This document shows positions 1 to 64,000 of a stretch of DNA of 64,000 bases, piece by piece. The DNA lies in NCBI GenBank assembly GCA_965223265.1, contig OZ244999.1, forward strand, positions 6,624,001 to 6,688,000, read 5' to 3'. The DNA comes from Planctomycetota bacterium (GTDB taxonomy: Bacteria; Planctomycetota; UBA8108; SXIK01). Under the pieces are notes generated by a model. The model did not search any database and was not told where the DNA came from. It was given only the letters and a program-made list of their open reading frames with translations. Within the stretch, counting starts at the first letter, position 1. Each line of letters begins with the position of its first letter. The position numbers were made by a program, and so were the translations under genes.

Positions 1-2841
1 TTCGTTGGCAGCGCTGAATTCCTCCAGAGTGAGACGCCGCACCCGTCCGTAGCCGACTGCCAGGGTGTACGCTTCATAGTTGCCGCGCGCGGAATCGTCT
101 TGAAAGAGCACCGGAAAACCTGGGTTGGTCCACTCTTCGGCACGCGCTCGCGCCAGTGGCGTGTCAGGAAGATACGCCAGCGGTTCGAGCGCGAACACGC
201 CGCTGAGGCGATCGTGCACCGATCTCACTTCAGGCAGATTCAGCGCTTCGGTAGGATCCAGACCGGTATCCGCGACGACCGTAAACGCATAGACAAAGCC
301 ATCGTCGGCGCGCACGCGCTTCATCGAACCGACGTAGTAATCACGGCTGGCGCGCAGTCCGATCAGCCGGTTGTACTCCTCGGGACCGAGCGCCGGGAAA
401 CGTTCGGGAAAGGTCGTAACCAAAAACTCCTGGTGCAGCTGATGGATCGACGTGTTTTGAAACGCCGGCGGCAACAGGTCGGCATCGTCGCGCGCTGGCA
501 CGACGAACTTGGTCTCCCGCTCTCCGGGCTTCGCGCCGCGCGATGCAATCGCCACATCGAGAAAATCCCGCTGGGTGCAAATACGCGGCAAGAAATCCAG
601 CGTCGAAGGCGCGCGAGACACATTGAGAAAGGAAATGATCTGATTCTCGGAGCGGTTCACAGCAACGAGGTCGAGGCGCCCGTCGCCGTTCACATCCCCG
701 GTCGTGGCATAGCGCGGCCCGGTCCGGGGCGGCTCGATCGTAGGTGTCTCAATGAAATAAAAGAGCGGCGTCCGAAACGTGCCGTCGCCGCGGTTGATGA
801 ACACAGTCAGGTTGAGCGAAAGCTCGTTGACGGTGACAATATCGAGGTGCCCATCACCGTTGTAGTCTCCGGAGGTCATCGTGTACGGCAAGCGAACCGG
901 GTAAGTGCGCACCGTCTCGAGCCGCATCGCGCCGCGGTTTTCGATGATGGCAAGTTCCGAGCTCGTTTCATTCACCGTCGCCAGATCCTCGTCACCGTCG
1001 CCATCCCAATCGCCGGCAATGACGAAGAACGGTCTTCCGAAAGGGTCGATCGAACCGATATGGGTCAGGGTCCCCAGCGGCGCGTTCTCCAGTATCTCAA
1101 CGCTTCCCGATTGATTTGCTGCCGCCAGATCCAAGTCGCCGTCACGGTCAAGATCGACGGCGACAACGCCGTTAAACCGGCCCGAAATCCTGATCGTCTC
1201 GCTGTTGGCGAACGTCCCATCGCCGCCGTTGCGATAGATGGTGATTGCCGAACCGCTGTTCGCGGTGACGATTTCCGGAAAGCGGTCACCGTCGAGGTCA
1301 GCGGAGATCGAGTAGAATGGATCCCGGCTGCCAAGGTACGTCTCTCGTGACGCAAAGCTCTGACCGTCGTAGTTAAGAAAGACTTCGATCTTGATGTCGA
1401 AAAGGAACGGGACCACGAAATCGAGCTGACCGTTCTGATCGAAGTCATCGACACTGGCCGCATTCAGATAGCCGTCCGACCTATCGGTGTAGCCGATCGA
1501 GAACGCTCCATTTCCGTCGTTTTCGGCGAGAGTGATGAGTCCGCCAGCTCCATGGCCCATGATGGCGTCCACGTCGCCGTCACCGTCGATGTCGCCGAGC
1601 GCCGGCGGGCTGTGCGGTCGGCCGCCGGCACCGTACGTCGTACTCACGAAACTCGTCTCTCGGCCGCTGACGAGGATTCCGAGCGCATCCGAACGCGTCT
1701 TGCCGGTCGCAATGTCAACACCACCGTCACCGTTCAGGTCGGCGATCGCGAGGCTCTGCGAAACGCCCTCGATCGGGAAACTGACGTGAGCTCGCAGTGA
1801 GCCAGATTCGTTGATGATGGCGGCGACTTCACGCGTCGGCAATCCGGCGACAACGTCCGTGTCACCGTCACCGTCGACGTCACCAAGTTCGAAGTGAGTC
1901 GCATCCAGGCGAAACACCGACGCTAAGGCCAACGATCGGTCGGAGCTTGACACCGAGATCACGTGGATACCTTCGCCGCCGAGGACGAGAAGTTCGGGCG
2001 CTTCGTCGCCGCTGAGGTCTGCGGCCCGCACCGCGCGGGCGTCGGCGGTGGCGACCGACTCCGCCCCCCGCTCGAAACCGCTCTCCGTGTTCCACAGAAC
2101 GGCTACCCGTCCGCCCTCAACCAGCGCGATGTCCGGGCGCCCGTCGCCGTCCAGGTCGGACGCCATCATCGCCGCCGGCACCCCTCCTGCGTCCACCGCC
2201 TCCGTCGCAAAACCACGCTCGGGCTGACGGCGCACGAGTGAGAGCTGAGTCGAGTCGGCGTGCGACACGATGATGTCCGTATCGCCGTCGGCATCAAAGT
2301 CGGCGGACGACATCAGGAGACCGCCGATCAGCGCCACCAGATCGGCGTCGCGCGGATACGTTCGTTCGCCGTCGTTCCAAACAAAAAAAACGCCCTCGGC
2401 CCCAAGGCTGGCCACGTCGAGCTCGCCGTCGGCATCGAAATCTCCCACACTGATCTCGAACGTATCCGCGCCAACACGGCGGTAGACGGGGGTGCCGAGA
2501 TCGCCGATCTCGTCTTGATAGAAGATGCCGATCGTGCTACCCGCGGGTCCGAGGCTGGCACTGAGGAGATCCTCCCGGCCGTCGCCGTCGAAGTCACGGG
2601 TTACGACGCGGCGCGGCAGACCGCGCTGCTGAAGCCGTGGCACCGAAAGACCGAACTGGAGTAAGTCCAGCTCGCACTCATCGGGGAACCCGTTGCCGTT
2701 GCAATCCTCGGACACCGAGCTCGAGACGTCGACGGTGTCGTCCGCGCCGTTGCCGTTGCAGTCGGCCGCAGAAACGAACGGAGCCGCCACGAAAAACAAC
2801 CCGAACACGGCGAAGTTGATATTGGCGCCGATGCGTAGCAA
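1..2841 (-). CDS. Secreted FG-GAP/VCBS repeat (beta-propeller) protein with DCNGNG-Cys repeats and a non-repeat C-terminal domain; 3' end lies outside the window
   Basis: Not in the ORF track because it runs off the edge. Manual translation from TTG at 2841 (GGAGG upstream): MLRIGANINFAVFGLFFVAAPFVSAADCNGNGADDTVDVSSSVSEDCNGNGFPDECE, then ~13-14 DxDGDGxxDL-type motifs (DFDGDGREDLL, DLDGDGRPDIA, DVNGDGRLDLV), ending ...GNYEAYTLAVGYGRVRRLTLEEFSAANE at base 1. Confidence 0.85.
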   Translation of the reverse strand, partial: MLRIGANINFAVFGLFFVAAPFVSAADCNGNGADDTVDVSSSVSEDCNGNGFPDECELDLLQFGLSVPRLQQRGLPRRVVTRDFDGDGREDLLSASLGPAGSTIGIFYQDEIGDLGTPVYRRVGADTFEISVGDFDADGELDVASLGAEGVFFVWNDGERTYPRDADLVALIGGLLMSSADFDADGDTDIIVSHADSTQLSLVRRQPERGFATEAVDAGGVPAAMMASDLDGDGRPDIALVEGGRVAVLWNTESGFERGAESVATADARAVRAADLSGDEAPELLVLGGEGIHVISVSSSDRSLALASVFRLDATHFELGDVDGDGDTDVVAGLPTREVAAIINESGSLRAHVSFPIEGVSQSLAIADLNGDGGVDIATGKTRSDALGILVSGRETSFVSTTYGAGGRPHSPPALGDIDGDGDVDAIMGHGAGGLITLAENDGNGAFSIGYTDRSDGYLNAASVDDFDQNGQLDFVVPFLFDIKIEVFLNYDGQSFASRETYLGSRDPFYSISADLDGDRFPEIVTANSGSAITIYRNGGDGTFANSETIRISGRFNGVVAVDLDRDGDLDLAAANQSGSVEILENAPLGTLTHIGSIDPFGRPFFVIAGDWDGDGDEDLATVNETSSELAIIENRGAMRLETVRTYPVRLPYTMTSGDYNGDGHLDIVTVNELSLNLTVFINRGDGTFRTPLFYFIETPTIEPPRTGPRYATTGDVNGDGRLDLVAVNRSENQIISFLNVSRAPSTLDFLPRICTQRDFLDVAIASRGAKPGERETKFVVPARDDADLLPPAFQNTSIHQLHQEFLVTTFPERFPALGPEEYNRLIGLRASRDYYVGSMKRVRADDGFVYAFTVVADTGLDPTEALNLPEVRSVHDRLSGVFALEPLAYLPDTPLARARAEEWTNPGFPVLFQDDSARGNYEAYTLAVGYGRVRRLTLEEFSAANE

Positions 2842-3090
2842 AAAACCCTCCCGCGGTGACGTGAATATGCCTCTTGTTCGCCCGACCAGGCGCACGACCC
2901 CCCACGAGTCTCTCGGCTCCCCCGTCCATTCGACAAGAGTGCATCGTACCGGATCAACGGCGCGTTTCCGAGTCGGTTTTGCCTCGGTACGGATCGACGC
3001 CGCGACGCAGCTGACACACCCGCTCAAGAAACGAATTCACGAACTAGCGCAAGAACCGTCACGCGGTCGGAGCCGTCGTCGGCGCGGTTA

Positions 3091-3252
3091 ACAGCCCGTT
3101 GAAAAAGTCATTCGGCCGAAGAAACTGGCCTCTTCACGCCCAGCTCGACCGCGTCAATACTCGAAAATCCCGAAGATTGCCTGCGTTTGCCGCGGCCGAT
3201 CTGGACGCGAAGAGACCAGTTTTCGGCTCGAAGCACTTTTTCAACAGGCTGT
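3091..3252. repeat. MITE-like foldback repeat, copy 1 (162 bp)
   Basis: Terminal IR ACAGCCCGTTGAAAAAGT / ACTTTTTCAACAGGCTGT, flanked by TA on both sides; homologous (inverted) to 32460-32643 and 60078-60259. Confidence 0.85.
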
Positions 3253-6200
3253 TAAGTGTGCGTTCAGCCTGTCAGCGATGCACTCAAGGTTTTCCGCCGC
3301 CAGAACCTCGTGGTGAGACCCCGCAACGGAAACAACCGTGACGCCCCCGGAAGCGACTTCGCCCCAGCCGAGATCGGGACGGTCGCGGTTGATCCATGCC
3401 ACCTCCTCGGCTCGGAAGAGCACAACCTGCCCGTCATAGATGCCCGGTCGATAGCGTTTTCGGGCCGGGCGTGTGACGCACTCGAAGAAGTGCTCGGCCT
3501 CGAGCTTCACCGGGAGACTTCGGCCGAGTCGGTGACACAACTCACCACCCGCAAGAAGCGCGAGACGGCGCAGACGCTGACGTGCGGCGCGCGCCGATGT
3601 CGTGAGATTGCCAACACCGCTTCGCAGCAGATACCCGAACTTCGCAGTCGGAGATAGCGCATCCAGTGCTTGCGCGTGCTGCTTCCAGTCCGTTCGGCGC
3701 AAAAACGCGCTCGGCAAACTCGTGTCCAGTACCGCGAGCAAAGACACTCCGCAGCCTCGGCTACGGAGTTGCCGAGCCATTTCGAGCGCGACGAGCCCGC
3801 CAAACGAGTAACCGCACAATCGGTACGGTTCAAGCGGAGGAACGCGCGTCACAAGCTCGTCGACGTAGAGCGCTGCGAGTGCCTCGACGGTTGCCGGTCG
3901 TGCGTCTAAAAATGCCCGCATCGGCGGCTGAACCGCAAGGACAGGAACGCCCTCCTCGAGACGTTTCGCCAACTCGACGTAGTGGTGAACGCGCCCCTTG
4001 CCGCAGTGAACACAAATGAGCGGCGATCGATCGCCCCCGTCGCGCAGCGGCACGAGGATCTCAGTCGACGACGAGCGCGATCTTGATCGAGCGGACGAAG
4101 CGGATGGAGGGGAGGATTGCGTGACATCGAGCGCCGCAGCCATCCCCTCCAGTGCGGGCGACTGAAACACGGAGGCCAATGACAGCTCCGCTCGGAACTC
4201 GCGCTTGACGTGCCGAACGAGCTCCAGCGCCAGAAGAGAGTGACCGCCAAGCTCAAAGAAGTCATCCGCTATGCCGACGCGCTCGACCCCAAGCAAATGA
4301 CACCAAATCGTCGCGAGCCGCCGCTCGGTCTCGCTCCGCGGCGGCTCGAACCGGCGCGCCCCAACGCGAGTACCGGCGAGTCCGCCCGAGCGGTCGACTC
4401 GTGTGCGGTCGCCGGTCTCGAGGTCGTCTGCCGAGTCGCAAATCGCGGGCAGTGCACGTCGGTTCACTTTCATGCTGGTTGTCAGCGGCAATGACTCGAG
4501 CTGGACGTAGTGCGACGGGATCATCACGGTCGACAGTTTCGTGCGCAGAAACTCGTCCAGTTGGCGCGATGTCGGGACGACGCCAGCTGCAGTGACGAAG
4601 TAGGCAGCGAGGCGTCCTCCATGTGCGTCTGGCCACAGACGAAGTGCCGCCGCATCGATCGATTCATGTTCGCAAAGCGCTTCTTCGATGGGGGCAACGT
4701 CGACGCGCTGGCCGCGCACCTTGACCTCGAGACCAAGTCGCTGGAGGACCTCGATGCCGCCGTCCGGACGCGCCCTGCCGTCGTCACCAGTGTTCAAGCT
4801 GCGCCGCGTGGACTTTGCTCGCGGCCTTTCCGACGCCGAGGAGCATTCCCCGCGTCCCAACCAAGCGTGAGGCGATGCCGCCAAGAATTCCGACTCGACG
4901 CAGATCTGGCCACGAATGTCGGTCTCGTCGCCGGTCGCATTTCGTAGGGACATGCGCACTCCTCTCACAGCTTCGCCAATCGAGAGTCGCTCGCGTCGCA
5001 CGTCGCTGGTGTGACTGTACCGTGCCCAGCTGACGAGCGAGCACTCCGTGGAACCGTAGAGGTTAAACAGTGTGCAGTCGCTTGCCGTCACCGCACGGAA
5101 AACATCGAAGTCTGCACGCGTCGCTGGTTCTCCGCCAAGGACCACGGCACGCAGCGAACTTTGAACCAGATCCGCCCCATCGCGAGACCCTAACGCTGTT
5201 TGCTCGCGATCGGCGGACGATCGTGAACTCCACAGCGCGCGGAAGACCGTCGGCGTTGAGTGAAACACCGTCACATTGGCGTTCGAGATCCATGCCTCGA
5301 GTTCCGTCGCGCCATCTGTGTCGAAGCCCCAAGGTAGTAGCTCTGCGCCAGCGAGGAGGGCGCCGAAGGTATCGAGAAGAAACGCGTCGAAAGTGTAGGC
5401 TGCGAGGAGAAGGAAACGGTCGCTCGGACGCGCGTCGAGCATGCGCTGGTAGTTGTCGACGTGGTGTAGGAGCGCTCGCTCGCTTTGCACCACTGCTTTC
5501 GGCGCCGCGGTCGATCCGGATGTATACAACAGGTACGCGGGTCGATGGTCGCGATGGTCGCGATGGCCAGCCACCGCCTCAGCCGACGTGCTCGCTTCAA
5601 GAATTTGGTCGCAGATGATGACTGTGCGCCCCGCCCCAGCCGCTTGGCGCGCCAGCGCCTCGTGCGCGGAGTCAGCGATGACGAGCTCGGCGTCGGCGTC
5701 GGAAAGTATGGCGGCGAGACGCTCACGGGGCTCCTTTGTGTGCATCGGCACGAACGTCTTGCCCGCTTTGACGACCCCTAGAAGAACCGCTACCATCGGC
5801 GCGTCGTGCTCAAGAAGGAGCGCCACGCGGCCGTCGCGATCACCAAGGCGATCATGAACTGCAGCGGCAACGGCTGTCGAGCGACGATCCAGCTCGTCGT
5901 ACGACCAACGGTAGCGCGGACTCCTGACCGAGCCGCGGGGACCGTGTTTTCGCACGACCTCCGCGAATCTCTCGGCGATCGACGCTTGGCCGCACGGCCG
6001 TTCATTCTTGTTTGCTGCAACCGCCGCCAAGGGTTGGTTCTGCGAAGTCGACGCGAGAGACGCGATCGCGACACTGGAATCCACCACCGCCGCACAAAGC
6101 AGTCTCTGGTATTGAGCGAGAAGCCATTCCACGGTCTCAGGCTCGTAGCGCTCGCGGCGAAATCGGCAGACGCACTCAAGTCCGGCGCTGGTGTGTTCGA

Positions 6201-7503
6201 AGGCGAATTCGAGATCGAGTCGTGCGAACGGCGACTCCAGCTCAACACGCTCCATACGCAAGCCGCTCTCGCTCGCCAGCGCCTGAGGATAGTTCCGCAG
6301 CTGCAGAGATACCTGCGCGAGCCCATGGTCTGCTGCAGTGCCGTTCGGCCGCGCCGCTTCAACGATCTTCTCAAACGGTAAGTGCGCGTGCTCGTAGACG
6401 CCGAGGGCTACCTGGCGAACGCGCCCGAGGAATTCGGCGAAGGATGGCTCGCCAGCCGCATCAAGGCGCAGGATGACGGTGTTGACGAAAAAGCCGATCA
6501 TCTCTTCGGTCTCGAGGAGCGATCGACCGGCGACCGGAGTCTCGATCCGGAGATCCGTCTCGCGTGTCTGATGCGTCAGGAGCACTCCGAGTCCTGCAGC
6601 GAGTGCCATGAAAAGCGTGGCTTCCCGCTCCGCCGCTAGCTGCGTGAGCTGCTCTGCGAATCGACGCGGCCACGTCACTCTCACCGCAGACCCGGCCGCC
6701 GCCGACTCTGTTCCGGACGTGCGCAGCGAGGATCGATCTGCAGCGACGTCGAGCGCCACTGCAGGTCTGTCCAGGTAGCGGCTCCAAAACGCCACTGAGT
6801 CTCGCATCGAAGCATCCGCGACGAACTGTCGGCGCTGCCACGCGGCGAAATCGGCGTACTGCAGCTTCTGCCTTTCGAGCTCGATCGTGTCGCCCCGAGC
6901 GAGCACGTGATAGGCGCGGTTCAGTTGGTCGACAAAGAGATTCCACGACCAGCCGTCGAAAACGCTGTGATGCGCGACAATCACTAGCATGTGAGCGTTC
7001 CGTTCGAGCTGCAGCAGACAGCCGTGGATGAGAGGTCCTTCGGCAAGCGAGATTCGCTGACGTGCAAGCGCCTGGGCTTCCTGCGTGCACGCCGCGTCGC
7101 GCTCCGCGACCGGCACCGACGTGAGATCGACATCGCGCAGGACAAACTCAACGCTCGGCTTGACGAGCTGCACGGGCAAAGAGTCGCTGTCGTGATACAC
7201 CGTACGCAGAATGTCGTGACGCGTGAGCAGCGTGTTGAGACTCTCCTTGAGGACATCGCGCTGGAGATCGCCGCTGAGTCGTAGCCCTCGCAGCGTGTTG
7301 TAGACGATCGCTCCAGGGTCGATCTGGTCGAGCAACCAGAGGCGCTGCTGACCGAAGGAGAGCAAGGCCGGTTCGTCGGGAGGACGCGCAGTTAGGGCGA
7401 CAACTCGTGGCTGTCCGCTGTCACGCTTTGCCTTTAACCGCGCCAAGAGCTGCGACCGCTGCTGAGGTGACAGTCGCGCCAGACGCGCGTCGAGATCACT
7501 CAC
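3241..7503 (-). CDS. Non-ribosomal peptide synthetase, C-A-T-TE
   Basis: C domain HHSVFDGWS; A domain YTSGSTAAPK, NLYGSTE, TGD; PCP FFELGGHSL; TE GYSFGG; N-terminal docking-like DARLARLSPQQRSQL. GTG at 7503 after GGAGG preferred over the ORF-track start at 7557. Confidence 0.93.
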   Translation of the reverse strand: MSDLDARLARLSPQQRSQLLARLKAKRDSGQPRVVALTARPPDEPALLSFGQQRLWLLDQIDPGAIVYNTLRGLRLSGDLQRDVLKESLNTLLTRHDILRTVYHDSDSLPVQLVKPSVEFVLRDVDLTSVPVAERDAACTQEAQALARQRISLAEGPLIHGCLLQLERNAHMLVIVAHHSVFDGWSWNLFVDQLNRAYHVLARGDTIELERQKLQYADFAAWQRRQFVADASMRDSVAFWSRYLDRPAVALDVAADRSSLRTSGTESAAAGSAVRVTWPRRFAEQLTQLAAEREATLFMALAAGLGVLLTHQTRETDLRIETPVAGRSLLETEEMIGFFVNTVILRLDAAGEPSFAEFLGRVRQVALGVYEHAHLPFEKIVEAARPNGTAADHGLAQVSLQLRNYPQALASESGLRMERVELESPFARLDLEFAFEHTSAGLECVCRFRRERYEPETVEWLLAQYQRLLCAAVVDSSVAIASLASTSQNQPLAAVAANKNERPCGQASIAERFAEVVRKHGPRGSVRSPRYRWSYDELDRRSTAVAAAVHDRLGDRDGRVALLLEHDAPMVAVLLGVVKAGKTFVPMHTKEPRERLAAILSDADAELVIADSAHEALARQAAGAGRTVIICDQILEASTSAEAVAGHRDHRDHRPAYLLYTSGSTAAPKAVVQSERALLHHVDNYQRMLDARPSDRFLLLAAYTFDAFLLDTFGALLAGAELLPWGFDTDGATELEAWISNANVTVFHSTPTVFRALWSSRSSADREQTALGSRDGADLVQSSLRAVVLGGEPATRADFDVFRAVTASDCTLFNLYGSTECSLVSWARYSHTSDVRRERLSIGEAVRGVRMSLRNATGDETDIRGQICVESEFLAASPHAWLGRGECSSASERPRAKSTRRSLNTGDDGRARPDGGIEVLQRLGLEVKVRGQRVDVAPIEEALCEHESIDAAALRLWPDAHGGRLAAYFVTAAGVVPTSRQLDEFLRTKLSTVMIPSHYVQLESLPLTTSMKVNRRALPAICDSADDLETGDRTRVDRSGGLAGTRVGARRFEPPRSETERRLATIWCHLLGVERVGIADDFFELGGHSLLALELVRHVKREFRAELSLASVFQSPALEGMAAALDVTQSSPPSASSARSRSRSSSTEILVPLRDGGDRSPLICVHCGKGRVHHYVELAKRLEEGVPVLAVQPPMRAFLDARPATVEALAALYVDELVTRVPPLEPYRLCGYSFGGLVALEMARQLRSRGCGVSLLAVLDTSLPSAFLRRTDWKQHAQALDALSPTAKFGYLLRSGVGNLTTSARAARQRLRRLALLAGGELCHRLGRSLPVKLEAEHFFECVTRPARKRYRPGIYDGQVVLFRAEEVAWINRDRPDLGWGEVASGGVTVVSVAGSHHEVLAAENLECIADRLNAHLTAC

Positions 7504-7519
7504 GATCACCCTCCCGGAC

Positions 7520-9562
7520 TCAGACGGTCCGGACTTCACTTTGATCGCCGGCGTCAAGCTGGTCGCCGCCGAGCAAGCGCTCGAGCTCGTCCGGAGACAG
7601 CTGCTCGAGTTCTGAAGCGAGGGCCTCGATCTCGCCTCCGATCACGACCGCATCCGAAGCATCGGGACGCGCTTCGCCCGTCGATTGGCCAAGCTCGTCT
7701 AGCGCGGCAGCGAATTCGTGCAGTTTCGGTGTGACGAAAAAGAGTCGAATCGGGGCGGCCTCGAATCCGGTTTGCTGCAATCGCGCGAGGATGCGAGCGG
7801 CGCGGATCGAGTCGCCACCGAGCTCGAAGAAGTGATCGTTTCGTCCCACCGAGTCGATGCCGAGAGCGTCCTTCCAAAGCCCAGCGAGCAGAGTCTCGGT
7901 CGGAGTTCCCGGGGGAACGAAGGAACTCGCTCCGTCTGACGCGTCGGTGATCCCCAGTCGCTCGGCCAGACCGATTCTCTGCAGTTTTCCGGTCGGCCCT
8001 TTCGGGATGTCATCGACGAAGATCAAGCGCTTCGGCGTCTTAAACGACGATAGCCGCTCGAGGAGGAACTCTCGCAGCTCGGTTTCCGTCGGCGAGGACT
8101 GGGACGCAAGGACAACCGCCGCCGCAACCTCTTCGCCAAGCGCTGCATGCGGTACCCCGAACGCAACAGCCTGCCGTACGCCTGGATGGCTGAGGAGCGC
8201 TTCGTCGATCTCGCGTGGGGCAATCGTCTCGCCGCCGCGGTTAATGATCTCCTTGAGTCGGCCGGTGAGAAAGAGATACCCGTCGGCGTCGAAATACCCC
8301 TGATCCCCGGTGCGAAACCACCCGTTCTCAAACGCTGCGGTGTGCGCCGACACTTTGCCGCCACTTGTACCGTTGTCACCGTCGATGCTGGCATGCTCCA
8401 CATGGACATTGCCACTGGCCGCAGCAACGTCGTCAACCGGGACCACGTATCCGGACATGACGTTCTCGCCCCGGATGACAACCTCGCCGACTTCTCCCTG
8501 GGGCAAAAGGCGTCCGTCGCCGCCCATGATCGACACGTCAGGGCCTTGCGAGATCCCGACCGAACCCGGCTTGCGCGCTGCTGGCGGCAGAGGGTTCGAG
8601 CACATCTGATGCGCCGCTTCGGTCATGCCGTACGCTTCGACCACCGGGGCACCGAAGACCTGCTCGAGCTCCCTCATGACTGCGGGCGGTAGTGATGCCG
8701 ACGACGAACGAATCAATCGAAACGGCGCCGCAGAAGAAAGCGCATTTGGGTCGTCGCGGAGCGTCGACAGAATCGCCTGATGCATCGTCGGCACCGCCGT
8801 ATACCAGCTAGGACAAAGCTCGTCGACCCAGTCCGTAAATCGTTCGGCCGAGAATCCCGGCGTACAGACAACACAGCCGCCGGCATGAAGTGACGCCAAG
8901 AGTGCCGCCACAATTCCATGAATGTGGAAGAGCGGCATGATATTGAGACACGTGTCTTGCGGCGACAGGGCCAACGTCGCTGCAACGTTGCGCGCCGAAG
9001 CGCAAAGGTTCGCCTGCGACAGCGGCACGATTTTTGGCCTCGACGTCGTGCCGGAGGTGTGCAGTACGAGCGCCGTATCGCTAGCACATGGCAAACCCGC
9101 GCTCGATGCGCCAGCGTGCAGTCTCCCGTCGGTAGTGAGCTCGAAAGTTCCGGCGGCAGCGTCTGGATCGGCCTTCACGCGCAGGACGCGGATGCCGCGT
9201 GCGGCGGCGACCTCCACCGCAGGGGAATCGTCACCGGCCGCGACGACCAGCGCCTTGGCTTTCAGATCATGCAAATAGAAGTCGAATTCAGGCGCCCGGT
9301 AACGCGGATTGAGGGGCGCGCTGACGCTGTGACTCGCAACCGCGAGCAGGGTGGCGGCCATCTCCGGACCGTTGTCGAGAGCCAAGGCGACCGAATCGGC
9401 GGCGCCGATACCGGCAGCTCTGAGTGCTGCACCGGCCGCTTGCACGTGCTCCCACAGCATGCGGTAGGAGGAGGGGGCACGGCCCGGAGCAGTGATGGCG
9501 ATGGCGCCGGGCTGCAGCCGCGCTTGCCGTTCGAGGAGTTCCGCTAACGTCGTGTGATCCAA
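7520..9562 (-). CDS. Oxalate-CoA ligase (AAE3/Pcs60)-like adenylation domain fused to a carrier protein (A-T loading module)
   Basis: LHTSGTTSRPKIVPL, MPLFHIHG, WYTAVPTMHQ, IRSSSASL, EAYGMTEAAHQMCSNPLPP, PKGPTGKLQR; PCP FFELGGDSIRA; likely TTG start at 9562 after GGAGA (ORF track starts at 9727). Confidence 0.88.
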   Translation of the reverse strand: MDHTTLAELLERQARLQPGAIAITAPGRAPSSYRMLWEHVQAAGAALRAAGIGAADSVALALDNGPEMAATLLAVASHSVSAPLNPRYRAPEFDFYLHDLKAKALVVAAGDDSPAVEVAAARGIRVLRVKADPDAAAGTFELTTDGRLHAGASSAGLPCASDTALVLHTSGTTSRPKIVPLSQANLCASARNVAATLALSPQDTCLNIMPLFHIHGIVAALLASLHAGGCVVCTPGFSAERFTDWVDELCPSWYTAVPTMHQAILSTLRDDPNALSSAAPFRLIRSSSASLPPAVMRELEQVFGAPVVEAYGMTEAAHQMCSNPLPPAARKPGSVGISQGPDVSIMGGDGRLLPQGEVGEVVIRGENVMSGYVVPVDDVAAASGNVHVEHASIDGDNGTSGGKVSAHTAAFENGWFRTGDQGYFDADGYLFLTGRLKEIINRGGETIAPREIDEALLSHPGVRQAVAFGVPHAALGEEVAAAVVLASQSSPTETELREFLLERLSSFKTPKRLIFVDDIPKGPTGKLQRIGLAERLGITDASDGASSFVPPGTPTETLLAGLWKDALGIDSVGRNDHFFELGGDSIRAARILARLQQTGFEAAPIRLFFVTPKLHEFAAALDELGQSTGEARPDASDAVVIGGEIEALASELEQLSPDELERLLGGDQLDAGDQSEVRTV

Positions 9563-9784
9563 GTGACGTCTCCATCTGCTGACTATGCGATGGAGAAGGA
9601 TAGGATGCGGAAGCCGCGGCAGCGAAGAGGTCGACGATGTTATCGAGCCTCCGGGGCGGGCGAATCGGCGCGCCGGGAGCCACGCCGTCACACGCACGAC
9701 GTCGAACGCCTGGGGTGCGGATGTCACACCGTGACGACGAAGAGCGACAACGGAGCCGCCACGGCCCTCGAAGTAAGCGGCCGG

Positions 9785-10078
9785 CTACGACTCGATGATC
9801 TCTTTGGAGTCGTCAACAGTCGTACTTCCCGCTTGAAACTGGAGTCGCACCGTCTTACCCACTGAATCTTTCGGAAGCAGAAAGGAAATCTTGTACTTCA
9901 TGACGGGCGTCGTGCTCTCCGCCGCGTCTTTCGGCGCGCCCAAACGGATCAATCGATGCGGCAACTCGGACTCGCCGAGAGTCACGCGGCCGCTTGGCGC
10001 CCCCTCGTCGGACGTCGCGGTGTACGACTGGTGGACACCTGCGAGGATTTTGTCTGGATAGTTGATGCTCAAAGCCAT
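9785..10078 (-). CDS. Small hypothetical protein (97 aa)
   Basis: ATG ORF with purine-rich upstream sequence and plausible composition, on the same strand as the NRPS genes. Confidence 0.6.
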   Translation of the reverse strand: MALSINYPDKILAGVHQSYTATSDEGAPSGRVTLGESELPHRLIRLGAPKDAAESTTPVMKYKISFLLPKDSVGKTVRLQFQAGSTTVDDSKEIIES

Positions 10079-10389
10079 TTGAATCCCTTTCAGATGACTT
10101 TAACCCAGCGCCTGCAAGAGACTGCTGAGGCGTTCTACCGCCATCCCGTGCAGGCACTGCGGTTGACTCTGACGCCGCGAACCGGCGGTGAGCCGAGACA
10201 GCGTCGGGACGAAAAGGTGGAAGCATAGCAGAATCCGAGCGCGGTTCAAAGCAGCGGCGAGGGCGATCGGCTGTTAGCATGAACGATCCTGCCTGGACGC
10301 GCGCAGCACGGCGCGACCTCACGGCCGGTCAAAGGCTCCGCCGACACAACCCACCTCCCTACCAATCAACTCTTCCGGTGCTCTCTAAC

Positions 10390-11223
10390 ATGTCCCAAGC
10401 GTCGTCCCGCAACTGGTTCCGCGAAGCGTTTCGAGCGGAGTACAGAGATGTCTACGCCGGCAGGACCCAGGAGGACGCCGAGCGCGCGGTCAAGGCAGTC
10501 GTGGCGGCTCTGCCGCTGACCGCACACGATATCGTGCTCGACCTTTGCTGCGGCCACGGCCGGCACCTGCGAGCGCTTGCCCGCCTGGGAATACCCAGCG
10601 TCGGCGTCGATCTCTCCGCAGATCTGCTGCGGCTCGCGTCCGCTGAGCTTCGTGGCAAAAAGCCACACGCCACGGCGGCCACTTCGCCCCGATTGGTGCG
10701 CGGAGATATGCGCCGTCTGCCGTTCGCGGCGTCGTTTACCGCTGTGGTCAACTTCTTCACCAGCTTCGGCTATTTTGAAACCGATCGCGAGAACGAACGC
10801 GCTGCAGCGGAGATAGCACGCGTGCTACGCCTCGGCGGACGGTTCTGCCTCGATCTCATGAATCCGACGCGCACTCTCAAGGAACTGAAGCCGCACACGC
10901 AGCGCACGGCCGGACGACTCGAGATTGTCGAGACGCGGCGCTTCGATCAGCAGCACAAGCGCATTGAGAAGCGCGTCGAGCTTTCGCACCCTGACTGGCC
11001 GGAGCCGCGTGGTTACGTCGAGTCCGTCAGACTGTTCACCGCTGACGAGATTGAGCGTCTACTGGCGGCTCAGGGACTGAACGTGGAACGCGTCGTGGGT
11101 GATTTCAACGGAAGTCCGTTCGACGGTGGGAGTGAGCGGATGATCGTTCTCGGGTCAAAAACCGCACCGCCGCCCGCATCGGGTGCGAAGCGAGGGACAC
11201 TCGCCCGGCGGGAGGAGTGGTGA
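10390..11223 (+). CDS. Class I SAM-dependent methyltransferase
   Basis: VLDLCCGHGRH, GVDLS, RGDMR, FTSFGYF motifs; ATG at 10390. Confidence 0.9.
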   Translation: MSQASSRNWFREAFRAEYRDVYAGRTQEDAERAVKAVVAALPLTAHDIVLDLCCGHGRHLRALARLGIPSVGVDLSADLLRLASAELRGKKPHATAATSPRLVRGDMRRLPFAASFTAVVNFFTSFGYFETDRENERAAAEIARVLRLGGRFCLDLMNPTRTLKELKPHTQRTAGRLEIVETRRFDQQHKRIEKRVELSHPDWPEPRGYVESVRLFTADEIERLLAAQGLNVERVVGDFNGSPFDGGSERMIVLGSKTAPPPASGAKRGTLARREEW

Positions 11224-11230
11224 AGACGCG

Positions 11231-12865
11231 ATGGCCAGCTTGACTCTTCGCACCCTCGGTCAGCACTGGCTCGAAATGGCGCCGTACCAGCCCCGCGTCG
11301 CGACAGCGGACGGTGATGAGTGGTTCCTGATGGCTGAGCGTTTTCGACCGGCCTACGGCTTCGACGACGCGACCGTCCGCGAGCCCGCGTGCGGTCGCGA
11401 CCGCATGCGCGATGCCTTCTCGCAGACCTACGCGGAGTGGGACCTGCCGCACACCGCGGAGACTCAGACCGCGCTGTCGAGAGTCGGATCGCCAGGCACG
11501 GCCGTCATCGTCACCGGGCAGCAACCAGGTTTCCTAGGCGGACCGCTCTACACGCTCTACAAAGCTCTCTCCGCTGTGGCGCTGGCGCAAGCTTATCGTC
11601 AGCAAACGGGACGCGCCTGTGTAGCGGTCTTCTGGGTCGCGGGTGACGACCACGATCTCGACGAAGTCCGCACGGTGCGCTTTCCTGGCGCCAGCGGCGA
11701 AGATGTCGTGTTCTCGTTCAGCGCGCCCGTCGATCGGCGGCCGATCTCCGACTATGAGATCAGCACGGACGACCTAGCGACGCTCGAGGCCGCCGCCGCA
11801 CACCTCGCACCGCGGCGTTTTGGGAGCGTCGCGCGTGAGTTGATCGAGCAGTATCGCGGTCGCAACTTGGCGAGCGGCTTCGCCGCGATGCTGCACACGG
11901 TGCTTGGAAAACACGGCCTCCTCTGTTTGGATCCAGTGCACTTGCGCCCCCTTGCCGCCGAAGTCGTCAAACAAGTCATCGAACGCCCTGACGGTGTGCT
12001 GGATGCCATCACGCGCGGACGATCTGAAGTGACAGCCAGCGGCCTGAAGCCTTTCGTCGCCGCGCGTCTGCCGCTCTTTCTACTGGAGAACGGTGCTCGA
12101 CACCATCTCTCACCCGCGGAAGGCGGCCTCGAAATCGATGGCGTCGGCCGGCACCTGTCGACGGGTGCGCTCATTGAACGCCTACGCACGTCGCCGCGTC
12201 TCTTCTCGGCGGGCGCGCTTCTTCGGCCGTTCGTGCAGCAGTACACGCTCCCCGCCATCCTCAGTGTCGGCGGCCCAGCAGAAGTCGGTTACTTCGCCCA
12301 GCTCGGCCCGCTCTCGCGGCTGCTCGGCATCGAGTCGCCGCCGATTGCGTTGCGTCTGCATGCGACCATCATTGATGGCCGCTTGGTCCCGATCGTCTCT
12401 CGGTTCGACGATCAAGCCATCGCGCGGGCGAAGTCAGCGGCCGGACTCGTCGCCGATCGCGACGCGCCGGACTCGCTCGCCGGCCTTGATGCTCTCGCCG
12501 CGACTGTCGCGAATGCTCTAGAGGACGCGGCGAGCGAGGTGCCCGCCGGGATTCCGAGCGCCAAGCGGCTCCCCGGCAGCGCTGACAAGATCGTCAGGGA
12601 CATTCGTCACTTCAAGGATCGTGCGCTCAAGGCGTGGGCAGAAAACCAGAAGAACGAACTGGCGCAAGCCCGCAAGTTGTGGAACTACGTCTATCCGTCA
12701 GGTGGGCTTCAAGAACGCCGCTGGGGTTTCCTTCACTTTGTCGCCAAGCACGGGGTTGACTGGATCGACTCCTTGATCGCTGCGATCGCCCAAGAACCGT
12801 TCGAGCTATCCCATCGTTGGCTGCTCTTCGATGCGCAAAAGGGTGACGCGCGGACAAACGACTGA
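11231..12865 (+). CDS. bshC: Bacillithiol biosynthesis cysteine-adding enzyme
   Basis: VTGQQPGFLGGPLYTLYKA, FWVAGDDHD, GGPAEVGYFAQL, LQERR motifs; adjacent to bshB1 and bshA. Confidence 0.9.
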   Translation: MASLTLRTLGQHWLEMAPYQPRVATADGDEWFLMAERFRPAYGFDDATVREPACGRDRMRDAFSQTYAEWDLPHTAETQTALSRVGSPGTAVIVTGQQPGFLGGPLYTLYKALSAVALAQAYRQQTGRACVAVFWVAGDDHDLDEVRTVRFPGASGEDVVFSFSAPVDRRPISDYEISTDDLATLEAAAAHLAPRRFGSVARELIEQYRGRNLASGFAAMLHTVLGKHGLLCLDPVHLRPLAAEVVKQVIERPDGVLDAITRGRSEVTASGLKPFVAARLPLFLLENGARHHLSPAEGGLEIDGVGRHLSTGALIERLRTSPRLFSAGALLRPFVQQYTLPAILSVGGPAEVGYFAQLGPLSRLLGIESPPIALRLHATIIDGRLVPIVSRFDDQAIARAKSAAGLVADRDAPDSLAGLDALAATVANALEDAASEVPAGIPSAKRLPGSADKIVRDIRHFKDRALKAWAENQKNELAQARKLWNYVYPSGGLQERRWGFLHFVAKHGVDWIDSLIAAIAQEPFELSHRWLLFDAQKGDARTND

Positions 12866-12915
12866 CCGCCAACGCAACAAGACCAGGCAGGACGAAAGGA
12901 AGACATCGCGACAAC

Positions 12916-13674
12916 ATGTTCGACATTAAACGAGCTAAACCTTGCGACATCGTCGCCTTCACGGCCCACCCCGACGACGTCGAGTTGAACTGTGCCGGCA
13001 CGTTGGCGTTGGCGGTGAAATCAGGTCGTACCGCCGGCGTCGTCGATTTTTGTCGTGGCGAGCTGGGAACCCGCGGCACGCCTGAGATCCGCGACGCCGA
13101 AGCGGCGGCGGCGGCTAAGGCACTTGGGCTCACATGCCGTATCAACCTGGAGCTCGGCGATGGCCATCTTCGCGACAACGACGAGACGCGAAGGCTCGTC
13201 GTCGAGGTGCTGCGCCGCATGCGGCCGCGCGTCGTGATCGCACCGCCACTCGTCGATCACCATCCCGATCATGTTGCCGTGGGCGAGATCCTCAGCCGCA
13301 CCGTCTACCTCGCGGGTGTCGCCAAGTACGCGCCGGGTGGCGAGCCGCTTCGGCCGCACGCGCTGCTGCATTACGTGGGCAGTCAAATCGTCACGCCGAA
13401 AATCGTCGTCGACGTCACACCCGTCTGGCAAGAGCGTATGGATGCGACGCTCTGTTTTCGTTCACAGTTTTACCGCGAGGGATCGTCGGAAGGTTCGACA
13501 CGGATCGCGCATCCAGAGTTTCTCAGTGCCATTGAGGGTCGCGCACGACATTTCGGCTCGACCATTGGCGCCACGTTCGGCGAAGCCTATACTTCCCCAG
13601 AGCCTGTGCCGGCGCGCGACGTGGTGAGGCTCTATTCCGAGGAACCCTGGCGCCCCGTCGATGGTGAGGGCTGA
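12916..13674 (+). CDS. bshB1: N-acetylglucosaminyl-malate deacetylase (PIG-L family)
   Basis: AHPDDVEL, GELGTRG, HPDH, FRSQF motifs; operon context. Confidence 0.92.
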   Translation: MFDIKRAKPCDIVAFTAHPDDVELNCAGTLALAVKSGRTAGVVDFCRGELGTRGTPEIRDAEAAAAAKALGLTCRINLELGDGHLRDNDETRRLVVEVLRRMRPRVVIAPPLVDHHPDHVAVGEILSRTVYLAGVAKYAPGGEPLRPHALLHYVGSQIVTPKIVVDVTPVWQERMDATLCFRSQFYREGSSEGSTRIAHPEFLSAIEGRARHFGSTIGATFGEAYTSPEPVPARDVVRLYSEEPWRPVDGEG

Positions 13675-13676
13675 GC

Positions 13677-13728
13677 GAAGAAACGAAGAAGGAAGATGGA
13701 AGAAGAAAGAAGAAAGAAGAAGAAAGGA
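13677..13728. repeat. Purine-rich low-complexity tract (GAAGAAA-like units)
   Basis: gaagaaacgaagaaggaagatggaagaagaaagaagaaagaagaagaaagga between bshB1 and bshA. Confidence 0.7.
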
Positions 13729-13840
13729 TGCGACCGAAGACGGCGACGACGTTGAAAGAGTCTCACGACAAGACTGCAGCAGCAGAAGGAGACACACCCG
13801 TGGCGAATTCACGACAGGCAACAAACGGCGGGATGGGTGA

Positions 13841-14977
13841 ATGAAGCTCGGGATCGTATGTCATCCCACCTACGGGGGCAGCGGTGTGATGGCCTCGGAG
13901 CTCGGCCTGGCGCTCGCGGCACGCGACAACGACGTGCACTTTTTCAGCCATGAGTTACCGTTTCGCGTTCCGGCGCGCCATCCCAACACCAGCTTTCACC
14001 GCGTTGACGTCACGTCTTACCCGCTCTTTAAATACCCGCCGTACACCTTGGCACTGGCCAGCAAACTCGGTGAAGTGTGCCGGTCGCATCAGCTCGACAT
14101 CATCCACGTTCACTACGCGATTCCGCACGCGATCTCGGCGTATCTTTGCCGCAAGCTTCTCGGAACCGACCGACCGAAGATCTTGACGACGCTGCACGGC
14201 ACCGACATCACACTCATCGGCATCGACAGTTCGTTCTATGAGATGACGCGCCTCGGGATCAACACCAGCGATGCGGTCACCGCGGTGTCGAAATCGCTTG
14301 CCGCGGAGACGGAGCTTCGGTTCAAGCCGACGCAGAAGATCCGCATGATTCCAAACTTCGTCAACCTAGACGAGTTCAACCCGGCACGGCGTAGCCAGGG
14401 TCTACGCTCGCGGCACGCGCAGGGGGCGGACTTTCTTCTCGGTCACGTATCGAACTTCCGCTCCGTCAAGCGTGTTCGCGACGTCGTCCGCACGTTTCAT
14501 CTCCTCGAGAAAAAGTTGTCCGCACGCCTCCTCATGATCGGCGACGGAGTGGAACTCGAGCCGGCGAGGCATCTGGCGGCAGAGCTTGGCCTGTCGGAAC
14601 GTGTGAGCTTCCTCGGCGCGATCAATAACGTCGGAGACGTTCTCGCGCAACTCGACCTCTTCCTCCTGCCGAGCGAATACGAGAGCTTCGGCCTCGCCGC
14701 GCTTGAGGCGATGGCGAGTGGGGTGCCGGTCATCGCGACGCGGACAGGCGGAGTGCCAGAGGTCGTTGAGGATGGCGTCTGCGGGATTCTCTGCCAGATC
14801 GGAGACTACGCTTGCATGGCCGCGGCTTGCGAGGCAGTCCTCCGCGACCCTGATCGACATCAGCGCATGCAAGAGGCAGTACGTGAACGCGCGACGCAGC
14901 GCTTCGCGCAGGCACCCGTCGTCGACGAATACGAACGGCTCTACAAGGAGCTTTTGGCAGCAGAGACGGAAACGTAA
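13841..14977 (+). CDS. bshA: N-acetyl-alpha-D-glucosaminyl L-malate synthase (GT4)
   Basis: MKLGIVCHPTYGGSGVMASELG, YPLFKYPPY, HVHYAIPHA, TTLHGTDITL, ESFGLAALEAM. Confidence 0.95.
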   Translation: MKLGIVCHPTYGGSGVMASELGLALAARDNDVHFFSHELPFRVPARHPNTSFHRVDVTSYPLFKYPPYTLALASKLGEVCRSHQLDIIHVHYAIPHAISAYLCRKLLGTDRPKILTTLHGTDITLIGIDSSFYEMTRLGINTSDAVTAVSKSLAAETELRFKPTQKIRMIPNFVNLDEFNPARRSQGLRSRHAQGADFLLGHVSNFRSVKRVRDVVRTFHLLEKKLSARLLMIGDGVELEPARHLAAELGLSERVSFLGAINNVGDVLAQLDLFLLPSEYESFGLAALEAMASGVPVIATRTGGVPEVVEDGVCGILCQIGDYACMAAACEAVLRDPDRHQRMQEAVRERATQRFAQAPVVDEYERLYKELLAAETET

Positions 14978-17205
14978 TGGTCAAAGCGGTCGCGGAAATC
15001 GCCGTCAATGTGCCGCTCGAGAGACTGTTTCACTACGAGGTTCCTGAGCGACTTCAGACGAAGCTACGCGTCGGCCATCGAGTGCTCGTCCCTTTCGGGC
15101 CGCGGACCACGACCGGCGTCTGCGTTGGACTACCGGCGACCACCGATATAGAAAAACTTAAGCCGATTCGTGAGCTGCTTCACCCAGACTGTTTCTTCGA
15201 CGCGCATCTTCTTGCATTCACACGCTGGATCGCCGACTACTATCAGGCTGGTTGGGGCGAGGTGCTGGAGGCAGCGCTGCCGCCCTCAGTGCGCAGTGGG
15301 GCGACACGACGGCAGGTCGCGTGGATCACGGCTGACAGACCGGCCGAGGAATTGAACGCCACCGCCGATCGCGTTGAGAAGAAGGCGCCCGTGCGTGCAC
15401 GACTGTTGCGGTTGCTGGCTCTCGAGCCAGGACCCCACGAGCGTTCCGCTCTTCTTCAGCGCGCCGACGCCAAGTCGGGCGCGCTCAAGTGGTTCATGGA
15501 CGGCGGCTGGGTGACGCTTGAGACACGCGACTACGAACGGACCCGACCTAACGTCGATCTCGATAGTCTGGAGAGCCGCAGCGGGGACGAGCTGCATCCC
15601 GATCAGTGCCGAGCGCTCGAGGCGTTCGACGCGGCTCTGGAGAAGGGCGGCTTCGCACCGTTTTTGATCCACGGCGTCACGGGTAGCGGCAAGACCGAAG
15701 TCTACATCGAAGCCCTTCGCCGCGTGTTCGCCCGCGGTCAACGTGGACTCGTGCTGGTACCCGAAATCTCGCTGACGCCACAGACGGTGCTCCGGTTTCG
15801 CCGTGGATTTGAGGGCGCGTCCGTTGCCGTGCTGCATTCGATGCTGAGCGAGAGCGAACGACGCACGGAGTGGAAAGCCATCCACCGTGGTGATGCGCAG
15901 CTGGTGATCGGTGCCCGCTCGGCGGTGTTCGCGCCGATTCGGGAGCTCGGTCTCATCGTTGTCGACGAAGAACATGAACCGAGCTACAAACAGGAGTCTT
16001 CGCCACGTTACAGCGGTCGCGACGCGGCCGTCGTGCGCGCCCACATGCTCGGGATCCCAGTGCTGCTTGGGTCGGCGACGCCGAGCCTCGAGACGTTCGC
16101 CAACGGCCAAAGTCAGAAGTACGGAGTGATGCGGCTGCCACGCCGCGTCACGTCCCACCCCCTACCGACCATCACCACCGCGACGCTCGACAATGAGTTC
16201 TATCGCAGCGACGGCTCCGGCTTGATCAGTGGCAAGCTCGATCGATTGATCCGTAAACGGCTGCAGTCAGACGAACAGGTACTCCTGTTCCTGAACCGTC
16301 GCGGCTTCGCGACCTACGTCCATTGCGTCCGCTGCGGCTACGTCGCACACTGCTCGGAGTGCGACATCACGCTGACGTTTCACCGCGGGGAGAGCTCGCT
16401 GCGATGCCACTATTGCGGGCAGCGGCTCGCTGTGCCCCCCGAGTGCCCCGACTGCCAAATGCCGCACCTAAGGCGCTCCGGTGTCGGCACCGAGAAGATC
16501 TTTCATGCTCTCCAGGAACGCCACGAAAACGCGCGCATCGCCCGCCTCGACCGTGACACCATCCGCACACAAGATGCTTTGGAGGAAACCCTCGGCAAGT
16601 TCGGACGCGGCGAGTACGACATTCTTGTCGGCACGCAGATGATCGCCAAAGGGCACGATTTTCCGAACGTCACGCTTGTCGGAATCGTTAACGCTGACAC
16701 TGGCTTACATTTTCCCGATTTTCGCGCTGCCGAGCGCACGTATCAGTTGATTACTCAGGTTGCAGGTCGGGCTGGACGAGGTGCACGGGCTGGGCACGTG
16801 ATTGTGCAGACGTTTCACCCGGAGCACTATGCCATCCGCTGCGCGGTGAGCGGCGACGAAGAAGAGTTCTATCGCCGCGAGGTCGAGGTGCGCCAATCGA
16901 TGGGCTATCCGCCGTTCGGATTCCTCACGAAATTGCTCGTTCAGGGCAAGGACTCAGACAAAGTCGAAAACGAAGCAACTCGCTGCGCCGACCTGCTGCG
17001 GCAGGAAGACTCCGGTTGCCAGATCTTGGGCCCCGTGCCGGCGCCGATCGCCAAAGTGCAGGGGCGCCACCGCTTCCAAGTCCTTGTCAAATCCAACTCG
17101 CGCACGTCGCTGCACGATGTCGTCGCAGCTCTGCGTCGGCAGTCGAAGTCACGCCGTGGCGGCGTCGAAGTACAGATCGACGTCGATCCATACTCGATGT
17201 TGTGA
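14977..17205 (+). CDS. priA: Primosomal protein N' (replication restart helicase)
   Basis: GVTGSGKTEVY, LVPEISLTPQ, DEEHE, four CxxC pairs, GTQMIAKGHDFP, QVAGRAGR, DVDP; TAATG coupling to bshA. Confidence 0.97.
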   Translation: MVKAVAEIAVNVPLERLFHYEVPERLQTKLRVGHRVLVPFGPRTTTGVCVGLPATTDIEKLKPIRELLHPDCFFDAHLLAFTRWIADYYQAGWGEVLEAALPPSVRSGATRRQVAWITADRPAEELNATADRVEKKAPVRARLLRLLALEPGPHERSALLQRADAKSGALKWFMDGGWVTLETRDYERTRPNVDLDSLESRSGDELHPDQCRALEAFDAALEKGGFAPFLIHGVTGSGKTEVYIEALRRVFARGQRGLVLVPEISLTPQTVLRFRRGFEGASVAVLHSMLSESERRTEWKAIHRGDAQLVIGARSAVFAPIRELGLIVVDEEHEPSYKQESSPRYSGRDAAVVRAHMLGIPVLLGSATPSLETFANGQSQKYGVMRLPRRVTSHPLPTITTATLDNEFYRSDGSGLISGKLDRLIRKRLQSDEQVLLFLNRRGFATYVHCVRCGYVAHCSECDITLTFHRGESSLRCHYCGQRLAVPPECPDCQMPHLRRSGVGTEKIFHALQERHENARIARLDRDTIRTQDALEETLGKFGRGEYDILVGTQMIAKGHDFPNVTLVGIVNADTGLHFPDFRAAERTYQLITQVAGRAGRGARAGHVIVQTFHPEHYAIRCAVSGDEEEFYRREVEVRQSMGYPPFGFLTKLLVQGKDSDKVENEATRCADLLRQEDSGCQILGPVPAPIAKVQGRHRFQVLVKSNSRTSLHDVVAALRRQSKSRRGGVEVQIDVDPYSML

Positions 17206-17258
17206 ACACGCAAGGCTCAAGGCGCTTTTCAAACCTGCATCCAGGCGGGATCGCCGCG

Positions 17259-18593
17259 TTAGCGGACGAGGACGAAGCTGTCGGACTCAGGCTCTAAGAT
17301 CACGACCCCGATGTTGTCGATCGGTGCGCCAGGGCCGATGTTCACGCCTGGGGCTCCCGTCACATCGAGCAGGTCGCCGGGGTTGGCGGCCTCCTCGAGG
17401 ATGCCACCACTATCGATCGTGTATGCCGAAGCAAACACGCCGTCGATGCCATAGAAAAACAGCGAACCGCCAAACTCGATGAAGCCGAAGTCGATCGCGT
17501 TGGACGGAGCACCGATCTGGTCCGCAAGATCTGACACCGAGAGGATGGTCAAACCGTCCGCTGACACCGATCCGATTCCGTGCCCGCGGCCGTTGTTCGA
17601 AATCAGGATGTAGAGGGTATCGTCGGCCGGTTCGGTCGTCAGCTTGACGACACCGATGTTGGTGAAGCCCGGGAAGATCGCGGCGAAATCCGTCGCGTCG
17701 GCCCATGCTTCGATCGTCCCATTGATTTGGATGCGGACGACTGTCGCGGTTGAGACAAAGAACGCAAAGAGGTCGCCACTGAGCGGGGCGCGAGCCCAGC
17801 CCACGATGAGTGCATCAGCCTCGGCGACTCCGGCAGCAGCCGCGAGGTCAGCCGCCGTGACAAAAACGGTGGCAGCGCCAGTGTTGGCGAAGAGGAGTAT
17901 GTCCTTCGAAACCGCGTCCTGAGCAATCACCTGGTTCGCGGTGAGGTGTCGCGGCAGATGCGCCTGCGCCGAAGCGCCGCCCGTCGCCATCGTCATCTGC
18001 GCCTCGGTGGAATGGATCTGAGGCGTACCGTTGGTGGCAAGTCGCAGCAGCAGCCCAGAGGTCGCGTCCGCCGTGACGACTTGATCGCCAAACGTACCAC
18101 CGATCAGTTGGTCAAAGGGGCCCAGGCTGACGGTGGTCTCGCCTGTAAGGGCGGTGATATCTGTCTCGCTGGTGAAGATCGCCGGCGTCCCGTCGACGGC
18201 CAGGATCAACACCGATCCGGATTCGGCGTCGAAGAAAATCACCGGTCCACCCGCCGTGGCGAACATGTGCAGCGGGTCGAGCGCCCCGAGCCCAGTCAAC
18301 GCCAACATGGCGCCGGGCGCCGTGAACAAGGTCACATCATTCGTATCGACGGGGTCGTCACCGCCTCCGCCGCTCGAGCATGACAATGCGCTCAGGGTGA
18401 TGAGGAGTCCAGCGAGGGCCACGACTCCACGGGCTGGGACGCAATCGACAAAACCGACTGTTCGGCACTCCGAAGGGCGCCGCGAAGGGCGCCGCGAAGG
18501 GCGCCGCGAAGGGCGCTCTGCGGACGACAAATTGTGACGATGCGGGCTCTCCCGAACGTCTTCATAGTCTGCCAGACTGTGATCCTTACGCAT
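17259..18593 (-). CDS. Hypothetical lipoprotein
   Basis: Long ORF with GGAGAGG RBS; hydrophobic stretch and lipobox ALSC-SSGGGGDD; acidic, small-residue-rich repeats. Confidence 0.7.
   Translation of the reverse strand: MRKDHSLADYEDVRESPHRHNLSSAERPSRRPSRRPSRRPSECRTVGFVDCVPARGVVALAGLLITLSALSCSSGGGGDDPVDTNDVTLFTAPGAMLALTGLGALDPLHMFATAGGPVIFFDAESGSVLILAVDGTPAIFTSETDITALTGETTVSLGPFDQLIGGTFGDQVVTADATSGLLLRLATNGTPQIHSTEAQMTMATGGASAQAHLPRHLTANQVIAQDAVSKDILLFANTGAATVFVTAADLAAAAGVAEADALIVGWARAPLSGDLFAFFVSTATVVRIQINGTIEAWADATDFAAIFPGFTNIGVVKLTTEPADDTLYILISNNGRGHGIGSVSADGLTILSVSDLADQIGAPSNAIDFGFIEFGGSLFFYGIDGVFASAYTIDSGGILEEAANPGDLLDVTGAPGVNIGPGAPIDNIGVVILEPESDSFVLVR
18471..18516. repeat. 12-bp tandem repeat (CGAAGGGCGCCG x ~3.8)
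   Basis: Directly visible; encodes RPSR repeats in the N-region of the lipoprotein. Confidence 0.9.
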
Positions 18594-18736
18594 GGAACCT
18601 CTCCAAGAATTAGCGAACACCACCGACTATACCACGCGGTCAGTTGCGACAAAGCGGCGAAAAAAAGTCGTGGCGACGTGTCACTTCGCTACAAAATCTT
18701 CTTTCGAAAGAGCTCCAAACGTCCGAAAAAGAAGAT

Positions 18737-20170
18737 GTGAACGAACCACAACGAAGCCACCCAGAGTCCCAACGCGAGCTGCTTCGACGCTTGCCGCAAA
18801 TCGAGAAGCTGCTCCAACTACCGAACGTACGCCAGTTGACGGAAGTTCCGCACCTCGAGCTGGTGCGGACGCTTCGCCGGGTCGTCGAGCGTCTCCGCGA
18901 CGAGATCCTGCGCGGCAAGCTCGACGGCAACACGCTGGACCGCGAACTGGCGCCTGCACGCATCGCGGAGCGAACACACCACGAACTGCGGCTGCGGGCA
19001 GCGTCGGCGTACGGGCGAGCGATCAACGCCACCGGCGTGATCCTCCACACAGGTCTCGGCCGCGCGGTGCTGCCTCAGCCTGCCGTTGACGCCGTGTCCA
19101 ACGCGCTGCGCGGATACTCGGTGGTCGAAATCGACCCTGTCAGCGGCGATCGCAACCACCGCGAACATGCTGTCGCCGCAATGCTGGTAGAGCTCACCGG
19201 TGCCGAGGCAGCCGTGGTCGTCAACAACAACGCCGCCGCGGTGCTGCTCATTCTTGCGGCCCTCGCGCGCGAGCGGGAAGTGATCGTGTCGCGCGGCGAG
19301 CTCGTCGAGATCGGCGGCTCGTTCAGAGTGCCCGAGATCATGGCGGAAAGCGGCAGCCGGTTGGTGGAAGTCGGCGCAACCAATCGTACGTACACGCGGG
19401 ACTACGAAGGCGCGATCAACGCGGCGACAGCACTCCTTCTGCAGGTGCACACGTCGAACTACGCCATACGCGGCTTCGCACACCAGCCACCACTGCAGGA
19501 GCTGGTTAACCTCGGGCGCCGACACGAGATCCCGATCGCATGCGACCTCGGATCTGGCTGCTTCGTCGAGTTGAGCTCTTACGGCTTCGAACCGGAACCT
19601 CTTGCGTCCGACGCCATCACCGCTGGAGCGGATCTTGTCTCTTTCTCCGGCGATAAGCTTCTCGGCAGTTGTCAGGCTGGGATCATCGTCGGCAAGCGAG
19701 CGCTCGTCGCGAGACTGCGCGCGCACGCGCTCTTTCGACCGCTGCGCGTCGACAAAACCACGCTCGTGCTTCTTGAAGAAACACTCCGCGCCTATCGAGA
19801 CCCGTCTAGTCTATGTGAGACGATTCCGACGCTGCGGATGATCGCGACACCACTCGCGGACGTCGAGAAGCGAGCGCAGCGCTACGCCGCCGGCATGCGT
19901 GACCGTTGTCGTGAGCTCGAAATCGAGGTCGTCAAGTCGGCGGCACAAGCAGGAAGCGGCGCGCTGCCCGATCAAGAGATTCCGAGCTACGCGGTCAGAC
20001 TCCAGCACCAGCAAATCAGTGCCGAGGAGCTCGCACGGCGGCTTAGGGTTCATTCGCCGCCTGTCTTCGCCCGCTGCAAGAGCGACGCGGTCTTTCTCGA
20101 CTGCCGGACGATTCTGCCGCAGGACGAGCACGACATCGTCATCGCCGTGACCCGGTGCGCCGCGGTTTGA
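18737..20170 (+). CDS. selA: L-seryl-tRNA(Sec) selenium transferase
   Basis: INATGVILHTGLGRA, VVNNNAAAV, SRGELVEIGGSFRVP, EVGATNRT, DLGSG, FSGDKLLG; GTG start at 18737 likely. Confidence 0.97.
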   Translation: MNEPQRSHPESQRELLRRLPQIEKLLQLPNVRQLTEVPHLELVRTLRRVVERLRDEILRGKLDGNTLDRELAPARIAERTHHELRLRAASAYGRAINATGVILHTGLGRAVLPQPAVDAVSNALRGYSVVEIDPVSGDRNHREHAVAAMLVELTGAEAAVVVNNNAAAVLLILAALAREREVIVSRGELVEIGGSFRVPEIMAESGSRLVEVGATNRTYTRDYEGAINAATALLLQVHTSNYAIRGFAHQPPLQELVNLGRRHEIPIACDLGSGCFVELSSYGFEPEPLASDAITAGADLVSFSGDKLLGSCQAGIIVGKRALVARLRAHALFRPLRVDKTTLVLLEETLRAYRDPSSLCETIPTLRMIATPLADVEKRAQRYAAGMRDRCRELEIEVVKSAAQAGSGALPDQEIPSYAVRLQHQQISAEELARRLRVHSPPVFARCKSDAVFLDCRTILPQDEHDIVIAVTRCAAV

Positions 20171-20389
20171 GTATGCCGTGTAGCGACGCCGCGTGAAGAA
20201 CTCGCACAGAGGACGAGTAAACCAGCGGCGCAGAAGCCGCACTGGGGAAGGCAGCGATTCCGCAACGCGGGTAGCGAGCGCGATCCATCTGGCGATGCCT
20301 CGCGAGGTTAGCGGCGCCGACGGATGATGGAGCAAATTCGCATTCGACAGACCACTTGTTTTTGGCTACGTTTCTGGTATAGTAGTAAT

Positions 20390-20734
20390 ATGTCAGGAAA
20401 ACAGCGGCCTTCCAGGAGCAGGATGAGCAGGGCGGAGCGTGACCTGCGCTCCCGGCTTACCAAACTCCTGCATTCCGATGCGATCATCCGCGGAAGCCTC
20501 ACCGTTCGTGAGCGTACCTGCGGGAAGTCAAGCTGCCGCTGCGTCACCAAGGGAGAGAAACACACGGGACTCTATCTCGTGGTCAGTGAGGAGGGAAAGT
20601 ACCGGCAGATCTTCGTCCCCAAGGCGTTCGAGGACGACGTGCGTCGGTGGGTTGAGAGCTACGCCAACGCCCGAACCCTGCTCGAGGAGATTTCGAAGCT
20701 TCAGCACCAGAAGCTCCGAAAAAGGGAGAAGTGA
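20390..20734 (+). CDS. Small IS-associated Cys/His protein (DUF6788-like)
   Basis: IRGSLTVRERTCGKSSCRCVTKGEKH motif; ATG at 20390 (ORF track starts at 20324). Confidence 0.8.
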   Translation: MSGKQRPSRSRMSRAERDLRSRLTKLLHSDAIIRGSLTVRERTCGKSSCRCVTKGEKHTGLYLVVSEEGKYRQIFVPKAFEDDVRRWVESYANARTLLEEISKLQHQKLRKREK

Positions 20735-21968
20735 AGCAATCCTTCGTCGGCTTCTGGCCTACGCCAGGAAGATCATAGGGCTTCCTGCTGTCCTCGATAC
20801 AGTCACTGACAGCCGCCAGTGCCCTCGGATTTCCACTGGCGTCGTGGTCAGAAGTGCGTTCGTGATGTTCCTGACGCGTCTCGGCAGTCTCAACGCCTTG
20901 GAGCAGACGCGGGAGAGCAAGTTCTGGTCCCGGTGGATTGCGGGCGATCTCCCAAGCGCAGATTCGATGGGACGGATCTGCGCCGTCGTCAATCACGACG
21001 ACCTACGAGCTGCTATTCATCACCTTTATAGCCGACTCAAGCGGAACAAGGCGCTCGTCGCTCCGTGGCACGGTTTGACCACTCTTGTGCTGGATGGACA
21101 TGAATCGCACTCAACGTACCGACGGCGTTGCACCGGCTGCCTGGAGCGAGAAATCACCGTCAAGAACAGGAGCGGCGAGACGGAGACGCGCAAGCAGTTC
21201 TACCACAGGCACGTCACAGCTCAGCTCCTGACCGACAGTTTTCCTCTGTTGCTCGATGCCGAGCCGATTCGCCCGGGCGAGGATGAGGTGGCCGCAGCCA
21301 TGCGACTGCTTGAGAGAGTTCTCAGAAGCTACCCGAGAGCATTCGACGCCGTTGTCGCTGACGCGCTCTACGCCGACCCTAGGTTCTTCAAGTTCGTTCG
21401 AGAACGCGGCAAGCACGTGCTCGCAGTGCTGAAGAACGAGAAGCGTGATCTGATCCGAGACGTTCGCTCCCTCTGCGAGGTCAGGGCTCCGGTCGAGATC
21501 TTCTCCGGCAAGAGGAAGTGCCAGTGCTGGGACGTCGATGAACTCGAATCCTGGCCACAGGCCGGCATGCCGGTACGGGTGGTGCGAAGCGTGGAGCGGT
21601 GGTCACTGCGCCGCCAGCTCGACGGCCAACCCGAGGAGCAGATCTCGGAATGGTTCTGGGTGACCACCTTGCCTGAGAGCTTGGCAAGCACGGTGGCCGT
21701 TCGCGAAATCGGTCACTCGCGTTGGGCAATCGAGAACAAGGGCTTCAACGAACTGGTGACGCGCTGGCATGCAGACCACGTCTACAAGCACGACGACGAT
21801 GCGATGCTTACGTTCTGGCTCGTTTGCCTCATCGCGTGCAATACGTTCCAGGCATTCTTCCTGCGCAACCTGAAGCCGCAAGCGCGTGCCAACTGCAGCA
21901 TGCTCCACTTGGCCCGCCTGCTCTCCTGCTGCCTCTACGCCGGGATCCCCAGCCGCAGCCCTGGCTGA
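20730..21968 (+). CDS. DDE transposase (DDE_Tnp_1-like)
   Basis: LVLDGHE, VVADALYA, HSRWAIENKGFNEL motifs; start codon uncertain, transposase-like sequence begins near 20730. Confidence 0.85.
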   Translation, partial: SEAILRRLLAYARKIIGLPAVLDTVTDSRQCPRISTGVVVRSAFVMFLTRLGSLNALEQTRESKFWSRWIAGDLPSADSMGRICAVVNHDDLRAAIHHLYSRLKRNKALVAPWHGLTTLVLDGHESHSTYRRRCTGCLEREITVKNRSGETETRKQFYHRHVTAQLLTDSFPLLLDAEPIRPGEDEVAAAMRLLERVLRSYPRAFDAVVADALYADPRFFKFVRERGKHVLAVLKNEKRDLIRDVRSLCEVRAPVEIFSGKRKCQCWDVDELESWPQAGMPVRVVRSVERWSLRRQLDGQPEEQISEWFWVTTLPESLASTVAVREIGHSRWAIENKGFNELVTRWHADHVYKHDDDAMLTFWLVCLIACNTFQAFFLRNLKPQARANCSMLHLARLLSCCLYAGIPSRSPG

Positions 21969-22327
21969 CCGCTTCGGTCACGACTCGCTCACCGGGGCAC
22001 TTACCTCCTACCTCAAGCCTCACCTGTCAGAGGCCCGGGGAATCCCTCCCCCAACTCCCTCTGACGCCTCTCCCACGCCACAGAGCTCGCCTCCCGCGAC
22101 CCTTCTCACCGCGCCATTTGCTCCATGCGAACCTGCGACACGCCAAAAACCGTCCCTCCATCTATAACCGAAGGCTCCACGCAGCAGGATTGCGGAACCG
22201 CTGTGGGGAAGGCGGTCATGTAGAAACTCGACCGTCGTGCGGGTTAGAATGGAGGCCGGATGGGACCTCTGTTGTCGACGTCGACAACGCTCGGCAAAAC
22301 AACGATCGACTCGAACGCGCAAGAACG

Positions 22328-23386
22328 ATGAACACCTCGACGCGAGCGCTTGTTTACACCCTGGTTTGTCTTTCGGCCCTGATGGCCTTTCCTTTCGTTC
22401 CGGTCGCCGGGAAAGCAGACAACCGCCTGCCAGCAAATGACCTTGGCGCCCCCGAGGCAGCAGGGAATCGCTCGACGACGCGAGCCAGCCGTCGCGCGCC
22501 AGACGATACCGACACGTCAAAAAAGAAAAAGAAGAGAGGCCGCAAGAAGAAGAAAAAGAAGAAGAGAAAAAAACTCACGTTTCGTCGGGTCCTCGAGCTC
22601 AACTCAGCACAGATCTTCGGTGGTGCCACGAAGTTCATCGACAAGGATACGATCGAGATCACCTTCGATCGGGCTGGGCAATTCGTCGCCGGCTTCACGG
22701 GCGGCGGCATGCATGACGACACGAGCCCCGCGATGGTCGGGGCGAATCGTCGCTTCATCATGAAGGAAGACAAGGTGTACCCCGGCCTTTGTGTGTGCGG
22801 CCTCGGTCAAGGCTTTTGGCAGTCACGATTTCCTCTTAAGGGCGCTACTTGGATCAAGGTTGGCTTTCGCATTCCGAACTTCATTGGCCCTGAATCTCAG
22901 TTCACCGCCATCACCAACTGGAACCCAAAGGTCAAGGCTGGCTTCGCGACGAGTTTCTTTCATCGGGTCAGCGTGCTCGTGCGCGGCACACCTCGCGAGT
23001 CTCGCCTGACACCGCACCGTGAGTACCAAAAACCGGCGCGCGATTGGTTTCCGCGTCACGGCGAATCTGTGCCGTGCGAGTACGGATTTCGCGACGACGA
23101 ATTCATCGTGAGCACCAAGATCGACAAAACGCTCGAGATGGTCAAGCTCAGTCGACGCAAGGATCGCGGTGGTTACGTGGCGTTCAGTTTCAGCAAACTG
23201 GTCTTCACGTTCGACAATCTCGTCATCCGAGGGACACTCGACCGCGAGTGGTGTGAGAGCGAGCTACGCCGACTGAAGAAGGAGGGAAAGCTGATCACAA
23301 AGGAGCCAAAACCTCCCTCGCCGGAAGAACCGAAAAGCGAAGGCGACGCGAAAAACCGCGCTGAGCGTAGAGATCCTCTCGAGTAA
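22328..23386 (+). CDS. Hypothetical exported protein with poly-Lys tract
   Basis: ATG at 22328 followed by a signal-peptide-like segment; KKKKKRGRKKKKKKKRKK tract. Confidence 0.75.
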   Translation: MNTSTRALVYTLVCLSALMAFPFVPVAGKADNRLPANDLGAPEAAGNRSTTRASRRAPDDTDTSKKKKKRGRKKKKKKKRKKLTFRRVLELNSAQIFGGATKFIDKDTIEITFDRAGQFVAGFTGGGMHDDTSPAMVGANRRFIMKEDKVYPGLCVCGLGQGFWQSRFPLKGATWIKVGFRIPNFIGPESQFTAITNWNPKVKAGFATSFFHRVSVLVRGTPRESRLTPHREYQKPARDWFPRHGESVPCEYGFRDDEFIVSTKIDKTLEMVKLSRRKDRGGYVAFSFSKLVFTFDNLVIRGTLDREWCESELRRLKKEGKLITKEPKPPSPEEPKSEGDAKNRAERRDPLE

Positions 23387-23404
23387 GGAGCGACGGGGAA
23401 GTCG

Positions 23405-24676
23405 ATGAAGAGAACTTTCGAGGCTGCCGAGTTAGAGATCAAAAGACTCGGCGACCCGACCATTCCATCGCCGCTGAAGGATGCCCTGTTTGTAGAAGAC
23501 GAGGAAGGGGTGGCCTCGACGTGTCTGCGCTCGGATCTGACGACGCGATCGAGCCTGCCCGGTTTCTTCGAGATGGCTGGACCGCGGCGCACAATCTTCT
23601 TCGACCCCACCGAAACGACGTGTGCGATCGTCACCTGCGGCGGACTCTGCCCTGGCCTCAACGACGTGATCCGGGGCCTGACGATGCAGCTCTACGAAGG
23701 CTACAACGTCCGCCAGGTGCTCGGCCTACGCTATGGCTACCAAAGCCTCGTGGAGAGCTATGGACACAAGCCACTCGTACTCACCGCGAGCAGCGTCGGC
23801 GAGATCCATCGCCGTGGCGGTACCGTGCTCAAGTCGTCACGTGGTGATCAAGACCCTGTATCCATGGTCGACTCGCTGGAGCGTCTCGGCATCGACGTGC
23901 TGTTCGTCGTCGGTGGCGACGGAACGATGCGGGGAGCGAGTGCGATCGTGGAAGAAATCGAAAGGCGCGGCGGAACCATCGGCGTCGTCGGCATCCCAAA
24001 AACGATCGACAACGACATACCGGTGATCCAAAAGACGTTCGGCTTTGAGACGGCCGTCGCCGAAGCCGTGCGAGCAATCGATTGTGGCCACATCGAAGCC
24101 CACGACAACCCCCGCGGTGTTGCTGTGGTGAAGCTCATGGGTCGGGATGCAGGCTTCATCGCCGCCGCCGCAACCGTCGCTAGCGGCGACGTAAACTTCT
24201 GCTTGGTGCCCGAGGTCGAGTTTGGACTGGGAGGCAAGAATGGCCTCTACGACGCACTGGCGCGTCGACTTGACAAGCGAGGGCACGCCGTCATCGTCGT
24301 TGCCGAAGGTGCCGGCGAAGAGCTGTGCGAAACCGCTGGTACTGACGACATAGGAATTTTGCTGCGCGACCGCCTCAAGGCCGAGTTTGCGCGTCGAGGC
24401 GAACCCCTATCGCTCAAGTACATCGACCCGAGCTACATGATTCGCAGCGTGCCGGCCACGGCCGACGACTCCGTCTTCTGCGCGCAGCTCGCGCATCACG
24501 CCGTTCACGCCGCGATGGCGGGACGGACAAGCATGCTGACGGGATATTACCACGACCATTTCGTCCACATTCCGCTCCGGCTCGTGATCGGTCACACGAA
24601 GCAGCTCGATCTGAGCGGCAAACTGTGGCGCGCGGTCCTCGAATCGACGGGTCAACCGCGCGAGTGGCGACGCTGA
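23405..24676 (+). CDS. pfkA: 6-phosphofructokinase, ATP-dependent type (group X-like)
   Basis: TCGGLCPGLN, GGDGT, PKTIDNDI, KLMGRDAG, KYIDPSYMIRS. Confidence 0.92.
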   Translation: MKRTFEAAELEIKRLGDPTIPSPLKDALFVEDEEGVASTCLRSDLTTRSSLPGFFEMAGPRRTIFFDPTETTCAIVTCGGLCPGLNDVIRGLTMQLYEGYNVRQVLGLRYGYQSLVESYGHKPLVLTASSVGEIHRRGGTVLKSSRGDQDPVSMVDSLERLGIDVLFVVGGDGTMRGASAIVEEIERRGGTIGVVGIPKTIDNDIPVIQKTFGFETAVAEAVRAIDCGHIEAHDNPRGVAVVKLMGRDAGFIAAAATVASGDVNFCLVPEVEFGLGGKNGLYDALARRLDKRGHAVIVVAEGAGEELCETAGTDDIGILLRDRLKAEFARRGEPLSLKYIDPSYMIRSVPATADDSVFCAQLAHHAVHAAMAGRTSMLTGYYHDHFVHIPLRLVIGHTKQLDLSGKLWRAVLESTGQPREWRR

Positions 24677-24710
24677 AAGCCGCGCCGTGGCGACGCTCGT
24701 CGCGATGAGA

Positions 24711-26180
24711 TTATGCCAAGATTTCATGCACGACGCGGCATGCTCGTCCGCTGGTCATCTGGGTCTCACGGCCGTTGTGGACGTAGACGAGTTCTTCGTG
24801 CTGTAGCCCAAAGAGGTGGAAAAGCGTCGCTTGAAAATCGTTGAAGCTGACCTTGTCAACCGCCGCACGATGGCCGAACTCACACGTCTCACCGTACGTG
24901 ACTCCAGGACGGACTCCCCCACCTGCGAGCCAAATGGTGAACCCTTCGCCATTGTGATCTCGTCCTCCGACCTTGGGATCGCCCTCGCTGACGGGCAGAC
25001 GCCCAAACTCGCCGCCCCAGTGCACCAAGGTCGTCTCTAACAACCCGCGCTCCTTCAGGTCCGTCACTAGTGCCGCGCACGGTTTGTCAGTCTTTCGACA
25101 GATCGCAGGCAGCCGTTCCCGCATCTTGGTGTGCGAATCCCACGGCTGACTGTTGAGAAAGAGCTGGACGAAACGAACTCCGCGCTCGATGAGACGTCGC
25201 GCGATCAAACACCGAGTGCCGTACTCCCTCGTCAGCGGATCGTCGAGGCCGTAGAGCTTCTTTGTCGCTTCCGACTCACTCGCGACGTTGAGAGCTTCCT
25301 TCGCTGACGACTGCATGCGTGCCGCCAACTCATAGCTCGCGATTCTTGCTTCCAGGTCGGACTCTCCTGGATGACGTTCGAGGTGATCGCGGTTGAGGTC
25401 TTGGAGAAAGTCCAGGTTTTGCCGCTGCCGCTCACCCTTGAGGTGCGCTGGCGGCACGAGATTGAGAATACGGGGCTCCCGCGGGCGAATCACGGTGCCC
25501 TGATAGAGGGACGGCAACCAGCCGCAAGACCAGTTCCGCGACTTCAGCGTTGGTAGTCCCCCGGGGTCGGTGAGAACCACGTAGGCGGGTAGATCCTGGC
25601 TCTCTGCACCAAGACCGTACGTCAACCAGGCGCCGAACGTCGGCCGATCCGGACGGTTGAGTCCAGTGTTGATACGCCGGAGCGATGCACCGTGATCGTT
25701 GGTGTCGGTGTGCATCGATCGGATGACACAGAGATCATCGACGATCCTCGCAGTGTGCGGAAGAAGCTCGGAGACCGGCGTACCGCATTGACCGTGCCGC
25801 GCAAACTTCCATGGACTGCCGAGAAGACGCTTCGTCGCGCGGTTGAAGAAGCTGAAAACGACGCTACCGTCATACGACTGGCCGTCACGCTTGGTGAGCT
25901 CAGATTTGGGGTCGAAGAGATCGACTTGGCTCGGGCCACCGTGCATGAAGAGCGAAATCATCGCGCGCGCTCGAGGTTTGATCTGCGGCGCCTTCGGTGT
26001 CAAATCGAACGACTGGCTCTGTTGACCGATCGTCCGCGGAATTGCGAGCAGACGTTCTTGCTTCAGGAGCCAGGCGAGCGCAAGGCCACCGACACCGAAC
26101 GTCCCTCGTCGCAAAAACTCGCGGCGCGGCGACTCACTCCTCCAGCTGAATTCGGAATTCCCAGGATCGATCAGACTCAT
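24711..26180 (-). CDS. DUF1501 family (sulfatase-like) protein
   Basis: RREFL Tat-like motif, MHGGPSQVDLFDPK, ARRLIERGVRFVQ, WDSH, WGGEFGRLP, GRDHN. Confidence 0.92.
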   Translation of the reverse strand: MSLIDPGNSEFSWRSESPRREFLRRGTFGVGGLALAWLLKQERLLAIPRTIGQQSQSFDLTPKAPQIKPRARAMISLFMHGGPSQVDLFDPKSELTKRDGQSYDGSVVFSFFNRATKRLLGSPWKFARHGQCGTPVSELLPHTARIVDDLCVIRSMHTDTNDHGASLRRINTGLNRPDRPTFGAWLTYGLGAESQDLPAYVVLTDPGGLPTLKSRNWSCGWLPSLYQGTVIRPREPRILNLVPPAHLKGERQRQNLDFLQDLNRDHLERHPGESDLEARIASYELAARMQSSAKEALNVASESEATKKLYGLDDPLTREYGTRCLIARRLIERGVRFVQLFLNSQPWDSHTKMRERLPAICRKTDKPCAALVTDLKERGLLETTLVHWGGEFGRLPVSEGDPKVGGRDHNGEGFTIWLAGGGVRPGVTYGETCEFGHRAAVDKVSFNDFQATLFHLFGLQHEELVYVHNGRETQMTSGRACRVVHEILA

Positions 26181-26303
26181 AACACACTCGGTATTCGGTT
26201 ATTCCGTCCGCAGTCGCCGTGCACACGAACCTCACTCCAACGTCCGCAAGGAATGACCAACTGAAGGTGCCTCCTGCGGTCGTTCTTCGCAAGTGTTGGG
26301 GTC

Positions 26304-29006
26304 TCAATCGACATATAGGAATTCGTTCGTTCCCAAAAGAGCATGGCACAGATCCGTGAGCGCGATCAACTCGTGATCAGGAGCTTTTGTCACCGCCTGC
26401 GACGCGCGTCCAGGTTGCGGAGACGCAGTCGCCGATTCTTCCGTTGCCGCGGAGGTCGCGATCGAATGTTCCACTCTTTGTGCCAGGAAAGACTTGCTGC
26501 GCTCAATCTCACTCGGCGCGGGCCGACGGCCGAACGCTAGTTGCCAGGCACGGACAATCTGGTCGGCCCTGCTGCTGCCAGCTTCGCGGCGCAGCCGCCG
26601 CGCGAATCGTTCGGCCGCGCGCAGCGCAAAACCGCTATTCATGAGCATGAGCGACTGTGTAGAAACCGTCGACGACGTCCGCCGCTCACAATTCACTTCC
26701 ATGACGGGCATGTCGAATTGTCTCAGCATCGACACCGGCATGCTGCGTCGCACTTGAGCATAGAGAGTGCGCCGATTCCTTTCAAGCCGCGCCGCGGAGT
26801 CATGGTCGGAAGATTCAATGCTCTTTTCATCGGCGGCCGGGAGCGGACCAACGACGATTTGTCCGACCTCATCTTCGACGACAGGCACCGGAGGGCCGAA
26901 CATCTTTGCGTTCAACACACCGCTGACAGCGAGGATTTGGTCGCGGATCACCTCCGCCTCCAGGCGCCGTATCGGAAAGCGCCAGTAAGCGACGTTGCCT
27001 GCGTCGATCGAGTCGCGAACCGGATCGCGCCGCGAGCGTTGACGGTAAACCGTCGAGGTCATGATGAGCTTATGGAGGCGCTTCACACTCCAACCGCTGG
27101 CCACGAACTCGCTCGCCAGCCAGTCGAGCAACTCGGGATGCGTCGGCAGGTCTCCCAAGCGGCCGAAGTCAGCGGGCGTCGCGACGAGCCCTCGTCCAAA
27201 ATGGTGCATCCAAACACGATTCACGATCACGCGCGCGACGAGAGGGTGCTCGCCCGAAGTCAGGTAGTGCGCAAACGCTAGGCGGCGCCCCGTCGACGGC
27301 AAGCCCGAGTCATCAGGTGCGATCTCGAGCCGCTGCCCCTCTGGCCTGGCGACCGACAACCCGCCCGGTCCGATCGCATGCCGCGGCTGACTCACGTCGC
27401 CGCGATGCAGCAGGTGCGTCGTCGGCACCTGGCCGGGAACCTCGGTCAACACTCGTAGGAAATCCTCGAACGGCTTACGAGCACGGATGGCGTTCATCCG
27501 CTCGTCATACTTCTTCAGATCGTCCGCTGACGCTTGGTTGTACTGATAGAGATTACCTGCGTGGAGACGCAAGAACGGATATCGGCGAAAGATCTCCTTT
27601 TGCTCTTCGGTCCGCTTGTCGCCTGGCGTGTAGTAGGCAACACGAATGGCTTCGCGTCGCGAGGCCTCAAACTTTTCGAGCTCTTTGTCGAGCGCGGCGG
27701 CGATGTATTGCTTCTGCTTTGCGGCCCGCTCGGCGGCAACTGCTTGTGCTTCCGCTTCGATCGCCGCCGCGCTCGTACGGTCATCATCGGTGGCCAGAGA
27801 AATTCGCCGCGCAGCCGGCACACGCCAATTCTTGGCGTCATACGCCGGCTCGAAGATAGCACGCACGCTGTAGTAGTCGGTCTGAAGAATCGGATCGTGG
27901 CGATGGTCATGACAGCGGGCGCAATCGAGCGTCAAGCCGAGCAGCGCGCCGGAGACGATCTTGATGGTGTCGGCGACGACCTGCTGGCGGGCCGCCTGTT
28001 GATCCGGCGCGCCAGACCCCGTGCCATCCGCCGCCATACGCAAGAATCCGGTCGCCGTGAGCTTCTCGATCGCCTCAGAGCTCAATCTCTCATAAGGCGG
28101 CGCCACCAGCTCGTCTCCCGCCAACTGCTCAACGATGAACTGATCGAATGGTTTGTCAGCGTTGAACGAACGCACAACATAGTCGCGATACTTGTAGGCA
28201 AAACTCCTGACCGGATCGGAGATGGTGTAGCCCTCCGAGTCGGCATACCCTGCGACATCGAGCCAATGGCGCCCCCACCGCTCCCCGTAACGCGGCGATG
28301 CGAGTAGTCGATCGACCGCACGTTCGTACGCGCCCACACCCGTGTCGGCCAAGAGCTCATGGACTTCATCAGGCGTCGGCGGTAGTCCGGTCAGGTCGAG
28401 CGCGGCGCGGCGCAAGAGAGTCGTGTGCTCGGCGTCGCGCGAAAACGTCAAACCCTGCGCCTCCATCGCCGCGACGAGGAACGCATCCACCGGCGTTCGC
28501 ACACGGTCCTTCGACACGACTTCGGGAACCGACGGGCGGTGAAGAGGCTGAAACGACCAAAACTCACGGTCTTCTGGCGTGATGCCGATTCCGGGCGCCA
28601 GCTGTTCTGGTTCCGGGCGTGCAGTCTGTGCCCCGCCGGCGATCCAATCGCGTATCAACGCGACCTCTTCGTCCTCGAGCTTCTTCTCGCGCGGCGGCAT
28701 CTCGCCGCTGCGGATGCGGGTCAAAAGCAGACTCGCGTTCGGCTTCCCCGGCGCGATGGCTGGCCCGGAGTCACCACCTTTGACACCCAAGCGGCGCAGG
28801 CGCAAATCGAGACCGCCTTCGATTTCTGCTTCGCCACCGTGACAGTCAAAGCAGTAGATCTTGAAGATCGGCCGGATGTGTTTCTCGAAACTAAGTGAAC
28901 TAGCTTCCGCACCAGCGACAGTCGCTGGCACCGCCGCTCCCGCGGCGCCGGCAAACAGCACAAGCAACGCGGCGGCTGAGAAGCGTTGGGCGGAAGGAAG
29001 AAACAT
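26304..29006 (-). CDS. Planctomycete cytochrome c / DUF1549 / DUF1553 protein
   Basis: CFDCH and CARCHDH heme motifs, FWSFQP, LTGLPPT, YGERWGRHWLD, NRVWMHHFGRG, RRLEAEVIRD. Confidence 0.93.
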   Translation of the reverse strand: MFLPSAQRFSAAALLVLFAGAAGAAVPATVAGAEASSLSFEKHIRPIFKIYCFDCHGGEAEIEGGLDLRLRRLGVKGGDSGPAIAPGKPNASLLLTRIRSGEMPPREKKLEDEEVALIRDWIAGGAQTARPEPEQLAPGIGITPEDREFWSFQPLHRPSVPEVVSKDRVRTPVDAFLVAAMEAQGLTFSRDAEHTTLLRRAALDLTGLPPTPDEVHELLADTGVGAYERAVDRLLASPRYGERWGRHWLDVAGYADSEGYTISDPVRSFAYKYRDYVVRSFNADKPFDQFIVEQLAGDELVAPPYERLSSEAIEKLTATGFLRMAADGTGSGAPDQQAARQQVVADTIKIVSGALLGLTLDCARCHDHRHDPILQTDYYSVRAIFEPAYDAKNWRVPAARRISLATDDDRTSAAAIEAEAQAVAAERAAKQKQYIAAALDKELEKFEASRREAIRVAYYTPGDKRTEEQKEIFRRYPFLRLHAGNLYQYNQASADDLKKYDERMNAIRARKPFEDFLRVLTEVPGQVPTTHLLHRGDVSQPRHAIGPGGLSVARPEGQRLEIAPDDSGLPSTGRRLAFAHYLTSGEHPLVARVIVNRVWMHHFGRGLVATPADFGRLGDLPTHPELLDWLASEFVASGWSVKRLHKLIMTSTVYRQRSRRDPVRDSIDAGNVAYWRFPIRRLEAEVIRDQILAVSGVLNAKMFGPPVPVVEDEVGQIVVGPLPAADEKSIESSDHDSAARLERNRRTLYAQVRRSMPVSMLRQFDMPVMEVNCERRTSSTVSTQSLMLMNSGFALRAAERFARRLRREAGSSRADQIVRAWQLAFGRRPAPSEIERSKSFLAQRVEHSIATSAATEESATASPQPGRASQAVTKAPDHELIALTDLCHALLGTNEFLYVD

Positions 29007-29369
29007 GAGAGCTCCGTTCGGTCGAACATCCGTGACGGCGAGTAGAAATCGACGGTATCCGCCCGCAAACGCAGCAGCAAGTCAAAACAGAACGGCGGCT
29101 GAGGGTCGAGTTTGACCATCTCGCGTCGAGCCGGGGAGCGCCAGAAGCGCCGAGGGCAATGAGCGACTCCGGAGCGACCCCACACTGGCCGAGGGACGAG
29201 CTTGGGCAGCCGCGCTCCCCGAAAATTCGACTCGAACTCGGCGACAAGAGGCCCGTCGAGACGAATTTTGTCTGCAACCGGATCCGTCAGTCGTTGGGAG
29301 GTGCACGAGCCGAATGAACAGCCCGTTGAGGAGTCACCCTCCCAACACATAGCGAAAGGTAGAGAACAA

Positions 29370-31583
29370 ATGCCCCGCAACGATCGACAACGTTTTCGTC
29401 GCCGGATCAAATCCCCGCTGCCGACCATCGCCATCCTCGCCTGCTTCGCCGTCTTGTCGCCGCCTGCTGCAGCGCAGATCAAGACCTGGAGAGCCGGTGG
29501 ATCCGATCTCTGGTCGCATGGATCGAACTGGACTCCGAGCGGCGTCCCCGAGATCAACGAAGGAGTCGTCATCGACGTTGCGCGCCTCGTACTCCTCGAT
29601 GAAGATTCAGCGGCACTCGCCGGAATCGCGGTCGTCAACGGCGGCGCTCTGGTGACAAACGATTTCGAACTCCAAGTGGATCGAGGCACTGGTGTGACTC
29701 GCGTCCAGCGGAGTGGATCTCAGATTGTCGCGTCGAGAAACTCCAGTCCCAAAGACGCCTCCCTGCGTACGACAATCCTTCAGGTCATGGACGATGGAGC
29801 CTTAACCATGAACGGAGGACGTGCCGTGGTCAACCGCAGCGTGGCACTCGTTCGGCGCGGGCGAATCGACGGCCACGGGACCATGATTGTGCGCGGGGAC
29901 CAGGTCTCAAAGCTCTCAAACGCTGGGCTGATCGTCTCCCGAGACGGTCGCCTGGAGATCGTCTCGGAAGGTGAAGGCAGTTTCGATCTCGACGCCGGCG
30001 GCGAAGGGAGTCTGCAGGTTACGACCGGTTCAGAGCTCGTCATCAGCAGCGACGTGCGCGACACGTTTGGGAGCTCGATCCACATCGCTGGGGACGCCCT
30101 GCTCAGGATTGACGCCGGTCTGAAGCTCACCGGCTTCGATCCAGGTCAATTGATCTTCGAGGCAGGCGACGAGGTCGCTCGCCTCGAAGGTGGACACTAC
30201 GTCAGCCACGGTGAGGTCCTAGTTCGTAGCGGCACCGTGCACCTCGACGTCGCGTCCTTCATCAACGAATCTGGGGGCAGCATAGACGTCGACGCAGAGA
30301 CAGAAATGTTTCTCGGCACAACGCTGGAACAACGAGGTACGCTCACGCTCACGGGTGGTACGGTGTCAGGAAACCAAATTGTCAACAGCGGCGAGATCAT
30401 GGGCTACGGGCGCATCCTGACCGTCGATATCGACAATAACGGCACGCTGTCAGGTCGAGGTGGTCGGCTGATCATCGACACGGCAGCACGATTTCCAGAT
30501 ATCGACGGATCGCAGGCTGGCGGCCGGATCAACGCCATCAAAGGTGACGTCGAAGTGAGTTTTCCTGCCGACAGCGCCGCTGTCTTCTCGGGTCACCTGC
30601 GTGTGTCGAACGGGAACACGTTCTTCGTGGGTGGCCACACGGTTCTTCTTGGGGAGAGAGCAACGGCGCGTTTCGCGGGCGGCAATTTCGTCGGCGGCGG
30701 TCTCACTCAGAACCCGGGCTCTGGCCCGATCATCGTCGAGGGGGACGCCGAATCGAAAATCGACTCACGCGCCCTCAGCCTACTCAACGAGTCGGTAAAG
30801 CTGGGGGCACCCCTGCGCTTGCTGGGCCGCACCGCGATCAGTGGGTCGGCTCAGATCACGGGAGCCGGTGGGTTGATCATCGATCGAGCTGGGGTGGTGG
30901 AGACGCGGGACGGCGCCGTTATCAGCACCGCCCTCGCAAACGAAGGGGAACTTACTGTCGGCCATGAAATCGACGGACCGAGCCTCTTGACGATCGATCA
31001 GTACTTGCACACCGGACGGCTGAGACTTGACTTCGCGCGAGCGGAGAAGGGGGGCTACGACCGCGTCCTCGTGATGGGCAACGTCAAGCTGGACGGGGGA
31101 ACGCTGGAAATCAACTTCGTCGACGGATATCGCCCGCAGCCCGGCGACGCTTTCGCTGTCATGACGGCGGTTGGCTCGATCGAAGGCGGATTCACAACGC
31201 TCGACATCCCCGAGCTCGGCGACGCTCTGCACGCACGCGTAGACGTCGAGGTCAGCGGCGTCACCGTGGTCTTCACCAGCGAGCTTGGCGAGGCAGGCTT
31301 CCAGCGTCCGGGCGACTGCAATCAAGATGGCGAGCTCGATCTCTCCGACCCTCTCTGCACTCTCAGGCACCTCTTTCAGGCGACTTCAGACCCGGCGCCG
31401 TGCGACGGGGGTGCCTTCGGCGCCGGCACGACAACCCTACTCGACAACAACGGCGACGGCAGCGTCGATCTCTCTGACGCCGTCTACATGCTGTCGTTTC
31501 TTTTCACCTCCGGTGCCGAGCCAGTTCTCGGCGGATTCAAATGCGTCAGGATCTCGGGCTGTCCGAACGCATGCCCACTTTAG
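29370..31583 (+). CDS. Secreted beta-helix/autotransporter-passenger-like protein with C-terminal dockerin-like domain
   Basis: Signal peptide; WSHGSNWTPSGVP; Gly-rich beta repeats; GDCNQDGELDLSD ... DNNGDGSVDLSD duplicated Ca-binding motif. Confidence 0.8.
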   Translation: MPRNDRQRFRRRIKSPLPTIAILACFAVLSPPAAAQIKTWRAGGSDLWSHGSNWTPSGVPEINEGVVIDVARLVLLDEDSAALAGIAVVNGGALVTNDFELQVDRGTGVTRVQRSGSQIVASRNSSPKDASLRTTILQVMDDGALTMNGGRAVVNRSVALVRRGRIDGHGTMIVRGDQVSKLSNAGLIVSRDGRLEIVSEGEGSFDLDAGGEGSLQVTTGSELVISSDVRDTFGSSIHIAGDALLRIDAGLKLTGFDPGQLIFEAGDEVARLEGGHYVSHGEVLVRSGTVHLDVASFINESGGSIDVDAETEMFLGTTLEQRGTLTLTGGTVSGNQIVNSGEIMGYGRILTVDIDNNGTLSGRGGRLIIDTAARFPDIDGSQAGGRINAIKGDVEVSFPADSAAVFSGHLRVSNGNTFFVGGHTVLLGERATARFAGGNFVGGGLTQNPGSGPIIVEGDAESKIDSRALSLLNESVKLGAPLRLLGRTAISGSAQITGAGGLIIDRAGVVETRDGAVISTALANEGELTVGHEIDGPSLLTIDQYLHTGRLRLDFARAEKGGYDRVLVMGNVKLDGGTLEINFVDGYRPQPGDAFAVMTAVGSIEGGFTTLDIPELGDALHARVDVEVSGVTVVFTSELGEAGFQRPGDCNQDGELDLSDPLCTLRHLFQATSDPAPCDGGAFGAGTTTLLDNNGDGSVDLSDAVYMLSFLFTSGAEPVLGGFKCVRISGCPNACPL

Positions 31584-31742
31584 CGCCGCGCTGAGTAGAA
31601 GACTCCTTAGACTGAACACACTTCGCCGATCACGGCAGGCGACGGCCATCGAGCCGATGCCTGCCGTGTCGTTTGCGTAGCAGAAACCGTGACGTTATTC
31701 TGTCTGCCGCCAATTCCATTGACACGAAGGACGAATCGAGCG

Positions 31743-32453
31743 ATGCACAAACTAGCTGAAGTGATGAAGGAGCTTTCGAGGCACGGCAGCGAGACAGTCA
31801 GGAAGACTCTCAGACGACACGGCGCTTCCGAACACATCCTTGGTGTCAAGATCGCGGATCTTAAGGTCATTGCCAAAGAAATCAAAGGCAATCAAGATCT
31901 CGCGATGGAGCTCTACCGAACCGGAATCGGAGACGCCCAATACCTTGCCGGTCTGGTGGCTGACGGTCGCGTCATGTCGAGGAAAGAACTAGAGTCATGG
32001 GCTGCTGTGGCGGACTGGCACATGATCTCAGGGTACACGGTGCCGTGGGTTGCATCGGAGAGTTCCTACGCTCGGAGCCTCGCCATGAAATGGATTCGGT
32101 CACGCAAAGAGACCCTCAAAGTGAGTGGCTGGAGCACATACGCAGGCATCGTAACCACTCAGGAGGACGACGAACTGGATCTCGACGAAATCAGGTCGCT
32201 GCTGCAGCGAGTTGAGACGGACATCTCGAAGGTTCCCAACCGAGTCCGCTACTGCATGAACGCGTTCGTTATTGCTGTAGGAAGTTACGTCAAGCCGCTC
32301 TCCAAGACGGCAAAGGCGACCGCCAAAAGGCTCGGCAAAGTCAAGAGCGACAAGGCAGAGACTGCGTGCGAGATACCTGTCGCGCTCGACTACATCGAGA
32401 AGATCGAGAAGAGAGGCAGCGCGTTCAAGAAACGCCGGACGATTCGCTGCTGA
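31743..32453 (+). CDS. DNA alkylation repair protein (AlkD-like HEAT family)
   Basis: GVKIADLK, LAMELYRTG, RVRYCMN, C-terminal KKRRTIRC typical of the family. Confidence 0.8.
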   Translation: MHKLAEVMKELSRHGSETVRKTLRRHGASEHILGVKIADLKVIAKEIKGNQDLAMELYRTGIGDAQYLAGLVADGRVMSRKELESWAAVADWHMISGYTVPWVASESSYARSLAMKWIRSRKETLKVSGWSTYAGIVTTQEDDELDLDEIRSLLQRVETDISKVPNRVRYCMNAFVIAVGSYVKPLSKTAKATAKRLGKVKSDKAETACEIPVALDYIEKIEKRGSAFKKRRTIRC

Positions 32454-32459
32454 CGCTTA

Positions 32460-32643
32460 CCAGCCTGCCTCAAAAAGTGCTTCGAGCCGAAAACTGGTCT
32501 CTTCGCGTCCAGATCGGCTGCGGCAAACGCAGACAATCTTCGGGCCCCCTTCTCTTTCGATTCTGATGGCGAGTATTGACGCGGCCCGTCTGGGCGTGAA
32601 GAGGCCAGTTTCTTCGGCCGAATGACTTTTTCAGGCGGGCTGG
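32460..32643. repeat. MITE-like foldback repeat, copy 2 (184 bp)
   Basis: CCAGCCTGCCTCAAAAAGT ... ACTTTTTCAGGCGGGCTGG with TA on both sides; lies between convergent genes. Confidence 0.88.
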
Positions 32644-32694
32644 TACGCAAACCTGAGATCGAGAGGATGCGCCTACGCCGAACGAGCGCCAGTT

Positions 32695-34023
32695 TCACTC
32701 CGGACGACCTCCCCAGTCCGGCGGCGGAACCGTCTGGAGTTTGCGTCGCTGCGGGAGCGGTTGAAGCGCTCCCGATCCGTAGGGCGGCTGGACGCGCGAC
32801 GCGCAGGCAGCAACTTGCCGCAGTCGGTCGACATCACCAAGCCTCTCCGGCGCCAAGGGCGCGCGAACGATGCTCTCGGCGAGCTCCAAACATTCGTCGT
32901 CACCGCTCCCCCCCCACTCGAGGAGACTCTGCCCACCGGTTGCGGCGGCGAGGCGCGACCAGCGCGGATCGCTGCGCTCGCAGATCTGCGTGACAACGTC
33001 CGGCACAAGCTGCGGTGTGCATGTCAAGGCGATCTCGTGCAGCCAAAGCATCTGGCCGGGATGCGGCGTCTCAAGCTGATGGAGTACCTCCGAGGACAGA
33101 TCGTCAACCGAGTGTGCCACGAGGAGGCCGGAAACGTCGACCGCGTCCGATCGCCATTCTACGAGTGGCAAGTCAAGCATGCTAGCGGTCGCCCGAGCTA
33201 AGACCTGGCTCGAACGGCCGCCTAACGCGACGATCCGATCGGGGCTCCACTCCCACGCAGAGAGCACCTCGCGCACCCCAACGATGCCAAACTTATACGT
33301 CGCAGCGCTTTCAGCCGCAGTCGCCCGTCTCGCGTTCGCTGCGGTGTCACTTGCCGACTTCTGGAGGAGGATCGAACCGGTGTAACGAAAATGCCAGGCG
33401 CGGGCTTCGCTGAGATCCAACGCGCCACTTTGCAGAGCCGACGAACGAGCCAGCACTCCCCGAAGAAAGTCCACTTCGTCGTGCGGTCGTCCGGTTGACT
33501 CCACGACGGCCAATGCCTGCCGCAAGACGCCGAAATCTCCCGCATGCGCAGCGCTCCGGGCGAGCTGGAGTGCGAGGGAATCGGGTGGCGGGCCCGAGCT
33601 TCGCGCCTTGCTCCAGGCCGCGATGGCGTCACTGTGACGCCCGACCTCCGCGAGGGCGTGGATCAGGTTCTCGAGGACGTCACTCCGCTGCGGGGCGAGC
33701 TGCAGCGCGTGCGTCAGAAGAGTTGCCGCCGGAGCCGTGAGTGTCTGCTCAGTGAGGCGCTGAGCAACGTCCAGAAGCAAGTCCACATCGCCTGCCGTTG
33801 TCGCGACGCGGCGCACGCGTGCTGCGAATTCCTGGCCAGCAATGCCACCGAGCACATGAGCAAACGAATCCCAGATCACACGCCATTCAGACGGTTGCTC
33901 AATCTCGACGCAGGCCTCAAAGAGGTCCCCCATGAGCTGCAATGCTCCGAGAGCGTCTCCCTGGTAATGCGCGGCCAGCGCCGTCCTGCATTGCGAGTAG
34001 ACGTCGACATTGCCCGGGGTCAT
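32695..34023 (-). CDS. TPR-like hypothetical protein
   Basis: Helical repeats (ALQLAPQRSDVLENLIHALAEVGRHSDAIAAW); ATG overlaps the upstream gene's stop (ATGA). Confidence 0.7.
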   Translation of the reverse strand: MTPGNVDVYSQCRTALAAHYQGDALGALQLMGDLFEACVEIEQPSEWRVIWDSFAHVLGGIAGQEFAARVRRVATTAGDVDLLLDVAQRLTEQTLTAPAATLLTHALQLAPQRSDVLENLIHALAEVGRHSDAIAAWSKARSSGPPPDSLALQLARSAAHAGDFGVLRQALAVVESTGRPHDEVDFLRGVLARSSALQSGALDLSEARAWHFRYTGSILLQKSASDTAANARRATAAESAATYKFGIVGVREVLSAWEWSPDRIVALGGRSSQVLARATASMLDLPLVEWRSDAVDVSGLLVAHSVDDLSSEVLHQLETPHPGQMLWLHEIALTCTPQLVPDVVTQICERSDPRWSRLAAATGGQSLLEWGGSGDDECLELAESIVRAPLAPERLGDVDRLRQVAACASRVQPPYGSGALQPLPQRRKLQTVPPPDWGGRPE

Positions 34024-35420
34024 AGAGACTCTGCGGCCGCTGCGGGTAGCTGCCTGTTGATCTCGCTGCGCCGATACCCGAAGCCAGGACCAGCTATGGA
34101 AGAAAGGTCAAGTCGACCGCCGCGGCGCTGGTAGAGCCCAGGGTGGATCGCAGCCTCGATCGTGGAAGCGTCTGGATAAAACTGCATGCAGTTCGTCTCG
34201 ACACCCATGATCGTTCCTGCATACGCTGCTAGCAGCACATGCGTCACTTGTGCCAGCATGGGATTGGTTAGATCCTGCACCATGAGCGTCATGCCGTGTG
34301 CTTTCGCCCAAGAAAGCGCCAGGAGCGCACCCGTCTGTGTCTTGCACGTCTTGAGCGCAACCCCGGTCCAGCCCAGCTGTCGCCCGAGGCGCACAAGCTT
34401 CCAGTCGTGCGCGCTCTCGTCCATGAAGAGTGGTTTGCGCGCAGAGCAGCTGTGGACATCGATACGGTTGGCTTCAAGCTCGTAGGGAAACGGCTGCTCC
34501 ACGTACAGAATCATCGCGTAGAGGCGTGGCTCTTCCACCAAAAGTCGATCGAGGATTTGGTTGACGTAGCTAGGATCGGTCACCGTGCAGTTGAAGTCAG
34601 TCGAGAGCCAATCGACGGAGTGCTCGATGGCGATGCGGCCAACTCGCAGCAAGCGGTCGTAGTCCCAGCCAGCATCGGTTCCTGTCAGTTTCACCTTCAG
34701 ACATTTGAGACCGTCCCGCTTGATCCAGTCGGAAAGCACGACCGGATAGTCGTCCTTCGGCTCGGCGCCCGTTCGTTCGTCGTCGCTGAGCAAATCCTTC
34801 CCGCCGACAAGATGCCATGCGGGAAGCTGGCGAGGCGGATGCGGCACCAAAAAGTCCTGTGGATACCGGCCACGAAATGTGACCCCGCTGCGGTCTGCAG
34901 GAGTGAGAAAGTCGCTTAGGTCACAGCTCATGAACTGCCCGTTGTATGTTTCGTACACAGGAGTGTCGTTGAGTTCGCCGAAGGCATCGTGCAGCGCGAG
35001 ATCGAACGCTGAGCAACAGACGAGCGCAGCGAGCCACGGCATCGGACCGTCATCGAGCGTAGCGTTGAAGCGTTCAAGCCGGCTGGGCAGCTCCGTGGCC
35101 ACGAACGATGCGCCAACTTCCAAGGGATGCCCGCGCTCGGAAAACGCCGGCCAGGCGTCGACCAGTTCGCAACAGAACGCCTTGAGCGCCGCGTGACGCG
35201 GCTCGTAGGGTGCGGAACTCGGCCAAACCCACTGCACGCTCAAGGGCGTTTCGCCCCAACCGGCAGCACTCTTCCCGGCAGCATTCTCGACCACCAGCCG
35301 CACGCGAGCGCAGGTGACGAACGTCAAGGTCTCAGGGCCAAACTTGAGCGGTGTGCGCGTCTCGATCGGAAAGAAGTAGAGCGACGCAGCCTTGACGCGC
35401 ACGTCGGTCGATTTCGACAT
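34020..35420 (-). CDS. Enolase-superfamily (mandelate racemase/muconate lactonizing-like) protein
   Basis: LKVKL, DFNCT, VEQP, MDESAH, ALKTCK motifs. Confidence 0.85.
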   Translation of the reverse strand: MSKSTDVRVKAASLYFFPIETRTPLKFGPETLTFVTCARVRLVVENAAGKSAAGWGETPLSVQWVWPSSAPYEPRHAALKAFCCELVDAWPAFSERGHPLEVGASFVATELPSRLERFNATLDDGPMPWLAALVCCSAFDLALHDAFGELNDTPVYETYNGQFMSCDLSDFLTPADRSGVTFRGRYPQDFLVPHPPRQLPAWHLVGGKDLLSDDERTGAEPKDDYPVVLSDWIKRDGLKCLKVKLTGTDAGWDYDRLLRVGRIAIEHSVDWLSTDFNCTVTDPSYVNQILDRLLVEEPRLYAMILYVEQPFPYELEANRIDVHSCSARKPLFMDESAHDWKLVRLGRQLGWTGVALKTCKTQTGALLALSWAKAHGMTLMVQDLTNPMLAQVTHVLLAAYAGTIMGVETNCMQFYPDASTIEAAIHPGLYQRRGGRLDLSSIAGPGFGYRRSEINRQLPAAAAESL

Positions 35421-35465
35421 GAGTGAATCCTCGAACTATCGCGCTTCTCGTCGGTCGCGTCGCCG

Positions 35466-35963
35466 CTATTCGCCTGGGCTGCGCGTGTGGAGCTTCGCGG
35501 TGCCGACTTGCGCTCCCTTTTTCTGTCGGAGACGGCCCTGCCGTGTTCGAATCTTTCTCTGCAGTGCGCGCAGCCAACTCTGCTGGTTGGCCTCCAGAGC
35601 GTGGCTGACGAGGACTTCCAGTCGAGAGAGTACCTCAATGTCGAGCACGTGCTCGAGTCGGCACACTTCTACCTTGGCGGCTTCCTTCTCCATCGCGAGT
35701 ACGTCGACCAGTAGCCCCATCAAACAATCATCGCGCCGCACAACGGCTTCGGCAGCGCGTGCACCTGCAGGCGTGATCTCCACCTTGCCGTAAGCTTGGT
35801 GGCGCACGAATCCACGCTCAGCGAGCTTACCTACCGCGCGCGTGACGCTCGGCAACTTGACGCCACACGCAGCCGCAATCTCACGCACGCGCACCGGCCC
35901 ATCCTCAGAGAGCCGTAGAATGTGTTCGAGATAGTTTTCCTGACTCGGGGTGAGCTCGGCCAT
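35466..35963 (-). CDS. DtxR/MntR-family metal-dependent transcriptional regulator
   Basis: LTPSQENYLEHI, HTH PSVTRAVGKL, EVCRLEH; ATG at 35963. Confidence 0.9.
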   Translation of the reverse strand: MAELTPSQENYLEHILRLSEDGPVRVREIAAACGVKLPSVTRAVGKLAERGFVRHQAYGKVEITPAGARAAEAVVRRDDCLMGLLVDVLAMEKEAAKVEVCRLEHVLDIEVLSRLEVLVSHALEANQQSWLRALQRKIRTRQGRLRQKKGAQVGTAKLHTRSPGE

Positions 35964-36196
35964 GAGGGCTAGCGTCTGTTGAAGGGAGTCGTTCAGGCCG
36001 AAGAATGCCGGCCATTTCACGCCGGTCCCGGAGATGTCGAGGCCAGAACGACTCGGGCACGACCCACCGCGACCGCGGCAGAGGCAGACGTGAAGCTCGA
36101 CTCCTACCGCTCACCGCAGGGCCAAACAGTCGTTCTTCGCGCGCCCAGGTTGATCCAAATGCAGCAAGAAATCGAAAGGGACCGTAAGTCTTGGGG

Positions 36197-36224
36197 TTGA
36201 CTTGTAACTGATTCCGGTTAGATT
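36197..36224 (+). promoter_or_regulatory. Putative sigma70 promoter for the porin operon or leader RNA
   Basis: TTGACT-N16-TAGATT in AT-rich intergenic DNA. Confidence 0.45.
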
Positions 36225-36239
36225 GAAAAGGATCAATTG

Positions 36240-36425
36240 TTAGCCATCGCTAAGATTTTCACCAAAGACAGCGGTTGACGGTCTCAAGCCGTCGTCTTTT
36301 TTTCGGCCACTACTTAGCTCAGGCTAACTTTTTTCCGACCGGAGGGTGCTATTCGTTCGGCTCGCGCCGACGCAATTCACTCGAGTTCGGTAGTTCCTTC
36401 TTCCTCGAAAGTTAGCTGAGGCTAA
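36240..36425. promoter_or_regulatory. Three palindromic TTAGC-N4-GCTAA boxes, putative DtxR/MntR operators
   Basis: TTAGCCATCGCTAA 36240-36253, TTAGCTCAGGCTAA 36314-36327, TTAGCTGAGGCTAA 36412-36425. Confidence 0.75.
36264..36303 (+). terminator. Intrinsic terminator-like hairpin in the leader region
   Basis: AAAGAC-AGCGGTTGA-CGGTC-TCAAGCCGTC-GTCTTT followed by a T-run. Confidence 0.55.
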
Positions 36426-36441
36426 TAAATTGTTGGCAACC

Positions 36442-37749
36442 ATGCGCGCCACGACAGCCCTACTCTTTGTGATCGTCTTCACCCACACACTCCGCGGCGG
36501 CGACACCCGTCAGTCCGAACAAGATCTAACTCATGCTTCAGGCCTAGCCGAAGATCCAGGTGAAGACACCACCTCCGGTTCGATTTCAGACGGAGCCTCT
36601 TCGCTCTCGCCTGGTTCCATCCGCGGCCTCTACGACAAGCCCTTCCTGAGCGATCTCTGGCGCCGCTCTTCGTTCGGTGGTTACACCGAGCTCGAATACC
36701 ACTCATTCGAAGATGGGATTCTTGGGATTCCGGAAGGGTTTCGCATGCACCGCACGAATCTCTTCTTCTTCACGGACATATCAGATCGCGTCCGTTTCGG
36801 ATCTGAGATCGAGTTCGAGAGTGAGTTTGAGATCGATGGTCCATCGCGCGAAATCGAAACCAATGTCGAGCTCGCTATGGTCGACTGGACCGTCTACGAA
36901 GAGTTCGTCATTCGTGGTGGCGCCCTTCTCGTTCCACTCGGACGCGTCAATGTCAATCACGACGGCCCCGTGCGCTTTCTCACAGAACGCCCTCTGGTGT
37001 CTACATTCGTGATTCCGACGACACTCACCGAGCCCGGAATCGGAGCCCATGGCACCCTTGCCGTCACCGATAATCTCGACGTTGGATACGAAGCCTACGC
37101 AGTCAATGGCTTCAATCTTCTCAAGTCGAGCGGTGAGCTAGCCACTGATGTCACAGAGCGCGAGCAGCTGCTACGTGAGGGACGCACGTCAATCGGCGGC
37201 GACGTCAACGGCGGTATTGCCGGCACCGGTCGAGTCGCGTTGAGCGGGGCTGACCTCTTCGAAATCGGCGGCTCATGGCACGTCGGCTCGTACGACGAAC
37301 GCTCTGACAACCTCTTGGCGATTGTCGCAGCGGACTGTGCCTTGGCCTATGAAATCGATGGCTGGGAATTCGGCTTCGAAGGAGAAGTCGCCTACGACGA
37401 TTTCGAACGCAACGCTTTCGCCAAGGCGGCTGGAGTTCCGGATCGCTTCTGGGGTTACTACGCGCAGCTGTCGGTCGGTTTCATGCCCGAACCGCTGGCA
37501 GAAAGTCTACCAATGCTCTTCGGTGCCCCAGGCTCCAAGTTCGTCCTCGGTCTCCGTTATGACTGGATCGACCTCGATGGCGACCGCGGCGAGTCGATCG
37601 AACCAGGGCTCAACTTCTTGCCGTCGCCCGACACAGTCCTCAAGTTCTCTTATCGGTTCACCCAGAATAGTTTTGGGCTCCGCGACGTCCCTGGACGTGA
37701 GGAGTTCGATGACGAGGGGTTCGTGTTTTCTCTGACCACATACTTTTGA
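36442..37749 (+). CDS. Outer-membrane porin-like beta-barrel protein
   Basis: Signal peptide; GGYTELEY, RFGSEIEFE, LVPLGRVNVNH; alternating beta pattern; C-terminal TTYF. Confidence 0.8.
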   Translation: MRATTALLFVIVFTHTLRGGDTRQSEQDLTHASGLAEDPGEDTTSGSISDGASSLSPGSIRGLYDKPFLSDLWRRSSFGGYTELEYHSFEDGILGIPEGFRMHRTNLFFFTDISDRVRFGSEIEFESEFEIDGPSREIETNVELAMVDWTVYEEFVIRGGALLVPLGRVNVNHDGPVRFLTERPLVSTFVIPTTLTEPGIGAHGTLAVTDNLDVGYEAYAVNGFNLLKSSGELATDVTEREQLLREGRTSIGGDVNGGIAGTGRVALSGADLFEIGGSWHVGSYDERSDNLLAIVAADCALAYEIDGWEFGFEGEVAYDDFERNAFAKAAGVPDRFWGYYAQLSVGFMPEPLAESLPMLFGAPGSKFVLGLRYDWIDLDGDRGESIEPGLNFLPSPDTVLKFSYRFTQNSFGLRDVPGREEFDDEGFVFSLTTYF

Positions 37750-37759
37750 TGATTTCCAG

Positions 37760-39397
37760 ATGAACAAATTGGCCCGGTCGCAACAGGTATCGTCGCTCAC
37801 GTCGTCTTCGTGGGCATGCTTCGTGATCGCCGTGCTCCTGACCGGGATCCTTCCGGCATGTAAGGAAGGCGGTCGCAGCGGCAATAGCGTGGGCACGTCA
37901 CTGGCGCCGCCCGCTGAACCAGATCCTCCAGGCGACGTGCCCGGATTTCCACTGATCGACCACGTCGACCAGGCGCTCATCACTTCGGGCACCATCGGAT
38001 TCGATGAACTCTTTCTGCTCGGCGACGAACTCTTTGAAGCGGAGTTCAACGCACTCGACGGCGTCGGCATCGCGCTCCTGCCCGATGGCACTCCGCTTCC
38101 AAGTCGCTTTTCGCGCGTACCGCCAGGCCACGGTCGGTTCACCGGGCCCAACGCGCAGTCGTGCGAAGCTTGCCACAACATCCCTTTCGGCACTGCAGCC
38201 GGGGCGACGGCATCGAACGTCGTTCAAGATCCGGCCGGCGCCGGGATTCCACCGTTCAACACAAGGAATCCGCCGAGCCTGTTCGGTTCTGCAGTTCTGC
38301 AGCGCCTGGCTGAAGAGATCACGGAGGACCTTCTCGCCATTCGCGCCGCGACGGTAGCGGCAGCAACTCCCGGTGGCTCGACCGTGACCAGCCGTCTGCT
38401 GTCAAAGGGCGTCGACTACGGAACAATTTCAGCGCGGCGGGCAGCAGATGGCTCGTTGACCCTCGACGTCGCCAACGTTCGCGGCGTCGACGTCGACCTC
38501 GTCGTGCGCCCGTACGGCTGGAAGGGTAACACTACGACACTACGCGATTTCACCCGCGGTGCCGCGATCAACGAGCTCGGACTGGAGCCGGACGAGTTGA
38601 CTTCCAAGTCGTCGGGGCTCGATCCCGATGGCGACGGTGTCGAAGGGGAACTCTCGGTGGGCGACGTAACCGCCTTGTCGATTTACATAGGCGCGCAAGA
38701 AATCCCGACGACCACCTCGGCTCTCGTCGGTCTCGGCTTTGAATCGCCCGTGAGCGCCAAGCAGGCAGCTGCCATCGAACGCGGCGAGCAGCTGTTTGCG
38801 AGCTTCGGATGTGCGTCGTGCCATATCCCCGAGCTGCGCCTCTTTGACACGCTCTTCGAGGAACCCACACGGCGCGGCGGTGGCAACTTCTTTGACCAAG
38901 AGATTGATGCTGACGCGACCCATCTGACGCCGGAGGCTCCGTTTCGATTCGACCTCGTCCGCCAGGGCGACTTTCCGCGCCTCGAGCCACACCCTGGCGG
39001 CGGTGCGCGCGCCCGACTGTTCGGGGATTTGAAACGTCACAACATGGGTGAGCAGCTCGCCGACGCCCAGCCGACCGCCGTTGTAGCGGCGGACGGTCGG
39101 CCGCTGAGGATCAACGGTAGCGCAGTGGTCGTCGCTGCGTCGACCTTTCTGACCGCCGAGCTGTGGGGCGTGGGTGACACAGGTCCCTGGCTCCACGACG
39201 GACGAGCCGCGACCCTCGATGAGGCTGTCATGCTGCACGGCGTTGACACGCCCCCCGCAGTCGGGGACCCACGTCGAAGCGAGGCGCAGGAGGCACGCAG
39301 CGCGTTCGCCGCCGCCAGTGAGGCCGATCGGGCCGCGCTCGTGTCGTTCCTGTTGAGTTTGCGTCACTTCTCTCTCGGCGGTGCAGACGAAGAGTGA
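37760..39397 (+). CDS. Di-heme oxidoreductase (DHOR)-like lipoprotein
   Basis: Lipobox LPAC; CEACH and CASCH; RNPPSLFG, YGWKG, DLKRHNMG, LWGVG, WLHDGRA. Confidence 0.87.
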   Translation: MNKLARSQQVSSLTSSSWACFVIAVLLTGILPACKEGGRSGNSVGTSLAPPAEPDPPGDVPGFPLIDHVDQALITSGTIGFDELFLLGDELFEAEFNALDGVGIALLPDGTPLPSRFSRVPPGHGRFTGPNAQSCEACHNIPFGTAAGATASNVVQDPAGAGIPPFNTRNPPSLFGSAVLQRLAEEITEDLLAIRAATVAAATPGGSTVTSRLLSKGVDYGTISARRAADGSLTLDVANVRGVDVDLVVRPYGWKGNTTTLRDFTRGAAINELGLEPDELTSKSSGLDPDGDGVEGELSVGDVTALSIYIGAQEIPTTTSALVGLGFESPVSAKQAAAIERGEQLFASFGCASCHIPELRLFDTLFEEPTRRGGGNFFDQEIDADATHLTPEAPFRFDLVRQGDFPRLEPHPGGGARARLFGDLKRHNMGEQLADAQPTAVVAADGRPLRINGSAVVVAASTFLTAELWGVGDTGPWLHDGRAATLDEAVMLHGVDTPPAVGDPRRSEAQEARSAFAAASEADRAALVSFLLSLRHFSLGGADEE

Positions 39398-39638
39398 CAG
39401 TTCCCCAGCGCGACGAGCGCGAAGAAGATCATCGGAGTAGCCAGGAGTTCCTGTTTCAGCCCTAGCGCTACGAGCTGATGAACCCCGCAGGACTGAGACC
39501 GCGCCGCTCGTCGTAGAAAACAAGCGCGAGATGCTATACGGTGATGCCCGCGGCGCAAGAAGTGAACACACGGACGCGCGCGAGCACACCCACTCGTTCG
39601 CCGGCTCAGAATCGCCGCAACGCGACAGGATCTTGCTC

Positions 39639-41282
39639 ATGCACCACGACGACCCTGTTTTTCATAGCCGACTTTCTCCTCTCCTCTTCTTAGAGCGAAA
39701 CCGCGACGTCTATGCAGACAAAGCTGCCGTCGTCCACGGCGACACGATCTACACATTCCACGAGTTCGGCCAGCGTGTCGACCGTCTCGCGGCCGCGCTG
39801 CGCCGCGCCGGCCTGCAGAACGGAGAACGAGTTGCGTTCTTGGCTCCCAACATACCGTCGATGCTGGAGGCACACTTCGCAGTTCCGGCCGCCGGCGGTG
39901 TCCTAGTTGCCATCAACACGCGGCTTGCGCCGCAGGAGATTGGCTACATCCTGAACCACTCCGGAGCACGGTTTCTGTTCGTCGACCGCGAATTGACGAA
40001 CCTCGTGCGTCCCGTGCGACACGATCTGCCCGAGCTCGCTCAAGTGGTCGAAATCATCGATGGAGGCGACGACGTAGCCCAGACGGAATTCGGCGATGTT
40101 GACTACGACTCTTTCATCGCGCGCGAGACGCGTCAGCCCACCGACGGTGGCGTCGCCCCACGGCTGCCGTTACCTGCTGACGAAGAAGACGTTATCACGA
40201 TCAACTACACGAGCGGCACGACCGGCAGACCGAAAGGGGTCATGTACACGCATCGCGGTGCGTACCTCAACAGCCTCGGCGAGATTTACGAAACACAGTT
40301 AGAGGCAAGCTCCGTCTACCTTTGGACGCTGCCGATGTTTCATTGTAACGGCTGGTGTTTTACGTGGGGAACCATCGCTAGCGGCGCGACGAGCATCTGT
40401 TTACGAAAGTTCGATCCGGAGACCGTCTGGCAGCTGATCGAGAAGCATGGCGTCACGCACTTCAATGGAGCACCCGTGGTCATGTCATCTCTGCTGAACG
40501 ACCCTGGTCGCCCTCAGACGTTGTCACGACCGCTGACCGTGACGGTCGCTGGGGCCCCGCCGTCTCCGACCTTGATCGAGAACATGCGTTCTTTGAACGC
40601 ACGCGTGGTTCATGTCTACGGCCTCACCGAGACCTACGGACCACACACCGTCTGTGCGCCGCAGGATCATTGGGACGATCTCAATCCTCCGGAGCAAGCG
40701 CGGCTTCGAGCTCGCCAGGGAGTTTCCTACGTCGCGACAGAGCCAGTGCGTGTCGTTGACGAAGAGCTCCGCGACGTGCCGCCGGACGGCGAAACGATGG
40801 GTGAAGTCATCATGCGCGGCAACAACGTGATGAAGGGATATCATGACGATCCTGAAGCTACCGCCGCCGCCTTTCGCGGTGGCTGGTTTCACAGCGGCGA
40901 CTTAGCCGTGATGCACAAAGACGGCTACATCGAGCTCCGTGATCGCAGCAAGGACATCATCATCACTGGCGGCGAGAACGTCTCGTCCATCGAAGTCGAG
41001 CAGACACTCTATCGGCACCCGGACGTGCTCGAAGTCGCGGTCATTGGAATACCACACACGAAGTGGGGAGAAACCCCGAAAGCGTTCGTGACGCTCAAGT
41101 CAGGGGCGGGTGACCTCACCGAGAACGCGCTCATAGACTTCTGTCGATCGCAACTAGCGCACTATAAATGCCCCACTTGCATCGAGTTCGGGGATCTTCC
41201 CAAGACGAGCACGGGAAAGATCCAGAAATTCGTCCTCCGTGAGAGAGAGTGGGCCGGCCGCGAAAAGCGAATTCAGGGTTGA
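39639..41282 (+). CDS. Acyl-CoA synthetase (AMP-forming, fatty acid-CoA ligase family)
   Basis: NYTSGTTGRPKG, LPMFHCNGW, YGLTETYGP, FHSGD, LPKTSTGKIQK. Confidence 0.92.
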   Translation: MHHDDPVFHSRLSPLLFLERNRDVYADKAAVVHGDTIYTFHEFGQRVDRLAAALRRAGLQNGERVAFLAPNIPSMLEAHFAVPAAGGVLVAINTRLAPQEIGYILNHSGARFLFVDRELTNLVRPVRHDLPELAQVVEIIDGGDDVAQTEFGDVDYDSFIARETRQPTDGGVAPRLPLPADEEDVITINYTSGTTGRPKGVMYTHRGAYLNSLGEIYETQLEASSVYLWTLPMFHCNGWCFTWGTIASGATSICLRKFDPETVWQLIEKHGVTHFNGAPVVMSSLLNDPGRPQTLSRPLTVTVAGAPPSPTLIENMRSLNARVVHVYGLTETYGPHTVCAPQDHWDDLNPPEQARLRARQGVSYVATEPVRVVDEELRDVPPDGETMGEVIMRGNNVMKGYHDDPEATAAAFRGGWFHSGDLAVMHKDGYIELRDRSKDIIITGGENVSSIEVEQTLYRHPDVLEVAVIGIPHTKWGETPKAFVTLKSGAGDLTENALIDFCRSQLAHYKCPTCIEFGDLPKTSTGKIQKFVLREREWAGREKRIQG

Positions 41283-41442
41283 CGTGGGTTCCCGGTTCAC
41301 ACTCGATACGCTAATCGCCTGGGTCGCTTGACCGGCCCGAGCCGAGAGCGCTATCATTTGCCGGCCAAAGCGGCGACACGCCGGGACGCGCATTCGCCGC
41401 GGCGAGATCGAGCTACTCAATTCGGCGCAGCAGACGACGCAC

Positions 41443-43011
41443 ATGACTTGGACACAATACGCTCTCATCGTCGGTGGCGTTCTCCTCGTGTTGCTGCTCG
41501 TTATCGTCATTTACGATCTCACCCAAAAGAAACACGCGATCTTGCGCAACTTTCCGATCATTGGGCATTTTCGCTATCTGCTCGAAATGATCGGACCCGA
41601 GCTGCGTCAATACATCGTCACAAGCAACAACGAGGAGCGCCCGTTCAGCCGAGACGAACGCACATGGGTCTACGCTTCAGCCAAGAAGCAGAACAACTAC
41701 TTCGGCTTCGGCACGGACAACGATCTAGAATCGTCTCCGAACCACCTGGTGATCAAGCACGCGACGCTCGCCAAACGCTCCCCGCGGCCAGGCGACGCAA
41801 ACTACGACCCGGATTACACGGTCCCTTGCGCCAAGGTTGTCGGAGCTTTTCGAAACAGGCGCGGCGCTTTTCGCCCGAACTCGATCGTCAACATATCCGG
41901 GATGAGCTTTGGATCGCTCAGCGGCCCGGCGATCGAAGCGCTCAATCGCGGTTCGAAGGCCGCCCGATGTCTCCACAACAGCGGTGAGGGCGGTATCTCG
42001 CCCTACCACCAGCACGGCGCAGACCTGGTCTGGCAGATCGGCACCGGTTACTTCGGTTGCCGCGACGCAGCCGGCAAGTTCAGTTTGGGGAAACTCAAGG
42101 ACGTTGTCGCGGCAAACCCAATTCGTGCCATAGAACTCAAGCTCAGCCAAGGTGCGAAACCAGGGATGGGAGGTGTACTTCCTGCCGCCAAGGTCACGCC
42201 CGAGATCGCGGCGATTCGAGGAATCCCGCGGGGGAAGGACTGCTTGAGCCCCGCGTGTCACGACGCTTTCGCAGACGTCGATGGACTTCTAGACTTCGTC
42301 GAAAGCATCGCCGAGGAGACGGGACTCCCTGTCGGAATCAAGTCTGCCGTTGGCAACCTCGACTTCTGGAAAGAGCTGGCGCGGTCGATGAAAGCAACAC
42401 AGCGAGGTGTCGACTTCATCGCGATCGATGGAGGCGAGGGTGGGACAGGAGCAGGCCCTCTCGTATTTACCGACCACGTGGCGCTGCCGTTCAAGCTCGC
42501 GTTCACGAGGGTCTACAAGATCTTCGCTCATGAAGGATTGACCGACCAAGTGGTCTTCATTGGATCCGGAAAGTTAGGATTTCCCGAAGAGACGCTCTTC
42601 GCGATCGCACTCGGATGCGACCTCATCAACGTCGGCCGTGAAGCGATGATGGCGATTGGCTGCATCCAAGCACAACGCTGCCACACCGGTCATTGCCCCA
42701 CCGGTGTCGCCACTCAATCGCCGTGGCTGATTCATGGTCTCGATCCCGACTACAAAGCCGCTCGCCTTGCGAACTATGTCGTGACTCTACGCAAGGAAGT
42801 GCTACTGCTCAGCCGTGCTTGCGGCGTGGACCATCCGGCGCTGCTGACGGCCGAGAACTTCGAGTTACTCGACGGCTGTTTTCTCGCCCGCAGCCCACGC
42901 GAGGTCTTCGGCTACGACCCGGGCTGGGGCGTTCCCAGCCGCGAGGATCGCGACGCGATTCGCGCGATCATGCAGCAAGCACCAGCGAGCCAGATTTCCG
43001 ATAACCAGTGA
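41443..43011 (+). CDS. FMN-binding glutamate synthase family protein
   Basis: SGMSFGSLS, SGEGG, KLSQGAKPG, DGGEGGTGA, GCIQAQRCHTGHCPTGV; N-terminal TM helix. Confidence 0.92.
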   Translation: MTWTQYALIVGGVLLVLLLVIVIYDLTQKKHAILRNFPIIGHFRYLLEMIGPELRQYIVTSNNEERPFSRDERTWVYASAKKQNNYFGFGTDNDLESSPNHLVIKHATLAKRSPRPGDANYDPDYTVPCAKVVGAFRNRRGAFRPNSIVNISGMSFGSLSGPAIEALNRGSKAARCLHNSGEGGISPYHQHGADLVWQIGTGYFGCRDAAGKFSLGKLKDVVAANPIRAIELKLSQGAKPGMGGVLPAAKVTPEIAAIRGIPRGKDCLSPACHDAFADVDGLLDFVESIAEETGLPVGIKSAVGNLDFWKELARSMKATQRGVDFIAIDGGEGGTGAGPLVFTDHVALPFKLAFTRVYKIFAHEGLTDQVVFIGSGKLGFPEETLFAIALGCDLINVGREAMMAIGCIQAQRCHTGHCPTGVATQSPWLIHGLDPDYKAARLANYVVTLRKEVLLLSRACGVDHPALLTAENFELLDGCFLARSPREVFGYDPGWGVPSREDRDAIRAIMQQAPASQISDNQ

Positions 43012-43180
43012 GCCGACGATCTTGCGCGCGCACGGACGTCCCGTTACTATGTGCGTCCTTGGACGGCGGGAGAAAGTTGATGTTGGGCGCTCGGATCGCC
43101 GCAACGCTCCGTTCACTCGCAGGTTTCGGTTCTTCAGCCGAAGAGCCGAAACTCGGTTTCGCTCAAAGGAGTAACACCAC

Positions 43181-44305
43181 GTGAAGTCTACCCAGCCCAC
43201 CGTTCGTTTCAGGCACGGGCCGCCGCGCCCGAGGGTCGTTCTGACGATTTGCCTCTGTCTTGGTCTTAGTGTCGTCGGGCGCGCCCAAGACGAAGTCGAT
43301 CTGCAGCCGACGCCGGATCCACTTGGCACGACGCTCAAGCTTAAGGATGGCAGCGCGATCCGTGGCCAGATTCTCCAGATGACCGAGAACGATCTGAAGA
43401 TGCAGACGCAGTTTGGCGGCGAGGTGCCCGTCAATTGGTCCGAAGTCAGCCAGATGTTCTCGAAGCTCAAACTGCGCTTGCATCTGCAAGATGACTCGAT
43501 TCTCCACGGCACCGTCGAGGAGGGTGACGAAGACACGATTCACGTGCGCGTCGCCGACACCGACCAGTTGATCCCGGTGAAGCTCTCAGCGGTGAAAGCC
43601 ATCAACCCACCACCGGAGAAAGTCATCACCTACAAGGGCAACATAAACCTCGGTGCGACCATCACCGATGGCAACACCCAGACCAAGGCGGTTGCCGCCA
43701 ACGGCGAGTTTGTGGCGCGCAGCAAACGTCAGCGACTCACACTGCGTGCGGCAACCAACTACGCTGAAGATAGCGACGGCGTCACCGCGCGAAACTCACG
43801 CGGCAGTATCAAGTACGACTTCTTCTTAACGGAAAAGTGGTACCTGTTCGCAGGAGCGCTCTTCGAAGGGGACAGCTTTCAGGACTTAAATCTGCGAACA
43901 GCGCTGAGCGGTGGTGTTGGCTACCAGTTCCTTGACAAGGGCGAACTCGAGCATGCGGCTTTCAAGGGCCTCGAAGGCTATGCCGAAATCGGTTTAGCGT
44001 ACTTCAGTGAAGATTATGACACGACGCCTGACACCCAGTTCGTCTCCGGCAAGTGGGCACTCAAACTCGACTGGGAACTCAAACCAGACCAGATCACCGC
44101 CTTCCACTACCATGAAGGCTACCCTGGCTTCGAAGACCTCGAAGACCTGTACATTCTGACTGAGCAGGGCGTCCGCTTCACGCTGTACGGCAATTTCATC
44201 GCCACGATCCAGGTCAACTGGCGGTGGGACAACACACCCTCCAGCGGCTTCGAGCGTTCCGACACAATCTACCTCATCACGCTCGGCTACAACTTCGATC
44301 TGTAG
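43181..44305 (+). CDS. DUF481/YdiY-like outer-membrane beta-barrel protein
   Basis: TLKLKDGSAIRG N-terminal domain, DGNT, GVGYQF, C-terminal LGYNF. Confidence 0.8.
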   Translation: MKSTQPTVRFRHGPPRPRVVLTICLCLGLSVVGRAQDEVDLQPTPDPLGTTLKLKDGSAIRGQILQMTENDLKMQTQFGGEVPVNWSEVSQMFSKLKLRLHLQDDSILHGTVEEGDEDTIHVRVADTDQLIPVKLSAVKAINPPPEKVITYKGNINLGATITDGNTQTKAVAANGEFVARSKRQRLTLRAATNYAEDSDGVTARNSRGSIKYDFFLTEKWYLFAGALFEGDSFQDLNLRTALSGGVGYQFLDKGELEHAAFKGLEGYAEIGLAYFSEDYDTTPDTQFVSGKWALKLDWELKPDQITAFHYHEGYPGFEDLEDLYILTEQGVRFTLYGNFIATIQVNWRWDNTPSSGFERSDTIYLITLGYNFDL

Positions 44306-44329
44306 TCCTGAGTTGGCCGCAGCGCTCCC

Positions 44330-44917
44330 TCAAGTCCCCGACACTGGCTTGAGGGAGCACTCCGGCCCCGCCACGGTTTTCCGTGCTGCGATCCCCGCGA
44401 CCATTCGGTTTTCGTAGTCACCCTCGCGCTCCCGGAGAATCTCGAGCGGCGCGACGAGCCGCGGCAGTTCACCGCGCGCAAGCAAGAACCGCGGGTTCTT
44501 CGGGCGTCCTCGTCGGGCTTGCTCAACGGTAAACGTCTCGTAGAGCAGCACGCCGCGGTGCCGAAGAGCACGCATCAGCGCGGAGAAGAGCGGCCTGTGG
44601 AGGTAGTGGAAGACTGCGATGACGTCGTAGACGTCGGAACCAAGATCGACGCCCTCAGCCTCGAGGTCGAACACCCGCGCGGCAATTGGCAAACGCGCAG
44701 CACTCGCGCGCTCGCCGAGACTCCTTATCTTCTCGTTGTCTATGTCGAGCGCGTCGACATGCAAACCGTGCCGAGCGAGAAAAAGCGCGTTGCGGCCGTC
44801 ACCACACGCAATGTCCAGGGCGCGACCCGTCGACGGAAGCAGATCAGCGTTGGAAGTCAACCAATGCGCGGCTACGCCCAGTGACCGAGCCTCGCCGGCA
44901 GAATCCATCTCGCGCAT
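44330..44917 (-). CDS. TehB-like SAM-dependent methyltransferase
   Basis: ALDIACGDGRNALFLA, YLHRPL, GVLLYETF, LLARGEL. Confidence 0.85.
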   Translation of the reverse strand: MREMDSAGEARSLGVAAHWLTSNADLLPSTGRALDIACGDGRNALFLARHGLHVDALDIDNEKIRSLGERASAARLPIAARVFDLEAEGVDLGSDVYDVIAVFHYLHRPLFSALMRALRHRGVLLYETFTVEQARRGRPKNPRFLLARGELPRLVAPLEILREREGDYENRMVAGIAARKTVAGPECSLKPVSGT

Positions 44918-45001
44918 CGGTGGGTTGTCTGTCGTGTGCTATGTGCTAAACGTCGTCTCTACCCGCCCGGTGGCGACGACGCAACGTCGCCACAAAACAC
45001 A

Positions 45002-45703
45002 TCACTCCTCTGGACTCGCAGCATTTCGGCGGGCTTCGATGAACAGCTTTCCGTCCCGGACCTCCACGCGTTCCAGACGACGGAGTATTTCGGCCTGCTC
45101 GGCGTCTTCGTACAGCTTCGCGGCAAGATTCTTTGTTCTCATCTCGGAGAGAAACTCATCAGGCACGACCTTGCCGCCGGCTTCGAGATCCATCAAGCGA
45201 ACGATCAAGCCACCGTTTTCGAGCGACACATCGAACGAGGCTTCTCCGTTGACATAGCGTCCTTCGAGAAAATCAAATTTGACATAGTCGGACGCCAATA
45301 CGCTGATCTTGGCGGTCACTTGACCATCCTTCAGGTCAACGTAAGCCTGGTCTTTGAGTGGTGAATCGGGGTGGCTCTGAATCAACGCGTTCAGTTCATC
45401 GGCGCTCAGTTCCAGGCTATGGACGTCCGACTCCTCGCCTTGTATGGTCGCGTAGAATCTCTCCCATTCGCTGGTGACCCGCTCTACGTCGGCATCAGGT
45501 AGCTCAACCTGCGGCAGCGGGCGGGGCTCAGTCTCAGTGTAGTCAAGCACCATGGACTGAAACTTACGAAAGAGAAAGTAACCGCCGACGCCGATCCCGA
45601 TGCCGATGATCACGAGCGTCAGACAGCCGTAAAAGAAACAGCCGCGCCCCTGTTTTGCCGGCCGGTGGGCCTCCGAGCTCTCGTACGGATCGACACCGCT
45701 CAT
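45002..45703 (-). CDS. Hypothetical membrane-anchored protein
   Basis: RGCFFYGCL followed by a TM helix and an acidic soluble domain. Confidence 0.75.
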   Translation of the reverse strand: MSGVDPYESSEAHRPAKQGRGCFFYGCLTLVIIGIGIGVGGYFLFRKFQSMVLDYTETEPRPLPQVELPDADVERVTSEWERFYATIQGEESDVHSLELSADELNALIQSHPDSPLKDQAYVDLKDGQVTAKISVLASDYVKFDFLEGRYVNGEASFDVSLENGGLIVRLMDLEAGGKVVPDEFLSEMRTKNLAAKLYEDAEQAEILRRLERVEVRDGKLFIEARRNAASPEE

Positions 45704-45900
45704 AAGTCACGCTCATCCTTGTTCAGGCTTGATCATTCCCTCAACACGCATTTCAAATCAACCACAGCATACCCTCGGGACAGGCGGGTGAAAAGAGACG
45801 GTCTCCTGCCTTCATGCCCTCAACGCAGACGTGGCCCCGAGCGTCGCAACAGGTGGCACCACAACGTCAGTGCGGCTACAATCTGCGTTTCGGCTATTGA

Positions 45901-45998
45901 GGGAGTGAACGGGTACCTGGTGGTCCCCCGGGACTTCAAATCCTTGGTGCCGCGCGAACAACGCGGTAGGTGGGTTCGATTCCCATGCACTCCCGCCA
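45901..45998 (+). tRNA. selC: tRNA-Sec (anticodon UCA)
   Basis: GGGAGTG/CACTCCC acceptor stem, anticodon loop CTTCAAA, long variable arm CCGCG..CGCGG, GGTTCGATTCC T-loop, GCCA end; selA is in the same window. Confidence 0.95.
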
Positions 45999-46261
45999 GT
46001 TTTTTCTCCTTGGCATTCCGGCTGCGGACACCTCCTCGGCGCAGCCGCTCCTCACGGCTCCTATTCGTCACGGCTTGACGTAGTCGGCAGCAGGGATATG
46101 CCTTGTCGCCCCGGTCGCGATCGATCGCGATTTTATCAAACGACGCCGATTCACGGGCAGACAGCGACCGAGGTAGCGTTCCCTTTGTTGTGAGCGTTCA
46201 CGGGCTAACCGAACGCTCGGAGCGTCCTTCGGCACTTGTCGTTCACAAGGGGGAAACCGTC

Positions 46262-47146
46262 ATGAAAACAAACTCAGTCGCCAGCAACGATCGCTCGCAG
46301 ACATCTCGGATCCATGAAAGGACCCAACGTGTAACCGCGCTCAGCCTCGCCTTGGTCGCCCTCACCATCGGCGGTGTCATCGGTCGGCCGCTCGACGCAC
46401 AGTTCGATGACATTGCCTACCTGCTGCCGCCATTGCCTAACATCGAGGCGAAATTCGAGCGAGGCGACGCCAACTCCGACGGCGAAACCGACATCGCCGA
46501 TGCTCTTTTCACACTCAACTACCTTTTCACCACCGACAGTCCAGCGCCCAAGTGCTTCGATGCGGCAGATGCGAATGACGATGGTGCGGTCGATATCTCG
46601 GACCCTCTCGCCACGCTTGGATCCCTGTTCGTCGGAGACTTGACGCTACCGCCTCCGGTCGGCGGTTGCGGACTCGACCCGACCCCGGACTCGCTCTTCT
46701 GCGCGCCGCCGAGCCCGTGCTCGTCCGGTGGCTGTGCCGACCTCGAGGTCAGCGGAGTCATCGTCCGAATTCGGGAGTGTCGCGAAGACTCCGCCACGAT
46801 CCGCATCACGGCTGACGTGTTCAACAACGGCAGCGCTGCCTATCGTTCGAGCCCTGGACAGCAGGTCCTCTTCCTTTACGAACTCGTGGCGGGCACGACA
46901 CCACGCGTCGTCGCAGAAGCGGCATTCACCAACCTCAGCGTTGGGGCGAGTGTCGAGGTCGTCTATGAGCGTCTCTGGCCGCTACCCGGCCCCCCACCAA
47001 GCCACTCATACAAGGCCGTGCTTGTTCTTGACCCTGACATCCTGTTCGACGAGAACCCGGAGAACGATCAGTGTCCCGACGCAGGCCCGCCGAGCGCCAG
47101 CATCGGACCCAACGAAATCCACGAAGCCGTCCTGGAGTCCTGTTAG
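46262..47146 (+). CDS. Exported protein with dockerin-like domain and Ig/CARDB-like domain
   Basis: FERGDANSDGETDIAD ... DAADANDDGAVDISD; CGLDPTPD; DENPEND. Confidence 0.8.
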   Translation: MKTNSVASNDRSQTSRIHERTQRVTALSLALVALTIGGVIGRPLDAQFDDIAYLLPPLPNIEAKFERGDANSDGETDIADALFTLNYLFTTDSPAPKCFDAADANDDGAVDISDPLATLGSLFVGDLTLPPPVGGCGLDPTPDSLFCAPPSPCSSGGCADLEVSGVIVRIRECREDSATIRITADVFNNGSAAYRSSPGQQVLFLYELVAGTTPRVVAEAAFTNLSVGASVEVVYERLWPLPGPPPSHSYKAVLVLDPDILFDENPENDQCPDAGPPSASIGPNEIHEAVLESC

Positions 47147-47210
47147 ACGACGTCAAGCGAGGTCGACATAAAGAGCAGAGTGCGCCTCGGCGCGCCCTGC
47201 TCTTTCGTGT

Positions 47211-48598
47211 CTACCGACACGTCTCCGTCTCTGACTCCGCCTCTGACCGCATCGCTTGAGTCCATTCGGCAGAATGAACGATCAGTGCGCGAGCCGTCTC
47301 CGGCCAGAGATTCGGGTACTCCGCTTGGACGATTGCCGCGAGCCGAGCCGCCTGCGCTGTCGCCGCGCTGGTCGCCCACATCTCGGTCCAGAGCCGTGAA
47401 GCGATTTGATGACTCGTCGAGATCAAACAGAGACTTCCGGGGTGCGCGGTCTCCTTCTTCGGCGGAAGTCTTTCGCATCCCATGAGGGATCGTAGACGTG
47501 GGTGTCAGCCGGGGACAAGAACTGGTGGAGTAAGGGGTGCTCCGCGTTGACTCCAGTATCCAACAGACAGACCGCCGGGGCGTCATCGGGCGGCGCAGGT
47601 CCAGTCCGATCGGCGATTGCCCTTGTCAACTCGGACTGCTCTCGCGCACTCATGTCGAGAAACGACTGGGGACTGGGCCGGGCAGATCGCAACTCCGCGA
47701 TGTCACCAACCGAGTCGAGCGCCGATGCGAGCCGGGCTGGAGAACTGTAGGTCAGCAGGACGGTTCGTTCAGGGAACAACAGCGGCGTGTCGAGGCGAAC
47801 TTGAATCCCGACTTGAGCGGCGAACTCACGGAACCTGTCGAGTTCGTTCCCCGACTCCGAGTCGCGGCAGAGCCACACTTCCCACCAGATCTCCTGCTCC
47901 GTCGCTGGGAAGCTGCTCGGGTCGTCCGTCCAGAGCGATCGAAGATCCGCCTCGCCGACGGTCTCGATCGGCCTGGCCAAATCTTCGTTGGACGGTCGCC
48001 CGGACTTCGTGTCGGTCGTCTGGTAGCGATCGAACTTGTTCAGGAACTGCGTGACTGCCTTCTCCGGCATGAAGACTGCCGCCTTCTCGACGTTGCCTTC
48101 TCGTTTGATCGACAAGACCGTCGCTCCATGGGTACGCAAGCGCTCAACCGGCAACAGTGTGTCGCCAGCCAGAGCAGCGGCCGACATCGTCTTGCCCGTT
48201 CCTGGAGGCCCGACCAACAGCAACTTCCGGCACGGAGCGAGCCCGAACTCTTCCAGCTTGTGACGCTGGCCCAGCTCGGAGAGGACATGGTTGAGCCGGT
48301 CGCGAACGGTCCCTTCCAAAACCATTTCGCCAAGACGAGTCGCGGGGTATGCCACGCTCATCAACCCAGCGAGTTCTCCGCGAGGCTGCGAGATCGGAAC
48401 GGTCTTCTGCGGGGTCGTGGGCGGCCGACCGAGCCGCTCCCTGGCTTGGTCGATCAGTTCCCGAAGCTCTTTGGCGAAACGGCCATGCCCAGATCGGGCC
48501 TCTTGGGCGGCGAGCTGCATCGCGACCGAGAAAAATCGCGCGTCGTCGCCGTCCGCGTGACTCTCCACGAGAGCTTTGATCTGCTTCGCTGTGGCCAT
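47211..48598 (-). pseudogene. Deleted/fused remnant of an IetAS-like AAA ATPase + S8 peptidase pair
   Basis: MATAKQIKALVESH...GPPGTGKT (Walker A, no Walker B) fused in frame to WWEVWL, FPERTV, VCLLDTGVNAEHPLL; another frame carries ATSAATAQAARLAA...YPNLWPETARALIVHSAEWT. Confidence 0.8.
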
Positions 48599-48876
48599 CC
48601 GTACCTCCTCCCAAGCGACTTCTGTCATGCTACCTTGTCGGGGATGGTGCCGACAGCGGTTTTGGCCAGTCAGCCAGCGGTGACATGGGTAGCCACGGTT
48701 GCCTCGACGCTGACAAATCACCCGTGCAGTGCTGCCGGTAATCATCGTCGGGCGCAACATGCTCGTTGCGCGCTACGTCGTAACGCATCGTGGTTGAATA
48801 ACCTCCTGCTGGTCGCGTCGAACCCAGTGTGTCCCGTCGGTTCCTTGAGTGCCGTTGAAGAGGTTCGGATCCGGAC

Positions 48877-50640
48877 GTGCGAAACAGAAGGGGAAAGCTC
48901 GCAGCTCTGTCTGGCGCTTCGTGCGTCGCGGTGATCCTCGCGCTCGGCCTGCTCGTCTGGGAAGACCTCGCCTGCCGGTACTATCTGTTTCGCGTCAGGC
49001 AGGACGTGACCTACTTGGAGACGTTGTACAACCATCGGGGGCGATCGTCGGTTCAGAAAGCGATCCAGGAGTTCACCAGGGAACCGACCGCCGAGGAAGC
49101 CTGGCTGGGCGTGCTCGTCGAGCGAGAGCAGGGCGAGAAGCGGCTCGATACCATTCAGCGTCTGGGCGCGCTCGACTCTGCTGGAGCCGTCAAGACGCTC
49201 TCGACGTTGCTGCCGGACGATCAGGATCAGGAGACAATCTTCGCTGCTACGGCGGCTCTCGTGGAATGCGGTCCAACCGCGATTCCGGCTTTGTGGCAGT
49301 CTCTTCGACAAAGCGGCGAGGACGCGGTCTTCCTGAGATTGCAGGCGATCTCAAGCAAGGGTCTCAAGGCGGTGATCGTACTTCGCGACCTGCTTGGTCA
49401 TCCCAGAACAGATGTTCGTTCATCGGCGGCTGAGAGCTTGGGTGAACTCGGGCGAGTCGCTTCCTCGGCAGCACCGGACCTGCTGATCGCGCTGAAGGAC
49501 CCGCACAACTACGTTCGGGAGGAAGCCGCGACAGCGCTCGGAGAATTAGGAGTCGTGTCCGATCAGATTGTCTCTGCGTTGTGCACCAGTGCCGTGGACG
49601 ACGACCTGAACGTCTCGATGGATTCCTGCGAAGCCTTGTCCAAGCTCGGTCCCGAGGCAGTGCACAATGCCGTGCCGTTTCTCCGCACACTCCTGACTGA
49701 AGGCGACCATGAGGTTCAGGCGAAAGCAGCCTACGCCTGCGCCGATCTCGGTCCGTGGGTTTCCTCCCAGGTTGTCGATGAACTCGTTCCGCTCCTACGA
49801 GTCAGGGACGATGAGGTACGCTGGAATACCCTCTACGCAATCACCCAAGCAGGGACGAGCGCAGCCTCAGCCGTACCTGAATTGGTTCCTCTTCTGGATG
49901 ACGACGACGAGGCGGTCGCGGACGTTGTCGAAGCGCTCGCTGCGATCGGCACGGCGTCCGTGCCGGCACTGCGAGAGGCTACGGGAAGTGACCGTGTACG
50001 CCTGCGGTCGAACGCCGTCGATGCCTTGGGAAAGATCGGGCGGGAAGCGAACGCAGCAATCCCGAATCTCCTCAACCTAATCAAACAAGACCCGTCCCCG
50101 CAGGTTCGAGCTGGGGCAGCACTCAGCCTCGGGTCCATCGGAGTCGATCCCAGTTCATGCATCCCTCGTCTGCTCGAAGCCCTGAAGGACGGCGATCCGC
50201 AGGTACGTCTTGGAGCGACGACAAGCCTGAGCCTGTTCGGAGATAGTGGGCTCCCCTTCGTCTGCGACGCACTCCTTCACGAAGACGAGAGCGTGCGGCT
50301 GATTGCGGTCACGTCGCTGGGCGAGTTCGGACCGAAAGCAGAAACCGCCGTCCCGAGACTGACTGACCTCATCGAGAGCGAGCCGAATTCCCTAACCCGC
50401 AGCCTCGCCGTCGTGACCCTGGGTAAGATCGGACCGGGAGCCGCAACGGCGGTTCCTGCCCTACTGAGGATGTCCGAGGGCAGTGACTACCACGCCAGAA
50501 GCTGGGTATTGGAGGCTCTGGGAAGAATCGGACCAAAGGCACACTCGGCGATTCCGACGTTGACTGCTGCGCTCGGTGACAAAAGTAACCTGGTGCGAAA
50601 AGCAGCCAAGAAAGCGCTCGAAAGAGTTCAAGCGCCCTAA
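48877..50640 (+). CDS. HEAT/PBS-lyase repeat protein with N-terminal membrane anchor
   Basis: Repeated VRxxAAxALGxIG...AVPxL units. Confidence 0.88.
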   Translation: MRNRRGKLAALSGASCVAVILALGLLVWEDLACRYYLFRVRQDVTYLETLYNHRGRSSVQKAIQEFTREPTAEEAWLGVLVEREQGEKRLDTIQRLGALDSAGAVKTLSTLLPDDQDQETIFAATAALVECGPTAIPALWQSLRQSGEDAVFLRLQAISSKGLKAVIVLRDLLGHPRTDVRSSAAESLGELGRVASSAAPDLLIALKDPHNYVREEAATALGELGVVSDQIVSALCTSAVDDDLNVSMDSCEALSKLGPEAVHNAVPFLRTLLTEGDHEVQAKAAYACADLGPWVSSQVVDELVPLLRVRDDEVRWNTLYAITQAGTSAASAVPELVPLLDDDDEAVADVVEALAAIGTASVPALREATGSDRVRLRSNAVDALGKIGREANAAIPNLLNLIKQDPSPQVRAGAALSLGSIGVDPSSCIPRLLEALKDGDPQVRLGATTSLSLFGDSGLPFVCDALLHEDESVRLIAVTSLGEFGPKAETAVPRLTDLIESEPNSLTRSLAVVTLGKIGPGAATAVPALLRMSEGSDYHARSWVLEALGRIGPKAHSAIPTLTAALGDKSNLVRKAAKKALERVQAP

Positions 50641-50675
50641 GTGAACGGTTCGGAGAGGACACGACGGCACTTCCG

Positions 50676-51320
50676 TCACCTGAGCGGTCCGTCCATAGCG
50701 TCAGCGGGGAGCCGGTGAACAAGTGACTTCCGAGCGCGGCGAACTCGCACAACACCGAGGACAACGCCGACGAAGAGTCCAGTGTAGAGCCCCGTGTGAA
50801 TGCCCCAGGCAACGACGAAGGCGTTGGCTTGATCCCGTCCCACGGGCACCTCGATCAGCGGAGCAACCGAACCCGCAGCGCCCAGAGACAGCGAGGTGCC
50901 TGCTACCAACCCGCCAATCGCCGCCGACGCCAGTGGAATGAACGCAAGACGCGAGAGCATTTGATAGGGAATCGCGGGAAGTCCTTTGCACGGGTTGTTG
51001 GCGACGAGACAACACATCGCGGCAACAGCACCTGCGAGGAAGCCGGCGTGTGCTCCGAGCAGTAGAACCCGTGACGCAAAGCCGTCACCATCTTGCACGC
51101 CTTTGCCGATCGTAAAGTACTCCGGCGAAATCCGTGGAGTCACCGCATCCGTTGACATGCCGATGATCGCGCCGAGTGTTGCACAGACGACGAGGAACAC
51201 GTACTCCCGCCATCGAGTCGCCTTTTTCCCGTTTCGCAGAAAGTCGAAAGCACCCAGGACGAAGAGGACTACGAGCAGGATGAGAAGGCGGTAGACGAAG
51301 GGGATGCCATAGAACTCCAT
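50676..51320 (-). CDS. Hypothetical multi-pass membrane protein
   Basis: About five hydrophobic helices; RISPEYFTIGKG. Confidence 0.75.
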   Translation of the reverse strand: MEFYGIPFVYRLLILLVVLFVLGAFDFLRNGKKATRWREYVFLVVCATLGAIIGMSTDAVTPRISPEYFTIGKGVQDGDGFASRVLLLGAHAGFLAGAVAAMCCLVANNPCKGLPAIPYQMLSRLAFIPLASAAIGGLVAGTSLSLGAAGSVAPLIEVPVGRDQANAFVVAWGIHTGLYTGLFVGVVLGVVRVRRARKSLVHRLPADAMDGPLR

Positions 51321-51472
51321 GTGGGTATCGTAGTTCGCTGGAGCACGGAGTGCACAGGAGAGCGAAACTGAAGTGCACCAGATGTGGTCCCTCGCTTCGC
51401 CTTCGCCGTTGTACTCCTCGCCCTAAACCCTTACCATTCCCGCCGGAAGCCAGATGAAGGCTGTGAACCGAG

Positions 51473-51541
51473 CGGGACTTCAAATCCTTGGTGCCGCGCG
51501 AGGTGGGTTCGATTCCCATGCACTCCCGCCAGTTTTTTCTC
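51473..51541 (+). repeat. attR-like partial copy of tRNA-Sec
   Basis: Identical to 45929-46008 except for an 11-nt deletion (AACAACGCGGT) in the variable arm. Confidence 0.9.
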
Positions 51542-51861
51542 TCGGGTGATCGGACTGTAAGCATCACAGGTCGCGGGATTTGTTCCCCGTCGGCCCACCA
51601 GGTGGCGGTTCACGGTTGAGACACAGCTGGACTCGGTTTCTCCGTTGTCGAGGTTTTCACACCTCGATGTGGTCCCTCCGCAGGAAGAGTCGTGGCGAAG
51701 CCGCACAGTATCGTGGCGATCGACGCGATCGATCGAAACTACCCGATCGACCCGCCACAACCGAGCTCAACGATCTACTCCATCGCGTGAGATTGAAGAT
51801 GACACAGCCATACATGCCACCACGAGTCGAGACGCGGCTGAAGTAGGGAGGCGTATGCTCC

Positions 51862-52539
51862 ATGTCCGAGTCGAAAACGAATCTCAGCTACGACGAGTGG
51901 TTGGACTACTGTTTCGACCGCCCGGTGACCAACCCGCAGTGGTACTACAGCACGGACCCTGAACTCGACTGGTACGAACCCGACCCCACGGAAATCACGA
52001 AGTTCATGTCTCGACTCTTCGCCAATGCGGGCGACCTCGTCGAGCGCTACACATTGGAACAGGTGAACGAGGGCCTGTATTTCATTTGCAGTCATGGGTC
52101 AGAGTACTTCCTTACGGCGCGAGAGTGCCAAGACAAGGAGCTGCAAGCGGAGTGGGTGCTGTCGATCCTGCTCCTCTATCGGGATCTCTTCTCTAGAGTT
52201 TGCACCGACCACTTCGGGCACCTTGACGCGGGTCCCGAGAAGCCGAGTCCGCTCAACGCTACGTGCTACATGTTCTGGGATCTTGACTGCCTCGAAGGGG
52301 CGGCGATGTTCCCCGGAGAGGAACACCTCGTCGATCCGATCTTCGAGGTGTTGGAAGGCGCCTTGCGCCTGCGTTCCGTTGCATGCCGAGAGAGCGCCTT
52401 GCACGGACTGGGACACCTCCAGACGTTTCACAAGAAACGCGTGCGACGGATCATCGGTGATTTCCTGAACGGAAACCGCAACCTTCCGCCGGAGTTAACG
52501 GACTACGCTCTAAGCGCCCGGAGTGGATGCGTACAGTGA
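51862..52539 (+). CDS. Hypothetical protein
   Basis: 225-aa ORF; CYMFWD and ESALHGLGH motifs look conserved; purine-rich RBS upstream. Confidence 0.75.
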   Translation: MSESKTNLSYDEWLDYCFDRPVTNPQWYYSTDPELDWYEPDPTEITKFMSRLFANAGDLVERYTLEQVNEGLYFICSHGSEYFLTARECQDKELQAEWVLSILLLYRDLFSRVCTDHFGHLDAGPEKPSPLNATCYMFWDLDCLEGAAMFPGEEHLVDPIFEVLEGALRLRSVACRESALHGLGHLQTFHKKRVRRIIGDFLNGNRNLPPELTDYALSARSGCVQ

Positions 52540-52630
52540 CGAGCCGTTCAGCTCTCTGGTTCGGCTGCGAATCCATGGCCGAAATCGGCGACCAAGCTCA
52601 GCGCACGCGACCTCTTTCGGCAACGCAAAC

Positions 52631-54589
52631 ATGATCACAAGAGCAACCGAAGCCCAGATCTCGGAGTTCGCACAGACGCAGCGCCGCCTGATTCAACTCG
52701 AGCGCGAAGCAGAGATTCACGAGACGAGCGAACTGCAGGGCTCACTTTCGGCCCAGGAGCTCCAGCGCCGCGGGCTTTGCTTGTTACAACTCAACGTGAC
52801 GGGCGATCGCGTTGGACTCGGTGGTCATTCGTTGATCGATCTCGCACCGACGACGGGAATGCTGGTCCACCATCGCATTGGCGTGGGCGACATCGTCACG
52901 ATTCGCCCCCAACGCGCCAGACCCAATGAAACACCGAAACGCTCCTCGTCGATTCGTCGCCCAAAAGCATCCCCGTCGTCGGGGGCACTCACTGGGGTCG
53001 TGTCTCGGGTCACTGAATCTGGTCTCACTGTTGCCATCGATGAGTGGCCAGATCACCTGCCAGAAGCGCCACTGCGCCTCGACCGGGTGGCGAACGAAGT
53101 CACGTTTCGCCGGCTCGAGGAAGTCCTTGATCGTCTCGAACGTTACCGAGGTGGTCCGGCAGACCGACTCCTTGAAATCGCTTTCGGCGCCCAGCCCCCT
53201 GACCAGAACGACGCCGTGCAGACAGACGAGCTTGAAGGGTGTCTCGACACGGCGCAGCGCGACGCCGTACGATTCGCGATGTCGTCCGGGGACATCGCCT
53301 TGATCCACGGCCCTCCAGGAACAGGCAAAACCACGACACTGGTTGAGCTCATTCACCAGATGGTGGCCAGCGGACAAAGTGTGCTCGCCACGGCACCGTC
53401 GAATATCGCCGTTGACAACCTCGTAGAGCGTCTCAGCGATCGCGGTCTGGCCGTCGTTCGTATAGGACACCCCGCGCGCCTACTGCCAAGTGTCACCAGC
53501 CGCTCGCTTGCCGAGCTCGTTGAAAAATCGGACGGCATGAAGATTGCGGCTGACGTGCGTCGAGAGATCGATCAAGCATACCGGGATCTCCGGCGCGTGC
53601 GATATGGTCGCGAACGCGGTCGGATAAGACAGGAGATCCGACGACTGCGCGAGGAAGTACGCGAACTCGAGAAATTCGCTGTGCGCCAGGTCGTGACATC
53701 CGCCGACGTCGTCCTAAGTACGACGATCGGGGCCGCGGACCGTTCCGTCGCTGGCATCGACTTCGATCTCGTCGTGATCGACGAAGCCGCGCAATCTCTC
53801 GAAGTCGCGGCGTGGATTCCGCTCCTGAAGGGCCGACGAGCTGTTCTGTGTGGCGATCATCAACAACTGCCGCCGACGATTCGCTCGCAAGAGGCAGCGA
53901 CACGGGGGTTTTCGACGACGCTCTTCGAGCGCCTTCACGAACAACATGGTAGCGCGATCACACGAATGCTGACGAGGCAGTACCGCATGCATCAACGCAT
54001 CATGAACTGGTCGTCGGTCGAGCTCTATGGAGGTCGCGTTGAAGCCGACGAAACCGTACGAGAGCATCTCCTGATGCATCTTCCGGACTGCGCTCAGACG
54101 TTTGAGCTGCAGACCCCCGTTCTGCTGATCGATACGGCAGGGTGCGACCTCGAGGAAGAAACGGTCGAGCACACAAGCTCGAGGTCAAACCGAGGCGAAA
54201 CCGATATCGTTACGGCACACGTGCAACGACTGATCGAAGCTGGCGTTCCGGCGCACAACATCGCTGTGATCACCCCCTATAACGCGCAGGTGGCCCAGCT
54301 ACGAAATGCTCTACGTCCAAAGTGGCCGGAGCTCGAAATCGGCAGCGTCGATGGATTCCAAGGTCGAGAGAAGGAAGCTATCGTCCTTTCACTGGTGCGC
54401 TCGAATCGCACCGGTGACGTTGGATTTCTATCAGATGAGCGCCGCATGAATGTTGCTGTCACGCGCGCCCGGCGACACGTTGCGATCATCGGCGACAGCG
54501 CCACCGTCTCCAGTCACCCGTTTCTCTGTCGGCTGGTGGAGTATTGCCAAGCCCACGGAGAGTACCGAAGCGCGTGGGAATACCGATAG
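52631..54589 (+). CDS. Superfamily 1 helicase, IGHMBP2/Upf1-like
   Basis: HGPPGTGKTT, APSNIAVDNL, IDEAAQ, GDHQQLPP, QYRM, ITPYNAQV, DGFQGREK, RRMNVAVTRAR. Confidence 0.93.
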   Translation: MITRATEAQISEFAQTQRRLIQLEREAEIHETSELQGSLSAQELQRRGLCLLQLNVTGDRVGLGGHSLIDLAPTTGMLVHHRIGVGDIVTIRPQRARPNETPKRSSSIRRPKASPSSGALTGVVSRVTESGLTVAIDEWPDHLPEAPLRLDRVANEVTFRRLEEVLDRLERYRGGPADRLLEIAFGAQPPDQNDAVQTDELEGCLDTAQRDAVRFAMSSGDIALIHGPPGTGKTTTLVELIHQMVASGQSVLATAPSNIAVDNLVERLSDRGLAVVRIGHPARLLPSVTSRSLAELVEKSDGMKIAADVRREIDQAYRDLRRVRYGRERGRIRQEIRRLREEVRELEKFAVRQVVTSADVVLSTTIGAADRSVAGIDFDLVVIDEAAQSLEVAAWIPLLKGRRAVLCGDHQQLPPTIRSQEAATRGFSTTLFERLHEQHGSAITRMLTRQYRMHQRIMNWSSVELYGGRVEADETVREHLLMHLPDCAQTFELQTPVLLIDTAGCDLEEETVEHTSSRSNRGETDIVTAHVQRLIEAGVPAHNIAVITPYNAQVAQLRNALRPKWPELEIGSVDGFQGREKEAIVLSLVRSNRTGDVGFLSDERRMNVAVTRARRHVAIIGDSATVSSHPFLCRLVEYCQAHGEYRSAWEYR

Positions 54590-54677
54590 CGGGACGCTCT
54601 CGCCTCGGTCGTGTCGCGGACGGCAACGCTGCCGCAGCACCGTCAACTGCGCCGGAAAGTATTGCGGCATGACCCTT

Positions 54678-54702
54678 AAAGTGGTACATATCGTACCTCT
54701 TT
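54678..54702. promoter_or_regulatory. Inverted repeat, putative Rrf2/NsrR operator
   Basis: AAAGTGGTAC-ATATC-GTACCTCTTT (9/10 symmetric), 36 bp upstream of the heme protein start. Confidence 0.6.
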
Positions 54703-54738
54703 TGTCCTTTGCCCTCAACAGACAGCCAGGAAACAAGT

Positions 54739-55287
54739 ATGGAAAGTTTCACGATCAAAAATCGGAACCGCCTCGCGTGGTGTGGCGTCCTCGTCGCCAG
54801 CGTAGCGGTCAGCTTCCTTTGCATCGTCGTGGCCGAAAGTAACGCGGGAGGTGACGGGGCCGCGGTCGAGCGCACTCGAAAACAGGTGCGGATGCTCGAC
54901 GATCTCTACAAGAACGTCGTCGTTCTCATCACAGACAAATACGTCGAAGATAAGACAGACTTCGCTGCCGGTAGCGCCGCGGTGCAACTGTTCAAGGCTA
55001 TGAAGAAGAAGGGATGGCACGAGGTCAGGCTTCTCGACGCTACAGGACGCCCACGACGCTCAAAGAACGCCCCGCAGGACGACTTCGAACGCAAGGCGGT
55101 CGCCGCCATGAATCGAGGTGAGTCCTACATCGACTCAGTCGTCGACATCGACGGCGTGAAACACCTGCGGGCCGCGACACCCGTCCCCGTCGTTAGCGAA
55201 AAGTGCATCATGTGCCACTCCCACTACGCCGACGCCAAGGAAGGTGCGGCAATCGGGGCGCTCAGCTACACGCTGAAGGTGGAGTGA
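54739..55287 (+). CDS. DUF3365-like exported c-type heme protein
   Basis: Signal/TM segment; NAPQDDFE; single CIMCH; GALSY. Confidence 0.85.
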   Translation: MESFTIKNRNRLAWCGVLVASVAVSFLCIVVAESNAGGDGAAVERTRKQVRMLDDLYKNVVVLITDKYVEDKTDFAAGSAAVQLFKAMKKKGWHEVRLLDATGRPRRSKNAPQDDFERKAVAAMNRGESYIDSVVDIDGVKHLRAATPVPVVSEKCIMCHSHYADAKEGAAIGALSYTLKVE

Positions 55288-55461
55288 TGATGCTCTGATT
55301 CGCGATGTTGAACCATGCCTTGAGAAGCGCTGCCGGGCAAGACTCGTCATCGCGCTCGAGCGTCGTCCTCAAGTCGGCGGTCAATACTGGTCGGTTGGAG
55401 ATGGTCGAACCGGAGACGCAGTGATACATTTGGCACCACGTCAATCGACTGGAGCGCCGCC

Positions 55462-55920
55462 ATGAAACTTCGCCTGCACACCGACTTCGCCCTCCGCGTC
55501 CTTCTTTATCTCGCGTACGCTCACCGCAAAGCGACCGTCGACGAAATCGCATCGGCGTACGGGATCTCGCGTGACCATCTCGTCAAAGTCGTGCAGCGGT
55601 TAGCAACGCATGGCTTCGTGAAGACACATCCCGGCCGCGGCGGCGGCGTCACGCTGGTGGGTGACGCGGAATCCATCAGCGTGCAGGAAGTCGTCGAACA
55701 GCTCGAGGGACGACACGGTGTGCTCGAGTGCGTCGAGACTCCCGAGGTTTGTCCGATGGAGCCTGGATGTCGTCTCCGCAAGCTCCTCATGCAAGCTGAG
55801 AAGGCGTTCTACGACACACTCGGCACTCAATCGCTGGCGGATCTAACAGGCCGCCGCTCACAAACCGGAGGTCTTCGGAACCTGGAAATTTCGCCAACGG
55901 CGCGTCAAGCAGAGCGTTGA
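55462..55920 (+). CDS. Rrf2-family transcriptional regulator, NsrR-like
   Basis: MKLRLHTDFALRVL, HLVKVVQRL, GRGGG, three Cys (ECVETPEVCPMEPGC). Confidence 0.9.
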   Translation: MKLRLHTDFALRVLLYLAYAHRKATVDEIASAYGISRDHLVKVVQRLATHGFVKTHPGRGGGVTLVGDAESISVQEVVEQLEGRHGVLECVETPEVCPMEPGCRLRKLLMQAEKAFYDTLGTQSLADLTGRRSQTGGLRNLEISPTARQAER

Positions 55921-56196
55921 AACGCGGCGCGTCTCCGGGCATTTGAGGAGCTAACTGCTGAGTCCCACAAACTCTGGCTCGTGAGCAGCGACGAGTCTCA
56001 GATTCACTGACCCGGAAACGCCCCGGCATACCCCGCCGAACCGACCGTCCGATCATACCCCGCCTACCCCGCGCCCCCCGTTCGACGCTGCGCCCTGGAC
56101 CTTCGCTCGACTCCTCGCCTCACCTCGAGTAAAGAGGGGAGCGGAGAGACCGGTGTTGGTGCACTTCTCTCCGCAAGTCCCCGTACGGAGAGAGCG

Positions 56197-56865
56197 ATGC
56201 TACCCCATTTGGTCAACGCGATACAGAGCTATGGCGAAGCTGTTCGCCGCCGTGAGATCCAGCCGACCTGTAACCGCTGCCCGAATTGCAGCGGGGAGCC
56301 AGATCGGTTCCGCTACCGCGGTCACCGAGAGCGCGTGTTCCTCGTTATCGTCAGGCGTCTGGTCGAACCTGTCCTGTCGCTTCTGAGTCGCTGGAAGTGT
56401 CCTCTGTGTAAGCGCTCCTTCACGCTCTACCCGCCCTTCGCGCTGCCGGGGAAACGCTACGTTCGCGACTGCGTTTTCGATCACGCTCGGCGCTACCTCC
56501 AGATCGACGAGCTTTCGTATCGCGAAGCCGTCAAGGTCGAACACATGCCCGTCTTCCACGAGGGTGACGACAGGGGAGCGATCGACGAGCGCAGCCTCGC
56601 GCACTCAACACTTCATCGTTGGCTTTCGTTCTTTCGCTCTCTCAACGCCACGCTCCTGGAGGCTCTCCGCCTCATCCGAGAGCGCTCGGCGAGGTCCGAC
56701 ATCTTCCGCAAGGTCTTCGCCGTCCGTCCAGCCAAGTACCGAAGCGAATCACGGCGGGACACTCTCGTCGCGGCACTTCGAGCTCTCTCGATCGACCAGG
56801 TGTTCCGTTCCCTCTTCGGCCGATCGATCTTCCCCGACTTGGCAACCTCCGCAGCCTGGGCGTGA
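56197..56865 (+). CDS. Transposon-associated zinc-ribbon/HTH protein (DUF6431-like)
   Basis: CPNC...RWKCPLCKRSFTLYPPFALPGKRY; HSTLHRW. Confidence 0.75.
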   Translation: MLPHLVNAIQSYGEAVRRREIQPTCNRCPNCSGEPDRFRYRGHRERVFLVIVRRLVEPVLSLLSRWKCPLCKRSFTLYPPFALPGKRYVRDCVFDHARRYLQIDELSYREAVKVEHMPVFHEGDDRGAIDERSLAHSTLHRWLSFFRSLNATLLEALRLIRERSARSDIFRKVFAVRPAKYRSESRRDTLVAALRALSIDQVFRSLFGRSIFPDLATSAAWA

Positions 56866-56905
56866 GCGAGAATCACGCCTCGCTCGCCCCATGCGAGGTG
56901 TGATC

Positions 56906-58468
56906 ATGAAAGCGAAAGATCTCGATTGGGCTATCTTCTGGGCGGCTCTTCTCCAGCCCGTCGTCATCGGCGAGGTGCCGGAGGAGGAAGCCGCGCGATT
57001 TCTCCGCGAGCTCGCCAAAGAAGAGCGCATCTTTCCCGACGGATCGCGACGCAAGCCGGCTCTTTCGACCCTGAGGCGGAAGCTTCGCATCTATCGCGAG
57101 GAGGGCTTCGAGGGTCTTGCCCGCAGGCCGCGAAGCGATCGCGGGAAACCGCGTGCCCACGGCAAAGAGCTCGTCGAGAAAGCCGTCGAGCTGAAGCGTG
57201 ATCAGCCACTGCGCTCCCACTTCGCCATCAACAAGTTCCTCCAGGCTCAGCACGGAAAGACCATTCCGCGTTCGACCCTCTTCCGCTACCTCAAGATCGC
57301 CGGCGCGACGCGGCTGAAGCTCGGTGTCGAGAGGAGGAAAGTCCGGAAACGCTGGACTCGTGACTCCACCCATGCCCTCTGGGTCGGCGACTTCGCCGAT
57401 GGACCCTACGTGCTGCACGACGGCGAAGTCGTCCCCACCTTCCTCTGTGTTCTCATCGACTGCTACAGCCGCTCGCTCGTCGAGGGGCGCTACTACCTTC
57501 GGCAAAATCTCGAGGTCTTGATCGACTGCTTGCTGCGGGCGTGGGCCAAGCACGGTGCTTCGGACGAGCTCTATGTCGATCAGGCGAAGGTCTATATCTC
57601 CAAAGCGCTCAAGGCGGCATGCCTTGCCGTTGTCACCCGGCTCATCCATCGCGGCAAGGGCGATCCGCCACCGGGTGGTCTCGTCGAACGACTCATCGAG
57701 ACGATACAGGGCCAGTTCGAGGCCGAGGTCAGAGCCGGCGAGATCCTCACTCTCGACTCGCTCAACGGAAGCTTCGATTCCTGGAAGACCGTGGCCTACC
57801 ACCGCCAGGTCAACACCGAGACCGGCGAAACACCCGAGGCACGAGCCGAGGCCGGCCTCAAACGGCCTATCCGACACGTCGACATTCAGCGCGTCACCGA
57901 GTTCTTCATGTGCCGCGAGACGCGGCGCGTTCACCCGGACTTCTCCGACGTCCAGCTCGATCGCCGCTTCTATCGCGTCGACAAGAGTCTGCGCGGTGAC
58001 AAGGTCGAAGTCCGCTACGATCCCTTCTCCGCGCCCGACACGGTTCTCATCTACTCCAGCAACGAAGAGTACCTCGGAAAGGGCGTCCTTCACGAGCGCG
58101 AAGAGGGCGAGGACGCCGGTGCTCCCGCCCCTCCCGCCAAAGCGAAGCACAACTATCTGGAGCTTCTTCGCCGTGAGCACGACGAGGAGCTCAAGAAGCG
58201 CGCCCAGGGGATCGACTACCGTCGTGTCATCGCCTCTCGCCAGTGGCCCTTCACCGACTTCGCATGCCTTCTCGGCCGGCTCATGGGGCGCAAGGGCGCC
58301 CTCTCGAGCTTCACCGCCGAGGAGCTCGAGGAACTCAAGAAGTTCTACAACCGTACTCCCAGCCTCACCGAAGTCCTCTTGCTGAGGGCCTTCGAGAAGG
58401 CTCCGGAGAAATCCATTCCCTACATCGCCTACGAGCTTCAACGACTCGCAGGCAGAAAGGAGGACTGA
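56906..58468 (+). CDS. DDE integrase/transposase (rve core plus Mu-type C-terminal domain)
   Basis: N-terminal HTHs (STLRRK, RSDRG), WVGD, IDCYSR, LYVDQA, GLVERLI, VEVRYDP; GAGGTG RBS before ATG at 56906. Confidence 0.9.
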   Translation: MKAKDLDWAIFWAALLQPVVIGEVPEEEAARFLRELAKEERIFPDGSRRKPALSTLRRKLRIYREEGFEGLARRPRSDRGKPRAHGKELVEKAVELKRDQPLRSHFAINKFLQAQHGKTIPRSTLFRYLKIAGATRLKLGVERRKVRKRWTRDSTHALWVGDFADGPYVLHDGEVVPTFLCVLIDCYSRSLVEGRYYLRQNLEVLIDCLLRAWAKHGASDELYVDQAKVYISKALKAACLAVVTRLIHRGKGDPPPGGLVERLIETIQGQFEAEVRAGEILTLDSLNGSFDSWKTVAYHRQVNTETGETPEARAEAGLKRPIRHVDIQRVTEFFMCRETRRVHPDFSDVQLDRRFYRVDKSLRGDKVEVRYDPFSAPDTVLIYSSNEEYLGKGVLHEREEGEDAGAPAPPAKAKHNYLELLRREHDEELKKRAQGIDYRRVIASRQWPFTDFACLLGRLMGRKGALSSFTAEELEELKKFYNRTPSLTEVLLLRAFEKAPEKSIPYIAYELQRLAGRKED

Positions 58469-59259
58469 TGTTCACCACCCATTTCAAGATGACGACGCAG
58501 CCCTTTCTCGAGCGCGCGCCCGTCGAGCAGATTCTTTCCGACGAGCGCATCACCCAGGGACTCGCTCGACTGGAGTACCTCGCCAAGTCGGGCTCGATCG
58601 GCCTGGTGACCGGACTCACCGGGGTGGGGAAGTCGTCTCTGGTGAAGCTCTTCGTGCGCTCGCTGAGCCGCAACCTCTACGACCCGATCTATCTCTCGCT
58701 GACCTACGTCGGGGCAAACGGCATTCTGAAGCTCCTGGTTTCCAGCCTCGGCGAGCAGCCCCGCCGTGGCAAGGAGCGGCTCTTCCTCCAGATCCTGGAT
58801 CGCGTCGGGGCGAACGAGCACACGACAATCCTCGTCATCGATGAAGCGCACCTGCTTCCTTCGGAGTCGCTCACCGATCTGAGACTTCTGGTCAGCTCCG
58901 GACTCGAGGACGGCCCGCCATTGAAGATCCTCCTCAGCGGACAAGAGACCCTGAGAAAGGAGCTTACCCGAGCGCGCCACGCCGATCTCACGCATCGGCT
59001 CAGCGTGCGCTACCACGTGCCGCCGCTCAGCAAGGAGCAGACGGTCGAGTACATCGACTTTCAGATGCGCGCAGCCGGCGCCTCGCAGAAAGTCTTCGAG
59101 CCTGAAGCGAAGTCGCTCATCCACGACTACTCAAGCGGCGTGCCGCGGCGCATCAACAACATCGCCACCGCCTGCCTCATTCAGGCCGCGAGCAAGAACG
59201 TCCAGAAGATCTCCGAGGCGCTCGTCAACGACACCGCCCCCGAGTTCCATCTGCCCTGA
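58468..59259 (+). CDS. ExeA/TnsC-like AAA+ ATPase
   Basis: GLTGVGKS, LVIDEAH, LLSGQ, SGVPRRIN; TGATG coupling with GGAGG RBS. Confidence 0.9.
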   Translation: MFTTHFKMTTQPFLERAPVEQILSDERITQGLARLEYLAKSGSIGLVTGLTGVGKSSLVKLFVRSLSRNLYDPIYLSLTYVGANGILKLLVSSLGEQPRRGKERLFLQILDRVGANEHTTILVIDEAHLLPSESLTDLRLLVSSGLEDGPPLKILLSGQETLRKELTRARHADLTHRLSVRYHVPPLSKEQTVEYIDFQMRAAGASQKVFEPEAKSLIHDYSSGVPRRINNIATACLIQAASKNVQKISEALVNDTAPEFHLP

Positions 59260-59278
59260 GAACGGAGACTGACGCGCC

Positions 59279-59572
59279 ATGTTCCACAAGACCCTGATGC
59301 CTCGAGTCAACGACTTCGCCGAGTATCCTGAGCTCGCCGTTTTGATGACCCTCGCGACGAACCTCGAGATCGCCCTGTTCGCTCTGAACGCCGCGTACCC
59401 CGATCTCGACTTCGACTACACGCAACGCTCCTCCTACACCGAGCAAGACGCCTATCTCGCCGCCTTGGGCGCTCAGCTGCGAGCGCTCCAGATCGTCCTC
59501 GAAGAGTATCTCGAGAGCCTGCAACGAATCCGATATTTGAAGGCGCCGAGCGGTGGAGGTGGCGTCGCATGA
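59279..59572 (+). CDS. Small helical hypothetical protein inside the transposon
   Basis: GGAGA RBS; ATGA overlap with the next gene. Confidence 0.7.
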   Translation: MFHKTLMPRVNDFAEYPELAVLMTLATNLEIALFALNAAYPDLDFDYTQRSSYTEQDAYLAALGAQLRALQIVLEEYLESLQRIRYLKAPSGGGGVA

Positions 59573-59886
59573 CAGGACGATTCTCCGGCAAGCTCCTGCG
59601 GTCGTTGAGAAACGATATACCGATCGCGTGGCTCCTCGATCTGCTCGGCGTCCCCGCGAAAATCTCCGAGGGCTACGTGCGCTTCCTCTGTCCGCGGTGT
59701 CGCGAATTCAACACCGCGACGAAGGCGTCCACCAACCTCGCGCGTTGCTTTCGCTGCGAGACGAACTTCAACCCGATCGACCTGGTCATGATCGTCAAGC
59801 GGCTGAATTTCGTCGACGCCGTCGAGTTCCTCGCCGAGCTCCGCGATCGTCGCGGTGACGCTCGCGCCACGCCTCGCCCTTCGTGA
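59569..59886 (+). CDS. CHC2/DnaG-type zinc-finger domain protein
   Basis: FLCPRC...ARCFRCETNFNPIDLV...FVDAVEFL; GGAGG RBS. Confidence 0.8.
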   Translation: MTGRFSGKLLRSLRNDIPIAWLLDLLGVPAKISEGYVRFLCPRCREFNTATKASTNLARCFRCETNFNPIDLVMIVKRLNFVDAVEFLAELRDRRGDARATPRPS

Positions 59887-59891
59887 TTCCC

Positions 59892-59925
59892 CGGGTCGTC
59901 GTGCCGTCCGGGACACGACGACCCG
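59892..59925. terminator. Perfect 12-bp hairpin after the last transposon gene
   Basis: CGGGTCGTCGTG-N10-CACGACGACCCG; no clear U-tract. Confidence 0.5.
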
Positions 59926-60077
59926 CGCCTTCTCGCCTCGCAAATCGCATCTCGCACCCGCGAATCAGCACCATGCCATTTAATCTGGGATTTCCGCGCC
60001 AGATACTGTGGGACTTAGCAGCTAACTAAGCCAGCCATTTCGTCTTGCCGCGAGGCGTTCTCGCCGTCATTTTTTTA

Positions 60078-60259
60078 ACAGCCTGCCTGAGAAAGTGCTC
60101 CGAGCCGAAAGCTGGTCTCGTCGCGTCCAGATCGGCCGCGGCAAACGCAGGCAATCTTCGGGCCCTCTTCTTTCGGCTCTGATGGCGAGTAATGACGCGG
60201 CCCGTCTGGGCGTGAAGACGCCAGTTTCTTCGGCCGAATGATTTCTTCAGGCGGGCTGT
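60078..60259. repeat. MITE-like foldback repeat, copy 3 (182 bp)
   Basis: ACAGCCTGCCTGAGAAAGT ... ATTTCTTCAGGCGGGCTGT; highly similar to 32460-32643. Confidence 0.88.
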
Positions 60260-60412
60260 TGAGCACGCTTCTTCTCAACCTCCGCCCGAAGAGCTTCACA
60301 ACGATCACGGAAGAACGACTCCCAATCAAAAACCGCGCTCGAGTACCACCCGAACGCGGCGAGATTGAACTGAGTCCGAATCGGATCTATTCGCGGAGAC
60401 AGCCGGTCACAT

Positions 60413-61095
60413 TCAATTCTTGGGAGTTTCGACGAGATCGACGTCCAGCACGATGTGCTCGACAAGCTCGCCAACTCCATTACTGTCGACACTCACAATC
60501 CAGACGTTGTTGAAGCCACTCACCCTACCTCTGGGGCTCCGCGGGAAGGTGTCAGGATCGCTCGTGTCGATGCCGAAGCTCTCCATAATCGGATAGATCG
60601 TCGGGCTGTGAGCGGCGACGAGCGCGACACTTCCGGTGGGAAGTAGCCCAAGGAACTTGATCATTGGGTCCCTGGACGACGACGACCCTTCAAATCCGCT
60701 GGCGCACTCGTCCACAAACGGCGGAACTTGCTGCACCCCGTCCTTGGGGTTTTGATCGACATCCCCGGCCAAGCCAGCGTCGGACGCGATCATCTGTATA
60801 GTTTGACGCGTGCGGATCTTGTGACTCGCGATGACGTTGGTGAGGGTGTCGGTGATTCCCTGGTCCTGGAACCACTTCGCAAGCAGCTCCGCTCGCCGCT
60901 CGCCGAGTGGATTGAGAACCTCGCTGCAGCACTCGTCGACCTCGCGCCCATCGACAAACGGCTTGCAGGATCGACGAAAAACCGGAGACAGTTCATTCGA
61001 CTGAACGAGTTCAATTTGATCCTCGGCGTGTCGAACGAAATAGAGAATCGTTTCGGCTTCTTGGGCAGGGTGACCGTCTCGTATTTCGAATTTGC
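60413..61095 (-). pseudogene. C-terminal part of a secreted histidine-phosphatase-family protein interrupted by an IS
   Basis: YFVRHAE, LNPLGERRA, RTRQT, LVAAHS motifs; native start separated by the IS. Confidence 0.7.
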
Positions 61096-62684
61096 GGCAC
61101 ATCTCACGCTGCTTGCGGTCGGTGTTGACGCTGGCCATCGACTCGGATCTCGGCTTTGTAGGAACGAGCGAGAACGTCCCAGGCATTGTCCCACCGAGTG
61201 CTTTGGAGAAGACTTCGAAGCGTCAGAATCGCCTGTCCGCCGCGTAGCGTCCAACGCATGCCGGACTGCTTGAGCCGCTCGCTCACGAGGGTCTTGCACG
61301 CGGCCTCTACCACGCCGCTTCCGATCGGCAAGCACGCTTCCTTGTAGGCGTGGTATTCCATTCCATTTCGCATCGAACGGAAATATTTCAGTGCGGCTGT
61401 CAACGTCTTACGAGCTTTGCCGTCAGCCTTGTCCCGTCGATACCGCACAGCACGGATGATTTTGTCGGCCCCCTGGGGATCCTCCTTCAGTGTGGTTCTC
61501 CACGACTGGAAGAATGCCCGGGCTTCCGGAGTTTCAGTCCCGTAGACCGCATCGGCGGCTTCCTTCAGATGCGCTGCAGCGTGATAGAAGTCGAGGATTT
61601 CGACTCCGCAACCGTCTCCAAGTTCCTGCAAGAACTCCCAATTGTCCGGAGCACCGTCGGCGATCTTCACCACGGTAAGGTCGGGACGTTGCTCCATCGC
61701 CCAGGTGAACTCCGCCTCCAACTGCGCCTTCAGAGTTCGCTTCTTGCTCTCTGGCATCCTCGCGAAGCGAACCGTCGAGATTCGCTTGCCGTCCTTGTCC
61801 AGGTACGTCACCGTCCCGCAGCTTGCCTCGCGATAACCGTTCTTGTTGTTCGGATCATGCTGCACCTCCTCCTTCTTCAGTGGCACGTGTACGCCGTCGA
61901 GGGAAACGGCGATGACGGAAGCTTCGGTCGGCACGCGGTCCTGGCTGCGAAGGGTTTCCTCCCAATCCAATCGGTGCGCCTCCCAATCCTCCGAGAGAAG
62001 TTTTGGTAGTCGATCCAAACTGCTGCTCGACGGAGCCATGCCACCAAATTCAGCAATGATGCTCGCGGCGTCACTCGGAGGAATTTCGGCCACCATGGTC
62101 GCCATGATCCGTGCCGCTCGCGGGGTCCACGCCCCCTCGACAATGCCGCTTCGCAATTCCAGGGGGCAGACCGAAGGGCCTCCGCCGATGGGTTGGTAGA
62201 CGTTCCTTTCGACCTTCATCGATCCAGACTGCCCAACGTACGTCTGCTCGGCGCGAAACGCTTTGCGGTGGCGGACGCCGTCCACCCGGATGTACTTGGC
62301 CTCCACGTCGTGTCGAACGAGATCCTCGGCGAGCAACTCCGTCTCACACACGGACATCAGACGGTGAACTTCCCGCTCGTGCTCCTCGAAGTCCCCACAC
62401 TCGCCGATCGGTTGCGACCGGTGCTCGCGAAGATAGTTCCGCAATGCTTCGAAGGCAGGGGTATCGAGCGCGTCGTCATCGATGTAATCTCTCTTCATCT
62501 TGGGCATCCTTTCGTAGTCGAACACTTTTTTGCGAGCGTCCTTCTACCAAAGGCTCTGCCCATTTCATCGAAAATTCATCGACACGCCCTGCTTCCGCGT
62601 TTCGCACTGCGACCAATTTGTCACGAAGCAGGGCGTTCGTCATCGTAAGTCCTTATGCGATCATCAAATGCGAGATGGCCACCC
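61096..62684 (-). mobile_element. ISKra4/ISLre2-like insertion sequence (ends approximate)
   Basis: Short imperfect IR cores GGCACATCTCAC / GCGAGATGGCC; no TSD found; splits a gene. Confidence 0.65.
61104..62525 (-). CDS. Transposase, ISKra4/ISLre2 (UPF0236)-like
   Basis: VSLDGV, IADGAPDNW, LDFYHA, PIGSGVVEAACK, RLKQSGMRW; start could be the ATG at 62507. Confidence 0.9.
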   Translation of the reverse strand: MFDYERMPKMKRDYIDDDALDTPAFEALRNYLREHRSQPIGECGDFEEHEREVHRLMSVCETELLAEDLVRHDVEAKYIRVDGVRHRKAFRAEQTYVGQSGSMKVERNVYQPIGGGPSVCPLELRSGIVEGAWTPRAARIMATMVAEIPPSDAASIIAEFGGMAPSSSSLDRLPKLLSEDWEAHRLDWEETLRSQDRVPTEASVIAVSLDGVHVPLKKEEVQHDPNNKNGYREASCGTVTYLDKDGKRISTVRFARMPESKKRTLKAQLEAEFTWAMEQRPDLTVVKIADGAPDNWEFLQELGDGCGVEILDFYHAAAHLKEAADAVYGTETPEARAFFQSWRTTLKEDPQGADKIIRAVRYRRDKADGKARKTLTAALKYFRSMRNGMEYHAYKEACLPIGSGVVEAACKTLVSERLKQSGMRWTLRGGQAILTLRSLLQSTRWDNAWDVLARSYKAEIRVDGQRQHRPQAA

Positions 62685-62802
62685 CTTGGGCATATGCCAC
62701 CGCCCCTCGTTCGCTTCCGCTGCTACTGATCCCGAAGCCGGCCGTGTAGATCACTGCGCCGAGGATCGTCGCGATTCCCATGAGAAATACTTTCCCTCGC
62801 AT
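62685..62802 (-). pseudogene. N-terminal signal-peptide fragment of the interrupted phosphatase-like gene
   Basis: GGAGGA RBS, then MRGKVFLMGIATILGAVIYTAGFG...AVAYAQG reading into the IS end. Confidence 0.6.
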
Positions 62803-63106
62803 GATGTCCTCCAATGTGTGTTCAAGAGCCCTAAAAAAGAATGAAAACGCTCTGTGGCTGTCCCCCGCGTGATCGATCGCCCCTCCGCTTTTGGGTCCGT
62901 TAATGACGAAGCCCAATTCGTCTCGAGCCTTCTCGCGGCCTCATACGGTATAGGGTGCGAAAACTCCCGCACTCCCACATCGAATCTACGTGAGTCTTGC
63001 GCCTGGGTGCTCGTTCTGAGCGAAGGGCAGGTAGACAGTATTTTCTCGGGAAAAATTTCGTAGTATTCTGTGTGGCCCCGCACCTGATATTGATAAAGAG
63101 GGGGCT

Positions 63107-63742
63107 ATGCAACAATCAGAGGGCTTCGCAGGGCTGATTGAGAAGGCACGAAGGGGAGACCACAGAGCTTTCGAACGGATTGTTCTGCGATTCAACAAGC
63201 ACGTAACGGCAACTGTTTCGTCCGAATTTGGCCGCACTCTTCGGCGAAGAGTAGAAGTCGACGACCTCGTCCAGGAGACCTTCCTTCAGGCTTTTCGTTC
63301 GATCGAACAGTTTAGAGGCGAATGTGAGGGCACGCTCCAACGCTGGCTCTCTACGATCGCACGACATGTCGTGCAAGGGCAGGGTCGTAAAATGACAGCT
63401 AAGAAAGCAGGCTTTCAGCGGGAGATCGATGTACCGGTTTCGAGCATCGAGGACGTAGACACCACTCCGACGAAGGGACCGCAGCGCGAAGAACGCTTCG
63501 AGCGCCTCAAGGCCGCCATCGGCAGCCTCAGACCATCCCATCGCCAAGTGATCACCCTCGCGCGCCTTAAGGGCCTTCCCATCAAAGAGACGGCCCGGCG
63601 AATGGGACGCTCGGAGAAGGCGACGTCCGTTCTCCTTGTGCGGGCGATGCTGAAGCTAAGGAAAGCCTTCGGCGACACCGAAAGTTTGCACTTGCCACGA
63701 CGTGGACTTACGGAGGATTTCGAAAGTGACCGAGGGCAGTAA
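63107..63742 (+). CDS. ECF sigma-70 factor
   Basis: ARRGDHRAF, DDLVQETFLQAF, WLSTIARH, region 4 HTH (IKETARRMGRS). Confidence 0.92.
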   Translation: MQQSEGFAGLIEKARRGDHRAFERIVLRFNKHVTATVSSEFGRTLRRRVEVDDLVQETFLQAFRSIEQFRGECEGTLQRWLSTIARHVVQGQGRKMTAKKAGFQREIDVPVSSIEDVDTTPTKGPQREERFERLKAAIGSLRPSHRQVITLARLKGLPIKETARRMGRSEKATSVLLVRAMLKLRKAFGDTESLHLPRRGLTEDFESDRGQ

Positions 63743-64000
63743 GAACAGCGACGATCTCGATTCAGCTGATGGCCACCGGGATGATCGCCGGTTCGAGCGA
63801 GTGGGAGAGATCGTTTCCGATTGCTCAGACCGCGTAAACGCCGGCGAAGAGGTCGACTTCGACAGAATCATCGCGGCGCATCCGGATTTGTCGCCAAACC
63901 TGGGCAAGGCCCTGCAAACTCTGCGTGCGCTCGACCAAGAGCGCCACCCGATCAGCAGCGACGGCTTTGCTCCGGGGAGGGTTCTGGGCGACTACAAGAT
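63726..64000 (+). CDS. Probable Ser/Thr protein kinase, N-terminal part (runs off the window)
   Basis: GTG-start frame MTEGSKNSDD...AGEEVDFDRIIAAHPDL...GRVLGDYK, the usual lead-in to the kinase domain; follows an ECF sigma gene. Confidence 0.7.
   Translation, partial: MTEGSKNSDDLDSADGHRDDRRFERVGEIVSDCSDRVNAGEEVDFDRIIAAHPDLSPNLGKALQTLRALDQERHPISSDGFAPGRVLGDYK

What the first reader, a model, noticed from the sequence alone, without database searches (positions are those of the whole stretch)
55956..60020. Complete five-gene transposon with zinc-ribbon protein, DDE transposase, ExeA-like ATPase, small protein and primase-type zinc finger
Exact TG..CA ends and a perfect 6-bp TSD (GCTAAC) define a recent insertion. 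Transposase plus AAA+ ATPase recalls IS21/Tn552/Tn7/Mu, but three extra co-oriented, partly coupled genes are not part of classical IS21. There is no resolvase or cargo, so all five may be transposition machinery. Inference: the zinc-ribbon/HTH protein could be a TniQ-like target selector, and the isolated CHC2 finger (no primase catalytic domain) could link transposition to the replisome or ssDNA. This is the strongest candidate here for an undescribed system.
Basis: partly seen in the sequence, partly recalled or inferred. Interest (0 to 1): 0.8.

Follow-up and report, generated by a model that had tools for sequence, protein, structure and literature searches.

The report
Active four-gene-core insertion sequence family
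This is a recently active 4-kb jumping gene from a widespread, apparently unnamed family that pairs a Mu/Tn7-type transposase and helper ATPase with two conserved zinc-binding proteins, one of them a free-standing copy of the zinc domain of DNA primase.

Summary
Window 55956-60020 is a 4,065-bp mobile element. The genome has 10 copies, 8 identical and 2 sharing one SNP, and each is flanked by a different exact 6-bp duplication. Contigs from four public runs break exactly at these ends.

Among 138 distinct relatives from many phyla, the conserved core is four genes, not five:
- DUF6431 zinc-ribbon protein: 114/114
- DDE transposase with a Mu-type C-terminal barrel
- MuB/ExeA-like AAA+ ATPase: 112/112
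- ~100-aa stand-alone primase zinc-binding domain: 62/64

The fifth gene, orf4, occurs in only 7 of 160 loci and in two different positions.

The TniQ idea is not supported. ORF1 has no TniQ match by Pfam or by fold. Insertions show no target sequence, and about half interrupt gene-like ORFs.

The "CHC2 finger" is a complete DnaG-type zinc-binding domain with Cys replacing His. Its role is untested.

The element fails the curated models for IS21 and IS481, and it lacks TnsA, TniQ and a resolvase.

Ten literature searches found only a passing mention of DUF6431-DDE-AAA cassettes. ISfinder and TnCentral could not be queried.

Verdict: a new variant of the transposase-plus-AAA+ helper kind.

The parts
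55950..55955 (.). left copy of the 6-bp target-site duplication (GCTAAC)
   Evidence: all 10 genomic copies have their own exact 6-bp duplication
55956..55977 (+). left terminal inverted repeat (5'-TG...), with the terminal AGTCCCA core at 55961-55967
   Evidence: The same core lies at the tips of relatives in three other genomes.
55994..56000 (+). left subterminal AGTCTCA core: a second putative transposase-binding site, in direct orientation to the terminal one
   Evidence: An equivalent second AGTCYCA-type core sits about 25-30 nt inside both ends of three other elements; I read this from the end sequences printed. Binding is inferred.
56029..56072 (+). three direct copies of TACCCCGC (starting at 56029, 56056 and 56065) between the left end and orf1; putative binding sites for an element-encoded DNA-binding protein, or a regulatory region
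   Evidence: the whole genome has 87 forward and 73 reverse copies of this 8-mer. CCCGCC, ACCCCG and CCCCGC were the commonest 6-mers in 89 upstream regions of relatives. The degenerate motif occurs at 5.68/kb upstream against 0.84/kb in coding sequence. The function is inferred.
56197..56865 (+). orf1: 222-aa DUF6431 zinc-ribbon protein (CxxC at 28-31 and 68-71) with a helical C-terminal half
   Evidence: 21/21 relatives hit DUF6431. It is present upstream of tnp in 114/114 relatives with room for it.
56906..58468 (+). tnp: 520-aa DDE transposase with an HTH_32 domain, an rve core and a Mu-type C-terminal barrel. The triad is D167/D230/E266 in the numbering of the 525-aa form that starts at 56891.
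   Evidence: The start at 56906 fits the N-termini of relatives (consensus) and a GAGGTG 6 nt upstream (read).
58468..59259 (+). atp: 263-aa AAA+ ATPase (AAA_22; ExeA/MuB-like). Walker A is at G49-S56 and Walker B at D125-E126. Its start overlaps the tnp stop.
   Evidence: present in 112/112 relatives with room for it
59279..59572 (+). orf4: 97-aa protein of no known family; a clade-specific accessory gene
   Evidence: It occurs in 7 of 160 related loci, either between atp and orf5 or downstream of orf5.
59569..59886 (+). orf5: 105-aa stand-alone primase-type zinc-binding domain (C41, C44, C60, C63), with no catalytic domain
   Evidence: present in 62/64 relatives with more than 700 bp after atp
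59986..59992 (-). right subterminal AATCCCA core (one mismatch to AGTCCCA)
59999..60020 (-). right terminal inverted repeat (...CA-3'), with the AGTCCCA core at 60009-60015
   Evidence: The tip ...GGGACTTAGCA is nearly identical in relatives from other phyla.
60021..60026 (.). right copy of the 6-bp target-site duplication (GCTAAC)

Best explanation
This is an autonomous, currently active insertion sequence of 4,065 bp. It belongs to a widespread, apparently unnamed family whose conserved core is one operon of four genes:
- a DUF6431 zinc-ribbon DNA-binding protein;
- a DDE transposase of the MuA/TnsB type (HTH, RNase-H core, Mu-type beta-barrel);
- a MuB/ExeA-type AAA+ ATPase;
- a free-standing homologue of the zinc-binding domain of DnaG primase.

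Proposed mechanism, with each step marked as shown or inferred:
1. The transposase recognises two AGTCYCA-containing sites at each end. The sites are shown; binding is inferred.
2. It cuts at the terminal ...CA-3' and joins the ends to target DNA with a 6-bp stagger. The duplications are shown; the chemistry is inferred from the DDE family.
3. The ATP-bound ATPase supplies non-specific target DNA and activates the transposase, as MuB, TnsC and IstB do. This is inferred from homology.
4. Targets have no sequence specificity and include genes. This is shown.
5. ORF1 most likely binds the left-end-specific TACCCCGC repeats, either to mark the left end or to control expression. This is inferred.
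6. ORF5, which usually starts a median of 24 nt after the ATPase gene, most likely acts with the ATPase. Alternatively it acts at the gapped strand-transfer product, where host priming and repair must take over. This is inferred and is the least certain step.

orf4 is a clade-specific add-on, not core machinery.
For: Mobility and recent activity:
- There are 10 full copies, 8 identical and 2 sharing one SNP. Each has its own exact 6-bp duplication.
- Contigs from 4 runs break exactly at the ends.

Family and conserved core:
- A search with the transposase gave 1,281 proteins at E<=1e-3 among 8,000 scored candidates.
- 160 loci were fetched, holding 138 distinct transposases.
- orf1 is present in 114/114, atp in 112/112 and orf5 in 62/64 of those with room for the gene.
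- Three other genomes carry multi-copy elements of 3.7-4.3 kb with near-identical tips. Of their 23 copies, 15 have a 6-bp duplication, 3 have 7 bp, 1 has 5 bp and 4 have none.

Transposase:
- rve 31.2 bits, just under the 32.6 cut-off; Mu-transpos_C 32.7 bits, over the 21.7 cut-off.
- Profile against ShCAST TnsB: E 4e-11.
- D167, D230 and E266 align with the three conserved acidic positions of TnsB and are invariant in the family.
- phrog_310 transposase: E 9e-29.

ATPase:
- AAA_22: E 2e-17.
- MuB structure 8xvb: E 4e-7; ShCAST TnsC: E 5e-4.
- phrog_296 'DNA transposition protein': E 3e-25.
- Walker A and Walker B residues are invariant.

ORF5:
- 27/27 relatives hit Zn_ribbon_DnaG.
- The profile aligns end to end with the DnaG zinc-binding domain 1d0q.
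- The model has pLDDT 88.9. Its top fold hit is 1d0q, TM 0.64/0.66, probability 1.00.

ORF1:
- 21/21 relatives hit DUF6431.
- A distant DUF6431 partner in Cupriavidus also scores HTH_28 and HTH_Tnp_ISL3.

End architecture and left-end repeats.

Target choice: ten different duplications, and about 5 of 10 insertions interrupt long ORFs with a gene-like codon-position GC pattern.
Against: - Nothing here is experimental. The roles of ORF1, ORF5 and the ATPase are inferences.
- ORF5 is not universal. L025 and L032, and also L052 (which has less room after atp), carry an unrelated 116-120-aa ORF in its place. The zinc domain can therefore be replaced.
- The left-end motif pattern was written after looking at four elements. 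Only 37 of 81 relatives have two or more copies within 250 bp upstream of orf1.
- The ATPase's best curated model is the PEP-CTERM/ExeA ATPase (TIGR03015, 120.8 bits against a 324.5 cut-off). That family is not known for transposition.
- The rve match is just below Pfam's cut-off.
- No sigma-70-like promoter was found in the element.
- No strict orientation bias relative to replication was seen, 7 co-oriented against 3 opposed. This gives no support to a fork-directed role for ORF5.
- ISfinder and TnCentral could not be queried, so 'unnamed' rests only on generic database names and on literature searches.
Confidence: 0.72

Rival explanations
1. Tn7/Tn5053-like reading. ORF1 is a TniQ-like target selector that directs the transposase-ATPase pair to particular sites, and all five genes are machinery.
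For: - The transposase and ATPase are distant relatives of TnsB and TnsC.
- ORF1 is a zinc-ribbon protein with a helical domain. It is encoded in the operon and strictly conserved.
- From recall, not from a call here: TniQ/TnsD proteins also carry zinc-binding motifs.
Against: - None of the five proteins hits the TniQ Pfam family at E<=1.
- The ORF1 profile finds nothing in the PDB by sequence; the best E is 1.7.
- The ORF1 model finds no TniQ by fold; the best E is 0.4. The model is only moderately confident (pLDDT 72), so this negative is weak.
- The ten insertions have ten unrelated 6-bp duplications, and about half lie inside gene-like ORFs.
- Duplications are 6 bp, not 5 bp.
- The element carries neither TnsA nor a resolvase.
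- orf4 is not conserved.
Confidence: 0.08
2. Regulator or passenger reading. Only the transposase and the ATPase do the transposition. ORF1 is a repressor in the manner of IS1 InsA, acting at the left end. ORF5 is a dispensable modulator or a host-interaction gene.
For: - ORF5 is replaced by an unrelated small ORF in L025, L032 and L052.
- Distant DUF6431-DDE-AAA cassettes on plasmids have no primase-type finger gene.
- A 2026 preprint describes a 15-copy three-gene cassette in a Clostridium (passage only).
- The TACCCCGC repeats lie where the operon's promoter should be.
- Other relatives carry obvious extras, such as an antisense SEC-C/TPR gene in Desulfoferrobacter suflitae.
Against: - orf1 is present in 114/114 relatives, and even in cassettes whose transposase is only about 30% identical.
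- orf5 is present in 62/64 relatives and is the second best conserved small protein. Its sequences are 45-64% identical to the window's across phyla, and 22 columns are invariant.
- orf5 sits tightly behind atp. Such retention in a 3.7-kb element suggests each gene earns its place.
Confidence: 0.2
3. Known-family reading. The element is simply a member of an existing IS family (IS21, IS481, ISNCY) or of Tn552, carrying passenger genes.
For: - The best NCBIfam hit for the transposase is IS481 (E 8e-30); it also hits ISNCY_2 (E 1e-9).
- TG...CA ends, several sites per end and a helper ATPase recall IS21 (recall).
- 6-7-bp duplications recall Tn552 (recall).
Against: - All curated models fall far below their cut-offs. 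IS481 scores 104.3 against 224. ISNCY_2 scores 37.7 against 250. IS21 IstA scores 21.8 against 160. IstB scores 13.3 against 200.
- The one NCBI/nr name shown among the listed relatives is generic, 'DDE-type integrase/transposase/recombinase'; the JGI names are 'transposase InsO family protein', 'putative transposase' or 'transposase'. The three plasmid records inspected use the same generic DDE name. None is an IS family name.
- There is no resolvase.
Confidence: 0.1

Closest known systems
Transposable phages of the Mu / D3112-B3 type (MuA transposase plus MuB ATPase)
   Same: - Homologous DDE transposase with a Mu-type C-terminal barrel (PF09299 over its cut-off; phrog_310 E 9e-29).
- Homologous AAA+ target-DNA activator (phrog_296 E 3e-25; MuB structure 8xvb E 4e-7).
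- Adjacent, coupled genes.
- Several transposase sites per end.
- No target sequence preference.
   Different: - It is a 4-kb element without any phage genes.
- Duplications are 6 bp. The 5-bp figure for Mu is from recall.
- It has two extra conserved zinc proteins (DUF6431 and the primase zinc-binding domain) that Mu is not known to encode.
Tn7-like / Tn5053 (Tn402) transposons and CRISPR-associated transposons (TnsB/TniA, TnsC/TniB, TniQ)
   Same: - ShCAST TnsB is the closest solved structure to the transposase (E 4e-11).
- The ATPase is distantly similar to TnsC (E 5e-4 to 1e-3) and about as small as type V-K TnsC (263 aa here; the matched ShTnsC chain is 276 residues).
- Small zinc-containing partner proteins are encoded in the operon.
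   Different: - No TniQ family match.
- No TnsA and no TniR resolvase.
- 6-bp rather than 5-bp duplications.
- No site-specific or guided targeting is visible.
- It is a compact, cargo-free IS.
IS21 (IstA transposase plus IstB helper ATPase)
   Same: It works alike on paper: a compact IS, a DDE transposase followed by a coupled AAA+ helper, TG...CA tips, and repeated sites at each end. The IS21 features are from recall.
   Different: - The curated IstA and IstB models are not met (21.8 against 160 bits and 13.3 against 200 bits).
- The ATPase is of the ExeA/MuB (AAA_22) type, not the DnaC-like IstB type.
- It has two further conserved genes.
Tn552 of Staphylococcus (transposase p480, ATP-binding p271, BinL resolvase)
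   Same: A transposase plus an ATP-binding helper, with duplications of 6 or 7 bp. The Tn552 properties are from recall. Here the duplications are 6 bp in 25 of 33 copies, 7 bp in 3, 5 bp in 1 and absent in 4.
   Different: - No resolvase or res site, no cargo, and much shorter inverted repeats.
- No sequence comparison with Tn552 proteins was run here.
Unnamed DUF6431 - DDE - AAA cassettes (RefSeq plasmids of Streptomyces and Cupriavidus; a 15-copy cassette in Clostridium sp. JS66)
   Same: The gene order is the same: DUF6431 protein, then an rve + Mu_C transposase, then an AAA_22 ATPase (preprint 10.64898/2026.08.16.744336, passage only). This is the wider superfamily to which the window's element belongs.
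   Different: - Transposase identity is only about 30%.
- These cassettes lack the primase-type zinc-binding gene. Their small extra ORFs show no Pfam hit and no similarity to orf4.
- None has been characterised.
DnaG primase zinc-binding domain
   Same: - ORF5 aligns over its whole length with the isolated zinc-binding domain of Bacillus stearothermophilus DnaG (1d0q).
- It has the same fold (TM 0.64/0.66).
- It is 23% identical to the host's own DnaG zinc-binding domain.
   Different: - There is no RNA-polymerase (TOPRIM) domain and no helicase-binding domain. The best 150 family representatives are all 87-245 aa.
- The second zinc ligand is Cys, not His.
- It is encoded in a transposon.

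Membership tests
IS21 | IstA-type transposase (NCBIfam NF033546, cut-off 160 bits) | tested here: not met
   21.8 bits, E 1.1e-4
IS21 | IstB-type helper ATPase (NCBIfam NF038214, cut-off 200 bits) | tested here: not met
   13.3 bits, E 0.051; no IstB_IS21 Pfam hit at E<=1
IS481 | IS481 transposase model (NF033577, cut-off 224 bits) and a single transposase gene | tested here: not met
   104.3 bits, covering only residues 59-315. The element has a four-gene conserved core.
Tn7-like / Tn5053 | TnsB/TniA-type DDE transposase with a Mu-type C-terminal barrel | tested here: met
   PF09299 scores 32.7 bits against a 21.7 cut-off. ShCAST TnsB gives E 4e-11 with the acidic triad aligned. The relationship is distant.
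Tn7-like / Tn5053 | TnsC/TniB-type AAA+ regulator | tested here: inconclusive
   ShTnsC E 5e-4 and VchTnsC E 1e-3, but MuB scores better at E 4e-7. There is no TniB Pfam hit at E<=1.
Tn7-like / Tn5053 | TniQ/TnsD target selector | tested here: not met
   No TniQ Pfam hit for any of the five proteins at E<=1. The ORF1 profile and ORF1 model find no TniQ in the PDB, and the ORF5 model finds primase domains instead.
Tn7-like / Tn5053 | TnsA endonuclease (Tn7) or TniR resolvase (Tn5053) | tested here: not met
   None of the five products matches such a family. No other ORF of the element is conserved among relatives.
Tn7-like / Tn5053 / Mu | 5-bp target-site duplication (recalled property) | tested here: not met
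   6 bp in 10/10 copies here. In three other genomes it is 6 bp in 15, 7 bp in 3, 5 bp in 1 and absent in 4 of 23 copies.
Mu-like transposable phage | MuA-like and MuB-like proteins | tested here: met
   phrog_310 E 9e-29 and phrog_296 E 3e-25; MuB structure E 4e-7
Mu-like transposable phage | phage genome with structural and lysis genes between the ends | tested here: not met
   The element is 4,065 bp with five small-to-medium ORFs, none of them a phage structural gene.
Tn552 | transposase, ATP-binding protein and a resolvase with a res site; 6-7-bp duplications (recalled) | tested here: inconclusive
   The duplication length fits and no resolvase is present. No sequence comparison with Tn552 proteins was made.
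DUF6431-DDE-AAA cassettes (unnamed superfamily) | a DUF6431 gene directly upstream of an rve/Mu_C transposase and an AAA_22 ATPase | tested here: met
   21/21 ORF1 relatives hit DUF6431, best E 4e-9. The window's own ORF1 scores 21.1 bits, under the 26.6 cut-off. The gene order is shared with plasmid cassettes.
DnaG-type primase | N-terminal zinc-binding domain | tested here: met
   The window's ORF5 scores 22.0 bits against a 24.9 cut-off on its own, but 27/27 relatives match and the fold agrees.
DnaG-type primase | TOPRIM RNA-polymerase domain | tested here: not met
   ORF5 is 105 aa. Longer relatives (185-474 aa) show only PF01807 or a foreign rve domain. The best 150 representatives are 87-245 aa.

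The most novel reading that the evidence does not exclude
The free-standing primase zinc-binding domain (ORF5) is a transposon-encoded adaptor between the strand-transfer complex and DNA synthesis. It would recognise the single-stranded gaps or the GTC-containing ends, and recruit or mimic the host primase at the ATPase-bound target. A Mu-type transposase that lacks both a second-strand nuclease and a resolvase could then complete copy-in transposition as simple insertions. That would be a previously unknown way for a DDE transposon to hand its intermediate to the replisome.
Probability: 0.15. Interest if true: 0.85.

Novelty: new variant of a known kind. Interest (0 to 1): 0.6.

Why it matters
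Transposase-plus-AAA+-helper systems (Mu, Tn7 and CRISPR-guided transposons, IS21) are the best understood models of regulated transposition and a basis for genome-insertion tools.

This family is a very compact relative, 3.7-4.1 kb. It is active in a sequenced genome and is spread over many phyla. It has two conserved zinc proteins that none of the model systems has.
- One is DUF6431, a domain of unknown function that also sits beside transposases in Streptomyces and Cupriavidus plasmids, in a Clostridium and in Ruminococcus gnavus.
- The other is an isolated primase zinc-binding domain. It may bear on how strand-transfer intermediates are passed to host replication or repair.

Assigning a role to either protein would annotate many genes now labelled generically: 475 clusters of ORF5 relatives at E<=1e-10 and 1,281 transposase relatives among the 8,000 candidates scored.

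For genome work, the element explains assembly breaks. Many relatives sit on contigs of about 4 kb.

Tried and rejected
Frame slips. Searches translated tnp and atp one base out of frame. Searches corrected this.

ORF1 structure and similarity.
- The profile against PDB sequences gave only chance zinc-finger hits, best E 1.7.
- The AlphaFold model (pLDDT 72) found nothing at E<=0.001 in the PDB or among viral models.

orf4.
- It has no Pfam, NCBIfam or PHROG hit.
- A metagenome pattern scan found no relative.
- The word-based protein search found only 2 other proteins.
- It shows no similarity to the small ORFs of the Cupriavidus or Streptomyces cassettes.

Frameshift fusion of ORF1 to the transposase. 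I considered this because the tnp frame is open from 56564. I rejected it because in AT-richer relatives the open frame starts at the tnp start codon.

Orientation relative to replication. From GC skew the origin is near 7.95 Mb and the terminus near 3.52 Mb. Seven copies are co-oriented with replication and three are opposed, so there is no strict bias. Ten copies cannot exclude a mild one.

Promoter scan. No sigma-70-like site was found in the element. Other promoter types are not covered by that scan.

Expression. No RNA holder was listed.

Contigs of public runs. No contig joining across an empty site was seen. Contigs cannot show absence.

Literature. None returned a description of this four-gene family.
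- Passages only were read in PMC12323340, bioRxiv 10.64898/2026.08.16.744336, PMC10293859 and PMC9679502.
- PMC2628397 and PMC7344871 were seen as search listings only.
- The supplementary Excel file of the JS66 preprint may list its cassette genes. It could not be seen because supplements are closed.

Archaeal labels on two loci (L026, L030) are on 3.5-3.7-kb contigs binned into MAGs. I do not take them as evidence of archaeal hosts.

Full report
THE OBSERVATION

The stretch 55956-60020 is bounded by GCTAAC on both sides. It begins TGCTGAGTCCCACAAACTCTGG and ends CCAGATACTGTGGGACTTAGCA. These ends form an imperfect 22-bp inverted repeat, 18/22 by my count.

A search of the window's own genome (9.18 Mb, one contig) gave 13 matches. 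Ten cover positions 1-4065 of the query exactly. Three are short matches to the orf5 region.

All ten full copies are flanked by an exact 6-bp direct repeat, and all ten repeats differ: AATCGC, TCTATA, GCTAAC, GTTTGG, CTTTCG, CCTACC, GTTTTG, TCCAGC, CTTATT, CCGACC. Eight copies are identical. Two share one T>C change, so a variant copy has itself moved.

In four public runs (at most two samples, one study; possibly the assembly's own data) a contig of exactly 4,065 bases lies on 55956-60020 without a difference. Its word depth is roughly ten to forty times that of the left flank.

THE GENES

Five co-oriented ORFs fill the element.
- orf1 (56197-56865, 222 aa) has two CxxC pairs. It scores DUF6431 at E 2.8e-4, under the cut-off.
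- tnp is best started at 56906. That start has a GAGGTG 6 nt upstream and matches the N-termini of relatives.
- The transposase has HTH_32, an rve core (31.2 bits, just under the 32.6 cut-off) and Mu-transpos_C (32.7 bits, over the 21.7 cut-off).
- atp (58468-59259) starts on the A of the tnp stop codon. It is an AAA_22 ATPase (E 1.7e-17). Its best curated model is the ExeA-like PEP-CTERM ATPase, at 120.8 bits against a 324.5 cut-off.
- orf4 (59279-59572, 97 aa) matches nothing.
- orf5 (59569-59886, 105 aa) overlaps the orf4 stop as ATGA. It scores Zn_ribbon_DnaG at E 1.5e-4.

RELATIVES AND THE CONSERVED CORE

A search with the transposase gave 1,281 proteins at E<=1e-3 among 8,000 scored candidates. 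The best 120 are 54-75% identical, and most lie on contigs of 2-6 kb, as expected for a repeat that breaks assemblies.

I fetched 80 loci from species-representative genomes (the best 80 of 219 relatives). I fetched 80 more from metagenomes (the best 80 of 358). Their labels span Planctomycetota, Thermodesulfobacteriota, Chloroflexota, Bacteroidales, Gammaproteobacteria and others.

The 160 loci hold 138 distinct transposases. Among them:
- orf1 lies upstream in 114 of 114 with at least 750 bp of room;
- atp follows in 112 of 112 with room;
- orf5 follows atp in 62 of 64 with more than 700 bp after it, at a median distance of 24 nt.

The two exceptions, L025 and L032, carry an unrelated 116-120-aa ORF without Pfam hits in the orf5 position. 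So does L052, which has less room after atp.

orf4 behaves differently. An iterated profile found it in 7 of the 160 loci. In the three closest relatives (transposase 74-75% identical) it lies between atp and orf5, as in the window. In four relatives at 59-63% identity it lies downstream of orf5, once in two tandem copies. The large protein collection holds only two other orf4 proteins by the word-based search.

The core is therefore four genes, and orf4 is a clade-specific extra. Other extras exist. The Desulfoferrobacter suflitae element (4,321 bp) carries an antisense SEC-C/TPR gene before orf1.

ENDS IN OTHER GENOMES

Three other genomes have multi-copy elements of 3,693-4,321 bp. Their tips are almost the same as the window's: TCCTA(C/A)GTCC... 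on the left and ...GGGACTTAGCA-like on the right.

Of their 23 copies, 15 have an exact 6-bp duplication, 3 have 7 bp, 1 has 5 bp and 4 have none.

The window's left tip begins TG. In these three relatives the left tip begins TC, while the right tip always ends CA.

Each end carries two AGTCYCA-type cores in direct orientation. One is at positions 6-12. The other is about 25-40 nt inside: 55961 and 55994 on the window's left, and 60009-60015 and 59986-59992 on its right. This resembles the multiple transposase sites of Mu, Tn7 and IS21 ends (recall).

Between the left sites and orf1 the window has three direct copies of TACCCCGC within 44 bp. Without any prior pattern, CCCGCC, ACCCCG and CCCCGC were the commonest hexamers in 89 non-redundant upstream regions of relatives; CCCGCC occurs in 60 of the 89. 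A degenerate pattern occurs at 5.68 per kb in the 250 bp before orf1. It occurs at 0.84 per kb in coding sequence and 0.59 per kb on the opposite strand. That pattern was written after seeing four elements, and only 37 of 81 relatives have two or more copies. This is a lead, not a proof.

WHAT THE PROTEINS RESEMBLE

Transposase:
- The closest solved structure is ShCAST TnsB (profile E 4e-11).
- D167, D230 and E266 (numbering from 56891) align with the three conserved acidic positions of TnsB. They are invariant among relatives.
- Among phage families it matches the transposase of transposable phages (phrog_310, E 9e-29).
- Curated IS models are all far below threshold: IS481 104.3/224, ISNCY_2 37.7/250, IS3 28.5/160, IS21 21.8/160.

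ATPase:
- MuB (8xvb) gives E 4e-7, ShCAST TnsC E 5e-4 and Vibrio TnsC E 1e-3.
- phrog_296 'DNA transposition protein' gives E 3e-25.
- IstB scores only 13.3 bits against a cut-off of 200.
- Walker A and Walker B residues are invariant.

ORF5:
- All 27 relatives tested hit Zn_ribbon_DnaG, best E 6.6e-9.
- The profile aligns from residue 1 to 91 with the isolated zinc-binding domain of Bacillus stearothermophilus primase.
- The model (pLDDT 88.9) has that domain as its top fold match (TM 0.64/0.66, rmsd 2.7 Å, probability 1.00). Aquifex primase, T4 primase and Twinkle follow. No TniQ appears.
- The ligands are CPxC...CxxC, so Cys stands where primases have His.
- It is 23% identical to the host's own DnaG domain, so it is an old relative and not a recent capture.
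- An exhaustive profile search found 475 representative clusters at E<=1e-10. The best 150 are all 87-245 aa.
- Longer forms carry no TOPRIM domain.

ORF1:
- All 21 relatives tested hit DUF6431, best E 4.3e-9. Four also touch the ISL3 transposase zinc ribbon.
- No solved structure matches, by sequence or by fold. The model is only moderately confident (pLDDT 72).

THE WIDER SUPERFAMILY

On plasmids, 136 records hold transposases about 30% identical to this one. I inspected three.
- The Streptomyces and Cupriavidus records show a DUF6431 gene, the transposase and an AAA_22 ATPase in the same order. They have other small ORFs and no primase-type finger.
- The Cupriavidus DUF6431 protein also scores HTH_28 and the ISL3 HTH. 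This supports a DNA-binding role.
- The Thermobacillus record lists no DUF6431 gene, but that gene table is incomplete.

A 2026 preprint mentions in passing a 15-copy cassette of DUF6431, DDE and AAA genes in a Clostridium (passage only). A 2025 paper lists a DUF6431 gene next to a DDE transposase gene in Ruminococcus gnavus (passage only). Neither characterises them.

TARGET CHOICE AND DISTRIBUTION

The ten duplications share no sequence. After removing the element in silico, about five of the ten sites lie inside long ORFs whose codon-position GC looks like that of genes. The window's own copy sits 35 bp after the stop codon (55918-55920) of an Rrf2-family regulator gene.

From GC skew the origin is near 7.95 Mb and the terminus near 3.52 Mb. 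Seven copies point with replication and three against it.

In 400 other genomes sampled from the same phylum, three have the transposase at E<=1e-60, and neither of the two same-family genomes does. The distribution is therefore patchy. One caveat applies: repeats are often missing from draft assemblies.

The genome also holds decayed relatives near 2.465-2.479 Mb and 0.809 Mb.

HOW IT MOST LIKELY WORKS

Shown:
- an active element with defined tips;
- 6-bp staggered joining;
- no target sequence;
- a conserved four-gene operon.

Inferred from homology:
- the DDE transposase binds the paired end sites and joins the 3'-CA ends to target DNA;
- the ATP-bound AAA+ protein captures target DNA and activates the transposase, as MuB, TnsC and IstB do.

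Inferred from architecture:
- ORF1, a zinc ribbon with a helical or HTH-like domain, binds DNA in a sequence-specific way. The left-end TACCCCGC repeats are its most likely site. It would either mark the left end or control the operon.
- ORF5, tightly placed behind atp, works with the ATPase or at the gapped strand-transfer product.

The element has neither a second-strand nuclease such as TnsA nor a resolvase. Yet 10 of 10 copies here are simple insertions with intact duplications. How the intermediate is finished is therefore the open point. It is the reason a primase-derived domain is interesting.

COMPARISON AND VERDICT

The element works like the Mu, Tn7, Tn552 and IS21 group of transposase-plus-ATPase systems. 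It is homologous to the Mu and Tn7 pairs.

It fails the membership tests of IS21, IS481, Tn7/Tn5053 (no TniQ, TnsA or resolvase; 6-bp duplications) and Mu (no phage genes).

It belongs to a broader, uncharacterised DUF6431-DDE-AAA superfamily. Within that superfamily it forms a clade defined by the added primase zinc-binding-domain gene.

Ten literature searches found no description.

I rate it a new variant of a known kind, with interest 0.6.

Noticed in passing
window 60098-60271: A short sequence just right of the element has a very high word depth in all four runs, 483-1,487 against 2-8 beside it. It contains an imperfect inverted repeat (60109-60143 / 60193-60227, 35 nt, 74% complementary). 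It looks like a highly repeated REP- or MITE-like unit.
   Followed up: no
own genome G000:C1 about 2,465,000-2,479,000 (L196) and about 809,000 (L197): Decayed relatives of the element: transposase and ATPase fragments, and three orf5 paralogues 47-62% identical, two of them with an in-frame TGA. These look like older, dead copies of related elements.
   Followed up: partly
L039 2698-3306 (-), Desulfoferrobacter suflitae element: This 4,321-bp family member carries an extra antisense gene between the left end and orf1. It encodes a 202-aa SEC-C-motif/TPR protein and appears to be a passenger gene.
   Followed up: partly
L025 3583-3933, L052 3293-3655 (and L032): In a small subclade the primase-type finger gene is replaced by an unrelated 116-120-aa ORF with no Pfam hit. 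It may be a functional substitute.
   Followed up: partly
L075 (Desulfatiglandales MAG copy): One copy is 5,393 bp instead of 3,716 bp. Its orf5 is split into two pieces about 1.6 kb apart, so something has inserted into it.
   Followed up: no
window 61104-62525 (-): A 473-aa ORF with no Pfam hit at E<=0.001. It was not studied further.
   Followed up: no
L018, L020, L072, L076: Four of 23 copies in other genomes lack matching duplications. This could reflect recombination between copies or intramolecular events.
   Followed up: no
window 55462-55920 and 52523-54589: The neighbours to the left are an Rrf2-family regulator and a superfamily-1 helicase (AAA_11/AAA_12, SMUBP-2-like). They are unrelated to the element, which sits between genes here.
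   Followed up: yes
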